A DNA stretch of 64,000 nt from NCBI GenBank assembly GCA_963709405.1, contig CAVPXM010000013.1, forward strand, positions 32,001 to 96,000, given 5' to 3'. Below are positions 1-64,000 of this stretch, piece by piece. The DNA is from an uncultured Nitrososphaerales archaeon. Its GTDB lineage: Archaea; Thermoproteota; Nitrososphaeria; Nitrososphaerales; Nitrososphaeraceae. The position numbers and the translations under genes are program-made. The notes under the pieces were generated by a model. The model made no database searches and was not told where the DNA came from. It saw only the letters and a program-made list of their open reading frames with translations. How positions within the stretch are numbered: the first letter of the stretch is position 1; every line of letters starts with the position of its first letter.

Positions 1-437
1 AATACTCAACGCCTGTTAGCGGATTAGGAATGTGATATAAAGACTATGATTGCAGTGCATTACACTACGTCAACTAAAGGTATTCATTAGCTTTTTTATA
101 GTAATTGTCAGGATTGCTGAGGTCTGAGGTATGTATTTATCCGAAGGTGATTAGTCTGTGGCCTAACCCCAGTTAGAGCATTTGTCCAAAACTGGTTAGG
201 CTGTTCATACATATACAAATAGGCTATAAGGTCATCACCAATGAATTCGCCAATGTTTAATAAAGATAATATAGCAAAGGATTTGACGTAAACCACAGAC
301 AAACTATAATCTACACTGTGTTACATTTGTATTGATTTAATCAGAAGCAATTAGCTGATTTAGAGTAGCCCTTTATCAAGAAAGTAGTTGAACCCCTTTA
401 CCACAAGGGATATAATCCCACCCAGTCCATTGAATCC

Positions 438-1422
438 TTGGCTCAAATCCCGGAAACCAAAAATAATAAGAAAGTCAGTTGTGAACAAATATCATCCACC
501 AACTTTGCAATAAATGATATAGGTAGGTGGACCACATCTAAGAGCAACAAGACAATCTTCGAATTGAGGGACTTATATTCTAGACAAAAGACACTGGCAT
601 ACTGGACTGAGAATAGATACTGATCTTCAGGGACATGACAGGACTGATGTTTTAAAACTTGTACAGTATATGCAAGACAGGGATAGGAGCATATTGTGGA
701 TTGTGCGGTGTATCACAGCTCTTATTCAAATGCGAAGACATATGCAAAAGAGCTTTAAGGAATCTACTGAGAAAGATATAAGATTATTATTCAATTGGAT
801 GGACGAACAGAATTACAAAGCATCAACTCATGAGAAATTCAGAAAAATCCTAAAGTTTTTCTACAAGGTATCTTACGGAAATAATGAATATTATCCACAA
901 CAAGTTAAGTGGTTCTCAGTAAATGTAGGCAAAGAAAGACGAAGCAAGGAGATGAATATTGATATTGCAGAATATCTTGAAGAAGAGGAAATTAAACAGC
1001 TAATAGAAGGTGCTCCTACACTACAAAAGAAGGCATTCTTGGCATGTATGTATGAAAGTGGCGCTCGTCCTGAGGAGTTTCTGAGACTTACTAATTTGGA
1101 CATAAAATTGGATTCTAAAGGAGCTATCTTTATTCTCAGGGGAAAAACAGGCGAAAGAAGGGTTAGAATTATCTCTTTTGTTAAATTATTACAACAATGG
1201 TTAGAAGTACACCCCTTGAAAAAGTTGAACTGTTATTCCATCTGGATAATTCAAGCAACGAATTACAATAATCAACCACTAGGATTGAGAGGCGCACAGA
1301 AAATTATTGAAGAGGCACTCCCGAGATCAGGACTAATAAATAAACATACTAGACTTTACATTTTAAGACATTCTAGAGCTACATATTTGGCCAAACATCT
1401 GACCGAAGCTGAAAGACAATAG
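438..1422 (+). pseudogene. Tyrosine recombinase/integrase, frameshifted and 3'-truncated
   Basis: ORF 670-1422 has YESGARPEE (catalytic R), GKTG and YILRHSRAT but stops before the catalytic Tyr; the N-terminal part is in another frame (438-623). Confidence 0.85.
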
Positions 1423-1535
1423 GACTTTTCTGTAAATGTCAATCTTTAGTACTAGGTCAAAAAGAGTCATTAATTGTAAAGCGGCAAAAAGAGAAGGCTA
1501 TACTGATTTAATCATTCGTAACTACTCATAGGCTA

Positions 1536-2472
1536 CTATTGTACTAACTTGTAAGCTACAAGTTTGTTGTTCTGCATAAGAGGAATTATAATCGTACTTT
1601 GACCTGGTATAAACCCTAGGTCAGCAGCACCTTTTGTGTGTAAATCTATCAAAGTTACATATCCAGTTCCATCAGCATTAACGTCATATACCTTTCCTGC
1701 AGGATTATCAGTAACATAATAATGTGTTTCGGTAGCATCCGACACTATTCCGTCAAGACCACCAAAAGGAGAGCTAGTTCCTGCTTTTCCTAAACTGCTT
1801 ATTGTCTTATTTTTTATATCAATAACCTCCATGCCTCCTCCAGGTTTACTTAAAGGTCCCAAAGAAACAACAATTAATTTATTTTTGTTATTGTCTATAT
1901 ACAAACCATTAGGACCGTTTAGTTGTGGGCTTTGTAACCAAATTTGTAAAGAAGGTGTACTATTCTCAAGGTTCGTATCTAGCTTGTAGATAGTATTGGT
2001 AATTGTATCAGATACATAGATATTTCCTCGATTATCTGCTACAACATCATTAAGAAAAGCACTTCCTGGCGCATTGAAGCGCTTGATTATTTTACCACTA
2101 GCAATATCTATTTCAACAAGATCTGTGATGTCTGAAACATATAACTTACTATTGTCGTTAGAAATAGCTATACCCTTTGGGGGGGTGAAATCCATCTGGT
2201 TTTCCATTTACATTTGAAACCAACAAGAAATTTTGTTTACGCGCATAAGCTACTGATTCTGGGTTCTTCAAGTCAGTTAGCGTTTCCCATAATTTGTTAA
2301 GCTTTGTCTGCCCTGCTTGTTGTTGCTGTTGCTGCTCTTGTGCTTGTGCTTGATTATTGTTATTCAAATTAATGCTGATTCCGCTGAATAATACTGTTCC
2401 TGATATCGCTACTATAAGCAAAAAGGTTCTAACTAACGGTTTCTGTGAAAGCCTTCTATTATTTGCAATCAA
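1536..2472 (-). pseudogene. Secreted SMP-30/gluconolactonase-like beta-propeller protein, split by a frameshift/deletion
   Basis: Signal/TM segment, LKNPESV, FLNDV, GPNGL and GLDGI repeats; the two ORFs overlap at a G/C run near 2180. Confidence 0.75.
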
Positions 2473-2758
2473 TATTCAAACATTACTGAACGTAATTAAT
2501 AAACCTAAGTCTTCATATTCATTATTGTATTCTCATCAGGCCATATTTTGGGTTCGCCCAAATTGCATGGTAGACAACGATTGTATGATAGTATCCTCAC
2601 ATACTTATCATGTTATTACTCGATGAAAAAATTTAAAAACAAACAAATGGAGTACCATAACCTCAAACAAAACTATGGACAATGAAATACTACAGATTTA
2701 GCAGACGAAGTAAAAAATCATTGTCTTCTCTTTACAATAACTAACAGTATGGCTAAAA

Positions 2759-2915
2759 CTATATGTGTCTTCTCTCAATCTCTTGGAACCTAGCTGATAA
2801 GGCAACTAGTTGGTCTGATAAATGTGCTATAGCATAATCCTTAACCTTATCACATTTTCCTAGTGACTGATTCAATGCTTTCAATTCCTCTACCTTCGTC
2901 TGTATATCTATACTA
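2759..2915 (-). pseudogene. Integrase-type C-terminal tail fragment
   Basis: Translates IQTKVEELKALNQSLGKCDKVKDYAIAHLSDQL, homologous to the fragments at 3005 and 32990. Confidence 0.55.
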
Positions 2916-3004
2916 TGCACAAACTCACTAATCTCATAAAATTGATGTCTTTCACCTTGTTTTACTTTATTCAGTCCAAGAAGCTTGTTTTTATATCCTT
3001 CCTG

Positions 3005-3190
3005 ACAGATTCAGAGAAAGCAGAAATAGTTAAAAAAAGTTGAACCATATCTGACATTTCTAAATGTTTCATCAGCTAGAGCGACTGGGAGCAGATATTC
3101 GAACTAAGGTAGAAGAACTAGAAGAATTGAATCAATCATTAAGACAGCGTGACAAAGTAAAGGATGATGCTATGGCATACCTTCAGTGTT
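3005..3190 (+). pseudogene. Integrase-type C-terminal tail fragment
   Basis: EKAEIVKKVEPYLTFLNV..QLERLGADIRTKVEELEELNQSLRQRDKVKDDAMA with a frameshift. Confidence 0.55.
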
Positions 3191-3345
3191 AAAAGCGTTA
3201 CAAGATAACGATGTTTCTGAATTATGCAACAAAGCAGATGAATCAAAAGACTACTTTCTGCTTTATTATGAGGGGCATCTATTCTATAAACAATTTTATG
3301 CACAACAATATTAGGAGTGTATATGGATGAGTTAGTGAATATATT

Positions 3346-4759
3346 ATGAAAAATAAAAAAGCCAATAACAACAGCAATGAAAAGAAAGAAGACGACAAAC
3401 TGAAGAAGAACGATGACTTAGTTAATCCTAATCAAATTGCGCCAATTAGTTGTTGTACTTGCACGGATAGGTTACATTTCTAATTACCTACATGGGTTAC
3501 ACTTTTCTGTTTAGTTCTCGTATGTGTACTGGATGTAATTAACCTTTGTAGGAACATCTCCGATGGAGTAAGACCATTTATGCCTCCATGTTCTCTGGTT
3601 TCGTTATATGCTTTAACAAACATGTCGTATCTTTGTTTACCATCATCTATGTTTGGTATATCTTCTAATGCTATGAATTCACTCTTTACAATCTTGTTAT
3701 ATGCTTCTACTTTGCCCTGTAACTGCGGATATGATTTTGGTATTTGCTTATCTTTTATCTGATTATGTATAAGGAAATGTCTGAATATTCTGGATGTAAA
3801 CTGTTTACCGTTATCATGCATCATCATCTTAGGCTTACCATTAATCATTATCCAGTCCTCTAATACATTAAGAACATCCACTGACCTCTTTCTTTCGGAC
3901 CACTTGCTAGCTACCTTCCTAGAACAATCATCTAAGCAACTAATGATGTAATTCCTTTGACTGGAATTACTCAGATAGAAAGGGCCAAGGATATCCACTT
4001 GCACCATATCATTTGGATGCTTCATGACAAACCGTTTGTAAGTTCTTGCTTTGGCCTTACACATGAGGATATTAAGACAATGTCTCTTTAGTATCTTGTA
4101 TATAGTTCGGGTGCTTAATGAGATTCCAATGATTCTTTTTAGTCGAAACTTGATCCTATTACATCCAAATCTCTTAGTTAATCGTAGATCAAGTATAGTC
4201 TCTTCTACTTCTGGTGTTACCTTCCTGTAGTTGATTTTATGAGGCCTTCTGAAGTTATCTGATAGGCCTTCTATCCCTTTCTGCTTGTATCTATTATTCC
4301 ACTTGTAGTAAGTCTTTCTGGATACACCATATCTCTTACAAATATTACATATGGTATCGCCAGTCCATTCTTTTTCGTGTATTAGATTAAACCTTGTTCT
4401 GATTTCTATATGGATTCACTTCCCGACAGAAGTGTAACCCATGTCTGTAAGCTATAATGTCACCTATGTCAGTAAGTACAACAATTAGTAATTTATGGCA
4501 ACAATATTCTCCTATGGCCTGGAGCGAAATATATAACGAGTATATTAATTACACAAGAAGAATGACTGAAATATATAATGAATACGCTGAAAGCTCACAG
4601 AGGATGACACAGCTGTATAAGGAACTGGCTGCAAATGCAGAGAAGACGACTGAATTGTATAAAGAATCTGCCAATAGGACAGAAAAAATGACCAAATATT
4701 GGTTACACTTCCTTCGGATGAAGCCATTCTCAAAAAATAAAGAAGGAAAACAAGAATAA
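3346..4759 (+). pseudogene. Small helical hypothetical protein interrupted by IS481
   Basis: ATG 3346 reads MKNKK...APIS up to the TSD and continues in frame (NLWQQYSP...) after the IS. Confidence 0.75.
3451..4483 (-). mobile_element. IS481-family element, copy 1 (1033 bp)
   Basis: TGTTGTACTT...AAGTACAACA terminal IRs, 6-bp TSD ATTAGT, rve DDE transposase (QVD, HDNG, GKVE). Confidence 0.95.
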
Positions 4760-5557
4760 CAAAAAGCACTTCTACAATAAAAGAGAAGGAATTGATGGTA
4801 TTGACGATGCTGATGTTCCACCATTAGTATATGAAAAAACAAAGGAATTTATCGCCTTCATATCAAAAGGTCGTAAACATCTGAAGGTATACGGTGACTT
4901 TGTTGCAAGATATATTCACTTTTTTACAATTCTATGGAATATCACGTTCAAATTAAGCCAAGGAAAACTTAATTTCTTGACATTATTGGTGAATTCACGA
5001 AGATTATGGTCTGTCGCCTTAAGAGGTTACTATGCGACAGTAACAATAAAGCGACCTCCATTATGGCCCTAACATACATAATAACTTCAAGCATCTTAAT
5101 TTGGGCGACATGTTCCTCAATAGGGTTCATCCTATCAACACATTTAAAACACACGAAAAATGTAATGCCTATTTCTTCCGTTCTAACGATTATAGTTGCT
5201 ATTTTTCAACCAGTTTTTATTCAATAGGCATAGTCCACCTGGATAGTGTTATATAACCTGTGCAATGCCTACTACCAACGCGTCCCTATTGATATAACAT
5301 CGATTGGATTCCAGACTCCAATGGGGTGATCAGTCCATGTTTCCTTATTTATACGAACTGCATATACTTTCACACTCATAATCCTGGCAGAAGCCGAGTC
5401 TGTTTGGAGAAAAAATGAATTAATCGATATTCAGTCAGAGTACTAATTTAATACGTCGTTGCTACAGGGAGCGTCATCTATATCTGAAGATTATTAATAT
5501 AAATGCTGACTAGATCATCCAATATACTATTAAGTGAGAGTACACGTGATATAATAA

Positions 5558-5986
5558 ATGACATCAACAATAGATAATGAATTAAATGCTACCTTTAAGG
5601 ATATCATAAATGACATACTTATTCACGATAATGTCATGTTCTCAGTAAGAAGCGCTGGCGCTGTATGCGAAGTGAATGCCGAAAAGAATTTGCCTTTGCG
5701 TATTCGTGAATCATATGCAACAATAGGCGACGAAACCAGACCTTGGCACATACATGTTAACCTTAGCGATACAAAAGAAGCAAAGTTTGTAACAGAGAAT
5801 AAAACTGGTGGCAAAAATAGCTATAGCATAAGGTTCTTTGATTCAGAAGGGAATTTAGTATTACGAGCTAATTTTGTCAGGATGTATGATAGTTCAAATG
5901 CGCTTATTCAAGAAAGACTCTTAGCATATGAAGAGATATTTGCAAAGTATGGTAAGAAACAAAGCCTACTATTAAAAGCAAGATAA
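5558..5986 (+). CDS. ChuX/HutX (HemS-like) heme-carrier fold protein
   Basis: GAVCEV..., HIHVNL, SYSIRFFDSEGNLVLRANF pattern resembles ChuX/HutX. Confidence 0.6.
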   Translation: MTSTIDNELNATFKDIINDILIHDNVMFSVRSAGAVCEVNAEKNLPLRIRESYATIGDETRPWHIHVNLSDTKEAKFVTENKTGGKNSYSIRFFDSEGNLVLRANFVRMYDSSNALIQERLLAYEEIFAKYGKKQSLLLKAR

Positions 5987-6006
5987 TCAAATTCAAATAA
6001 ATAAAT

Positions 6007-7178
6007 GAGGCTTGGACATAATTGAATTCTATATTTTTCATATATTATTTGGTAACATATTAACTACATAACATGTGTTTGATTGATTTTGGTCGTTGAC
6101 TACGTCTGGTTTTATAATTGTAGTAGACAAGGATCTGATATAGTAGTACTGACAGAAGTGCTATTCCAGCAGACCTTCTGGTAGCCTCTTACTGGTAATG
6201 GGTCTATTCTAAAAACAGATTTAATATGTTCTATTAGTGGTTCTATCGATTTACTTCTCCAAGAGTAAATAGCCTGTCCTAACTCAGATTCATAGAATTG
6301 TATCAGCTCAAGTCTGTCAGTAGGGGTATGTTCATATCTTTGTACTGGACATACCAGTTCAAATCCTCTTTTAGTACTCAAGTCATATAGTTTATGGTCG
6401 TCATACCCAGAATCGCCTATCATGAAACATGTTTCTGGAGACAGAGATGATGATGATATCATCGGATTGTACATTTGATTATCTTGTACATTAGCAGTTG
6501 TAAAATCTGCTCCTAATGGGACTATGACTGAACCAGTACTTGATATCATATGTAGTTTGTAACCAAATATCCATCCTTTAGCATGGCTGAATCCCCATCT
6601 TGCGTCAGTATCTATGCCAGAACATGGTACTATACCTTTGTTCATAGATGATTTGTGCCAAACATGTCCTTTGGCTTTCAGTAAAGTACTATCTATTGCA
6701 ACAATGTATGGATCTATCATCTTTTCGCATACAAACATGCAGGTCATGATAGTAATCCTTTTTTTGATGTCTATGGATATGGTCTTAAGTCGTCTGTCAA
6801 ATGTTCGCCTGTCTGGTATTTGGGTAAGACCACATCTTTTCATTATCTTCTTATTGTAAGGATAATCCAATTCTAGGAATTCATGTAATGCATTGTTAGA
6901 ATCCAGTCTAAACCATAGCCTAACTATGAAACATCTCAGAATTACAGTAGGAGAATACACATATGGTCTGCCCCTTCTTCCCTTTTGCGATTCTGACCAC
7001 GGTATCGAACCTATCAAGTACAGAATACTAAAAAGAATAGATTCACATTTACTACCATCATATGCTATCCTTTGGGAATGTTTGATTATGTTTCATCACA
7101 AATTCAGACACTCAAAGGATAGCTTTATTCTAATTCATTATAGACATAAAATATGGATCTGGAATATGCCCAAGCCTC
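6007..7178 (-). mobile_element. IS element with DDE_Tnp_1-type (IS4/IS5/IS982-like) transposase; C-terminal frameshift
   Basis: IRs GAGGCTTGGACATA / TATGCCCAAGCCTC, 8-bp TSD AAATAAAT; ORF 6112-7017 has IDST, GYKLH, GDSGYD and IE motifs. Confidence 0.9.
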
Positions 7179-7226
7179 AAATAAATACGTTCTTCAATTT
7201 TTAATAATGGTGTATTTTATATAAAT

Positions 7227-8717
7227 CTACGAAGCAAAGAAATAGATCACTACTAAGTGGAGTGTCTAAGTTTATGTCGTTATTCATTCATTACATAACG
7301 TAGATTTCGAAATAATTATAGCTTGGGACAAATCATATTTTCATTCTGTGAATCATCGTTCCAAACTCATACTTACCATACTACAGAAGAACAAGTTAAA
7401 GTCATTTATGAAGAATACGAATAACAAAAAGGAATACCGCAGGTTACTGGCTATACTCCAAAAAGTTGAAGGTAGATCTTATGAAGATATAGCAAATGAA
7501 CACGGAGTCAGCAGCAGGTCTGTACAAAGGTGGATTGCTGCATACATTAAGAAAGGGATTGATGATGGAGTAAGGATGAAGAAACCTGGTGGATCGAAGT
7601 CCAGCATAACAGACGAAAACAAAGAGATTATTCTATCAGCATTGTTTAACGATCCACATATCTTTGGTTATCTAAGGAATACATGGAGTCTAAGGTCGCT
7701 GGCAAGGTGTCTTACAGATGAGCTTGATATTCCAATCAGTTTCAAACATCTACAAAGAATAACTAAGGATATGGGAATTAGATACAAAAGACCAAAATTG
7801 GAACTATTACATGGAGAGGATTATGAACAAGGGAAAAAGAGAGTGGATAACTACAAGCAAGTAGCATCAGCTCTGAAAAAAAGAGAGTTATAATGGCATT
7901 TGAAGATGAAACTACCATAACACAGAAACCTTGTATTCACAAGTCCATGAGTTTTGAAGGCGAGCAACTGAAAATAGAACATAATGGAAGTAGAAGGAAG
8001 TTCTCCGCATATATATCCATGCTATGGCCTGAAGAGAAATTAATGACGTATGATTTCTATGATAGAATGAATTCTACGAGTACTATTGACCATCTGGAGA
8101 ATCTCAAGAGAAACATTATGAAAAGTGATTGGTGGAAAAGACTCATACTCATATGGGATAACGCTTCATACCATGTAAGCCTAATGGTACGGAATTATAT
8201 CAATGCACAGAAAGAAGAAGACTGGCTGACCATTATTCACCTACCAAAGAAAGCACCATACCTAAATCCAAATGAAAGGAGAGTAAACCAGCAGATAAAA
8301 TCAGATGTGTGTGCAAACAGATTTTATACGCAGATAGAAGAACAGAAAGCTCCAGTATCAGGTTATCTAGAGAGTAGATTTGGAACTTGGAATGACGACA
8401 GACACTACGACACTTGACTTAGAATCCTTACCGCCTACAACAAACCTGTGACTGACATTAGCAGGAATAAAGATAAAATCCGCACTATTAACTGGATTCA
8501 GCTTCCCTTCGATTTCTATATATCCATCGCCTTTAACTACAAAATAGACCTCGTCAACTGAATGTGGAATTTGAGTATCTTTCTCTCCCTCTCTAAGTCT
8601 AAGGATTCCCATATCCATACCCTTGTTGTCAAAGACACTCAAGAAATAACTACCAGTATCATCTAAATCAGCAATTACTTTGTCAAGACTGGTAAAATTA
8701 TCTTCTTCCTTTTCCAT
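7227..8717 (-). pseudogene. Cupin-domain protein interrupted by IS630
   Basis: PHSVDEVYFVVKGDG and FIPANVSHRF cupin motifs; the native tail VVIYFFAS* lies left of the IS at 7227-7255. Confidence 0.8.
7254..8421 (+). mobile_element. IS630-family element; two ORFs (7348-7893, 7893-8417) joined by a probable -1 frameshift
   Basis: HTH ORF plus DDE ORF (FEDE, WDNASYH, PYLNPNE); A7G at 7876-7883; about 33-bp imperfect IRs; TA at both ends. Confidence 0.92.
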
Positions 8718-9339
8718 TTATTTTATTACGCAGTATGCTAACACCCTCGAATATAATTCTATTTTATTTCGGATCATTCTTAAGCACAACGTGAAGGTAT
8801 TGATTGTGCATTCTGTACAATAACTTCAAAGTATTAATTCCTAACATATTACACTTAGAAGAGAGATACGTGTACGTTAAGGCTCCTTAAGAAACCTCAT
8901 GCAGATATGCTCTACATGCAGGATCCTTTTCTTCTCTACTGTACGTGTTTTTCAAAACGTTTCCAACTCATAAAGGATAAAGTCTAGATGCTGGAAGGTG
9001 GTCAATATACTATGAATTATTGGTACGGGGTTTCTATTTTGTAGTCTTCATTGTTCTTGCTAACAAAAGAGCTATTTGGAGAGAAAAATATAATTTTGTT
9101 TACACGAAATTACTTGATATCTAGGGTGGCCCATTTAATCAGTAAAATAATGACAATTTCGTGTCTATCTTATTTTAAAAAATAATGACATTTAATGTAT
9201 TATTTAATTTTTGAGAGCAGCGTTAATATGTACACATTTCAAATCAGATCTGTAATTACTCAATCCCCCCACCACCACTCTGCAGAAATCGAGAAAAACA
9301 TTTGATAAAATTCGGAGACATGATCGCACTAAGCAGTTC

Positions 9340-9560
9340 AATTCACTGTAAGTAGAGATATCGAGGTACGTGGTATCCACAAGCTTACAGATTCTTGAGA
9401 TTAAATCATCACATCGATCCTCCATTTAAGAAAAGTCTTATTGAAAGAACAATACAGTATATCAAGGATAGAACCGAGAGTTTTGACGACTAACTTTATT
9501 CTAAATTCTGTAAATGCCGAATAATATGCTAATACTAATTTGTTGTATTTAACGGCCCAT
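9340..9560 (+). mobile_element. IS6-family transposase remnant
   Basis: GTWYPQAYRFLRLNHH...KSLIERTIQYIKDRTESFDD matches archaeal IS6-type transposase C-termini. Confidence 0.6.
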
Positions 9561-9622
9561 TTCTATAGTATTTAGAAAAGTGAACTTTATGTCTTATCAA
9601 TACATAGGGCTATCAGGTAGAA

Positions 9623-9832
9623 ATGGAATCTCTAATAAAACTAAAAAGATTACTTGACAACGATTATAAAATTGAGAAAATTCAACCTCCAGTATTCGCA
9701 TCAGATGCTGAAGTTAATATCGTAACTGTGACATTACTCTGCCCTGACGGTAAGATAGAAACCATTCGTGCGTATAGAGAAGAATCGAGAGCGCTTAGGG
9801 AATATATCAGAAATTTACACCAGAATCTCTAG
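9623..9832 (+). CDS. Hypothetical protein
   Basis: Clean 69-aa ORF with ATG and protein-like composition. Confidence 0.6.
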   Translation: MESLIKLKRLLDNDYKIEKIQPPVFASDAEVNIVTVTLLCPDGKIETIRAYREESRALREYIRNLHQNL

Positions 9833-10159
9833 GCCATTTTTTAAGATTGATGGTTTTACTCTGCGGTAAACTCTTTTGGTATGGATGGTAGGGATCGTAA
9901 GGATGGTGTAACCCGGAGTTTCTGGATAATAATAAAAATCGAATCATCATGATAGAGTCCATAACGTAAGGCATCTAATCATCAAAAAAAGAGAATAAGA
10001 ACATCATTTACTCTGTTCCGATAATTCCTAGCATATCAAACCCATCGGCGTATCACAACCTATAGGGCTCTGGTTGACGATGCGTATGGATACGTAAACG
10101 CTGGGACTTGGGGAGCCACGGTACCAGTAGGCGAGTATGTGTTCTCTGTCTACGCATGA

Positions 10160-10921
10160 GGCACAGCAGAGTTCGTAGTAGATTTAGGAAATGGAGTCAA
10201 GCCTAATTCTCAGCTCACTTATCCTGCTGTAGGTAAAGGTCCATTTCCGGGGGTCTTACTCATTCACGGATCTGGTGCTCTTGATAAGAATGGAACTTCG
10301 GGATTTGTTCACAAGAACGGTCCTAAACCACCTACACCGTACTGGCAAATAGCTCAATTTCTATCAGAAAGAGGTTTTGCAGTACTCAGATATGATAAGA
10401 GAGGTATAGGTGCAAATTATACAATTGATCAGAACGTATGGGGAAATGCTACAGCCAATGATCTAATAGAGGATGCAAAGAACGCCTTGAATGTTCTTAC
10501 AATGCAGCCTGAAGTCGATGCCAAGAGGATAAGTTTAATTGGTCATAGTGAAGGCACAATTATTGCGCCAAGAGTAGCAATAGATAATTCGACGAAGGTA
10601 AAGAACATTATACTTATGGGCACGGTAGCCCAGAACCTTATTCGAGATATACTGCGCCACCAAGTGGTAGATCTACCTTCAGAATATGCGACGCAAGTTC
10701 TGGATAAAAATCATACTGGGCTGATATCGACACAGCAAATAGCAAAGGATCCTTTATTAGGATTTTATTTGGTGCCGTCTTCTCTTTTGGATACTAATAA
10801 TACCAAATTCATAACCAAGAGTCTAGCAGAGAAATTTGGCAGTAGTGGCCATAGAGCATGTATCTCAGTCGGAAGACATGGACAATGGGTAAGAATCCGG
10901 CGATTAGCAGCATTGGAATAG
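10160..10921 (+). pseudogene. Alpha/beta hydrolase (N-terminal and central part)
   Basis: PGVLLIHGSG, GFAVLRYDKRG and nucleophile GHSEG; in-frame stop upstream; C-terminus lost. Confidence 0.8.
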
Positions 10922-11259
10922 AAATAGAGAAAAGGAAAGGAAGATGAAATATGAATTTATCGTCTACGTCATCGATGTCATGTTGTCATGTGGAGGATTG
11001 AACCAGTTTGATAAGTTTGTCATCATTGCTATGGTCCAAAGTGTTCAAAGTGCATTATCTCCACAAAGCTGGTTTTCTATCGGAGATGACATACTTGCAA
11101 GATCCGTTCCATCACCCTCTACAATAGGAGCAAAAACATTTGGGGATGTGAAAGTAGCATTTTGCATTATTCGTTGCTATAGCATGGTATCTATAAAAGA
11201 TTGCTTTAGCTGTAGAACCCTTTTCCAGGAATTGTAACTTGACTAATATAGGATTGAAA

Positions 11260-11650
11260 CTCTAGCACATATGGAGCCAAGCAACGTTCTGTTTCTAACC
11301 AATGAGATTCTATGTCTGATAATACTTCTTTTTTCCCTATGATTGGTATACCAAATCAGATCTCAGCAGGTCTGCTAGTATTCGTGCATCTAATTTATCA
11401 GATTTTATTTTAGCTTCTGCAATTATTCTGGTCTTGTAAGGATTTGCCAGCACTGTGTTGATTCCATTATCTTCCAATGTGTCATGTATCCTGATCCACA
11501 TATTTGCCGTTGATTCTACTACAGCTTCACATTTTCCATAGCCTAATGCAATCTTGGTTAGTTTGTTTATGCCATCCTTATCGTTGCTAAAAAAGAACTC
11601 ATTTAAGGTCTGTCCACTTCTTTCTGTTAGGTGGATCCGATCATTAGGTA
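11260..11650 (-). mobile_element. IS110-family transposase remnant (DEDD N-terminal domain)
   Basis: AVVESTANMW...VLANPYKTRIIAEAKIKSDKLDARILADLLR. Confidence 0.85.
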
Positions 11651-11872
11651 GATTTTCAAAATATTGGCTATATTTCCTGTATCTGTGAATAAAAATTGTC
11701 TATGTATTCCCTGCCGTAAAAGCCGGGCAACTATCTTGCCATACTTCAGTTATTGCCCAATTATCTGGTCCAACGTTTCTGTCCACGCTTTAATAGCACA
11801 CTTAAGCATTGGAGCTATGAAAGGAGAGGGACCGTGCTGTTATCATACAAATAAATGATGATCTACTATTGA

Positions 11873-12130
11873 TTATAAAATCTCTAGGCATATTCCTGCA
11901 GCATAATTGAAAGCGTGGCGACATTTGCACCTGCGAGTATTGTGGTCATGTACCGAAAATTTATGATGGCATGTACGATATTCGCAGATTGGTTCTACTT
12001 GTTGACCGTATACATCAATAACCTTTGATTGGTGTTGCCCCGCTGATGATTGTTCTATTACTATTGTGACAGGAGAGTTTTTCTCTAAAAATGCAGAGTT
12101 TGTCTTTGCTAATGTCTCCGATTCAACCAT
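11873..12130 (-). CDS. Hypothetical Cys/His-rich protein
   Basis: 85-aa ORF with CEYRTCHHKFSVH...CKCRH. Confidence 0.5.
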   Translation of the reverse strand: MVESETLAKTNSAFLEKNSPVTIVIEQSSAGQHQSKVIDVYGQQVEPICEYRTCHHKFSVHDHNTRRCKCRHAFNYAAGICLEIL

Positions 12131-12340
12131 CTCTAGTTCCTCCTTCTTCCAGTGGCAGCTGTAACAATATTCGCACTTGACACATGTAAATTGGGTTCTA
12201 ACCTTACAAGAAACGCATTCTTTCTAAATCGGTAAGAGAGTATCTCTTAGGTAATCATGCTGAAAGTGCTTAATTATTTCCTGCATCACCGCCATAGTAG
12301 CTATGCTAATTTATCAGGAGCTCTTTCGGGGGCAACATTG

Positions 12341-14150
12341 CTATTCTAACTTTCCTTCTGTTAATGGTCCTATTGGAATCTGCTCTCTTCTTAGTTTGAG
12401 TTTATTGAATATATCTGCAGATGATTGCTGTGGTGCTGTCTCCTCCTCTTTTATTTCTATACCAATCTCACTCTTTATTACGTCTCTTCCTTCTCTTGCA
12501 CCGATGAGTATTATCTGTGCATTTTGATAGTCTATGAATTTTGTATCTTTGGAAAGAGACACAAACCTTACAGCTTCATCAAATTCATTTAAGAGCCTAT
12601 CCCAAAATTCGATACGATTATAGCTCGATGTTGCTTTTGCTAAAGTATGGCCTGTATCCAGAAGAAGAATGAGAAAGAGGATGATAAAAAGGATAATCGC
12701 ACCATCATAACCATTCCAGATGAATTGTGGGATGAGATTAAAGTAATTTTACCCAGAGAGAAACCACTCAAAACAGTGGGTCGGCCAATTGTACCATACA
12801 GAAGGGTACTTGATGGAGTTTTATACATCCTTAGAACTGGGTGCCAATGGAAGATGCTACCCAAAGAGTATGGATCGGGTTCCACATGCCATAGAAGGTT
12901 TCAGGAATGGAATAAACTGGATGTTTTCAAAAAGACATGGGTTCGATTACTGAAAATATATGATCGAATCATTGGTATCAACTGGACATGGCAATCAATC
13001 GATAGTATGGCAATCAATCGATAGTATATCCATAAAATCGCCTTTAGGGGGGCGATGACCGGAAATAATCCCACGGACAGGAGCAAACTGGGCACAAAAA
13101 GACACATTTTAACAGACAAAGAAGGTATACCGCTTTCGGCGGTCATTTCATCTGCTAGTACCCATGACATTAAACTGGTAATAGATATGGTTGATAATTC
13201 AGTTATTAAAAAGCCGTCATCATCATCCAAACCGAAATCAAGAAGAAAGGGAAGAAGGAGAAGGTTACAACATCTATGTCTTGACAAAGCATATAATTCC
13301 ACACAAGAAGAACAGGAACTAATCAGGCGGGGATATGTTACTGCACATTAGTCCCAAAAGAAAGAAGGGTGAAAAAGAGGAGGAGGTCAAGACGGAAACG
13401 CAACCTTCCTTAAACCGGAAAAAACATTCTGCAAAAAGATGGGTTGTGGAAAGGACAAACTCATGGCACAACAGGTTCAGAAAACTGTTCACACGGTATG
13501 AAAAGAAGGCAGAGAACTACCTTGGACTGGTACAGTTCTCCTGTTTTATGATCATCTGTAGAAAGATAATTTTGGGATAGGTTCTAAGACTTCTTGTGGA
13601 TATTTTGGAGGTTCTTCTGTACTAGGAAGATTTGTTGGTCTTGCTATTTTGGGATTCATTACCGAAATAACATAACTTGCTTCTTTTTCTATACCTAATT
13701 CTTTTTGAGCTTCTCCTGGCTCTTTTGGCATTTCAAGGACGTAGGCTAATTCTGTATGATTTTGATGCTTTACAATAGCATACTTTCCTTCTCCAACTGG
13801 TCTTGCAGCATCACCTCTTCTAAATTCATCCGATGAAAGCGCCTTTGTAAGCTCATTGGTATCTTTAAAAATACCACAAACTCTGGCCCAATACCGTTCA
13901 GATGCTCTAGCTTCAGTCTTTCTGTCTTCGGGAAGTGATTTTTTGCCTATAATAAAAAGCCTGTATAGCTGGCTCTATTCTGCTCGGGTGCAGTTACCAT
14001 AAAGAAGCGTCGAACATCCTCAATACCCTTTACCTCTTCAGCAGCTTCTTTGGCCTATAGAAAAAGTATATGTCGCCTTGCTCTAGAATTTCAGCTTCAT
14101 TATTATTGTCGTTAACCTGCTTTCCTTGTTCTTCTTGTTGATTCACCTCA
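12341..14150 (-). pseudogene. Conserved hypothetical protein interrupted by IS5
   Basis: Removing the IS restores YPQEVL/NEFDEAVRFVSLSK; upstream part GDIYFFYRPK...ARPVGEGKYAIV...HTELAYVLEMP has extra frameshifts. Confidence 0.7.
12593..13584 (+). mobile_element. IS5-family element; transposase inactivated
   Basis: IRs GAGCCTATCCCAAAATT / AATTTTGGGATAGGTTC, TAA TSD; RTGCQW, LDKAY and RWVVERT motifs; 19-bp tandem duplication at 12988-13025. Confidence 0.93.
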
Positions 14151-14379
14151 ATCTAGCTCTCCTAATTTATTAAAAGCGACAAATTACATTCTTCACAAAA
14201 GTAGTATAGCCTATCAAAATCATATGACAGCGTCATTATATCGTAGCGCGAGGACATTCTATCTCTGTCTCTATTTCTGGTGATTCCCCCCTCACGTTGC
14301 AAAGTCTGTTGCTGTAAAGCAAGCTCCTTGCTCATACTAAAACTCCTGTTATCATCATCCTTATTATAGTCTGAAACAC

Positions 14380-14459
14380 GGAGCGGGAAGGGAGAGAGTG
14401 GTATAGTACTGAGTGCGTTCGGTACTATACCAACATGCTATCCTCTCTCTCCCCGCCCC
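14380..14459. repeat. Nested inverted repeat/hairpin upstream of radA copy A
   Basis: Inner stem TGGTATAGTACTGA / TCGGTACTATACCA; outer purine/pyrimidine arms GCGGGAAGGGAGAGAG / CTCTCTCTCCCCGC. Confidence 0.8.
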
Positions 14460-14475
14460 ATAGTATCTAGCCTCG

Positions 14476-14510
14476 TTATATATCAGTCAAAGTAGATCAT
14501 GCATCAAGTC
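14476..14510 (+). promoter_or_regulatory. Putative TATA box and palindromic element of operon A
   Basis: TTATATAT 45 bp before the ATG, then ATGCATCAAG; the same layout occurs upstream of copy B. Confidence 0.55.
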
Positions 14511-14520
14511 AATAAAAATT

Positions 14521-15528
14521 ATGTCTCATGTCAGCGATCTACAGCTAGATGATATACCGGGAGTACAGCCACATCTAATAAGTAAGCTGAGACAAGCTGG
14601 TATCCAGTCAGTCCTTGATCTAGCTGTATCTGTCCCCCAGGAGCTTGCTGCAGGCGGAGAAGGTACCATAATTTCCGCCGATACAGAAGTCATATCAGAA
14701 TTGGTATTGAAAGCCAAAAAGGCTCTAATTGACTCGGGGGCACTTATCAAAGAATTCTCTACTGCTGACCAAGTGTTAGAGAGAAGAAAATCTCTTGTCA
14801 GATTTACCACAGGTTCTAAAAACCTTGATGACTTTTTGAAAGGAGGAGTAGAATCCCAAGCTATAACAGAACTCGCTGGAGAATTTGGTTCAGGAAAGAG
14901 CCAAATATGTCATGCGTTATGCGTTACTGCTGCTAAAGGAACTAGGGGTCAAATTAACAGTATAATATTTGTAGATACTGAGAATACTTTTCGACCAGAA
15001 AGGATTCACCAAATAGCTGAGGCCAGGGGGCTTGATTCAGACGAAATAATGAAAAAAGTGTTTGTGTGTAAAATAGTTAATAGTGCTCAGCTAGAAGCCC
15101 TGATAAGAAACCTTGGCAAGTCAATTGAAGAGTATGAAGCTAGACTTGTTATTGTTGACAGTATTATCTCACTTCACAGAGCAGAGTATTCTGGCAGAGA
15201 AACACTAGCTGAAAGACAGCAGAGACTTAATGTCATGTTGCATAAACTCATTCGCTTAGCAGAGATATACAATATAGCCGTAGTGCTGACAAATCAAGTT
15301 CAATCCTCGCCGGATAATACCTATTCATTGAGAGCTACTGGCGGCAATATTATGGGCCATGCATGTACCTACAGAATTTTCCTAAGAAAGATCGGGCGAG
15401 ATAGAATGGCAATAATGGTTGATTCCCCACACCATGCATACGACCAAGTTAAATTTACAATAACTGAGAAAGGGGTAGAAAATAGTGAAGCAAAAATAGC
15501 AATAGAAGGTAGCGAATCAGGGTGGTAG
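14521..15528 (+). CDS. radA: RadA/Rad51-family recombinase paralog, copy A
   Basis: N-terminal HhH (IPGV), Walker A GEFGSGKSQ, DTENTFRPER, Walker B LVIVDS, GGNIMGH. Confidence 0.92.
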   Translation: MSHVSDLQLDDIPGVQPHLISKLRQAGIQSVLDLAVSVPQELAAGGEGTIISADTEVISELVLKAKKALIDSGALIKEFSTADQVLERRKSLVRFTTGSKNLDDFLKGGVESQAITELAGEFGSGKSQICHALCVTAAKGTRGQINSIIFVDTENTFRPERIHQIAEARGLDSDEIMKKVFVCKIVNSAQLEALIRNLGKSIEEYEARLVIVDSIISLHRAEYSGRETLAERQQRLNVMLHKLIRLAEIYNIAVVLTNQVQSSPDNTYSLRATGGNIMGHACTYRIFLRKIGRDRMAIMVDSPHHAYDQVKFTITEKGVENSEAKIAIEGSESGW

Positions 15529-15532
15529 TGGT

Positions 15533-17281
15533 ATGAGCCCTAACGAAATACTTTATCCTGACCCACATATAATTCCAGTACCACCTTCACCATCTTACCA
15601 ACAACCAATACCTCTCGTGACACTATCTGAGCTAATTCCAGGCAAGTATGTATCTACAACAGCAAGAATTGTTTACGTCAAGACTGTGGAAAGACAGGAT
15701 GCTCTTGGAAGCAAAACAATTTTTTCTGGAATATTAGAAGATTCTACTTTCAAGGTTCCTTTTATTAGCCACAAAATTTCATATCCTCTGATAAGAAATT
15801 CTATTTATAAGTTCAATTCTTCATACGTACATGAATTTCCTGTTGATAAATCTCTATTACTTGTACTGACTGAACATACAAAGATTGACTCAAAGAACGT
15901 TGAAGATTATAGAGATTTCATTTGGAGTCCAAAGATAGAATCAATAAAAAGACCAGTTAGAAGTGTTAGTTTGAACGGAATAATAACTACTGTACATAAC
16001 AATTCTGGGCTTATTAAAAGATGCAACAAATGTAAATCAATAATTTATGATACTTGTCCAAACAAATGTCCTTTAGATCAAGGCTGGGGTTGGGACCTAA
16101 GAGTTTCTTCTAGAGTGTATGATGGCTCAGGCTCAATTAAGATGGTTTTGACTAAAGACATAGCATCAAGAGTTTTGCATAGAAACCTAAGTGAGCTAAT
16201 TTTACTTGCATCACAGGATAAACCCCTGACGCAGAACATACAACAGCAATCGTCCTCTGTAAAAATAAAAATTCCAGAGAGTATAGAAATAATAGAGGCG
16301 GTAACAGAGAACACATCCTCTTCCTACAGAAGTAATGGAAAACTTATTGTAACTGACGGAAGAAACCTAGTTTTCTTTCCCTCAGAATTGGAAGAAGAGG
16401 AAGCACACAAGTTCTCAGAGCATGTCAAAAGACTACTAAAGACTTCCGACGTAGAAGATAGAAAGATAATCAGAAAGCTGATTGAAAAAGCACTTGACAT
16501 TAGCATCAAAAAAGTAACGAGTATGAGAATGATGCAGGGAATTTATCTTCTAGAAGAACCAATTTCCTTGTATAGATGTGAAAGGGCAAAACTATACCTT
16601 GGATTTTCTATTAGAGTGAGTTTGATAGATGACGGTATAGTCACAGTCGAAGCAACCCCCCAAGCCTACGTCAGAGAAAGTGTACTTGATTATGTTAAAC
16701 TAAGAAGAGAAAGAGGGGCAACTGCAAATGCCGTAGTACGTAATTTGTTGACATATAGAAACAAGGTAATAGTTGCACCATCTGGAAATTACGGCTGTAT
16801 TGTCGATGTCGTTGCCAAAAAGGCGGGGAACCAACAGGTATCTAACACTGACAATAGGAATTTGGTAGAATTCTGGAAACAAGTATACGGTATTGAGATT
16901 TCACCTGATGAAATTCCTCTACTAAAAGTAAAGATGATGAATTCTGAAAATGTTTTTACTTATCCCCCTAGTATGTCCTTTTTTGGTAATGATTCTTTAC
17001 TTATTTACGCAAATGTCCAGAGATTTATTGAAAATAAAAAATATAACCTAAAAGCAAAAATGGAAGATGTTGTCAGAGAAATACTACAGCAAGATCTAGC
17101 TATTGGCTCCGTAAAGCTAGAAGTAGAGGGATTAGCTGCTTCCCAACATTCGGATGTACAAAGCCAGCTCCTGCATGAAATAAGACAAAAATTGTTTGGA
17201 AGGAATGCTACAGCAAGAGGCTCAATTATGTTTGTACACGATGAGCTATGGTTTTTTCCTAATCAGATACAGCTTTTATAA
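15533..17281 (+). CDS. RPA-like OB-fold/Zn-finger protein with an inserted Argonaute N-L1-PAZ-L2-like module, copy A
   Basis: OB1 (SGILEDSTFKVPF); Zn-OB (SGLIKRCNKC..CPNKC..DLRV..YDGSG); PAZ-like LVEFWKQVYGIEISPDEIPLLKVK...YPPS; OB completed by LFGRNATARG at the C-terminus. Confidence 0.75.
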   Translation: MSPNEILYPDPHIIPVPPSPSYQQPIPLVTLSELIPGKYVSTTARIVYVKTVERQDALGSKTIFSGILEDSTFKVPFISHKISYPLIRNSIYKFNSSYVHEFPVDKSLLLVLTEHTKIDSKNVEDYRDFIWSPKIESIKRPVRSVSLNGIITTVHNNSGLIKRCNKCKSIIYDTCPNKCPLDQGWGWDLRVSSRVYDGSGSIKMVLTKDIASRVLHRNLSELILLASQDKPLTQNIQQQSSSVKIKIPESIEIIEAVTENTSSSYRSNGKLIVTDGRNLVFFPSELEEEEAHKFSEHVKRLLKTSDVEDRKIIRKLIEKALDISIKKVTSMRMMQGIYLLEEPISLYRCERAKLYLGFSIRVSLIDDGIVTVEATPQAYVRESVLDYVKLRRERGATANAVVRNLLTYRNKVIVAPSGNYGCIVDVVAKKAGNQQVSNTDNRNLVEFWKQVYGIEISPDEIPLLKVKMMNSENVFTYPPSMSFFGNDSLLIYANVQRFIENKKYNLKAKMEDVVREILQQDLAIGSVKLEVEGLAASQHSDVQSQLLHEIRQKLFGRNATARGSIMFVHDELWFFPNQIQLL

Positions 17282-17282
17282 T

Positions 17283-18072
17283 ATGTCATTTAACATGCAT
17301 TCTGCGTTAGAGCAATTCAATGAACATAGAAACACTTTGAAGATGACAACGGGATCTGCAGACCTTGACTCACTTATAGATGGTATACAGGAAGGTCTAT
17401 TCTATCTGTTTTATGGCAATAATCGCTTGGCTCTAGATGCACTAGTCTATACATTTCTTGTCAACTGTGTGCTGCCAATAAAACAAAGATATGGCTTTGA
17501 GTCAATGGCAGTTTGTCTTAATAATGTAGATTATTGTGATCAAAGAAAGACAGCTGCACTAAGCCCAGAGAAAATAGGAGTTGGCAGCAAAATGTGCTAA
17601 TATAGACCCAAAGATTATTTTTAAGAACCTATATGTTCACCCCGCATATAACCAGCAGCATCAACTAACGGTAGCAGAGCAAGTTGCTGACCTAATAGAA
17701 TCTAACAATGACATAAACCTGCTGGTAGTGAATAACATAACGAAATTCTTCCGCGAATCAAAAAATAAAATGGAAACTGCCAATATTCTAAAGGAAGTAG
17801 TAGGGATAATTAGCAGGGCCCGTACCAAAAACAAAGTGGCTGTGGCGTGTACTGGAGATGCAAATACAACGGCCAAAGGAATAATACCACGACCAATTGG
17901 TGGTATATACTTAAAACATACAGCAAATGTAATTGTACATTTCAAAGAATTCTCCAAGACCTCCGGTATCCCTTCATTTAAGGCCACGCTAATAAAGCAT
18001 CAATACACAAAGACTCCAAAATCTGCAGTTATGTATGTAAGAAAAGCTGGGGGAATGATGCTTTTAGATTGA
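17283..18072 (+). CDS. Inactivated RadA-like ATPase (iRadA), +1 frameshift near 17582, copy A
   Basis: TTGSADLDSLIDG start; Walker A lacks GK(S/T); Walker B LLVVNN; PIGGIYLKHTA. Confidence 0.75.
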
Positions 18073-18085
18073 GAGGTGTTGGAAA

Positions 18086-18445
18086 ATGGGCAGAATAACA
18101 CCATCATTTCGTCAATTGTATGAAGAAATAATATCAGAGCTAAGAACAGAGCTGCAGGCAGCGCTTGTAGATCTAGGCCACAAAAGTGCCTTTGACCTTC
18201 TGTTAAAAGAAGCCTGGAATCCGGAGCAGGCGGCTATGGGGAATTCTACGTTACCAACAGTAAGCGACAAACTTAACTTCATGGCATCTATCCATAATAG
18301 AAAACTAATTGCGGCATTATCAAGAGAATTAAAAGAAAAGGATTTGGAGATACAAGAACTCAGACAGAATATCAACTCGCTTGAAAATAAAATAAATGCT
18401 TTGGCTACTAAAACCAAACAAGTGGAAAAACAGGAGGTCCAATAA
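18086..18445 (+). CDS. PolB2-associated small helical protein (PPB2/arCOG07300-like), copy A
   Basis: MGRITPSFRQ N-terminus, helical/coiled-coil, directly upstream of polB. Confidence 0.75.
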   Translation: MGRITPSFRQLYEEIISELRTELQAALVDLGHKSAFDLLLKEAWNPEQAAMGNSTLPTVSDKLNFMASIHNRKLIAALSRELKEKDLEIQELRQNINSLENKINALATKTKQVEKQEVQ

Positions 18446-20637
18446 CGACGACCCGTTGCACTGGATGGCTTCTTGATGTATCTATTGACAACGATCATGC
18501 AATACTATGGATAAAGACCGAAGATGGACAAATCCTTAAACTAAGAGACTCATATCATCCAGGATTCTATATATTACCAAGAAACGAATCCGATGAATTA
18601 CATCTTTTTCAAATTCTATCTAGAGAAGAAGATATAACGGTAAGGGAGGAAAACAAGCTTACAAACCTTTTTGATAGTAGGAAGCAAACAAGACTAATTT
18701 ACGTACAATTACATTCCTTAAGATATTATCAATCTCTGCTAAAGAAGCTAGCTGAACATTCTCAAGTAAAGCAATTGTTCAATGCAGACCTTTTACACGT
18801 CCAACAATATCTCTTTACTAAATTAAAAATTGAACCTACAAGCAAAGTGAAGGTAGAATACAATGGATCAAAGCTACTTGGAGCAGATAAGGTTGATGAC
18901 ACCGATGATTTACATTCTCCCCCGTTTTCATTACTATATTTTGACCTTCATACGTATTCAGGAATACTTGCTTCAGATGACGCTATCAGGATGATTAAGG
19001 TAAGATATGAACAAAACGATGTCATATTTAATAATAGTGAAGAAAAGGTAATTTTGCAACAGTTCTCTGATTGTGTTCACGAAAAAAATCCTGACATTAT
19101 TGTTTGCATGGACAATTATGATGATGGTAAAGTGCTTCGGTATCTATTTGCCAGAGCAAAGAAGATTGGATTTCATTTGCTGCTTGGAAGGGATGCAGAA
19201 TTCAACGGAAGGATTTGCATCAGCAACAGTAGTTATAGAAAGACAACATACTTTGATGAATTCGGGTTTGCTGGATTAATAGAGCGAGCAAGATTTGGCT
19301 TTCTTCCTTTGGATTTGGCAGCCAAATATAGTATAAACCGTCTAATCGATGGCAGGAATTGTTTTGAACTAATTCAGAGAGAATTTATTATTCCTTCTAG
19401 GGGCAACAATCATGAGCATGTCAGAACTGTAGAGCAAATAATTTCAGGAGATAAGGGGGCTATGATAATTTCTCCGCAAATAGGTCTGCATGAAAATGTG
19501 CTTGCTTTAGACTATGATAGTGAATATGCAAATCTAATTGTAAACCACAATTTGAGCTATGAAACTGTTGGCGGGGAAACCATCCATCATCCAAAGAAAG
19601 GATTACTTCCTAGCATAGTTGAGCGATTCCTCAAAAGACGACTATATTTTAAAAAATTGTTAAAAGAAATACCCAGAGACAGTATAGAATCTGTATGGTG
19701 TGAGCAAAGAGTAAATTCACTAAAGAATATACTTGTTTGCCTTTATGGTTCAACTGGTTCTCTTTGGAATAGGTATGGAAATGTGCTTGCATTTGAGGAA
19801 ATCAATAGGCTATCTCGAGGAGTACTGATAAAAACAAAAGATATTGTACAATGGCTAGGTTATGAGCTAGTATATGCAGATACTGACTCTGTATTTATCA
19901 AGAGAACAGAATCTGCTAGAGATTATAATGAAGCTATAGGTACCCTTTCAAAGCAAACTGGTCTTTCAATATCAATTGACTACCATTACAAGTTTTTAGT
20001 TTTATTACCATTAGAAGCAGATGAAAGGATAGAAGTACTCAAACATTACTTTGGAATTACTTTTGACGGTGAGCTAGTGGTTAGAGGTATAGAGATAAGA
20101 AGACACGACGTCCCCGCTTTTATAAAGCAATTTCAAACCAACCTTCTTTATACGCTATTTGATTGCAAAGATTCATCTGAAATACTATCAAAAGGATATG
20201 AAAATGCTCTTTTACTTGTCACTCAAGCGATTGATGCGATCATGACGGGGGAAGGGATTGATGATAAAGATCTTGTAATCTCCAAGTTGCTGAGACAGGA
20301 TATACAAAAATACAAGAGTTTATTCCCCCATGTGTCTGCGGCTATTCAACTAAAAAAGTATCCTCTAAAAGGTGACACAATTCAGTATATTTACACAGAT
20401 TCAAAGCATAACAATCCTCTTTGTAGAGTAGTTCCTATAGAAAATACTAAATCTCTGCCCCAGGACGATAAAGAAAAGTACAAAGAAATGATACTTGATG
20501 CTGCAGAAACAGTTCTAGGATTTTTTGGCTTTGATAGGACTGTTTACAGCAATTTCAAGAGGAATACGAGAAGAAAAAAGTGGTATGAAGAATTAAGAGA
20601 ACAGAGAGTAAGTGACATAGAAACGGAGATGCTTTGA
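18445..20637 (+). CDS. polB2: Family B DNA polymerase, PolB2 group, copy A (probable ACG start)
   Basis: Motifs DYDSEY, KNILVCLYG and YADTDS; the frame is open from 18445 and matches the N-terminus of copy B (GWLLDVSID). Confidence 0.88.
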   Translation, partial: TTTRCTGWLLDVSIDNDHAILWIKTEDGQILKLRDSYHPGFYILPRNESDELHLFQILSREEDITVREENKLTNLFDSRKQTRLIYVQLHSLRYYQSLLKKLAEHSQVKQLFNADLLHVQQYLFTKLKIEPTSKVKVEYNGSKLLGADKVDDTDDLHSPPFSLLYFDLHTYSGILASDDAIRMIKVRYEQNDVIFNNSEEKVILQQFSDCVHEKNPDIIVCMDNYDDGKVLRYLFARAKKIGFHLLLGRDAEFNGRICISNSSYRKTTYFDEFGFAGLIERARFGFLPLDLAAKYSINRLIDGRNCFELIQREFIIPSRGNNHEHVRTVEQIISGDKGAMIISPQIGLHENVLALDYDSEYANLIVNHNLSYETVGGETIHHPKKGLLPSIVERFLKRRLYFKKLLKEIPRDSIESVWCEQRVNSLKNILVCLYGSTGSLWNRYGNVLAFEEINRLSRGVLIKTKDIVQWLGYELVYADTDSVFIKRTESARDYNEAIGTLSKQTGLSISIDYHYKFLVLLPLEADERIEVLKHYFGITFDGELVVRGIEIRRHDVPAFIKQFQTNLLYTLFDCKDSSEILSKGYENALLLVTQAIDAIMTGEGIDDKDLVISKLLRQDIQKYKSLFPHVSAAIQLKKYPLKGDTIQYIYTDSKHNNPLCRVVPIENTKSLPQDDKEKYKEMILDAAETVLGFFGFDRTVYSNFKRNTRRKKWYEELREQRVSDIETEML

Positions 20638-20799
20638 TGAAGACAAAAGGAGTTCTCGTGTATATTTCATACATATGAGCTTATCCTATGTATCTGATAA
20701 GTATCCTTAATTGAATCATCATATAAAAAATATCATAAAGGCATTAGAATAACCAAGGACAAAATTAAGAAATATGCTTTTGCCTATGTGCAGTTAATA

Positions 20800-21280
20800 A
20801 ATTAAGATATATCTTTCAATCAGGTTGGTTCGACTTAAATCTTCAACTGAAATAGCTCCCTAGAGTCACCTTGATACCACGAGCTGTAACTTCTACTGCG
20901 TATCTGAATTTTTTGTCTAATTCAGGTATGATATCTCTCAAACTATTCATACCTTCAACTATACCTGTCGAGGGTGGTAACTATATCAATAATGCTAAAA
21001 TTTTGTCTTCAAGGTTAGCTATAGAAGAAAAGAACAATTTCAGTTCTCTTTCTACATCTTTTAGCCTTTTATCATGAGTTATGACTCTTGGAAATTTGGC
21101 AGCAAATCTAAAATGGTCAGGAGTCTTTTTGCACCAATTCTTACCATAAATTCGTTAGGAATCCTGTAGAAAGAAGAATCAATTTCGACAAAATCAAATA
21201 CTTGAGAATAATAACTTAACCACTTGGAATTTTCCAGATTGAGAGGATAAAATGGTCCTTGCCATGCTGAATAACATAAT
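20800..21280 (-). pseudogene. DUF72 (YecE-like) family remnant
   Basis: WQGPFYP, LSYYSQVFDFVEIDSSFY, F.AKFPRVITH, LPPS and YAVEV, with frameshift and stops. Confidence 0.8.
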
Positions 21281-21582
21281 ACGTCGTTTACAGAAAAGAC
21301 AATGCACAGTTCGTTCCCATGAATCGATAACTGACAAGTTACTGTAGTATAATACATCATATCTAAGCTATATGTAGCGCAAATCGAGAGCAATTAGAAT
21401 ACAACATTTAATATCCGACCAGGACGCAACTGTTATACTTCAAGCCGATCTCGAATCCTAGAAGTACATCTTATATAATTTATTCCTGTAGTAGGTCTTA
21501 TGGAAGGTGTAAAGAATCATGCATTTATTAGAAATATAGTCTATGGAACACTGCTTTTCCGCCGACAAGAAGGAGAGAAACA

Positions 21583-22388
21583 ATGACCGACCACAAGATC
21601 GGAACACGTGAAGAGTGGCTTGCGGCCAGGCTAGATCTGCTAAAGGCCGAGAAGGAGCTGACGCGACGTAGCGACGAACTGGCGCAGTGGCGGCAGAGGC
21701 TGCCGTGGGTTCGAATTGATAAGGAATACCGTTTCGAGACCGACGAGGGCACCGCGTCCCTAGCCGATCTCTTCAGAGGACGTTCGCAGCTCCTCGTCTA
21801 TCACTTCATGTTCGGCCCCGAGTACACAGGCGGACTGCCCGGCGTGCTCGGCCATCGCGGACGGCTTCAACGGTTTTGCTGTGCATCTCGAACACCACGA
21901 CGTCGCGATGATCGGGGTCTCACGTGCTCCGATCGCCGCGTTGCAGGCCTACAAGCGCCGCATGGGCTGGACGTTCAGGTGGGCCTCGTCGCTGGATAGC
22001 GATTTCAACTATGACTTCAACACGTCGTTCACAGAAGAGCAGCGAGCTCTCCGGCAACCTGTACTATAACTACCACAAGGGTGGCATAACCTCAGGTTCG
22101 GAGGCCGGCTCAGAGGGCAGTCAAGACCGGCGTCAAGCTGATTTGGCGCTGACGCCAAAAGTGTTCGCTGCCATGACCGGAACCGACATCCCCACTTACA
22201 CTCGCGAGGCGCCGGGCATGAGCGCGTTCGCGCTCTCCGACGGCGTCGTCTACCACACCTACTCCACCTACGCTCGCGGTCTCGACGCACTCTGGGGAAT
22301 GTACCAGTGGCTTGACCGCGCACCGAAGGGGCGTAATGAAACTGGGCCATGGTTTCGGCGGCACGACGAGTACACGGAGAATAGCTAA
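21583..22388 (+). pseudogene. DUF899 thioredoxin-like protein, GC-rich, two frameshifts
   Basis: REEWLAARLDLLKAEKELTR, LFRGRSQLLVYHFMFGP, YHTYSTYARG, LDRAPKGRNE, spread over three frames. Confidence 0.88.
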
Positions 22389-22994
22389 TATGGCCTAGCC
22401 TAGCCTGCGTCTTCCGCACTATTACATACATCTACTGTATTACCTGCCACAGATAGACATCCTTTCATAAATCCTCTCTCGTATGCGCTACCACATGTAC
22501 CTGAATGTACCCTGATTGAATGGATCATTCAGACCATAGTTGATTCCTTGTTGGAAACAAGAGCCATGTACTTTTCTTGCGTTGATGTTGTTCTCCGGCG
22601 AAAAGATCAATAGCACTAATGCTAGTTTAAGATCACGACAGATTTCATTATTACAGTTCTGTCTTTCAACCATCGTCTATACACCTGTAAAAAAATAGTT
22701 AGCCTGGATTAAAACATTAATCATGGAAGGGACCAAAAGTACACGGGACTCCGTTTACGTCAATACTTACACTATCTTCTCGATTTGTGTAGGTTAATTG
22801 GCTCGTTTTCTTACATTTTGCTATTACTGCATCTGACATGGCCGGCCCTACCACAATTGCTGCCTACTAACGCTGCTAATGCTAATTCTATTACAAAGGA
22901 TATTGTTTCAACCTATCACTTTTATAATATATGCATAGTGTTGAACATTTGCCCAATTAATTTAGAATAAGAAATATGTGACTACGATGTGTAA

Positions 22995-23622
22995 GCACAT
23001 CCTGTTCTTTATGCTGAAAGCATATTAGATAAAGGTCATCCTGAACAGATATCAGTGAAGGAAGCATCAAAAGATCCTGTCTTTCAGACTTTGGTTGGTG
23101 GCAACCTGACTCAGCTTCCTCTCAACCAGACTAACGTTACTGACAATCGCAAAGGTACATTACCTGAACAAAACAACACGAATAATGATTTAATTAGTAT
23201 TGAAAATCAGCTTAAGCCTGCACTTGTAAGAGTATATGAAAATGATACATCTCCAAATGCCTCACTGCTGTCAGCCAAATGCATAAACATCTTTGGTTGC
23301 CCTAGTTATGGAAAATCGTTTTCTGCCCTGGGTAGTGTCAATAGCATGATAGGGAACGTGACTTCAAATATCGGTATCCTGATACTCGTAGGAAAAAATG
23401 ATAGCCAAACCCCCACTTGAACAAGCGTCGCTGTTACAACAAAGATTAACAGAAGTAAATCATCCTGACCATCTAATGATTGTCTTTCCAGGTCTTGGAC
23501 ATACATTTGTCCCTTCCAATCAATGGATAACCTCACACGGTCAAATGGAAGAATATGTATTTCAGGATATATATGAATGGCTCACATCTCCCGCAAGAGA
23601 GGTCAATGAAGAGGTACGGTAA
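22995..23622 (+). pseudogene. Alpha/beta hydrolase C-terminal fragment
   Basis: ILILVGKNDSQTP and FPGLGH catalytic D/H motifs; paralog of the hydrolase at 10.2 kb. Confidence 0.7.
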
Positions 23623-24034
23623 AAAAACGACCTTGGCACTAAAGATATCAACTATTCGATATCTTTCATTGAGAATAATAAAGTGGTACAATGATGTAGA
23701 GATAGTCGAACTAGAGCAACACATGGTTCTGGCCCTGATGTTACAAACATAAGACAGATAGACAAAGACTTCAAAGCGTTATGGCCTTTTACTTATAGAA
23801 TAGTTAACGAATCTCGAGAGACGATCCAGGTTGTTGATAGGAATCCAGATAATCTACTAATGAAATGGATTCCTGATACTTTAACACCAAAGGAATGTAT
23901 TAAACGATTAATTAAGAAACGAACTGGATTATGATGTTAACCATGGCTAATGGCGTCTTTTAGAAATAAAATATCTATATACAATCCACTAAGAATATTG
24001 TTTATTAGATAGTCCAGTATTCCTCAGTAACGTA

Positions 24035-24790
24035 TTGATATACAAGACAAAATGGACGGCAATAAAATCAGTTTTTAGTCTTATTGCGCTGTTGATGTTA
24101 GCAACTCTCATAACAGCAGCAACCTCCATTCAGACAACGTTAGCACGGCCAATAATGGGCGATAGTAATATGAGCATGGCAAACGGTAGCGGCGCTGGAA
24201 TGGATTCTAATCCTATGAGCTTTGCAAACAACATGTTCAATGCATCGTCTCTATATGGTTCTGTCGGTATAAGCATGGTAAACGGAGTCAAAGTGACATC
24301 AATAAATCTTTTAGGAAATAATGAAATATCTGTAACATTGAGACATTTGGCAACGGCAGATACAGCTACTGCTAATAACGTAAATGCAAGCACCATGTCA
24401 TCACCGTCACGTGTTACAGTTACCGCAATAAGAGCACCACTGAATCTTAAAGATCTCATGGCACTCGCTTCAGAATCCAGCAAGATGATGGCACATAACA
24501 CCAATAATACAATGAGTAACCCAATGATGATGGGTGGGCCTCTGCAAGGATTTGGAGGAGCAAATAATGGCACAAACAACGTTAATCCATTGTCTTTCGT
24601 AACTGATCTTCAAATAGGCAGCAGTAGTACATCAGCTAATGCAGATTGGAGTTTACCGCAAATAGTTAGAATGGGATTGACAGGTATGATGGGCAGTACT
24701 AATACTAATAGTTCCACCGCATCTACTGCTGATTTCATTATAGTAACAGTAATTCCATATACTGGCAAATCGACTAGCCCAGCTGGATAA
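24035..24790 (+). CDS. Secreted Met/Asn-rich protein
   Basis: N-terminal signal/TM segment, many Met residues, intact 251-aa ORF. Confidence 0.7.
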   Translation: MIYKTKWTAIKSVFSLIALLMLATLITAATSIQTTLARPIMGDSNMSMANGSGAGMDSNPMSFANNMFNASSLYGSVGISMVNGVKVTSINLLGNNEISVTLRHLATADTATANNVNASTMSSPSRVTVTAIRAPLNLKDLMALASESSKMMAHNTNNTMSNPMMMGGPLQGFGGANNGTNNVNPLSFVTDLQIGSSSTSANADWSLPQIVRMGLTGMMGSTNTNSSTASTADFIIVTVIPYTGKSTSPAG

Positions 24791-24849
24791 TCAGCGGTGG
24801 ATTACACTCATTATTTTTTGCCTCTTTCGTGCTTCATTCATTGAAGTAC

Positions 24850-25357
24850 ATATAATGCAAGACAGCAAACAGCAAAACTGTTGGCAAATGCCGCATTCGG
24901 AGTTTATGGAAGTCCTAATTTCAAATATGCTAATTATAAGGTGGCTGAGACTATCACAGCAGCTGGCTGGATAATTGACGAGGATATGATAAACCTCTGT
25001 TCTGAAGAACGATTTGGATTTGAAGTGGTCTTTGGGTTTACCGATGGAATTTTAGTTAAAAATGCTACCATTGAGAAAATTAATCAGTATATCAAGGAGG
25101 CTGAACAAAAACTTGATGTTGAAATTGAACACAAAAACGGATTCTTAAATACATTGATATTTCCACAATTAAATAGATATTTAGCCCGGAGTGGTAGACC
25201 AGATGAAAAACCCATATTAAAGAATATTGATGGCATGAATAAACGCTCTCCAAAATGGGTTCAAAAATATATTGAAAAAATTGCCACATGTCTTATTACT
25301 AATCCCAGCCGTGAGCAAATCCTGAAATATACTTTTAGCATAACGCATAGTTTATAA
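24850..25357 (+). pseudogene. Fragment of a divergent family B polymerase (mobile-element type)
   Basis: AKLLANAAFG (motif B) and FGFTDG (degenerate motif C). Confidence 0.7.
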
Positions 25358-25503
25358 AAATAGTGGGCTATAACAGAAGTGAACCATGATTATATTGACT
25401 ATTCAAAGCTATAACTCAAAAATGAATTATAAGCAGCAGTTATAAAAGAAAACTAGATCTGCCTATCATAGAATAAGTATGAGCCAAATACTTCTATAAA
25501 TTA

Positions 25504-27000
25504 ATGAGGAAGGAAAACTATTCATCCCGTTCTAATGAGAGCAACAAACCCAGAAAACAGAGAGCACTTGTTCTTCAGGGAGGCGGAACACTTGGAGCAT
25601 ATGAAGCAGGCGTTTTAGAGATATTATGCAAGACCCTATCTGAAGAAGACAAAGAAAAGAATAGAAAAGATGGATTATTATTTGACATTGTCGCAGGGGC
25701 GTCGATAGGTGCTATGAATGGCGCGGTACTTGTAAGTAATTTCCTGAATACTCATAGTTGGGAAAAAGCTGTAGAGAAACTTCAAAAATTTTGGACAGAC
25801 CAATTATCTGTAAAACAAATGGATGTCAGTGAAATAAGTAAACCTTGGTATAATAAATGGAAATCTAGAGTGCCAAAAGTAGCTTCTCCAGAAGGAGCTA
25901 GATGATACTATTCAGTTAAAAACCTGCTTCTTAATAATGTAGGAAACAATGTATATTATCTTTTGGATCCTATCGAGGACGAGAAATTTTTTGATAATTT
26001 GTACCAAGAGTGTGGTCCAAACACGGATAACCAAGGTTGTAAAGATCCAAATTGTAAGAAACCAAATTTTCTGAATAATTATTGGCTAGTTCATAGCTCC
26101 GAGCCATTACAAGAAAGTATCGAGAAATATGCTAATCTTCCAATACTGACTGATTATAATGACAATCAGCCTCCTGAAGGTGTTACTGTAACATTTGATA
26201 GTTATCCTAAAGCAGATGGCTCAAGAAAGTCAGAGTATAAAGTCACAACTAACCAAAAAAAGAAGGAATTAGTAATCAAGTACAATGACGGCATTGGCAT
26301 TGAACATATTATGGCAAGTGGCACAATCCCAGAATTCTACAAGTATGCGCAGATTCCTATCAATTCCACAGGCAGCCAAAAGGATCAAGACTCAACGAAT
26401 AAGCTTGCAAAAACTAGTGAAAATAAGGATGGAGCGCGTTACTTTACTGATGGAGGGGTATTAAATAATACTCCTTTTAGAGAACTCTTGAGTGCCCATC
26501 GAGAATATTGGAAAGATGTAAAAAAATAGATGAAATTCCAGACCTTGATGTATATATAGTAAATGTCCATGCTTCCAAAGTGGATAATGTTCGCGAGGAT
26601 TATGATGGTGTGAGGGAAAGACACCTTGACCTAACATATTGTGACAGAACATCACATTATGATGAAGAGAACGCACATCTGATATCAGACTACGCCAGTT
26701 TTTGTAACCAATTGAAGGAGCTTGTAGATTATGCTATAAATCAGACGACTGATAAAAACCAGAAACGAGTACTGAAGGATAGAGTCAATGGAATATTGTT
26801 AACAAAAACCTGCAATGAAACTGGTCTAAGTCACCTAAGAAAGTATGAGGACCTTCCTGGAAATGCATTCAATCTTAATGTAGCTTACGAATAGAGCGTG
26901 GTAGCCACATTAACGATGGTAACAGTAAAACAGGTGATTTAACACTTGAAACTATAAATAAACTAATAAAAGAAGGAAAGTGTGACTCATGGTTCTCAAT
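25504..27000 (+). pseudogene. Patatin-like phospholipase
   Basis: LQGGGTLGAYEAG, GASIG and TDGG; stop codon and frameshifts. Confidence 0.85.
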
Positions 27001-27022
27001 AAGTAACTGCCTATAATGAATA

Positions 27023-27609
27023 GTGGTAACAATAAATCTTTCTTCTGAGGACAAGAAGGAGGGAATAATAATTAGAAAAACAGATTCGACTCCATTTAAG
27101 AAGCAAGTAGATTGGCGTCGGAATAAGGTCCTAGAGTTACTGGTACAAGGTCAAAATCAGTATGACATTGCAGAGGTTCTTCAAATCAGTCAACCCACAA
27201 TAAGTGGAGATGTACAGTCTGTGAATCAAAAGCCAAAGAAGAAATCAAATTACATATCAATGAGAAATTACCAGAGGAATACCAGCGATGCCTGACAGGA
27301 ATTAATCAGGTATTAAAGATTGCATGGGACATGGCCAATAAACTCCCCCAAGACAGCAGACTAAAACTTCAAGCATTATAATTAGCAAATGATTGTTACA
27401 AATACAAAATGGATTTACTCACAAATGCCTCTGTGTTAAGTGATGCAATCAAATTTGTAGAGAGCTCTAAAGACAAACTGGAAACCATAAAGTCAGATAC
27501 TCGCCCTGAGGAACGACGCGAAGATAATATTATCACTAGGAATAACAAAGATGACGTTCAAGGACCTACAGAAGATACTACAAGAGATAACACAAACCAC
27601 AAGAGATAG
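27023..27609 (+). pseudogene. HTH protein, probable terminase small subunit-like
   Basis: WRRNKVLELL..GQNQYDIAEVLQISQPTISGD; directly upstream of a terminase-like fragment. Confidence 0.55.
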
Positions 27610-27619
27610 CACTTTTTAG

Positions 27620-27915
27620 TATCTAAAAGGAAAAGAGTTTTGGATTTGGAATTCTGAACAGCATAGATTAGAGGACATAAGAACCAACGGAGACTGTTGT
27701 TTTAACCACATTATAGGGCTTCCAAAGAAGAATGGGATGGAAAAGCCTCTCTATGATTACGAGAAGATAATCTTCGACAACTTGCAATCACATAAACACA
27801 TATGGATAAAAAAGCTACTGGCTTAGGTATCACTGAGTTCTTTCTACGGTACATTGCATGGATTTGCTTGAGAAACAATGAATATCAAGGCTCTCAGATC
27901 TGTATAGTAACAGGT
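27620..27915 (+). pseudogene. Terminase large subunit N-terminal fragment
   Basis: CCFNHIIGLP, PLYDYE, HIWIK-ATGLGITEF (Walker A-like), ICIVTG; truncated by an IS5 end. Confidence 0.65.
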
Positions 27916-28059
27916 CGGTTGTAGAAAGAACAAATTCACGGCACAACAGGTTCAGAAAACTTTTGGTTACATATGAAAAGAAGTTAGAAAACTATTTTGC
28001 TTTAGTATGTTTAGGCTGTTGTATTGTTATCTACAGGAGGATAATTTTGGGATAGGCTC
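27916..28059 (+). mobile_element. IS5-family right-end remnant
   Basis: VVERTNS..NRFRKL and terminal ATTTTGGGATAGGCTC followed by TAA, same family as 12593-13584. Confidence 0.85.
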
Positions 28060-28635
28060 TAAGCTAATTTGACTATTACTTTGAATTGGCTGCGCTACTA
28101 CTATTTATGCTCCTTGATTCGGTACAGACATTGCACCCATCATTGTACCCTTTCATAAACTCATTTGTATGAAAACTTGGGCCTTTACCTGGAGTATCTA
28201 AATTTGGATGTCCTCAGGCTTTTGCATTAGAACATCCATGACTATATCCTGAACTGTATGGCGATGTAGCAGATGGATGGAAGCTGATTTTCAGTCTTTT
28301 ATTAGTAGGCTAGATACTATATGCTATTTCGGATGGGAGATTTGCCACTTGGGACCAAGTGCTTGCAAAGGTCCTTACTCACAAAATATGTACATCCCGC
28401 CTTCTAAATTCAAATTCTAAAAGGGAGAGAGAGAGAGCAGAATAAGCATACTTCGCTTCGCCATGTAAAGTCGTGAACCTAAACGCTTAATTGGATATCG
28501 ATAATTGCATTCCTTGAAATACGGTTAGCTCAGATAAATTTTTCTTTGTACTTGACATTATATAAACAACAAAAAAGTGTATTGCATTGCATTCCTACTG
28601 GTTTAATTATGGCTACCTAAAATATAGTAGTAAGC

Positions 28636-29166
28636 TTGAAGACTAGTAACAATATCATAAAGAAGGAGAGAATGCTCGCTATACAATAATGATGAAGATA
28701 TAGTTTTTGAATACTTTAGACTTATCAAAAATAAAGATATTGAACGCCTGATGAATTTATTCTCTCCTGATGCAATAGTTTATGAGCCATTCAGCAAATT
28801 AAGAGGAGGACTAAAAGGCAAACAAGCTATTGAGTCTTTTCTTGATATTGTAATCATGGCCAATGATGAGCTGCAATATAATATTATTATTGAAAATACG
28901 TCAGATATGAAAAAAGATCCAATATGCATGGTAATGATAATCAGGATAACATAGGTAACAGTAGAAATATCTTTGGCATGAAGGTTATTAATGCACTGGT
29001 ATTCTTTGAAAAAGGAGGTTCGCTAAGAGCCAGATTTACCTTTGAACTAAGTTCGGATGATAATATTTACCATGATGATAATTATAATGATAATAACAAT
29101 AATCGTGATACTAACTTAAAATATAACAACAAGATAACGACTTTACATATTCAGTTCATTAAGTAG
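28636..29166 (+). pseudogene. NTF2/SnoaL-like protein, frameshifted
   Basis: EYFRLIKNKDIERLMNLFSPDAIVYEPF..LKGKQAIESF. Confidence 0.65.
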
Positions 29167-30502
29167 CTGCCGTCTTTTGTTATAGCTTTACTACTTCTTT
29201 TAGTGTGTATATGAATTTATTTATTTGTTTATTTCATTAACAAATGGCCTCATCCATAAAATTACCTATATGGCATTGTAGGTGCTATCTTGTTCAAAGC
29301 AGATATTACTTTATTTAGGCTTTTACCGGAACTTGTCAATACCAGAAGTACTTGATGTTTGTCTCCTCCAGCTGTTGAACCCGCACCACGCAGACTTGTT
29401 TACAAAGCCCATTTTACTCTACATACTAAATGTTAATGCAGTATGTAATCATCCTAACAATTATATGATTAATAAGAACTAAAATATTCGATGCAAATGT
29501 TGCGAAACGAAGTATCTTAACCATTTAGAAGCGAAGTAGCGAGGTGTGGACATACCTGATCCAAGTTTATGCCTCAGTATCTTAGATAGATAAGCGATTT
29601 ATAGATGAAAGCTACAAAAACTATGATTGCGCCTTATTTAACCAGTACAGATTTTATTCTAGAGCAAGAAATCGATGGCATAAAATTGTATTCTTAGTTT
29701 CCTGATGGCAATATGTCAGTAATGGAAGAGTACAGCTGATGCCTCAGATACACATTTTGTGTTTATTTTGCATATTTAGATTTGATTATATTTCTCTCAA
29801 TGGATTTAGTAATAAATGATGTCACACCTTATGACTAGAAACCATCATCTAGAAATCGAAGGAGGCATACTTGCCAGTGCAAGTCCAGGAGTAGCAAAGA
29901 ATGTGACTGGTTACGATGCTAGGATTAGCTCCAGACGCCGGCAATGTCATACATTATTTTTTGCTCTGTAAATCGTGTTTTTGGTGTGCATCTTACATCA
30001 ATTACACATCTAATATGGTGAAGATCAACTTCAGCTGATAAAATTAGAACGTGCCCATTGTGTATGGATGACAGCATAGATCCCATGCCGCTATCATAGC
30101 ATGAACAGTACTTCTTTAACTATTCTAAGAAATCGGGAGTAGTTTTAGAATTTAAAAGATAGCCATCATGTATTTATCTTAATCAAATTTTTTTGTGATA
30201 ATCATAGATCAACCGGATATTTTTTACAAGTGTCTCAAAGGGCTAACAATTTATCTGCACTATTGGCACTAACAAAAAACCGGCGGTCTCAATATGATGA
30301 TACTAGAAGTCAATGGTATTCCCGGATATTTAATAGTGTCAACTGCCTCTGATTTATGATCAACGAGAAAGTGATTAACGATAAGAAGATGATAGAGCAC
30401 ATAAAACCTATTACAGCCAAATACTACGAAAACAAGCTCCTGAAAATGCATCAGTAGATGAAAAAAGTTTTAATTCATATCATATCTTTATTTCCTTGGT
30501 CT

Positions 30503-31060
30503 TTAATTCATATCTTGCTTTGAAACTATTGGATCATATAGTCCAGAAGACATGAAAATGTGTTTCTTAGTAAGATCTGGCAATGTTTCTGGCACAAGTG
30601 GTACCGTAGCACGAAAAAGAATAGCAGAAGAGAGTATTTCTGGACGAAGTAATAGCATACTGGCTGCTATGTTTGCACCATTAGAATACCCTACAGCTAT
30701 TACATGCCGCAAATCAAAGTCATAAGTTTTCGATGCATCATTTACAAAATCTGCTAGCTCATTTGTACGGAATTTCAAATCCTCTATATCAAAAACTCCT
30801 TCTGCTAGTCTGCGAAAGAATCGGGGTGCAATGCCATTTTCCAATACTTTTCCTCTTGGACTTAATATTGCTGCTCTCTGATCTAGTTCGTACACCAATG
30901 GAATTAGATCTTGTTCGTTTCCGCCAGTACCGTGAAGTAAAAGAAAAGTTGTAAATGCTTTTCCTTCTGTTGCTAGTTGTCTTGTTCTCTCTTCGCACTC
31001 TTCATTTTTTGGAGGCATAAAACTGTGGATGAAACCAAGTTTAGTTTTCTTCTTATCCAT
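30503..31060 (-). pseudogene. MhqD/YodD-like carboxylesterase, C-terminally truncated
   Basis: LLHGTGGNE, RFFRRLAEGVFD, GYSNGA; the catalytic His region is missing. Confidence 0.8.
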
Positions 31061-31092
31061 TTTTAGCTTTAATTCCCTTTATTATCAGATTG

Positions 31093-31614
31093 TTATTTTT
31101 TGCTTAACACTTGCTCTTTTTCTTTTTTATGTGGTAAATGTGCTGGCGGTAGAACTCTCTCAAGATCTTTACGTACTGATTCAAGCCATTTGGGTAATGT
31201 CAAATGTGTTCCAAGTTCTTCTGCCTTTTCATCTATTGTAAATCCTGGTGGATTTGTAGCAATTTCAAACAGTACCCCACCTGGCTCACGGAAATATACT
31301 GAGTGAAAATAGGTACGATCTATAACAGGTGTTGCGTTCAGACCGGCTTTCACTATTTTATCGGGTAAAGCTCTTTGTTGTTCATCAGTAGGTGTGCGCC
31401 AAGCTACATGATGTACTGTTCCAACACCCATCATCCCATATCGTGTATTTGGCAGGCAAAGTACATCTATGATATTAGATCCATGATAGTATTCCTTGCT
31501 ATTGTTTCGATTAGCATCATCATCTTTAGCTGTGCTAATTTGGAAGCGAAAACGGCTTCCATCTTGACCTGTGAGCTTAAACCCTAATTCATTATTCAAG
31601 ATATAACAAAGCAT
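31093..31614 (-). pseudogene. Ring-cleaving dioxygenase (MhqO-like VOC), C-terminal half
   Basis: GTVHHVAWR, DRTYFHSVYFREPGGVLFEIAT. Confidence 0.85.
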
Positions 31615-31705
31615 CGATAATTATAATACGTACATGTTCAAAAATTACAATAATCATCACTAGACCACTGATAAGTCCATAAAGGATGATGTTGTAAAAG
31701 ATTCA

Positions 31706-31984
31706 TTGTCAACAGCAACAATAGCAACTAATAATGATAAAAAATTAAAGACAATAAACCCAGCCACTGAAGAGGTTCTTAATGAGTATACAATAATTAG
31801 CAAAGAGCAATTAAACGATGCAGGAAAAAAATCAAAAAATGCGTTATTAGAATGGAAAGAAGATATTGATAAGCGTGCAGATTTCCTATATGCGTTTGCT
31901 AAAGAACTCAGGAAGAATAAAGAAAACCTAGCCAAAACGGCTACACAGAAGATTGGATCAATCTTGAACGTCCATCCATGCTAA
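31706..31984 (+). pseudogene. Aldehyde dehydrogenase N-terminal fragment
   Basis: TINPATEEVL...RADFLYAFAKELRKNKENLAKTAT, then truncated. Confidence 0.75.
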
Positions 31985-32056
31985 ATAATCGAAGACTGAA
32001 GGATTGATTGAGTTTGATATAACTATTTATAATCTGGGCTATATAGCCAATTATCA

Positions 32057-32329
32057 ATGTCAGCTGCTGAAATGAGTAACAGGATAGAAAGAAAGAGAAA
32101 ATTGGAAGATCAGCTCAATAATAAAGTCTCAAACGAATGGAGTGACTTGGTTAAGAAATCAGATGAATATATGAAACAAATGCAGGAAAAAAATCGCCTT
32201 TATTATCAACAACAATTAGATAAAGAATTAGATGATATGGAAAAAGAGATTAACTCAGGAAACGTCGTAGCTGCAATGTATCATCGCTATGCGGCTGATA
32301 GCTACTTAAGATTACTTAACCTACTATGA
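32057..32329 (+). CDS. Hypothetical helical protein
   Basis: Clean 90-aa ORF preceded by TTTATAA. Confidence 0.55.
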   Translation: MSAAEMSNRIERKRKLEDQLNNKVSNEWSDLVKKSDEYMKQMQEKNRLYYQQQLDKELDDMEKEINSGNVVAAMYHRYAADSYLRLLNLL

Positions 32330-32989
32330 TTTGTTTAGATAATTCTAAATGATTTGCTATTTTTACTGATATCGGGTAATTAGAGAAACTTCCATAATGA
32401 ATCGGATAAGATCAAGTTCGTTTAAATAAATGAGAAAAGTTTGATATGTTGTGTAGTCTCTAAACTAACTCTCTTCTCTTCTTTAGGTCTTTGAATGTCA
32501 CCAAATTTATATGAATCTAAATTTAGCTTTAACTCTCACTCACAATTAATTTTAATAGTAATAATAATAATAACCATCGGAAGCTTTGTAAGGATATTTG
32601 ACAATCCATCCTAATTGAGTAAGCTCCTTTTTTATGTAATCATAAGCTTCATTGTGTGTATCATGAAACTTTGGCATCGGAATAGTTCACTTGTATTTGA
32701 AGCGTTTTCTATTAAAGTAATGATAGCTTATAGACAATATCATTGATTTGAGAATTCATTTAAATAAATATGTAGTATGTCGAAAAAATCACAAATGTCT
32801 TTGATACAGACCATATTCTGTATCTAACTGATATATAAAAAATGCTATCAGAGAATAGGTTTTACAATATACTCTAACAAAAGTCATCAACTCTTCATTC
32901 ATTTAGAGAATTGAAGCTACTATCTCTGATCTTGGTTATCCAGACTATTCTGAGTATTTCATACGGCATTCTGGTTCCACATACTGGCG

Positions 32990-33240
32990 TAAAAAGGATT
33001 CAGAAAAAAGCAGAGATATTTCGTGAAATTGAACCCTATCTAACGTTTCTAAATGTTCACCAGCTAGAAAGCCAGGGCGCAGATATCCAGACTAACGTAG
33101 AAGAATTAGAGCAACTGAATCAATCAATGAGAGACCGTGATAAAATGAAAGATGATGCGATAGCACACTTTGTCAGACCAACTTGTGGCTATAACGGGAA
33201 GGTTGCATGAACTAGAGAGAAGACAAATAACAGCATAGAT
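32990..33240 (+). pseudogene. Integrase-type C-terminal tail fragment
   Basis: KAEIFREIEPYLTFLNVHQLESQGADIQTNVEELEQLNQSMRDRDKMKDDAIAH. Confidence 0.55.
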
Positions 33241-34005
33241 ATTTTGCCAATAGGAGTCACAGAAAACAAACAAAGAACTACAATGACAATAATAGTAAAC
33301 GTCAAGTGATAATTGACATCTGTTACTGTGGCCATAAACACAATTCTCATTATTCAGATGGACCATGTTATTTTCCATTATTTCTGTTGGTTAATTTAGA
33401 AGCAAAATTGCTAAGTAGTCGAAATAATTTCGCACGCATCTGGGTTGGGTATTGAACGCCTCCTTGCCATTCTTTTATCTTCACCTTTAAAAGGAAAGAA
33501 CCTGAAGAAAAATTTTTCCCTCAACCTTTCAGTGACCTGTTACCATAGAATATTATCCAATAAATAGCACTACCCAGCAACTTAAAAGCCTCTTTCGTCT
33601 TCCTTTTCCTGTGAAGTGACGTACATTCGTTATGTGACAAATTGTATATTCTTTGGAATTTTCTGCAGATCGGTTTTTGCAATATCTTCTTTTCCACATG
33701 TCAAATAGTTTCTTCTGATTTTCAAAAGTTGATAAATGAATTGATTGCTAAAGTGGCATCTCAACGTATAAAATTCAAAACATGCTAAAACAGTAACTAT
33801 TGAAGGACTTGCTAAATCAGCCTTTCTTTTGTATTTGTTATTGCATCCATAATATCTTGCTTATCCTGTTCTGTCATACCTTCAGCAATGAGGTACTGCG
33901 ATAGCCATAGCTTTCCATTTCGTATCGCTTTGCTGCTGTAAAAGTAATTAGTCGCCCATTACTAAAAAATGGTGGTCTGAACGTCCTCTTATATCCTGAG
34001 GCATT

Positions 34006-34076
34006 TTGGGAAGGGAGAGGATAGTATGGGTTAGTACGGTATTTTACCTATTGAAAGCTCCTCTCCCTGCCTCCAA
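34006..34076. repeat. Nested inverted repeat/hairpin upstream of radA copy B
   Basis: Perfect AGGGAGAGGA / TCCTCTCCCT stem plus an inner stem with G-T pairs. Confidence 0.75.
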
Positions 34077-34089
34077 CTGGCTTCTTCTG

Positions 34090-34121
34090 TTATATGCAAG
34101 TCAAGGGAATTGATGCATCAA
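34090..34121 (+). promoter_or_regulatory. Putative TATA box and perfect palindrome TTGATGCATCAA of operon B
   Basis: TTATATG at 34090 and 12-bp palindrome at 34110-34121, just before ATG 34135. Confidence 0.55.
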
Positions 34122-34134
34122 GCCAACAAAAATC

Positions 34135-35184
34135 ATGTCCCATGTTAGTGATTTGCAGCTAGAAGATTTGCCGGGAGTAGAACCCCATTTAATAAATAAG
34201 CTAAAACGAGCTGGCATACAATCGGTTTTAGATTTAGCTGTATCTATCCCACATGAGCTTGCATTAGGAGCAACAGAGTATGATAGTGGTGATCGTGGCG
34301 CAGTTACGGCTGATACAGAGACTATATCAGATGCAGTTTTAAAAGCCAAAAGAGCTCTCATTGAGTCCGGCGCACTTATCAAAGAATTCTGTACTGCAGA
34401 TCAAGTCCTAGAGAAAAGGAAATCCCTTGTCAGATTTACGACGGGTTCTAAAAACCTGGATGATTTTTTGGAAGGAGGAGTAGAATCTCAGGCTATAACA
34501 GAGCTTGCTGGAGAATTTGGTTCAGGAAAGAGTCAGATATGTCATGCATTATGTGTGACTGCTGCTAAAGCAGAAAGTAGCAGTCATATCAATAGTATAA
34601 TATTTATCGATACTGAGAACACATTTCGGCCAGAAAGAGTTCACCAGATAGCTGAAGCTAGAGGCCTTGATTCAGAAGAAATAATGAAAAAAGTGTTTGT
34701 TTGTAAAATAAATAATAGTGTTCAGCTAGAAGCCCTGATAAGAAACCTTGGCAAGGCCATAGAAGAGTACAAAGCCAAACTTGTTATCGTTGATAGCATC
34801 ATTTCCCTTCATAGGGCAGAATACACCGGGAGAGAAACGTTAGCTGATAGACAGCAGAGACTTAATATCATGTTACATAAACTCTTGCGATTAGCAGAGA
34901 TATACAATGTAGCGGTAGTTCTCACAAATCAAGTTCAGTCTTCACCAGATAGTACTTTTGGTGGCAGTAATTCCCTGAGAGCTTCGGGGGGTAATATCAT
35001 GGGCCATGCTTGTACATATAGAATTTTCCTTAGAAAAATAGGACAAGACAGATTAGCAATAATGGTTGATTCTCCCCTTCATGCATATGACCAAGTTAAA
35101 TTTACAATTAGTGAAAAAGGAGTAGAAGATGCTGAAGAGAAAAAAATGGCAGCAACAGTAGAAGGTAATGAGTTAGGGTGGTAA
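34135..35184 (+). CDS. radA: RadA/Rad51-family recombinase paralog, copy B
   Basis: GEFGSGKSQ, DTENTFRPER, LVIVDS; close paralog of copy A. Confidence 0.92.
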   Translation: MSHVSDLQLEDLPGVEPHLINKLKRAGIQSVLDLAVSIPHELALGATEYDSGDRGAVTADTETISDAVLKAKRALIESGALIKEFCTADQVLEKRKSLVRFTTGSKNLDDFLEGGVESQAITELAGEFGSGKSQICHALCVTAAKAESSSHINSIIFIDTENTFRPERVHQIAEARGLDSEEIMKKVFVCKINNSVQLEALIRNLGKAIEEYKAKLVIVDSIISLHRAEYTGRETLADRQQRLNIMLHKLLRLAEIYNVAVVLTNQVQSSPDSTFGGSNSLRASGGNIMGHACTYRIFLRKIGQDRLAIMVDSPLHAYDQVKFTISEKGVEDAEEKKMAATVEGNELGW

Positions 35185-35185
35185 A

Positions 35186-36965
35186 ATGAGCGCTAGCGAA
35201 ATACCAAGAACTATTCTTCAAAATGAGTCTCCTGATCCAAAGACTCTTCCAGCACCCCCCTACCAACTCAACGCCAACCATTACCTCTTGTAACATTATC
35301 AGAGCTTATCCCAGGAAAATATGCGTCTACAACAGCAAGGATTGTTTACATCAATGCAATACAAAAACAGGATGCTCTTGGAAGCAAAATGATATTCTCT
35401 GGAATATTGGAGGATTCTACTTTCAAGGTTCCTTTTATTAGTCATAGAATATCGTACCCTCTGATAAGAAATACTATCTACAAATTTAGTTCCGCTTACA
35501 TACATGAATTTCCTTCAGATAAATCGCTTTTACTTATAGTAACAGAGTATACAAAGATTGACTCCAAAAATGCTGAAGACTACAGGGATTTTATTTGGAA
35601 TCCAAAAATAGAATCAATAAAAAGACCAGTTAGGAGTGTTAGTTTGAATGGAATAATAACCACAGTACATAGCAATTCAGGGCTTGTTAAAAGATGTAAC
35701 AAATGTAAATCAATAATGTATGATACTTGTCCAAACAAATGTAGCCTAGACGCAGGATGGGGTTGGGATCTCAGAGTTTCTTCTAGACTGTATGATGGCT
35801 CTGGCTCAATTAAGATGGTTTTGACAAAAGATATAGCATCAAGAGTATTGCACAGAAACCTAAGTGAGTTAATTTTACTTGCATCTAAGGATAAGCCTTT
35901 GACGCAAAACCTACAACAAGAGTCTTCAGAATTTAAAATAAAAATTCCCGAAAGCATAGAGATAGTAGAGAGGCAGTAACTGAGAATACTTCCTCTTCTT
36001 CTTACAGGAAAAATGGAAAACTTATCGTATCTGATGGAAGAAATCTTGTTTTCTTTCCCCCCGAATTAGAGGAAGAGGAAGAAGGACATCACTTCTCAGA
36101 GCGAGTCATAAGACTATTAAAGACCTCTGATTTAGAGGATAGAAAGATAATCAAAAAATTAATCGAAAAAGCACTTGATATTAACATCAAAAAAGTAACT
36201 GGCATGAGAATGATGCAGGGAATATATCTTCTGGAAGAGCCTATTTCCTTGTATAGATGTGAAAGGGCAAAACTCTATCTTGGATTTTCTCTTCGGGTGA
36301 GTTTGATAGGAGAAGATAGTGAAGTTACAGTCGAAGCAACTCCCCAGGCTTATGTAAGAGAAAGTGTTCTTGATTATGTTAAATTAAGAAGAGAACGGGG
36401 GGCTACTGCAAATGCTGTAGTACGTAATCTTTTGACATATAGAAATAAAGTAATAGTTGCACCATCTGGAAATTATGGCTGTATCGTTGATGTTGTTACA
36501 AAAAACGCAGGAAGTCAACAGGTTTCAGAAACTGACAACAGAAGCCTTGTAGAATTCTGGAAGCAAGTATATGGAATCGAGATTTCACCTGACGAAATTC
36601 CTCTGCTTAAAGTGAAGATGATGAATTCTGAGAATGTATTTACCTATCCTCCCAGCATGTGCTTTTTTGGTAGTGACTCTTTACTCATTTACGCAAATGT
36701 TCAAAAATTTATTGAAAATAAAAAATATACTCTGAAAGCAAAAATGGATGACGTTATTCGAGAAATACTGAAGCAAGATCTAGCCATTGGCTCAACAAAA
36801 CTAGAAGTAGAGAAATTGGCTGCTTCCCAACATTCTGATGTACAAGGCCAGCTTTTACAGGAAATAAGACAGAAATTATTTGGAAGGAATGCCGTAGCAA
36901 AAGGCTCAATTATATTTGTACATGATGAGCTATGGTTCTTTCCTAATCAGATACAGCTCTCATAA
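35186..36965 (+). pseudogene. RPA/Argonaute-N-lobe fusion, copy B; two frameshifts (near 35255 and 35970)
   Basis: Colinear with 15533-17281; breaks at a C-run and an AG duplication, no internal nonsense codons seen. Confidence 0.75.
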
Positions 36966-37001
36966 AACAAACTGAGAGGATTGGTGGCGAGATAAACAAC
37001 C

Positions 37002-37804
37002 ATGTCAAATCAAGTTTCGTTTGAAATACATTCTGCATTAGAGCAATTCAATGAACACAGAAACACATTGAAGATGACTACCGGTTCGGCAGACCTTGAC
37101 TCGCTTATCGACGGTATACAAGAAGGACTATTCTATCTGTTTTATGGCAATAACCATGTGGTCTCTAGATGCAATAGTCTATACATTTCTTGTTAACTGT
37201 GTGCTGCCAATAAAACAAAGACATGGCTTTGAGTCAATGGGAGTTTGTCTTAATAATGCCGATTACTATGACCAAAGAAAGACTGCTGCACTGAGTCCAG
37301 AGAAAATAGGAGTTGGCAGCAAAATGTGCAGGTATAGATCCAAAGATTGTTTTTAAGAACCTCTATGTACATCCAGCATATAACCAGCAGCATCAACTAA
37401 CAGTTGCAGAGCAAGTTGCTGACCTAATAGAATCTAACAAGGACATAAAACTGCTGGTAGTGAATAACGTAACCAAATTCTTCAAGGAATCAAAAAATAA
37501 GATGGAAGCTGCTAATATCCTAAAGCACGTAATTGGGATACTTAGCAAGGTTTGTACCAGGAATAAGGTGGCGCTAGTATGCACAGGAAATGCAAATACA
37601 ACAGCTAGAGGAATAATATCACGACCAATAGGGGGAATATATCTAAAACATGCAGCAAATGTAATTGTACATTTCAAAGAATTCTCCAAAACCTCTGCCA
37701 TTCCCTCATTTAAGGCCACGCTAATAAAACATCAATATACAAAGACTCCAAAGTCTGCAGTTCTTTATGTGAGAAAAGCGGGAGGAATGATGCTTTTAGA
37801 TTGA
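37002..37804 (+). pseudogene. Inactivated RadA-like protein, copy B; frameshifts near 37160 and 37313
   Basis: Colinear with 17283-18072. Confidence 0.75.
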
Positions 37805-37840
37805 GTTCTTCTGTTGTTAGTAAACAAGGTGTTTTCACAG

Positions 37841-38210
37841 TTGGGTAGAATAATACCATCATTTCGACAATTATATGAGGAAATAATATCAGAACTAAGA
37901 ACGGAGCTACAGGCAGCACTTGTAGATCTAGGCCATAAAAGTGCATTTGATCTTCTATTAAAAGAAGCCTGGAATCCCGAACAGGCGAGCTATGGGGAAC
38001 TCCACCTTACCAACAGTCAGCGACAAACTAAATGTTATGGCATCAATTCACAATAGAAAGCTAATTGCAGCATTATCAAGAGAGTTAAAAGAAAAGGATT
38101 CTGAGATACAAGAACTCAAACAGAGCATCATCTCACTTGAAAATAAGCTGAATGATCTGGCTATCAATACCAAGCATAACGAGGAAGTGGAAAGACAGGA
38201 GCCGCGATAA
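37841..38210 (+). pseudogene. PPB2-like protein, copy B; frameshift near 37987
   Basis: TTG-GRIIPSFRQ; CAGGCGAGCT versus CAGGCGGCT in copy A. Confidence 0.75.
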
Positions 38211-38212
38211 TA

Positions 38213-40543
38213 ATGACAAGCTGCATTGGATGGCTTCTTGATGTTTCCATTGACAATGAACATGCGATACTATGGATAAAGACTGAGGATAACCAGATTC
38301 TCAAGCTGAGAGACTCTTATCATCCAGAATTCTATATATTACCTAGAAATGAATTTGATGGGTTACATCTTTTTCAAATTCTATCTAGAGAACAAGATAT
38401 CTCAGTAAAGAAAATTAGATGGGAGGAAAACAAGTTTACAAATCTTTTCAATAAGAGGAAGAAAAGACTAATTTACGTACAACTACAATCATCAAGATAT
38501 TATCAACCTCTACTAAAGAAGCTTGAGAATGACTGCCAAGTAAAGCAGCTATTCAATGCAGACCTTTTACATGTTCAGCAATACCTCTTTGTTAAATTAA
38601 AAATTGAGCCTACTAGCAAAGTAAAAGTAGAATACGACAGCGACTCCAGGCTGCTTAAGATTGTCAAGATTGACGATGAGGATGAAGTAAAGCCTCCCCC
38701 GTTTTCATTACTATATTTTGACCTTCGCACATGTTCAGGAATAGTTGCTTCAGAAGATGCTATCAGTCTGATTAAGGTAAAATACGCAGGAGAAGACATT
38801 ATGTTTGATGACAGTGAAGAAAAGGTGATTTTGCAGCAATTCTCTGACTATGTTCTTGAGAAAAATCCTGACATTATAGTTTGTATGGGTGATTATGATA
38901 ATGGTAAAGTACTTCGGTATCTATTTTCCAGAGCAAAGAAGATTGGGGTTGATTTGCAACTTGGAAGGGATGATGATGATGATAACAATCATTATTCTAA
39001 TACTTTAGAAAATCCTAGGATCATAGGAAGGATTTGTATTAGTAGTAGCTATAGAAAGACGACACATTTTGATGAGTTTGGCTTTGTGGGATTAATAGAA
39101 AGGGCAAGATTTGGTTTTCTTCCTTTAGAAATGGCTGCCAAATATAGTATACATCGTCTCATAGATAGCAGAAACTGCTTTGAATTAATCCAAAAAGACT
39201 TTGTAATTCCGTCTAGGATTCATAGCATTGACAACAGCAGCAATAATCACGAACATATCAGAACTATAGAGCAAATAGTTTCAGGAGACAAGGGAAGTAT
39301 GATAATATCTCCACAAATTGGGGTGCATGAAAATGTGGTTGCTTTGGATTACGATAGTGAGTATGCAAATCTAATTGTGAATCATAATCTGAGCTATGAG
39401 ACTGTCAGTTTATCAGAAGAAGAAAGCATTGTAGGGGATAGAAGAAGAAGAAGAAGAGTTGTTGTAGCAAACCAGCCAAACAAAGGATTACTTCCTAGCA
39501 TAGTAAAGCAATTTCTCAAAAGACGAATTTATTTTAAAAGATTATTAAAAGAACTTCCAAAAGACAGCAGAGAGTCTGAATGGTGTGCGCAGAGAGTTAA
39601 TTCGCTAAAGAATATACTTGTTTCTCTTTATGGTTCAACTGGTTCTCTTTGGAATAGATTCTGGAATGTGCTTGCTTTTGAGGAAATCAACAGACTATCT
39701 CGAGAAGTACTAATAAAGACAAAAGATATTGTACAAAGGCTTGGTTATGAGCTAGTTTATGCAGATACAGATTCTGTTTTTATCAAGAGCAAAACAGCAA
39801 GAGATTATAATGAAGTTATAGATACACTTTCAAAAGAAACTGGTCTTTCGATATCAATTGAATACCATTACAAGTTCTTGGTTTTACTACCATTAGAAGC
39901 TGATGAGAAGATAGAAGTACTCAAGCATTATTTTGGAATCACTTTTGATAATGAGATAGTGGTAAGAGGCATAGAGATAAGAAGACATGATATTCCTAAT
40001 TTTATAAAGCAATTTCAAACTCAGCTTCTATACACATTATTTGATTGCAAAGATTCATCTGAAATACTAACAAAAGGATATGAAAATGGCCTTTTACTTA
40101 TCACCCACGCCATAGACACAATTATGACTGGGCAAGGTCTTGATGATAAAGACCTTGTGATCTCCAAGTTGCTCAGGCAGGATATAGAAAAATACAAGAG
40201 CTTATTCCCCCATGTATCTGCGGCTATTCAATTAAGTAGGCATCCTCTCAAAGGTGATACAATTCAATATATCTATACAGATTCACAGCATAATAACCCG
40301 TTGTGTAGAGTAGCACCCATAGAGAACATACTATCAGAGTCTCTACCTCCATACGACAAGGAAAAATATAGAGAAATGGTTCTTGATGCTGCAGAAACAG
40401 TTCTAGGGTTTTTTGGGTTTGATAGGACCGTTTATGGAAATCTCAAGAGGAATAATGATGGGAGAAGAGGAAGAAGGAAATGGAGATGGTATGAAGAAAT
40501 ACGGGAACAGAGAGTAAGAGACATACATACTGAGACGCTTTAA
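38213..40543 (+). CDS. polB2: Family B DNA polymerase, PolB2 group, copy B
   Basis: Intact 776 aa; DYDSEY, KNILVSLYG, YADTDS; ExoI site degenerate (FDLRT). Confidence 0.92.
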   Translation: MTSCIGWLLDVSIDNEHAILWIKTEDNQILKLRDSYHPEFYILPRNEFDGLHLFQILSREQDISVKKIRWEENKFTNLFNKRKKRLIYVQLQSSRYYQPLLKKLENDCQVKQLFNADLLHVQQYLFVKLKIEPTSKVKVEYDSDSRLLKIVKIDDEDEVKPPPFSLLYFDLRTCSGIVASEDAISLIKVKYAGEDIMFDDSEEKVILQQFSDYVLEKNPDIIVCMGDYDNGKVLRYLFSRAKKIGVDLQLGRDDDDDNNHYSNTLENPRIIGRICISSSYRKTTHFDEFGFVGLIERARFGFLPLEMAAKYSIHRLIDSRNCFELIQKDFVIPSRIHSIDNSSNNHEHIRTIEQIVSGDKGSMIISPQIGVHENVVALDYDSEYANLIVNHNLSYETVSLSEEESIVGDRRRRRRVVVANQPNKGLLPSIVKQFLKRRIYFKRLLKELPKDSRESEWCAQRVNSLKNILVSLYGSTGSLWNRFWNVLAFEEINRLSREVLIKTKDIVQRLGYELVYADTDSVFIKSKTARDYNEVIDTLSKETGLSISIEYHYKFLVLLPLEADEKIEVLKHYFGITFDNEIVVRGIEIRRHDIPNFIKQFQTQLLYTLFDCKDSSEILTKGYENGLLLITHAIDTIMTGQGLDDKDLVISKLLRQDIEKYKSLFPHVSAAIQLSRHPLKGDTIQYIYTDSQHNNPLCRVAPIENILSESLPPYDKEKYREMVLDAAETVLGFFGFDRTVYGNLKRNNDGRRGRRKWRWYEEIREQRVRDIHTETL

Positions 40544-40581
40544 TACTAAGAAAAGGAGTTTCTTTGCAGGATTAGAAAAAG

Positions 40582-41499
40582 ATGAGCGAACTAGTACTTG
40601 TAGGATGTTCAGGATGGAATTATGGTGATACTCCAGATAAAGGGGTATGGACTGGTGTATTTTATCCAAATAAAGATACTAAAAGATTAAGGTACTATTC
40701 TCAGTTCTTTAACACAGCAGAGATGGACTCTATTTTTTATGAAAAATTCTATTCCCAAATGACTAAAGGCACATTTATTGGAATGGTAAGAGCTACACCA
40801 GAGAAATTCCAATTCTCAGTAAAAGTACCTGAGACTATTACTCATAAGAAGAGATTGGATATTAATAAGGGTGCCATGGTAGACTTTGAAGAATTTCTCG
40901 ATAAGATATCTCCCCTAAAAACTGCAAATAAATTAGGAACAATACTAATTCAACTTCCTCCAAGTTTTACTGTTAGTGATTTTAAAAATATAGAAAGTTT
41001 TCTTGATAGACTGCCATCATCTTCCTCCTCATCATCCTCATCAGGTCATTATGATTATGCTGTTGAATTCAGACATCCTTCATGGAGTACTGAAGGTCCA
41101 TGGGATATGTTAAGGCATTATAATATTGCAGCTGTGATGACAGACTCCCCTGCAAGAGAAAATTTGCAATTCCTATCAGATATTACTATAACTACGGCTG
41201 ACCATTCCTTCATTAGGTTTCATGGAAGAAATGCAAAAGATCATTACTGGTATAACTACCTGTACGGCAAAGAAGAACTAAGACCATGGGTTGAAAAAGT
41301 ATCACAGATAAAACAGCAGACTAAAGTTCTGAGAATATACTTTAACAATCATTATGGAGGAAAGGCAGTTGTTAATGCTTTGGAGTTCAAAGAAATGATT
41401 GGTATGTCACTATCGGAAAAAGAAAGGAAGGTTCTAGAAGAAGCAAAGCATTATCTTTCAAACAAATTCTTTCTGAAGGGAAAAGAGTTAGCTAAATAA
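40582..41499 (+). CDS. DUF72 (YecE-like) TIM-barrel protein
   Basis: VGCSGWNY, YYSQFFNTAEMDSIFY, QLPPSF, AVEFRHPSW, RFHGRN, YFNNH. Confidence 0.92.
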   Translation: MSELVLVGCSGWNYGDTPDKGVWTGVFYPNKDTKRLRYYSQFFNTAEMDSIFYEKFYSQMTKGTFIGMVRATPEKFQFSVKVPETITHKKRLDINKGAMVDFEEFLDKISPLKTANKLGTILIQLPPSFTVSDFKNIESFLDRLPSSSSSSSSSGHYDYAVEFRHPSWSTEGPWDMLRHYNIAAVMTDSPARENLQFLSDITITTADHSFIRFHGRNAKDHYWYNYLYGKEELRPWVEKVSQIKQQTKVLRIYFNNHYGGKAVVNALEFKEMIGMSLSEKERKVLEEAKHYLSNKFFLKGKELAK

Positions 41500-41566
41500 T
41501 CTCACTGGTTATTTCTAAACCCTTTAGTACTTCTGTTATTGTAATGCAGTTTGAAACTTAATTAGG

Positions 41567-42599
41567 TGTTGTACTTACTGACATAGGTGACATTATAGCT
41601 TACAGACATGGGTTACACTTCTGTCGGGAAGTGAATCCATATAGAAATCAGAATAAGGTTTAATCTAATACACGAAAAAGAATGGACTGGTGATACCATA
41701 TGTAATATTTGTAAGAGATATGGTGTATCCAGAAAGACTTACTACAAGTGGAATAATAGATACAAGCAGAAAGGGATAGAAGGCCTATCAGATAACTCCA
41801 GAAGGCCTCATAAAATCAACTACAGGAAGGTAACACCAGAAGTAGAAGAGACTATACTTGATCTACGATTAACTAAGAGATTTGGATGTAATAGGATCAA
41901 GTTTCGACTAAAAAGAATCATTGGAATCTCATTAAGCACCCGAACTATATACAAGATACTAAAGAGACATTGTCTTAATATCCTCATGTGTAAGGCCAAA
42001 GCAAGAACTTACAAACGGTTTGTCATGAAGCATCCAAATGATATGGTGCAAGTGGATATCCTTGGCCCTTTCTATCTGAGTAATTCCAGTCAAAGGAATT
42101 ACATCATTAGTTGCTTAGATGATTGTTCTAGGAAGGTAGCTAGCAAGTGGTCCGAAAGAAAGAGGTCAGTGGATGTTCTTAATGTATTAGAGGACTGGAT
42201 AATGATTAATGGTAAGCCTAAGATGATGATGCATGATAACGGTAAACAGTTTACATCCAGAATATTCAGACATTTCCTTATACATAATCAGATAAAAGAT
42301 AAGCAAATACCAAAATCATATCCGCAGTTACAGGGCAAAGTAGAAGCATATAACAAGATTGTAAAGAGTGAATTCATAGCATTAGAAGATATACCAAACA
42401 TAGATGATGGTAAACAAAGATACGACATGTTTGTTAAAGCATATAACGAAACCAGAGAACATGGAGGCATAAATGGTCTTACTCCATCGGAGATGTTCCT
42501 ACAAAGGTTAATTACATCCAGTACACATACGAGAACTAAACAGAAAAGTGTAACCCATGTAGGTAATTAGAAATGTAACCTATCCGTGCAAGTACAACA
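41567..42599 (+). mobile_element. IS481-family element, copy 2 (1033 bp)
   Basis: Same IRs as copy 1, TSD ATTAGG, identical DDE ORF 41986-42570. Confidence 0.95.
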
Positions 42600-43029
42600 A
42601 TTAGGGGAAGCTATCGCTTGTAAGTGGAAATATCTTAATCATGTTGTTGAGATAATAGTGTAGGAAATTAGGCTTATCTGGACAAACTCTAGAACAGTAA
42701 TTAACATTTTTTATATACGTAGTGACATAATCAACTTCTTGCAATTTAGAAAAATATTTTTAATACTCTAAAATAGTATACCTATGGCTTCCTCATCATA
42801 GTTGTAACAGATGGTCTTACGAGAAGGATCTTGGCGCTGAGTTTGTCAGCTTGTCATAAATATTGCAAATGAGACTCGAAAATTATCAAGTTCCATAGAT
42901 GGCATAAGTTTTAACCTTACATTCACATTCTATCTGTTGTAGATTACAAGCCATACCTCACAAGCCATACCTCTGGTTAAATAAATCCGGCCGTACTTCT
43001 TTTTGCTTTTCTTCTATCTTATTTTGCAA

Positions 43030-43230
43030 CATTTGCTTTCTTACCTTCGTACTGTCCTATTGTGAGCAATACCAAATGCTGCCACATCGTAAAGACATGG
43101 CTACTCTTCCTGTGAAGAAACAATGGTATCCTCGAATTTCTCAAAATACGGTACATAATTAGTATTCGCAAGCCTAACATATCTTGATTCTTTCAACATC
43201 CATATTGGATTATACTTCTACAAAGCTCTA
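43030..43230 (-). mobile_element. Transposase N-terminal remnant (IS5-like)
   Basis: ESRYVRLAN..RILRNSRIPLFLHRKSSHVFTMWQHLVLLTIGQYEGK with a frameshift. Confidence 0.5.
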
Positions 43231-44265
43231 ACGGTATTCAAAACATGGTTTCTACAGAGCCGTAATAGATCTATTTCTGTACACGGGATACCTGTGATAA
43301 ATTTGTATTCTAAGTGCAGTCTATCAGCCATGCTAGCAACGGAGCAACCAAGCAAGTTGGCACGGCATTGCACTGCAGCGTAAACCGCCATTTTATATTT
43401 TGCAGTCCAAGCAGTCACGTGGACGGGGGTAGAAATGGAACGAAAGGAAGGTAAGGGGGAGGCAATCAACATGAGGCCAAGACCAACGCTTTTAGTATTG
43501 TGCAAAATGTGTGCAAGAACTTGGAGCCCATTAGAAGACAAAGGCGCATGCGACTGGAGCTATGTCGGTACACATCAATGGAGACGATATCCTAGCGATA
43601 ACGAGCTCGATGATGGCCTATGCATATGAACCAAAATATAATATATTGGACAGTTTGATTTTCATACAAGTGTAAGTTACCAGAACTAAAGGTGCCTCAA
43701 AGGCAAGAACTTTAAACCAATCCTTCCCAAATCAGTACCATTAATTTTTAATGGGAGTAATAAAAATATGCGCTCGAACAGGTAACAATGAGAAATGACG
43801 TTCTTTTTTGATAAATAAGGAGGTCTTGGATGAACACAGTGAGTTATATCTTTACCAGCAATAATGGAAATAATACGCAAGCGCTTGCGGGTTTTTGTGT
43901 TAAGACTATGATATGGTGGGATTAGTACAAAACATTTTTTGGTTGAAGTTATCCATTACTTAGAACGGACGTATATTAATATTAAACCTAGGCCGAAGGC
44001 GACCAAACCAATGATTAAAAAGGCCATCGCGAAAACAGAAACCATAGCAACAACAAGAACCGGACGATACCAGTTTAAAAATGTGCCTGAGACTATCGCG
44101 CAGAAGGTTATCCAGATGCACAAGGAGGGTTGACCCCTCGCTTAAGTCTCTGATCATGTCATCTGACTTGGACTGGCCTAAATGACTTGATCATTTCATT
44201 CACAACTGGTAAGAATGTAGCAAAGATGGCTGGTGATGCGGTATATCAAATAATAAACCTGATGT

Positions 44266-44583
44266 ATGGAATGCATTATCTTCCCCTGCCTACAGAAATC
44301 GAGCTCTGGCAAAATATCAAAAATGAGACCATTTGGATATGCTCTTCAATACAGTCTCGAAAATGCTAGGATTGATAATGAGAATCCGGATTATGCACTA
44401 TGGGTAGAGGAAGACTATTGTTCCCCACCATTGGTTATGGAAAGAGAAAGTATGCTTGATCAATACTTTAATGATATTGCTGTGTTGCGCGTTGAATCAG
44501 AAGGAGACCGCCCAGTCCATCGCACTTGGTTTGAAAGGTTACGATGGGTTTTGAGCGTCAAAATGGCAAATGCTAAATGTTAA
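44266..44583 (+). pseudogene. Conserved hypothetical protein fragment
   Basis: MRPFGYALQYSLENAR...WVEEDYCSPPL; both ends look disrupted. Confidence 0.45.
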
Positions 44584-46736
44584 CGTTAAGATTTTTTCTT
44601 TCTATTACAATTTTCTTGATTTGCTCTGCAGCACCGATCAAATGTGCTTTTTCTTCTTTTATTGATCTATCTGTGCCAACGTCATCTTTAATTGATTTTA
44701 CCTTATAAGCGAAGTCTTCAATTTGACTTATTGTCATCGAATCATGGCCATTTGCGAATCTTAAGTTGTGGTTGATTTGCTCATGTGTTTGCCTTAATTG
44801 TTCAAAAACTTTATCTTCAAGACCTCTATTTGTTTTATTCTCTATCTCGATAATTCCATCATTAATTGATTGTTCTGCTATCTTAATTAATGCATCATAG
44901 TATCCCATTTCCATTAGCTTTTCTATGGTAGTACGAGAGTAGTCAAAGATCTTGTCATGAACTTCATTTCCATCGTCTTTGCGATCTATACGAACAACTT
45001 TAGTTAACCTAAATCGTCCTCCTAAAAGATCGTGGTAGGTTCTTGTTTGCCTATTTCTATTCTTGCTACTTGCATTATTTTTTAAGACTGCCCTTATTTC
45101 GTGACTAGGAATTCCATTTTTTTCTGCGAGATTCTTGAGTTTTTTGACTACATCATTATAATCAGTAACAACCTTTGCCACCTGCTCATCATAATCTGTT
45201 TTATCACTAAAAAGTATATTCCATTTTCTATTTTCGACAAAGTCACGATCAAATGAAGTTGGTTCTTCTTTAAGTAGCGATGGCCATAGATCTGCTATAT
45301 ACACCTCCAAATCCGGAACATCATCTTCACTAGTATCAGGTTTATGCCAATAGTCTCTATGTGCCTGTATAACTTCCCTTAGTGGTGTCGTACTTCTAAG
45401 GCTCCATCCCAAAATATATGTTCATTTTGTATCCCAGTTTTAGTATCGCTAACTCTAATTTTTGGATAGTCGAAGAAATCTGGAAATGTTCCACTGGCTA
45501 ATACATGTTCTATTTCAATACCTCTATCGTAGAATATAATATGTTTATCTTGCTCATCTCCGTATTCAGAGTGATGATGATTTGTTACCAAACTGTTTCC
45601 TCGTTCCTTTTTTTCATAACTGTCGAACGTAACGGCATCACCTGTTTGTACATCCACAGTCACTAGAAGAAATCGAGGATCAGGCTTGTCTGTTCTTATT
45701 GGAAAGTCAGCAAAGTTTTCTAGAGTCTTTTTGAGAGAGTAACCTGTTATATGTTTGTTATCAGGTCTAAAACTTTTTGGTAAGAAATTCAGATCGTCTG
45801 TGAAATCAAAGAATTTGCCAAACGCAAACCATGGTGTGATACCTGAAGCGACGTGGGATGCTCCTAAATGTTTGCACTCGTAAGACGAATAATATCTTCT
45901 TGCCGCTCGGCGGTAGCTGGGATATACCAACCATCTATAAAAAAGTCTTTCCAATAATCCGGCTCTAAATAGAAAGAACCCATGAATAGATCATACCATT
46001 CTTTAAAATATGGGTATTCAATGAAAATAGATTCTGTAAGAGTACCGGCAGACTTTTTTAAAACATTGTTTGTGACATGCAAGGTATCCCACGACCAATG
46101 ATATATCGGATTTATATCCAATGTATCGGCCACAGTAGGCCTTGGAAATTCTTGATACCTCCAAAACCTTACAAGTTCTTCAGCTGAATGTTCCCAACTC
46201 TTACTTTTAATGGCATTACTTACAACTACTGCAGCATTCATCGCACCTATGGATGCACCTGCGACAATATCAAACAAAGGTCTCTCTTCTAGACCTTTAC
46301 TACGGTGTTCTTCAGCAAGCATTTTCACTAAGGCTTGAAACACGCCAGCCTCGTATGCTCCGAGTGCCACACCCGCTTGAAATATGATGGCTCTTTGGAC
46401 TCTTTTAACTCTGATATTTACATATGATTTACTCGATATACCTTTATTGTCTGAAACTACAAGCTGAAATCTTAATGTGATGCTACGTTTAACATGTCCA
46501 TTGTTACTATCGTCTATTATATATGGCGCCTTGAATATGGGATTTGAGGAATTAGGTTTGGCTATGCTAACGTCATAATTTTCAGGCGAGACTTGGCTCC
46601 ATGAATAAGATACTTTTTCATGATCAGTTTTAGCTGTAGTTCCATGACCATTCAAAAATACTAATGAACCTTCTGAAACAGTTTGGTCTAGTCCGGCATC
46701 GGCTTCTAAGTGATTATCGTTTTTACCTTCGATCAA
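44573..46736 (-). pseudogene. PKD/Ig-like domain plus patatin phospholipase; two frameshifts
   Basis: ADAGLDQTV..YSWSQ..FQLVVSD; QAGVALGAYEAG, GASIG, WDG. Confidence 0.85.
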
Positions 46737-46869
46737 TTCATTAATCGGTAATGACGCTTTGTAAATATATCATTCTAGGTTTCAAACGGAATAATAAACA
46801 AATATTTGTAGTACTACTAACTGTTGCTTAGTTGTCAGGCTATACTGATGTCCATGCCAATAAATCAAT

Positions 46870-47160
46870 ATTCAATATTTAGAGATTAATGGTGCTTCAG
46901 AGAGCCATCAGAATAACTGTATAAAAACAAATATGGCTTTTGCGAAATTCTTGGATGCAGATCTTAACTTTTACGATATTAAAAGGAAGGATCAGATCAT
47001 GGCTTTTCTTGACACAAAAATAAAAAATTCGGACCTGGATCCTGATAGCAAATGGATTGCTACTTGGAACGATTACCTTGGGGGTATTAAATATTTCCTA
47101 AGGTGGTTGTACAACTGTAAAATACCCAAAGAAAAGAACGATGATATGGGAACGAGATGA
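46870..47160 (+). pseudogene. Integrase N-terminal (SAM-like) fragment
   Basis: FLDTKIK..DPDSKWIATWNDYLGGIKYFLRWLYN resembles Nitrososphaera-type integrases. Confidence 0.6.
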
Positions 47161-47394
47161 AGCTGCAGGCCCTCTTGATTGAAGTAAATACTATCTCTGC
47201 AATCTAGCTTCTTCCAGCATCTTTTAGCTGCTTCCATCCATTATATCCTCGCTTTCTGATAAGCAACACTTCACCTCTTCTTAACTGACATCCTTTTATT
47301 CCGATAAAAGATGCATTATTTCTAAAAATTATAACAGGTTCTATCTTCAAGTCATCTAACAAGTTATAGTAGTTAGTAATCAGCATAAGAGGAA

Positions 47395-47697
47395 TCAAAG
47401 CCAATCCTTATAAGCTGCCAAATACTTGGAATATTTCCTATCAAGTATTGTTACTGTTTCGGCAGCCACTTTGAATTCATCAGTGTGCAATCTAACCACT
47501 GCTAGAACACACAAGCCACTCTTACCTACATCGAAACCGGTCAACAAAAGCTCCTTTTGGTCAATCCTGCATTTGCAGGGAAGTTCTATTACACTCTGGA
47601 GATACTCGCACCAGCACGCCATCTGTTCGTACTCCCCATAGCAGTCAGTTGTCGCATCCTCAGCTATACTTTCTAATTCTCGTTTCGAACCTCTCAA
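47395..47697 (-). CDS. CcbP-like calcium-binding family protein
   Basis: DATTDCYGEYEQ..W..YL...LP and YLAAYKDW pattern. Confidence 0.55.
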   Translation of the reverse strand: MRGSKRELESIAEDATTDCYGEYEQMACWCEYLQSVIELPCKCRIDQKELLLTGFDVGKSGLCVLAVVRLHTDEFKVAAETVTILDRKYSKYLAAYKDWL

Positions 47698-48029
47698 GTC
47701 AGCTAGATATTTTATAAAGGTGAGCTTTAAAAACTTGAATCCTTCATGCCCCTAATTTGACTTCTAAACAGTCAGAATAACAAAATCTGTATAGTATGCT
47801 AGAATTTCGCACGCATATTTAATGGCTCCTTAAATATGGAACTAAAGATGATGAGGATATGTTAACAGTTAAAGGAATAGTCCGTATCACATGATTCTCG
47901 GTTTGGTCCTTCAAGACGTTGGTATCTACACTTCGTCATCTCCAGTATATACAACCAACTTAGCGGCTAATGTTTTCCTTCTCTTTTAATTGGTACTATG
48001 TGCCCATACGTAGACTTGGTGTTTGTAAT

Positions 48030-48260
48030 CAACTGTCAAAAATATCTGAACCAACATTAGCCATAACTGGAACTGAAGACGTTTCTGTGCCTGCGGCTAA
48101 TTCATTAATAATGGTGCAAAATATTCCGGCAGCCTGACTTGTACAGATAAATGGAGGTAGACATGGATTAATGTATCAGTGTCCAGAACAATTCAGTAAA
48201 GTCGTAAAGACCTTTTTGGAAAATCCATTAGACCTCATCGAAAGACTGCTTTCTAATTGA
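48030..48260 (+). pseudogene. Alpha/beta hydrolase C-terminal fragment
   Basis: PTLAITGTEDVSVP...GGRHGLMYQCPEQFSKVVKTFL. Confidence 0.6.
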
Positions 48261-48319
48261 CCTATATAGATTCTCCCGTCTTTTTTAACTATGCAAAATG
48301 GTATTATTGTGACTATATT

Positions 48320-48515
48320 GATATTGCAAGTATCATGCGAATCAATCGAAGGCCCGTTAGACCAGCCTACGATTGACTACGACCTGGAAGCATTAAACTT
48401 GGATATACTTCAAGAGGTTCATCCGAGGTACCAATTATGATAAGTTTTCCATTGATACTAAACCCACCTAATACCGCACTTATTCCTTTCCCTAGAGGTT
48501 TACAAGCAATAGATA
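48320..48515 (-). pseudogene. Zinc alcohol dehydrogenase fragment
   Basis: GKGISAVLGGFSINGKLIIIGTSDEPLEV...GPSIDSHDT. Confidence 0.45.
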
Positions 48516-48599
48516 CGACGTGGAAATGGTTTACTATCCCTCAAGAGTACAAATATATAAGTTAAGTTCAAGCCTTCGTGCCATGCTCGAAGAGAAACT

Positions 48600-49496
48600 T
48601 CAGTTTCTCATAAAAAAAGGATTACTGAGAAAAAGACATCCTAAGTGGATATTTAAGGGCGATCTCCTTAAACTAGGAGAGGAGATCCAGTATAAAATAA
48701 ATATTACTATGGACGAACAGAGAGGACAGACTTCGTATGCGGTCATTGGACCATACGAAGCTGATACAATCACATTGTTAGGATCACCAGAATCAATAGC
48801 GAGTCCATATAGGTAATGGTGTCTAAGACCTTTAGTCATCCTTTTCCATGATTCTCCGTAGTTAAAACTTTCAAAGTAGCCATCGCCAGCTGAAGAGTAT
48901 AAACGTCCAGGCGCCTTAAGATGTGTCAATAGAGTGTGAGTATCAAATGGGCCTTGCTCAACTCTGTCTATCCAGGTTCTACCTCCATCACGACTTTGTA
49001 CTAGTGCTCCTGCTTCTACGGCAACAAAAACATAGTCAATGTTGCTTGCATCTGGTTCGATCCAACGTACATGATGAGTCCAAGGTCTGGGCGGAAAACT
49101 CCATGATGCCGATGATGGTAAATCATTTAGTGCTCCCATTTTTTCCCATGAGTCGCCGCCATCGGTTGAAATGTAAAGCGCACTAGGTTCAGTTCCAACA
49201 TATACTTTATTAAATTTATTTCCATGATCCAGATTGACCGAGACAGACATTATATAAGGACTAGAGATAACGTCTTTTCCAATACTATCCCAGGTTTGGC
49301 CCTGGTCATCAGTCTTCCATAGGCCATTACCAAATGTCCCGCAGTATGCACGATTAGGATTACGGTGATCAAATGCAATGCTTTGTGGGTGAGTTCCTTT
49401 CAAACACTCATGAATGTTGAGTTTCTTTGAAGATTCATGTACAAGGATCGAATCCTGCATTCCTATCATAATGGTCGTCAAATTGTGACCACGCAT
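48600..49496 (-). CDS. BNR/Asp-box beta-propeller protein (glycosyl hydrolase-like), C-terminus probably truncated
   Basis: Repeated S.DGG.SW Asp-boxes; VGTEPSAL, WSFPPRP. Confidence 0.75.
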   Translation of the reverse strand: MRGHNLTTIMIGMQDSILVHESSKKLNIHECLKGTHPQSIAFDHRNPNRAYCGTFGNGLWKTDDQGQTWDSIGKDVISSPYIMSVSVNLDHGNKFNKVYVGTEPSALYISTDGGDSWEKMGALNDLPSSASWSFPPRPWTHHVRWIEPDASNIDYVFVAVEAGALVQSRDGGRTWIDRVEQGPFDTHTLLTHLKAPGRLYSSAGDGYFESFNYGESWKRMTKGLRHHYLYGLAIDSGDPNNVIVSASYGPMTAYEVCPLCSSIVIFILYWISSPSLRRSPLNIHLGCLFLSNPFFMRN

Positions 49497-49965
49497 ATAC
49501 TTATGTCGATGACATGTGGCTGACTTTTCTTATATAGCTTGTATATCTTATTAATGTCGAGGCTCAAGTCTGGCAGAACATATTATTTGAATTGTTGATG
49601 TGAAAGCTCTTTTTTTGAGTCTATATCTTGGTATAGTTCACACCGCAATCTAGATAAAGAAATATTAAATCATCTCGTTGATGTGATTATTCTTGAGACG
49701 CTAGTGATTTTAGCCCCCTGTTCATATCTTCGAACTCACTAATTTGCATAAGCACCAAGATAGTCAGCAAAAACAGTAAGCATAATGAAATAATGAGGCA
49801 ATATAATACGATTGACGTTATTTCTACAATTGCCTTTAATAATGTTGTTTATTATTATCTGATATGACTAAAGATATCATTTATCAATGTAGAATCTGCA
49901 CTATTACTACTACTGCCTGTCCAATCATCATATCTAATATTGTGAAGGATGTCAGTAAATAGGGC

Positions 49966-52851
49966 ATGCGATTACAAGAATATCATAATAAGAGAAATTT
50001 TGAAAAAACCCCTGAGTCATATGACAGAACAAACAAATTTGTTAATGACTATTCTCATCGTTTAAAGTTTGTTGTACAGAAACATGATGCCACAAGATTA
50101 CATTATGATTTTAGATTGGAAACGGAGGATGGCGTGTTAAAATCATGGGCAGTGCCAAAAGGAATTTCTCTAGATCCTAAAGTGAAACGACTTGCGGTAT
50201 TAACTGACGATCATCCGTTAGATTATTTAAACTTTGAAGGTATAATACCTGAAGGAAATTATGGAGCAGGTACTGTAATAGTTTGGGATACCGGTAGCTA
50301 TATTACAGAAGATCCCAAGCAAACCCTTTCTCAACAATTCAGGAGAGGCAAAATCGTTTTTAGTTTATTTGGCAAGAAGTTAACTGGCAAATACATCCTA
50401 GTGAGGACTGCAAGAGAAAATCAATGGCTTTTGATAAAAGGTACCGATGAATTTGTATCTACTGAAGATTTGACTACTAGTAGGCCAGAGTCAATCCTGA
50501 CCAACAGAACAAATGAAGATTTGCAAGCAAATATTAGAAAAAAAACCATGACAAATCATCTTGCTCCTCAAGCATTACAAGGTACAGACAATCAAATAAT
50601 CAATCATGATAATAATAAAAGTGCAAATAGTAGCAATAGTAGTGAAGAAACAAATTCAACACTACGAAAATTATCTATCACGAAAGATTCTGACTTCCCA
50701 GCTAAAATAAAACCCATGCTAGCTACACCTATTGACAAAGCCTTCGATAGTAAGGAATGGGTCTTTGAAATCAAATGGGATGGAGTTCGCGCTATCCTAT
50801 TTCTAAACAAAAAGAACGAGGCAAAGCCATTAATAGAATTATCATCTAGAAGTGGAAACTCTATAACACATAGGTACCCAGAGATAATAGAATCGCTAGA
50901 TTTAACTAATGCTATAACTTGTAAAGGATCAGCTATTTTAGATGGTGAAATTGTTGTATTAAATAATCAAGGCTATCCGGATTTTCAAAGCCATCAGAAA
51001 AGAATGAACATTGAATATAAAAAAGACATAGAACTCCTCTCACGTGAGATTCCAGCAACATACTATTTATTTGATATTCTATACCTTGATGGTAAATACC
51101 TCCAGGATTTAGAGTTCGTAGAAAGAAGAAGAATTCTATCGGATGTTATTCAGACTAATCATAGAATAAAACTCTCAGAAATCTTTGGACAACACGGCAT
51201 ATCACTATATGATAAAATTAAAAGTATAGGTCTTGAAGGTATTATTGCAAAGAAGAAGAGTAGTGTATACTCTCAAGGGACAAGATCTAGAGATTGGTTA
51301 AAAATAAAGAATATAAAAACTCAAGATTGCGTAGTAATAGGCTATACTAAAGGAGAAGGAAATAGAGAGAAATATTTTGGCTCACTACTGCTCGCTCCAT
51401 ATGATACTGATGCACACGAGCAAAGATTTGTAGGTCATACAGGAAGTGGATTTAACTTCGAACAACTTGATAATATATATATAAAGCTAAAAGAAATGAG
51501 TAGAGACAAATGTCCTATCAGATATGTACCATACACTAATCGAGATCCAATCTGGATCAGACCTGAGCTTGTTGCAGAAATAAAGTATAGCAATTGGACA
51601 AATGAAAAGATTATGAGAGCACCTATTTTTCTTAGGTTTAGAGATGATAAAAAGCCAGAGGAATGCACAATAGAAGGCGAACGACATGTTGAAGAACTTG
51701 TTGTTGTTGCTAATCCAGAGGAGAAGCTGAAAAAGGGAGTTGAGCAAAAAGCGACAATAAGAGCAATGATTAAGGATGTACAAAAGAAGCAGAAAAGAAT
51801 ATCCTCATCCTCTTTATCATCCTCAATATCAAATGACAGATTCTCTAATCTTGACAAAATCTTCTGGCCAAAAACTAAGGAGCATCCGGAATTAACAAAA
51901 AGAGATTTGATTGAATATTATAACAAGATCAGTAGATATATTCTTCCACATCTTAAAAATAGACCTCTATCGTTAAGTAGATATCCTGATGGCATTACAG
52001 GCAAACATTTTTACGATAAGAATTGGGATAAAGAAAAACCGTCATACGTGGAGACAATAAAAGTATATTCAACGTCAACCGATAATATTATAAACTATCT
52101 AATCTGCAACAATAATGATACGTTAGTATGGATAGCTAATTTAGGAAGTATTGAAATGCATCCCTGGTATAGCAGAGTGAACGACTATAATGCATGCAGC
52201 AAAGGAATAAATCAAGACGACTTGACAGTATTAGATGAAGAAAAGTGTGGGTTAGGATTTCCTGACTTTATCGTCTTTGATCTGGATCCCTACATCTATT
52301 CAGGATTTGAACAAAAAGGGATTGGATCTTCTGCAACAGAACCAGAATACAACATCAAAGGCTTCAAAGCAGCTGTGGATATAGCATTTCATCTGAAAGA
52401 TCTATTTGATCAGTTAAAGATCAGAACATACATAAAAACGTCTGGAAAAACCGGTCTCCATATCTATGTGCCAATTGAAGCATCTTCTTATACTTATAAA
52501 CAGACTAGAAGCTTTGCAGAAATCATCGGTGCTTTGCTGTTAAGAAGATATTCTGAGAAAATTACAATGCAATGGAATACAACACAAAGAAAAGGAAAAG
52601 TTTTCTTTGATCATAATCAGAATTCAAAAGGAAAAACAATAGCATCAGTCTTTTCAGCTAGACCCACTACGTCAGCAACTGTATCTATGCCTGTAAGATG
52701 GGATAAATTAAATGACATATATCCTACTGATTTTACTATACGGAATGTATCTGAGATTATAAATACGTCTACATATGTAGATACTTGGCAGGATATATTC
52801 AAAAATAAACAAGATATAATCAGAATATTGGAAGATATAAACCTAGATTAG
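49966..52851 (+). CDS. ligD: Multidomain NHEJ ligase LigD (phosphoesterase-ligase-polymerase)
   Basis: VVQKHDATRLHYDFRLE; EIKWDG, LDGE, EGIIAK, WLKIK; RYPDG, FDLDP, KTSGKTGLH. Confidence 0.95.
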   Translation: MRLQEYHNKRNFEKTPESYDRTNKFVNDYSHRLKFVVQKHDATRLHYDFRLETEDGVLKSWAVPKGISLDPKVKRLAVLTDDHPLDYLNFEGIIPEGNYGAGTVIVWDTGSYITEDPKQTLSQQFRRGKIVFSLFGKKLTGKYILVRTARENQWLLIKGTDEFVSTEDLTTSRPESILTNRTNEDLQANIRKKTMTNHLAPQALQGTDNQIINHDNNKSANSSNSSEETNSTLRKLSITKDSDFPAKIKPMLATPIDKAFDSKEWVFEIKWDGVRAILFLNKKNEAKPLIELSSRSGNSITHRYPEIIESLDLTNAITCKGSAILDGEIVVLNNQGYPDFQSHQKRMNIEYKKDIELLSREIPATYYLFDILYLDGKYLQDLEFVERRRILSDVIQTNHRIKLSEIFGQHGISLYDKIKSIGLEGIIAKKKSSVYSQGTRSRDWLKIKNIKTQDCVVIGYTKGEGNREKYFGSLLLAPYDTDAHEQRFVGHTGSGFNFEQLDNIYIKLKEMSRDKCPIRYVPYTNRDPIWIRPELVAEIKYSNWTNEKIMRAPIFLRFRDDKKPEECTIEGERHVEELVVVANPEEKLKKGVEQKATIRAMIKDVQKKQKRISSSSLSSSISNDRFSNLDKIFWPKTKEHPELTKRDLIEYYNKISRYILPHLKNRPLSLSRYPDGITGKHFYDKNWDKEKPSYVETIKVYSTSTDNIINYLICNNNDTLVWIANLGSIEMHPWYSRVNDYNACSKGINQDDLTVLDEEKCGLGFPDFIVFDLDPYIYSGFEQKGIGSSATEPEYNIKGFKAAVDIAFHLKDLFDQLKIRTYIKTSGKTGLHIYVPIEASSYTYKQTRSFAEIIGALLLRRYSEKITMQWNTTQRKGKVFFDHNQNSKGKTIASVFSARPTTSATVSMPVRWDKLNDIYPTDFTIRNVSEIINTSTYVDTWQDIFKNKQDIIRILEDINLD

Positions 52852-53506
52852 GTTAAGATAGATTAAATATAAAACTTTTCTCTAGCGGCATGTTCAATTC
52901 CTATTGCTTTGTCTTTAACATCTTCTAATTTTTCCTTGACCTTTTTAGCGATATCAGTCATGTCTATCTATATGTTTTATAAAATATTAAGGTAGTAGAT
53001 TTTGTATCTCTTCTTTTTGGCTATTACTTAATATCCGATGTTTAAAATACTATATCTGATGGCTGAGATTCTCAAAATACAAACAAAAGTTTAAACCTTA
53101 ACAACGTGAATGCTATAATTCATTACCGCCAATTATTAATATTGTAGCTTTCGGTAGCGGATAATCATATAACAGAATAAATTTGAGTATAATGATATCT
53201 CAAATATGATATGCTACTCAATCTTATAGTACCACATTCTCATATATTATCTTATAACATTAAATAAGCAATTTTCGTGTAGTTGTAATTAGCTGCATGG
53301 AGTGGGAAGATTCTTCGCATGGAATTTACAGTAAGTCTTATTTTGCCAATGCCATGCTTGTTAATACTAAATATATTACATTATTTGCAGCCTGAAACCT
53401 TTATCACCTTTAAATTAAAGATGTGAGTCTCTAAATAGGTTAGTATTCATGGCCAGCTCATCGATAAGTAATTAACCTGATCAACCAATAGTGATACAAT
53501 AAGAAA

Positions 53507-53662
53507 ATGGTAGACAAACCTATAAAAGAAGAAACTCCGGAACAACGGAGACAACGTTTTTTGTTAGAATTTGAAAATCCATTCAAATGTGAAAAATGTA
53601 ATCAGAGATTCAAGAAGAAAAAATATTTAATAGAACATAAAAATGAAGTCCATTCTTATTAA
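53507..53662 (+). CDS. Small C2H2 zinc-finger protein (51 aa; not in ORF track)
   Basis: FKCEKCNQRFKKKKYLIEHKNEVH. Confidence 0.75.
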   Translation: MVDKPIKEETPEQRRQRFLLEFENPFKCEKCNQRFKKKKYLIEHKNEVHSY

Positions 53663-54452
53663 AACCAAGACAGGAAGTATCCAGTGGAGTCAGACCATAT
53701 GTTACTTGAATGGTATAGAAATGTGCGTACTCCTCTATATATCTCTCAGGGAGATAAAGTAAAAGCAGGCATAATAGCCATGATGAACAAGTCCGAGAAA
53801 AAAGTGCAGCAGTTATAGTAGATTAGCTCGTGACTAAAACCAAGGAAGCTACCGGTAAGACTTTTACTGGAAAGCAAATGCTAAACCAATATATTTACCC
53901 GCTACATACCCAGGGTCTAATTGATGTAGATAAGAGCATAATAAATGGAAACTATATCATATGCTATTCACCCAATCCGTCATTAACAAACTTAAATTCC
54001 TTGTGCAACGAAAAGTCCGTTAATTTTCAAAAATAAGGATGAATGATAAAAAACAATGATATCTTTACTTTAGAGAATATGCAATATCACAGAATAAATT
54101 AATGCTAACAGAATTATGTGTCTATTAATGTGCGAGAATTAAGTGAATTCAATCCAATATTTAGCAAAAAGCCAAATAAAATGCTAGATCATGCATTAAG
54201 ATCAAAGAGTCTCGTAGAATAGTATTGACTCGGTCATAATGTTCAGTTGAAACGGATTTAACAGACTCATCAATACCATTCCTATTGCTTTTTTGCTGAT
54301 TGATACCCATATAAAATGCTCTCGCTGGTCATATTTGGTGATAGTATACAAATCCAACTTAATGTGGTCATTATACTGAATAGCTCACTTAACATCTTCT
54401 ATCAATAAGTAATCTTATGAATCAGTCATTTATTGCAGATCCTACTAGTTCT

Positions 54453-55223
54453 TTATTCTGATATCAATCTTTGTAGATCCAAATAAGCTTCCTTGGTAAT
54501 CTCACCTTTTGCTAATCGTATCTTTAGTATCTGTTTTGGATCGTTTTCAGTGGATGTCCCTCTTAATCTTGATCTCGTCAATCCTGCAGCAAGGGCTGAT
54601 ATAAAGGAGCTAGTAATTCCAATACCAACAAGCATGATAATACCTCCCACTATTCTCCCTGCATAAGTATTAGCGTTCGGTCCAAATGTAGCAGTTGATG
54701 TAGTTTGGATTGTCCACCAAAGAGCATCACCCATAGTTCTTATTTGAGAATTCTCTGAGGTATGTTCAGCAGAATAGAATAAAAATGCCAATATGGTCAG
54801 AGTCAAAAAGAAGATTATGAATATTTGTAATACTACGTGTCCTCCAAGAATTCTAGACTTTTCCTCCAAAGAGCGTGATAGTTTAATCACATATATTGTT
54901 GCTAATACTCTCAACATCACTCCTACTGTAATGAATCCATCAGAAATAGCAGAGCTCTGAGCAGCCAATGCAAAAATTACTATCGGTATCATTCCGGGAA
55001 TTTCATATCAATTATTGAACAAATATCTCCTCCATTGCTTAGATTCCTTTATTCTTCTGCAAAAACTAAATGCGATTAGTGCAACAACCAATGTGTCAAA
55101 AGAATAAATACCAATGCTTCCAGCACCTGTTGGCAACACTTGAAACGCAGCAATGAGCACAATTATATCTGCGAGACTAAGAAGAGCAATTAGAATGTCA
55201 CCTCTTTTCCTTCTCATGGCCAC
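54453..55223 (-). CDS. Potassium-channel-like protein with C-terminal SHOCT domain; frameshift near 55000
   Basis: DALWWTIQTTSTATFG..GRIVG pore region; LKIRLAKGEITKEAY. Confidence 0.75.
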
Positions 55224-55768
55224 TTAAGCGTATTGAAAGTAATAAATCTTGTTCTAGCCACAAGTAATATCTCAAATGCAGTGTATGATTACAATAGCTT
55301 TTCTATCTCGAAAATCTTTAATTGCGAAATTTCTTTACTGAATTTTTTTTATCTTCTATGAATTCTATATCCTATTACTGACTTCAAATGATTTTTAAAT
55401 TGCATCTAATATCTTTAATATCATCAGAAGCTTGAATTAACTTTGCACAATTAAAATAAGTTAGATACTATTTTAACCTTGAAGCCTTATGTGATGATGG
55501 TAGAATCTGATAGGTAGTAGTTGATATTCAAAATGGTTTCATAGCTAAACGTGACCTTACGATCAGTTCGGTATGAATATATCAATATATAATCAGGGCC
55601 TGCCAAGATGATCATGGAGATAGGAGAAATCTTTCGAGGACATGTATGATTTGTTTCACAGAATCATATTTAGAGAACAAAGGACTATGAAGACCAATGA
55701 CAGATATTGTCGATAGAGATTGATAAACGTCGATAATTTGAGGTATGTCAAAACTTAAACTAGACTAA

Positions 55769-55830
55769 GAACCTATCCCAAAAATAGATAGACATATAGC
55801 TTGAGAAGTTTTTTGTACTAAGCTTGTTGA
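55769..55830 (+). mobile_element. IS5-family left-end remnant
   Basis: TAA followed by GAACCTATCCCAAAA, matching the IR of 12593-13584. Confidence 0.6.
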
Positions 55831-56159
55831 AGTAAGGATTGTATTCATTATTGTTTGATCGTCTATTATGTTAACTATTCTTTCTATTTTTGTTTCTTTG
55901 TTTATCCTTTTTTGTTTTTGTTGTCGATTTAATACATCCGTAAGGCGAGCCGTTCTATTAGGTATTTCTTATAAGAAAACATGATAGAAAAACATAGAGT
56001 ATCTGAAGATAGAATATAGGTATTTGAAGATCACCATCCTTGCGAGAGAATATGATTGTCATCATTGTTTCTTATAGGTAGAACGTTCCATTTTATTTGC
56101 TTTATCAGAAATTCATTGGTAAATACAGGTAAGTCAGGTAGATAATTTCTTAATTTCCC

Positions 56160-56750
56160 TCAGTTAGGACCTAATCGTGATCTTACTATTTCTACCAAAT
56201 TTTGTACCTCAATTGGTTTTTTTATGAAACAGTCAACTTCTAATTTTGGACACAACCTCTTGAAATCGCTAATGTACTCTTCATATGCCGTAATGAAACA
56301 GACCTGAGTTTTATTATCCATGCTTTTAATTTTTTCATATAATTCGAAACCAGTCATATTTGGCATCTTCACATCTAGTAATAGTAAATTATATGTACCG
56401 GCCTTGTAATTAGATAGAACCAATAAAGGATCATTAAATGCATCTACGGCAAATCCATTTTGCTCCAGGATAAGTTTAAACAACCTTGTGATATCCGGCT
56501 CATCATCTACTATAAGAATCCTATACTGGATGTCGGAAGGTAGTGTTGATCCTATCTTGACATAAGATGTTGCATCATCTTCTTTAAACTTTTGTTTATG
56601 CTTCCCATTAATATAAGATAGCTCATGTTGTCGTATATTAGAGAGGCTTGGGCGATTTGGTTGTTCTGGTTGTTTTAAAGATAATGATACAAATAATAAT
56701 AGCAAAGATTGAACCCGATTAATGAAAAATAAATGAATAGTCTTTATCAT
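56160..56750 (-). CDS. Response regulator receiver protein (start uncertain)
   Basis: ILIVDDE, LLDVKMP, FITA, IKKP. Confidence 0.85.
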   Translation of the reverse strand: MIKTIHLFFINRVQSLLLLFVSLSLKQPEQPNRPSLSNIRQHELSYINGKHKQKFKEDDATSYVKIGSTLPSDIQYRILIVDDEPDITRLFKLILEQNGFAVDAFNDPLLVLSNYKAGTYNLLLLDVKMPNMTGFELYEKIKSMDNKTQVCFITAYEEYISDFKRLCPKLEVDCFIKKPIEVQNLVEIVRSRLGPN

Positions 56751-57004
56751 TATATAAATTTATTATATACCAAAGTATTTAGGCGTAGTGCTTTTATAAT
56801 AACGTCGAAAATAGATTCTTGTTAATACAAGATGAGATTTATTTCAAACATGTTGCTCATACTCATGCAATTCATTATGATCCTGAATTTTCCCTTTTGT
56901 CATTTAATTATTATTTTAACTATCTTGCCATAGTCTATTGGTGATCGATCCACTCCACAGATCTATAATCTATTTATTATCTAGTATGTACGTCCATATT
57001 AGAA

Positions 57005-58105
57005 TTGATCACGAGACAAGATATTATAAATATTATTAATAAGTATGACTCAAAACACATCACTGTTGGAGCTATAGGTAGTCATTCTGCATTAGAGATT
57101 ATGGATGGTGCTAAAGACGAAAATATGAAAACATTGTGCATTTGTGAAAAAGGGCGAGATCTCCCGTATAAACGGTTTAAACGGATAACTGATGAAATCG
57201 TTTTACTGAATAAATTCTCTGATATTATGAGTGAGGAGAATCAAAGGAGATTGATACAATCAAATACAATTATTATTGCGCATAGAGCATTTACTGCGTA
57301 TCTAGGTTATGATAACATAGAAACTAAATTATCTGTACCAATATTTGGAAATAGAAGCCTCTTACGTGCTGAAGAACGTAATGCTCATAGGAATCAATAT
57401 TATCTCCTTGAAAAAGCTAGAATTAGATACCCCCGAATATATCGTAATGCGTCTGATATCGATGGATTAGCAGTGGTTAAAGTCCAGGAAGCAAAACGAA
57501 GATTAGAACGAGCATTTTTCTTGGTTTCATCATATGAGGATTTCAAAAGAAAAACTAAGATTAGGATTGAAAAGGGACTAATCACTGAGGAAGACGTTAA
57601 TTCTGCAATTATTGAAGAATATATAATTGGTACACATTTTAATTTTAATTTTTTTAGTTCTCCATTAAAGGAAGAAACTGAATTTCTAGGCATCGAAAGG
57701 AGATTACAAACCAATATTAATGATTTTACTACCCTATTGCCAGCTAGACAACAAATGGAAATTGAAATCGAGCCTCAAAATATCGAGGTGGGACACACCC
57801 CAGCAAGTATTCGCGAATCATTATTAGAAAAAGTATTCGAAATAGGCGATAGATTTACTGCTTCTGTGAAACAAGAATATCCTCCAGGGATAATTGGGCC
57901 GTTTTCTTTGCAAAGTATAGTAACATTAGAACTTGACTTAGCAGTTTATGATGTCTCATTAAGAGTTCCAGGAAACCCTATAATGGCAACCACAAGTCCA
58001 TACACAAAATATTATTATGGCAATACAATAGGCGTGGGACGAAGAATTGCGATGGAAATAAAAAATGCGATAACAGAAGGAAGGCTTGAAGAAATTGTAA
58101 CCTAA
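57005..58105 (+). CDS. purP: PurP-family formate-phosphoribosylaminoimidazolecarboxamide ligase
   Basis: GSHSALEI..GAKDE, RLERAFF, EVGHTPASIRESLL, GRRIAMEIK. Confidence 0.88.
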   Translation: MITRQDIINIINKYDSKHITVGAIGSHSALEIMDGAKDENMKTLCICEKGRDLPYKRFKRITDEIVLLNKFSDIMSEENQRRLIQSNTIIIAHRAFTAYLGYDNIETKLSVPIFGNRSLLRAEERNAHRNQYYLLEKARIRYPRIYRNASDIDGLAVVKVQEAKRRLERAFFLVSSYEDFKRKTKIRIEKGLITEEDVNSAIIEEYIIGTHFNFNFFSSPLKEETEFLGIERRLQTNINDFTTLLPARQQMEIEIEPQNIEVGHTPASIRESLLEKVFEIGDRFTASVKQEYPPGIIGPFSLQSIVTLELDLAVYDVSLRVPGNPIMATTSPYTKYYYGNTIGVGRRIAMEIKNAITEGRLEEIVT

Positions 58106-58110
58106 ATTTG

Positions 58111-58542
58111 TCATCGTTCTATTGGCTCTTCAAATAAATTCTTTCGTATCTTTATTGGTACATCATAGTAAGCAGCTAATGCAATAGAGTCTGAAGCGCG
58201 ATAATTTCGCAATACTAGATAATCTTTCCTTCCTTTGAAATATAAGTTTGCCCGTAAGACCGAGCCGCTTTGATACACTTTTACTTCAGTTAGAAGAAGA
58301 TCTTGCATAACTGCTATCTCTTCTACCAGATTATAGATTGTAGGTATTGTATTCTTATCGCCTTCTTGAAACCTTGAAATATGTCTGGCAACTTCACCAG
58401 AAAATGCACGCATCGGAAATTCTCTTCCTTCAAACGTTTTTAAGATGACAATACCTTCTAGCCCTAGTTGATCTGCAAAACCAACATAACTTATTTTCAC
58501 CAATACATACTCTTCATCTTCTTCTGGATAGCTGCCAGGCAT
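58111..58542 (-). CDS. Bifunctional nuclease (DUF151) family protein
   Basis: PTIYNL...RASDSIALA..YDVPI. Confidence 0.8.
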   Translation of the reverse strand: MPGSYPEEDEEYVLVKISYVGFADQLGLEGIVILKTFEGREFPMRAFSGEVARHISRFQEGDKNTIPTIYNLVEEIAVMQDLLLTEVKVYQSGSVLRANLYFKGRKDYLVLRNYRASDSIALAAYYDVPIKIRKNLFEEPIER

Positions 58543-59228
58543 TACAACTGATTATACATTGCTTGGAATTAAAGGTTCTAGTTTATTATACGCTTGTGCT
58601 CCTTATCTTATTAGAATCGTTAACTCTTGAATTAAGATTAAAAACTATACAGTCCATCCTATTCCAGTATTCTTGAATAATTCACCTTCATATTGCTGGA
58701 TTTGGTAAAATAGAAGAGTGATCAGATGAGTCCGCCGAATAACAACAATACTAGCAGGCCCTACTATAGTTAAAACGATGGCTATTCTCGGTTATAGTGT
58801 ACGCTGATCATATTCAGTCTCAGTCAGGCCATTATATCATTCCCTAGTTACTGGTTTGGTTAAGTTTTGTGTATCATACCTTACAGCTGCCCTCCACCCT
58901 AATAATTATAAATCTAATAATTATAAAACTAGTTAGGATAGGTATCAGATATCTAGAACATAGACTATATCCTTTGTCTACAGAGACGTTACCAGAAAAT
59001 AGATTCATAAAAGGAGCGTCTATTTTTCTGAGATTGAGAAAACTTGAACTTGTCTTGTTTTGAGCCGCCATACATAATTAAATGAAATAATATACTTGCG
59101 CTAGTAAATCCTTTTTATAATGGTCATAGAAATAGCGAAGTTCGATTAAAGTGAATATTACTATATATTAAAATATGAAAGTGTAATTGTAGAGCTTCAA
59201 TGAGTAGTCAAAACTTTATTAGAAGATC

Positions 59229-59549
59229 CTAGGATCCTACCCTTTTCATCTTTGAACCACATCTAGGACATGCAGCTTGATTGTGTTTTGTTCCACAGCT
59301 CATACAATAATAGCTTAGGGAACTGCCACCACTACCATATCCACCAAACATCGAAGAACCAGACAAGCCCATCTTTTTCAATGCTCTTTTTCTCATGTAA
59401 AAGCTAAGTAGTATAAATACTGCGATGATGATCGGTAATGAGAATGGAAATGGTATAAATAACGATATAGCAAGACTGATTCCAAGTGATATAGCTATCC
59501 ATAATAGCTGTTGTGAAAGAAAGTCTCTATTGTTACTCAATTCATTCAA
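59229..59549 (-). CDS. Membrane protein with C-terminal zinc ribbon
   Basis: Two TM helices plus CMSC...CPRCG. Confidence 0.7.
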   Translation of the reverse strand: MNELSNNRDFLSQQLLWIAISLGISLAISLFIPFPFSLPIIIAVFILLSFYMRKRALKKMGLSGSSMFGGYGSGGSSLSYYCMSCGTKHNQAACPRCGSKMKRVGS

Positions 59550-60260
59550 TCACATATAATTATTGATACCTTATTTATATTACGCCGATAATACTGTGTC
59601 AATATTGACTCATAGGATTTTGTTACATGCATTGTATTTTTGACCATTATTTTTGTAATAATCAATAATATGACTTTCTCATGTCATTTATCTTCATGCA
59701 AACCGGAATCATCATCGTCTAAGAAAAACATGCCGATGAATTGTATTTGCTAGATAAAATCCCCAATTTCGCTCCAGTAACTCACTCCTCAGTAATATTC
59801 ACGAGTTCGCGTCTCATCTTTATATTAAAAGTATTCAATTCGTTATTTCATTAAAATCACGTGTCTTAAATGGAACCTTAACTATCAATTGCAACCGCGT
59901 TATTTTCATTATTAAATTTATTTAATTCAAATAGATAAAATATTTCATAATTGCTTCGATTTATGGCTAACATCTACACAGCAATCGATAACCTAAAGAA
60001 ACATCCTCATCTCCTGCAAATGAATAAAGACGCAGGCAAAATGTAACATCGCAAATAGTGTTCTATCTTGTTTACAACTTTCTTGTTAACAACAGTCTAA
60101 TCTGTTCATCCAAGAATGCGTATTCTCAACCACCCTTCGTCTAACTCTATATCTTGATAATACTTTTCTTTTCCTTCCTTGCTTTAGTTTTAAATAGATA
60201 TAAAAAATATGGTTTAATTGAGGAAGTTTATGGCGTAATGAATTAACGAATTAATTCAAA

Positions 60261-60674
60261 ATGCTTAAGACTCAGGACATTCCTTTAGGATACATTATGC
60301 TTGACAAAAATACACTTGACCAATTATGCAATCCTATTTTTACTCTTGATTCTACCATACGCTTTGTGGGTATCATAAATAAGATGGGCAAACTTGTTGC
60401 AGGAGGAATGAAACAAGGCTTAAAATCCATGGAAAATAATGAAAAGTCATTAGAACTATACATGGAATTTGTCCTTAAGAATGAGATGAATAAAGATTTT
60501 GACCTTGAATTTGGCGAAACCATTTACAGTTTTTCAGAAAGAGAAAAAATTAAACTTGCATCATTTCCACTGGATGACAACTATTTGTTAAGAGTATCCA
60601 TGGATAAAGATGGAGCGCACAACGAAATAATTGAAAAGATATTAGAACTACTCGAGAAAAACAGATTGAAATAA
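60261..60674 (+). CDS. DUF6659/roadblock-like thaumarchaeal protein
   Basis: IRFVGIINKMGKLVAGG...FDLEFG..YSFSEREK. Confidence 0.7.
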   Translation: MLKTQDIPLGYIMLDKNTLDQLCNPIFTLDSTIRFVGIINKMGKLVAGGMKQGLKSMENNEKSLELYMEFVLKNEMNKDFDLEFGETIYSFSEREKIKLASFPLDDNYLLRVSMDKDGAHNEIIEKILELLEKNRLK

Positions 60675-60796
60675 TATAGGTCCAGAGTCGTTATTTTACC
60701 GAAATATTTTGTCAGATACGTTAATTAAGATCTCATGGCCTGCTTCTTAGTATCATTATCGGTCTCTAAGAAGGTATATTTTAGTTTGGGCCTATT

Positions 60797-61115
60797 TCAA
60801 TTTTCCCGAAGCAGTGGTGACACATAAAATAATCTTGTCTGATCATTACTACTATTTGTGACAATTATTTGACCACTCATCCATGGATGAATGGTACAAT
60901 AATATTGATACATATCTGGAACAGAAAAGACATAAAAATATGATTGATTTAACGTAATTATGCCAGAATTGAATTTGTGATCATAGCCATTACTTTGGTT
61001 TCCACTTGTAACAGTATGAGGAAATTTGTCTTCATTAATCCAGGTTACTTCAGATCCAGCTGTAATAATTGTATTTGAGGGTATATATCTTTCTGAAATA
61101 ACTGCTCTCCAAGCT
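60797..61115 (-). pseudogene. Plastocyanin/azurin-family cupredoxin domain lacking a start
   Basis: VTWINEDKFPHTVTSG...YYCTIHPWMSG (His-Cys-His-Met ligands). Confidence 0.8.
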
Positions 61116-61351
61116 CAGTTATTCGAATTTAGACTCTGCTGAATACACTTGACAGATGATGACTTTTTGGTGATATATCTTTACCCTAGATTTATTTACA
61201 GTCGTTTTTCCTTACTGCCTATACATGGATGGTATTATACTATGTAACAATATTTACAAATATGCACTAATCGAAACGACAGTTATGAAATCTGCTTTGA
61301 TTTCAATGACTATACAAAAGTACATTTTCATTTCCGGTATGTGTTATGAGC

Positions 61352-62719
61352 TTATGGCAAACCAGGTATCTGAGGTAATTCTGGTGGTGCCTGCTCCAAT
61401 GATTGGTTCTGAGTTGACGAAAGTGATGTAATATGTCGCGCTTCAAGGGTCGTCGTAATATCCATTATTCGTCCGTTTCTATTTATCTTTAAATCTAAAG
61501 TATCCCCTACAGATTTGTGCCCATCAAGATAGTTAATTATGTCGTCAATTTGCCTGACAGGATGTCCATCAATTGCTACTATTATATCAGGTATATTGAT
61601 AGTACGATTACTGTTTCTGTTTTTCAAAGCACTACTGATATTATTATTCGCATTACTCGTCTGATTCAATCCTCTTAAACCTGCTTTATCTGCAGGACTA
61701 CGAGCTTGGATTGCAGCTATCATAACTCCTTTGTAATTTTTCGGTAAGCCAGTGGTATTATACACTTCTGATGGAATTTTACCACCAGCAATTCCGAGCC
61801 AGGGATGACTATAACTTCCATTTTGAATTAATTTAGGTACTACACGAGCTATATCATCAGAAGGAATTGCGAAACCAACTCCAGAATATGTTCCGCTGTC
61901 TGAAATGATGGCGGTATTCATTCCTATTACTTGACCTTGCATATTCAATAATGGACCTCCAGAATTGCCGGGATTGATTGCAGCATTAGTTTGAATGGTA
62001 TTTGCTATAGAATATCCTGTATCTGGATTTGGTAATAAACGTGCTATTTGACTTATAATACCTGTTGTCATGCTACCACTAAGACCAAACGGATTACCAA
62101 TGGCTATAACTTGCTGTCCTACTTGTAGATTAGAAGAATTTGTAATTGGGAGGGAAACGAGTTTTTCATCTGAGAAGTTACCAATAAGCTGAAGTACTGC
62201 AATATCACTAAATGGATCTCTTCCCATAACCTTTGCTTGGTATGTATTCCCATCTGTAAAGGCTACATCCACCACTTTATTAGTAATATTGAAAGCATCT
62301 GGCACTACGTGATTATTAGTTACGATATGTCCTTTCCCATCATAAATAAATCCAGAGCCAAGTGCAGTACTATTTCCACTCAAGCGCTTTCCATTTATAA
62401 TAATAATTTCATTGGGATTCGAGATTGTAGTTGTTATTTGTACAACAGAGTTTTCCACACGCTTGAAGATATCCGTAAGAGATAAAGATGAGGAAGATGA
62501 AAAAGGCGGTATTTGCTGATTTGCAGTTTGATTGGTTTGCGAAGGGTCGGTTGAAGTGAACGGGGCGATCGAATTATAGACTTTCTGTTGAAGGCCTTTA
62601 TGTGCAATAATTGCATATTGAATGAAAGATGATGGTAAAACTGCTAGACTTATGAAAGTTAGACATATTAATATTAATAACATTTTGAATGTTGTTCTGG
62701 TTAATCTTCTATTTGACAT
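61352..62719 (-). CDS. HtrA/DegP-like serine protease with PDZ domain
   Basis: TNNHVV, DIAVL, GNSGGPL triad; N-terminal TM; PDZ. Confidence 0.93.
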   Translation of the reverse strand: MSNRRLTRTTFKMLLILICLTFISLAVLPSSFIQYAIIAHKGLQQKVYNSIAPFTSTDPSQTNQTANQQIPPFSSSSSLSLTDIFKRVENSVVQITTTISNPNEIIIINGKRLSGNSTALGSGFIYDGKGHIVTNNHVVPDAFNITNKVVDVAFTDGNTYQAKVMGRDPFSDIAVLQLIGNFSDEKLVSLPITNSSNLQVGQQVIAIGNPFGLSGSMTTGIISQIARLLPNPDTGYSIANTIQTNAAINPGNSGGPLLNMQGQVIGMNTAIISDSGTYSGVGFAIPSDDIARVVPKLIQNGSYSHPWLGIAGGKIPSEVYNTTGLPKNYKGVMIAAIQARSPADKAGLRGLNQTSNANNNISSALKNRNSNRTINIPDIIVAIDGHPVRQIDDIINYLDGHKSVGDTLDLKINRNGRIMDITTTLEARHITSLSSTQNQSLEQAPPELPQIPGLP

Positions 62720-62867
62720 TCTAAACAGAGCATTAGTTCTTACGATACTAATTTATATATATATTAGCAAAACGATTTCATCAAGATCCCTTATTTGTTT
62801 TTCATTCGATATAGATTTAGCTGACAAATCTTATAAAGTCACGAGCTTTGCTATCTAGTCATTGATG

Positions 62868-62893
62868 AATAATAATAATAATAATAATAATAA
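62868..62893. repeat. (AAT)n microsatellite
   Basis: About 8.7 AAT units. Confidence 0.8.
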
Positions 62894-63300
62894 CGATATT
62901 CAGACATAACACTATCAGCAAACCAGTCACCGGATCAGCAAATGACTCAAGAAGGAAAAGCAGCGATGTGCAAGCCTAATGAAGCTTCAGTATATGGCAC
63001 CAAATCAAAAGTGTGTGAAATTCCAGCAACAACAAACAATAATACTGCAGCAAGTCCTTAACTGCAATTTAAGAACATAAAACCTCATTATTTAACTAGG
63101 GCAGATGTAGGTAAGTGCTATAATCCGACTGCGAAAATAGAAGTGTCTATCATAATGAAATTTTTATATTAAATAGATGGATCCTTTGGATCAATTCTTA
63201 CATTTTTTGAGGATGCAAATTCAAAAATCTTCTTTTACAAAAATCTGAAATGTATTTCATAAATACTAATAAGATGATAACATATTAAATTCATTCCTCA

Positions 63301-63904
63301 ATGGTATCACATGCCAATAACGATCTCAATTTCCACGCTTATGGCTTAAAATTCATGCCAATTGTCATCATCCTTATTTTTTTAATAGTATCTACCATGT
63401 TGAATTGTAATAATGATTACGGCCTTAAGAGAGTTGGATTGGCAATTAGCCAAAAACACCATCATAATAATAACATTAACATCATCAATACAGATAAAAT
63501 AGCAATATCATCTCATAAAGCTACCACAACTAAGAAGATGAGTACTAAGCATCGTTCCAATGCATCGACAACTAGCAATGGCATGATTGATGGAGTTAAT
63601 AACAATAACAAGGTAGTGATTCTGACTTTTGGAGATACAATAAAAAGTTAAGTTACAACCGCAAAGCCGATATTAGATCAATATGGGTTTAAAGCAAGCT
63701 TCTTTATAACTTGTGGGTTTCCAGGTGAAAGCAGTAAGAATAAAGGGACAGAGCAATAACGTAATGCCACGTATGAGCTGGAATGACATATTGTCGTTAC
63801 AACAAGATGGTCAGGAGATAGAATCAAAAGGAATGACACACCGAGATCTCAATTTATTAGCTCCAAATGATTTAGAATTCGAAATAGGTGGCTCAAAACA
63901 ATAG
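63301..63904 (+). pseudogene. Polysaccharide deacetylase, disrupted
   Basis: VILTFGD, PILDQYGFKASFFI, MSWNDI, EIESKGMTH; stop codon and frameshift. Confidence 0.75.
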
Positions 63905-64000
63905 ATCTCTTGCGTAATTAGCAGTTATGATCTATTAATGCTGCCTATTTTGACTGTATTCTTAGATTGAAATCCTGTTAGACTGCATCACTCTGAAGTT

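Follow-up and report, generated by a model that had tools for sequence, protein, structure and literature searches.

The window, i.e., the whole 64,000-nucleotide stretch analyzed here from an uncultured Nitrososphaerales archaeon of soil, harbors a five-gene cassette in the order radA-like, RPA-AgoN, iRadA, PPB2, and PolB2, and a second copy of the cassette lies 20 kb downstream. The second gene, which we call RPA-AgoN, is the subject of this study. Its surroundings, in window coordinates, are as follows:

14389..14453, no strand assigned: long inverted repeat (AGGGAGAG...CTCTCCC), approximately 70 nt upstream of the first gene of the cassette
14521..15528, + strand: radA-like recombinase of 335 aa; HhH domain at the N-terminus, Walker A (GEFGSGKS) intact
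15533..17281, + strand: RPA-AgoN gene (P0001), 582 aa, ATG start, intact open reading frame
17283..18072, + strand: iRadA, a RadA paralogue without Walker A; Pfam Rad51 on both pieces of the frame, with RadB/RadA model matches
18086..18445, + strand: 119-aa coiled-coil protein, small and helical, occupying the PPB2 (arCOG07300) slot; weak coiled-coil Pfam matches only, placed between iRadA and PolB as in PMC11791011
18451..20637, + strand: PolB2-type family B polymerase, copy 1; Pfam DNA_pol_B E 1.8e-28, YADTDS motif
34089..40560, + strand: second whole five-gene cassette, 80% nucleotide identity to 14475-20654 by self-blastn
40582..41499, + strand: DUF72 gene straight after copy 2; Pfam DUF72 E 1.6e-59

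The first gene of the cassette matched the RadA model NF003301 above its cut-off (E 5.4e-102) and Pfam Rad51 (E 2.2e-70), and it is an extra copy, with other RadA homologues found at C65 (56% identity) and C63 (45% identity) of the genome. The GxxGxGK[ST] motif present in this RadA is missing from iRadA, whose frame is split in this assembly by one extra G at 17583. In three loci of other genomes (L016, L018, and L023), iRadA is undivided in a single frame, and the extra G was absent at 9.52/9.52 depth in X3, 4.37/4.37 in X20, and 16.7/30.2 in X1; the base is either polymorphic or an assembly error. The copy-1 polymerase frame is open from 18451, with the first ATG, GTG, or TTG not before 18775, and its product is 75% identical to the copy-2 PolB2 over aa 2-776. 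The inactivated RadA, the small helical protein, and the family B polymerase are encoded by adjacent, co-oriented genes, as in the PolB2 mutasome; the PolB2 clade and the arCOG07300/PPB2 identity are putative assignments made from gene order and the DUF72 and Orc1/Cdc6 neighbors.

A defect is seen in both copies of the cassette here. Copy 1 carries the extra base in iRadA and a PolB2 without a canonical start; in copy 2, a frameshift near 35970 disrupts RPA-AgoN (35254-36965), while PolB2 (38213-40543, 776 aa) is intact. The inverted repeat upstream of the first gene folds at -45.9 kcal/mol (z -6.4), with none of 200 shuffled sequences as stable, and its pattern occurs three times in the window against 0.01 expected. 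It also precedes radA in copy 2 and in three loci of other genomes (L017, L020, and L041) and is a candidate operator or cassette boundary; no Rfam family matched the 64-kb window at gathering thresholds. An oligo-dT soil RNA run (X20) contained only 0.14 of the sampled words, with contigs over parts of radA and RPA-AgoN that are 90-99% alike, which is not proof of transcription. The initial annotation of this DNA, centered on the second gene, contained neither the radA/iRadA/PPB2/PolB2 genes around it nor the frameshifted second copy. A pseudogene reading of the copy-1 RPA-AgoN was rejected on its intact frame, a dN/dS of ~0.10, and the lack of any indel listed for it in three independent soil/peat metagenome assemblies.

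In the predicted model, two OB folds and an Argonaute N-lobe account for all 582 residues of RPA-AgoN, arranged along the gene as follows:

15614..15898, + strand: OB fold 1, aa ~28-122; profile match to the Ta0387 OB domain (2k75), E 3.7e-6
15920..16216, + strand: first part of OB fold 2, aa ~130-228, with the zinc ribbon C164/C167/C175/C179 followed by helices; NF005553, Pyrococcus abyssi RPA alignment, and Cys conservation
16244..16522, + strand: Argonaute N-like domain, aa ~238-330, boundary approximate; model secondary structure, Foldseek alignments of 300-390 columns to Ago N-lobes, and a PADLOC match from aa 252
16523..16681, + strand: L1-like linker sheet, aa ~331-383, boundary approximate; long beta-hairpin 353-383 in the models
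16682..16987, + strand: PAZ domain, aa ~384-485; Pfam PAZ, alignment to the MILI PAZ (3o7x), and conservation
16988..17152, + strand: L2-like helices and strand, aa ~486-540, boundary approximate; model helix 493-519 and strand 530-535, with the PADLOC match running to aa 512
17153..17278, + strand: C-terminal helix and beta-hairpin, aa 541-582; collinear RPA alignment segment, pLDDT 79-92

RPA-AgoN consists of two RPA-type OB folds. The second, which carries the zinc ribbon, is interrupted after its beta3/helix part by an Argonaute N-L1-PAZ-L2 lobe and continues behind this lobe with its last two strands. For the RPA part, matches were obtained with the NCBIfam models NF005554 (E 4.1e-17, aa 33-223) and NF004998 (E 2.9e-16, aa 38-210) and with the replication factor A model NF005553 (aa 137-227), at scores that do not reach the RPA equivalog cut-offs (62.3 vs 447, 59.7 vs 556, and 27.5 vs 353 bits). 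Foldseek retrieved P. abyssi RPA (8oej_A, E 3.1e-10; 8aaj_A, E 1.0e-9) with RPA-AgoN and, for OB fold 1, whose model strands span residues 39-120, the 2k75 structure with a TMt of 0.76. The zinc-ribbon residues C164, C167, and C175 are invariant in 18/18 aligned homologues, and the fourth ligand, C179, is Cys or His. These model matches and the conserved cysteines bear out the initial reading of this region as a pair of RPA-type OB folds with a Zn finger in the second, and from its sequence RPA-AgoN would be expected to bind ssDNA. Single-sequence phmmer returned no relevant PDB matches for RPA-AgoN, a whole-protein Atlas search returned only entries named "hypothetical protein," and fused forms of greater length (>1019 aa) were sought and not found, which is weak evidence. 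Two complex predictions of RPA-AgoN with the neighboring RadA scored 0.00 without controls, and nothing is read into them.

The insert (16244-17152, aa ~238-540) was also modeled alone, as aa 236-541, with a pLDDT of 87.7 and a pTM of 0.82. When this model was compared with the PDB by Foldseek, 44 of the 45 matches listed were titled Argonaute or PIWI, the remaining one being a "protein-DNA complex"; the best among those listed was MILI (9ij5_A; E 3.5e-12, TMq 0.61, 341 columns). At the sequence level, positions 33-268 of the 666 in the PADLOC pAgo model PDLC02428 ("PprPIWI") aligned with aa 252-512 (E 7.8e-6). Pfam PF02170 matched aa 421-482 with E 0.0022 and 18.4 bits, under its gathering cut-off of 28.8; the same model was found at E<=0.1 in 11 of 18 family members (best E 4.2e-5), and precomputed PF02170 annotation is carried by 3 of the 120 homologues listed. 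The Argonaute N-L1-PAZ-L2 insert claimed in the initial annotation, with limits of ~16250-17140, agrees in both nature and extent with that delimited here. In the full-length model the pTM is 0.54, and the relative placement of the lobes is uncertain. As a lead only, the nearest named Atlas clusters of the insert were PAZ, ArgoL1, ArgoN, Dicer, and DUF4708, at 0.83-0.90.

Evidence for the nesting comes from what follows the insert. In profile searches of the PDB, three P. abyssi RPA chains aligned at profile positions ~116-224; after a gap of just 4-10 chain residues, the alignment continued at profile positions ~520-553 (an L-G-x-x-V-x-x-x-G motif), so that ~300 RPA-AgoN query positions are skipped; the second segment is not significant alone. 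The model places a helix and a long beta-hairpin at aa 542-581 (pLDDT 79-92), and G563 and F574 of this piece are nearly invariant among aligned homologues. A profile of the C-terminal 50 residues alone, a piece too short for such a search, gave no RPA match in the PDB and two chance-level ones (E 0.14 and 1.1). It is well supported by these alignments and the predicted fold, though not directly seen, that aa 541-582 supply the helix, beta4, and beta5 closing OB fold 2. The collinear P. abyssi segment also upholds the earlier impression that the last residues resemble the missing end of this OB fold.

What is missing from RPA-AgoN is the other half of an Argonaute. The initial annotation had seen no MID/PIWI gene in the window, and this absence was confirmed and extended to the organism's own genome and to 121 genomes of its family, Nitrososphaeraceae: Pfam Piwi (PF02171) had no match in the genome (91% complete) at E<=1 and was found in 0/121 of the sampled family genomes at E<=0.001. 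No PIWI was found in an adjacent gene, the neighbors being RadA, iRadA, PPB2, and PolB2. RPA-AgoN itself has no MID 5'-end pocket, because aa 1-237 and 541-582 form the OB folds and aa 238-540 the N-lobe, with nothing left over.

We tallied the gene neighborhood in 33 loci of other genomes (L014-L046), at least 6 of which are contigs fetched twice. In all 33 of these loci, the RPA-AgoN homologue is followed directly by an iRadA match, and in 29 it is directly preceded by a radA-like match, the other four being cut or degraded; PolB2 follows in 20. All five cassette genes are kept in L039, whose homologue is 33% identical to RPA-AgoN and whose label, Methylomirabilota bacterium, probably reflects a mis-binned archaeal contig. 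At 25% identity, L047 holds RadA, the RPA-AgoN homologue, iRadA, and PPB2, and three loci (L050-L052) encode a 440-aa form without OB1 that lies between a divergent Orc1/Cdc6 gene upstream and iRadA, PPB2, and PolB2 downstream. The linkage of the cassette reaches even the deepest branches, at ~25% identity.

Among the 121 family genomes, RPA-AgoN occurs in 31 (a count that includes one fragment match in the unpublished G376), in 8 of 18 genera, and PPB2 in 27, with both in 26; there are up to 9 matches per genome, often fragmentary and with stops. None was found in the 300 other genomes of a phylum-wide sample, which must have missed rare carriers, because the family occurs outside Nitrososphaeraceae in records labeled Thermoprotei, Bathyarchaeota, and Thaumarchaeota. 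RPA-AgoN is under purifying selection, with a dN/dS of 0.099-0.108 against three orthologues and 0.036-0.064 for the PAZ. Column conservation is likewise highest in the PAZ (0.64); PAZ and the OB folds are the top segments, and N and L2 the lowest (0.51 and 0.46). Examples of conserved positions in the PAZ are W448, R391/R392, and the P478/S480 motif. The named database records of the family are all annotated "hypothetical protein," and no description of it was found in the literature; the supplementary neighborhood tables of PMC11791011 and PMC4104785 may list the gene.

Compared with known systems, RPA-AgoN resembles archaeal RPA (P. abyssi, PDB 8aaj/8oej) in having OB folds in tandem and a Cys-rich zinc ribbon between strands of the second one, but it has only two OB folds, holds ~300 residues where the P. 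abyssi protein has 4-10, and is operonic with PolB2 genes rather than a housekeeping RPA. With long Argonautes (eukaryotic AGO/PIWI and long pAgos) it shares the N-L1-PAZ-L2 order and fold, with a TMq of up to 0.61 over 306 residues among the matches listed, and its insert matches the N-terminal 40% of the pAgo model; unlike them, it lacks MID, PIWI, and any catalytic or 5'-end module, carries the lobe inside another domain, and is found in a DNA repair/replication context. The APAZ proteins of short pAgos (SPARTA/SPARSA) offer another parallel, as they too join an Ago N-lobe-related module, apart from MID-PIWI, to another domain. To our knowledge, however, APAZ modules are without PAZ and are always paired with an adjacent short pAgo, whereas in RPA-AgoN the PAZ is present and best conserved, and a MID-PIWI partner was not found in the genomes searched.

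The initial annotation knew of no described fusion of RPA with an Ago N-lobe, a statement that has to be narrowed. An OB/RPA-like "repA" domain and Argonaute domains are joined in one polypeptide in the NgAgo-type halophilic pAgos described in PMC8464042; as presented there, those are complete Argonautes (N, PAZ, MID, and PIWI with the DEDX tetrad) with an N-terminal OB fold, whereas RPA-AgoN has the N-lobe only, nested in an OB fold and without PIWI. The downstream genes match the PolB2 mutasome operon as outlined in PMC11791011 and PMC4104785 in the order iRadA-PPB2-PolB2, in the DUF72 and Orc1/Cdc6 neighbors, and in an intact DxD motif, a feature that some TACK PolB2 are reported to have. 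They differ in having two extra genes upstream, the active RadA and RPA-AgoN, which are unmentioned in the main texts of both papers and may be listed in their supplements.

We lean toward the view that RPA-AgoN is a dedicated, operon-encoded accessory ssDNA/3'-end factor of the PolB2 mutasome (iRadA, PPB2, and PolB2), here extended by an active RadA. On ssDNA, the OB folds of RPA line up with a 5'-to-3' polarity, the first toward the 5' end and later ones toward the 3' end, and the insert in OB2 would therefore lie toward the 3' end. The OB folds would bind a single-stranded template or a resected strand, standing in, as a second lobe that binds nucleic acid, for the MID-PIWI lobe that RPA-AgoN lacks, and the PAZ pocket, on the 3' side of the OB array, would capture a free 3' end, either a stalled or mispaired primer terminus or an invading strand. 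RPA-AgoN would then protect this end and pass it to RadA and PolB2; ssDNA binding, 3'-end binding, and hand-off are all put forward here as presumed activities. The capture of 3' termini, already proposed in the initial annotation, gains plausibility from the operon context. According to PMC11791011, PolB2 is damage induced and extends mismatched or distorted primer termini, which fits a partner gripping 3' ends, and section 3.1 of that paper reports Orc1/Cdc6 and DUF72, the latter enriched, as neighbors of PolB2 operons. The words RPA, PAZ, Argonaute, OB-fold, ssDNA, and SSB have 0 occurrences in its main text; since the published PolB2 work consulted here mentions no such subunit, most PolB2 systems work without RPA-AgoN.

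In a different role, the Ago N-lobe would no longer bind nucleic-acid ends and would act as a protein-protein scaffold, like the APAZ-type N-lobes for short pAgos, linking the RPA part with iRadA, PolB2, RadA, or the sliding clamp. The N and L2 segments, which in Argonautes contact the other lobe, are retained although they are the least conserved, and a short motif, YPDP..LP.P, is kept in the disordered N-terminal tail of close homologues. The operon partners are, moreover, predicted in PMC11791011 to form a multi-subunit complex. However, the PAZ is the most conserved and constrained segment, a pattern that a working pocket would predict better than a scaffold; we consider a pure adaptor role unlikely. 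The patchy, multi-copy, and fragmentary pattern of the cassette also fits a selfish or rapidly turned-over element. If so, the five genes would propagate themselves by recombination, with RPA-AgoN serving the element's own replication or priming instead of host repair: the duplication covers exactly the five genes, a third cassette fragment lies nearby, many of the up to nine matches per genome contain stops, the flanks vary by locus (IMPDH, methyltransferases, GNAT, and peptidase M19), IS fragments surround the cassette in the window, and a conserved inverted repeat marks its upstream edge. Against this, no integrase, transposase, or protein-priming signature was found inside the conserved unit, the gene is under strong purifying selection, and the three downstream genes are the chromosomal, damage-induced PolB2 operon known from PMC11791011, with its usual neighbors, which leaves a self-propagating cassette decidedly unlikely.

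Guide-dependent interference or defense, in which small guides would be bound by the lobe and a nuclease or PIWI protein would act in trans, is compatible with the homology to the Ago N-lobe, with a distribution that is patchy and multi-copy like that of defense islands, and with a patatin-like fragment and IS elements nearby. Yet Piwi was absent from all the family genomes sampled, a MID domain that could anchor the 5' end of a guide is lacking, as is a nuclease in the conserved unit, and the conserved neighbors are all replication or repair genes; of the other four cassette proteins, PolB2 had no PADLOC match and the rest had only weak, generic P-loop/coiled-coil matches, the best at E 3.7e-6 (RadA, "mad8"). 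We therefore regard interference as very improbable. A reading that keeps oligonucleotides and dispenses with PIWI is a long shot: RPA-AgoN could be a PIWI-independent relative or descendant of Argonaute that delivers them, with the PAZ holding the 3' end of a short ssDNA or RNA, the OB folds binding the template, and the cassette RadA placing the 3' end by homology search for error-prone extension by PolB2, the whole forming a self-contained machine that spreads horizontally and carries out guided or recombination-dependent DNA synthesis.

Argonautes are defined by their MID-PIWI half, and the only N-lobe known away from PIWI is the APAZ partner of short pAgos, which lacks PAZ. Here, a full N-L1-PAZ-L2 lobe, most strongly constrained in its PAZ, is built into an RPA OB fold, and divergent TACK archaea inherit it along with a translesion polymerase complex. 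Were the oligonucleotide-delivery reading true, the Argonaute N-lobe would be an autonomous 3'-end module outside interference. If the favored 3'-end capture is true, the PolB2 mutasome, so far known from genetics and models only, would gain a new class of subunit, archaea would have a concrete route by which the 3' ends of primers or invading strands reach a specialized polymerase, and PAZ-type end recognition would extend to DNA repair, besides silencing and defense.

The initial annotation had placed the gene for RPA-AgoN, an RPA-like protein carrying an Argonaute N-lobe, at 15533-17281 on the plus strand, and our analysis returned the same reading frame, with an ATG start and a product of 582 aa. 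Scoring of 8000 candidates from a 90%-clustered collection gave 924 homologous proteins at E≤1e-3, and a library of 50%-identity representatives gave 345 matches at E≤1e-3 and 75 at E≤1e-30; every name attached to a homologue is "hypothetical protein", and most come from Nitrososphaeraceae. The dN/dS of the gene was 0.099-0.108 against three orthologues, and no insertion or deletion inside it was listed in the covering contigs of three independent soil/peat metagenome runs. Because of these homologues, the low dN/dS and the indel-free contigs, an ORF artefact is ruled out and RPA-AgoN is a functional, conserved gene. Its residues 1-27 (15533-15613) form a disordered tail with the motif YPDP..LP.P, kept in close homologues and missing from distant ones, which could be a docking motif.

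A full-length AlphaFold model built from 18 input sequences (pLDDT 80.9, pTM 0.54) was compared with the PDB by Foldseek, and its top matches were of two kinds, PIWI/Argonaute (MILI 9ij5_A, E 9e-11) and RPA (8oej_A, E 3.1e-10; 8aaj_A, E 1.0e-9). To separate the two kinds, residues 236-541 were folded on their own (pLDDT 87.7, pTM 0.82). In this model, 44 of the 45 listed PDB matches were titled Argonaute or PIWI, including animal PIWIs, human AGO1-3 and the bacterial Agos of Kurthia, Marinitoga, Thermus, Clostridium, Pseudooceanicola and Chroococcidiopsis, while the 45th was titled just "protein-DNA complex"; over 341 columns, the best match had an E value of 3.5e-12 and a TM-score of 0.61, normalized to the query length of 306 residues. 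At the sequence level, Pfam PAZ matched residues 421-482 at E 0.0022, under its cut-off; among 18 homologues, 11 had a PAZ match at E≤0.1, the best one at 4.2e-5. The family profile aligned to the mouse Piwi-like 2 PAZ domain, and positions 33-268 of 666 in the PADLOC pAgo model PprPIWI matched residues 252-512 (E 7.8e-6). The predicted elements run from a domain of mixed alpha/beta structure through a sheet of long beta-hairpin and a PAZ-like barrel that includes helices to a set of long helices, an order that fits N, L1, PAZ and L2. Fold comparison and profile searches both agree with the proposed Argonaute-like insert.

The remainder of the protein was recognized by RPA models, in agreement with the earlier assignment of two OB folds, the second with a Zn finger. 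NF005554, a model of archaeal ssDNA-binding/replication factor A, and NF004998 matched within residues 33-223 (E 4.1e-17 and 2.9e-16), and NF005553 matched residues 137-227 (E 1.9e-6), all with scores far below the equivalog cut-offs; with the family profile, the match to the Thermoplasma Ta0387 OB domain reached E 3.7e-6, and that to Pyrococcus abyssi RPA was weak (E ~0.06-0.14). C164, C167 and C175 did not vary among the 18 homologues aligned, which range down to 24% identity, and are followed by a fourth position that is Cys or His; together they are predicted to form the zinc ribbon of OB fold 2. In the alignments of the profile to the PDB, three P. abyssi RPA chains matched profile positions ~116-224 and, after 4-10 residues of their own, resumed at ~520-553, where the second segment centers on a common L-G-x-x-V-x-x-x-G motif and is by itself not significant; a profile of the C terminus by itself found no RPA in the PDB. 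In the model, the C terminus is a helix plus an 11-residue hairpin (pLDDT 79-92), and the second OB fold otherwise lacks its last two strands. This collinearity, the predicted helix and hairpin, and the missing strands support an insertion of the Argonaute lobe within the OB fold, as had been suggested from the last residues of the protein.

No MID or PIWI gene had been seen in the window, and this absence extends further: Pfam Piwi had no match in the genome itself (4.83 Mb, 91% complete) or in any of the 121 family genomes sampled (this one counted), while control genomes gave matches. The 582 residues leave no space for either domain. RPA-AgoN is by definition not an Argonaute but an RPA-family protein with an Argonaute N-lobe.

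Its genomic context, overlooked in the initial annotation, is a cassette of five tightly packed, co-oriented genes, of which RPA-AgoN is the second. The other four are as follows.

14521-15528, plus strand: RadA with intact Walker A, stopping 4 nt before RPA-AgoN
17283-18072, plus strand: iRadA, a RadA paralogue without Walker A motif
18086-18445, plus strand: helical protein of 119 aa in the position of PPB2
18451-20637, plus strand: family B polymerase (PolB2-type), YADTDS motif intact

The last three genes have the arrangement of the PolB2 "mutasome" operon, which, according to passages of PMC11791011 and PMC4104785, consists of iRadA, PPB2 (arCOG07300) and PolB2, is induced by damage in Sulfolobales, and encodes a polymerase described as extending mispaired primer termini. 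Neighbors reported in the same passages recur here: a DUF72 gene directly follows the second cassette copy, and at distant loci an Orc1/Cdc6 gene, a regulator-type neighbor in PMC11791011, lies upstream in divergent orientation. Other genomes supplied 33 loci for comparison, of which at least 6 are repeats of a contig retrieved by two routes. In all 33, iRadA directly follows RPA-AgoN; immediately upstream, a radA-like gene is present in 29, the remaining four being cut or degraded; and PolB2 follows in 20, i.e., in all whose contig extends that far except L037. Locus L039 (33% identity) has all five genes; the metagenomic locus L047 (~25% identity) has RadA, the RPA-AgoN homologue, iRadA and PPB2, and L049-L052 (metagenomic, ~25% identity) have a 440-aa form without the first OB fold, then iRadA, PPB2 and PolB2. 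In L039, a further Rad51-like gene (14822-15811) comes after PolB2; in L050 (55-1209, minus strand), L051 and L052, the Orc1/Cdc6 homologue is just upstream of the 440-aa form and divergently transcribed. Across the 121 family genomes, RPA-AgoN occurs in 31 (unpublished G376 included), PPB2 in 27 and both in 26.

The family was found in 8 of 18 genera of its own family and was absent from all 300 genomes sampled elsewhere in the phylum. Cluster members are labeled Thermoprotei, Bathyarchaeota, Thaumarchaeota and, in one MAG, Methylomirabilota; the latter (L039) is probably a mis-binned archaeal contig. Carrier genomes often have multiple copies, along with many fragments that contain stop codons, and give up to 9 matches each. 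The following features belong to the cassette copies and their surroundings.

34089-40560, plus strand: second full five-gene cassette, 80% nt identity to 14475-20654
G000:C13:23761-24147, minus strand, same contig, ~8 kb before the window start: third, fragmentary RPA-AgoN (aa ~225-361, one TAA inside)
14389-14453 and 34012-34067 (also L017:4367-4420, L020:3698-3763, L041:617-669), ~70-130 nt upstream of the cassette radA: conserved inverted repeat (AGGGAGAG...CTCTCCC)
12647-13580: IS4/IS5-type transposase in three ORFs
21583-22388: DUF899 gene in two ORFs
25963-26529: patatin-like fragment

Homology between the two cassettes ends within ~50 nt of the first start and ~20 nt past the last stop. 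In copy 2, RPA-AgoN is frameshifted near 35970 and PPB2 is also split, with PolB2 (776 aa) intact. In both copies of the assembly, one extra G (17583 in copy 1) splits the iRadA frame into a pair of overlapping ORFs, the second of which thereby gains a TTG start; the base is polymorphic or an assembly error, since near-identical soil contigs lack it (X3, 9.52/9.52; the RNA run X20, 4.37/4.37; X1, 16.7/30.2). The PolB2 frame of copy 1 is open from 18451, with ACG codons where copy 2 has ATG (18440-18480), and its first in-frame ATG/GTG/TTG is at 18775; its start may be lost or non-canonical. The copy 1 inverted repeat folds at -45.9 kcal/mol (z -6.4) and could serve as an operator, mark a cassette boundary or terminate the gene upstream. 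Inverted IS copies with an rve-type integrase core gene (3447-4483 and 41567-42603, 99.6% identical) flank the ~38-kb region containing both cassettes. The many broken neighboring genes reflect either a decaying region or indel errors in the assembly.

Major-residue frequency was highest in PAZ and the two OB folds (0.64, 0.63 and 0.61, compared to 0.51 in N and 0.46 in L2), and dN/dS was lowest in PAZ (0.036-0.064), and for these reasons we read RPA-AgoN as a putative two-lobed nucleic-acid binder. Its OB folds would bind single-stranded DNA, standing in for MID-PIWI as the second lobe, and PAZ would bind a free 3' end. RPA binds with 5'-to-3' polarity, which would put a lobe inserted in the last OB fold on the 3' side of the bound strand. 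In an operon that also encodes an active recombinase and an extender polymerase, its simplest role would be that of locating 3' termini, shielding them and passing them on, candidates being primer ends that have stalled or mispaired, or an invading strand's 3' end; we infer this role with moderate confidence.

That RPA-AgoN is purely a protein adaptor appears unlikely. The flanking genes vary among loci and are ordinary metabolic genes, and IS fragments are frequent in the window. Such cassette turnover is in line with the horizontal transfer known for PolB2 and keeps alive the reading that the protein serves a selfish cassette, which we regard as improbable. Guide-dependent interference is more doubtful still.

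APAZ proteins are N-lobe relatives that occur apart from PIWI and are described as lacking PAZ and as partners of a short pAgo; RPA-AgoN likewise has no PIWI in cis but retains PAZ. Of the described proteins that join an RPA-like OB fold to Argonaute domains, NgAgo-type halophilic pAgos come closest; in the relevant passage of PMC8464042, their "repA" domain is added N-terminally to an Ago that is complete and catalytic. The statement in the initial annotation that no RPA-Argonaute N-lobe fusion is known therefore needs qualifying for "repA". For the PIWI-less form, literature searches found no account of an N-L1-PAZ-L2 lobe inside an OB fold, nor of an RPA-AgoN-type gene in PolB2 operons. The main texts of PMC11791011 and PMC4104785 contain zero mentions of RPA, PAZ, Argonaute, OB-fold, ssDNA or SSB. 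We class RPA-AgoN with two known kinds, the RPA family and the accessory genes of PolB2 operons, and its interest lies in the Argonaute module that it would place in DNA damage tolerance.
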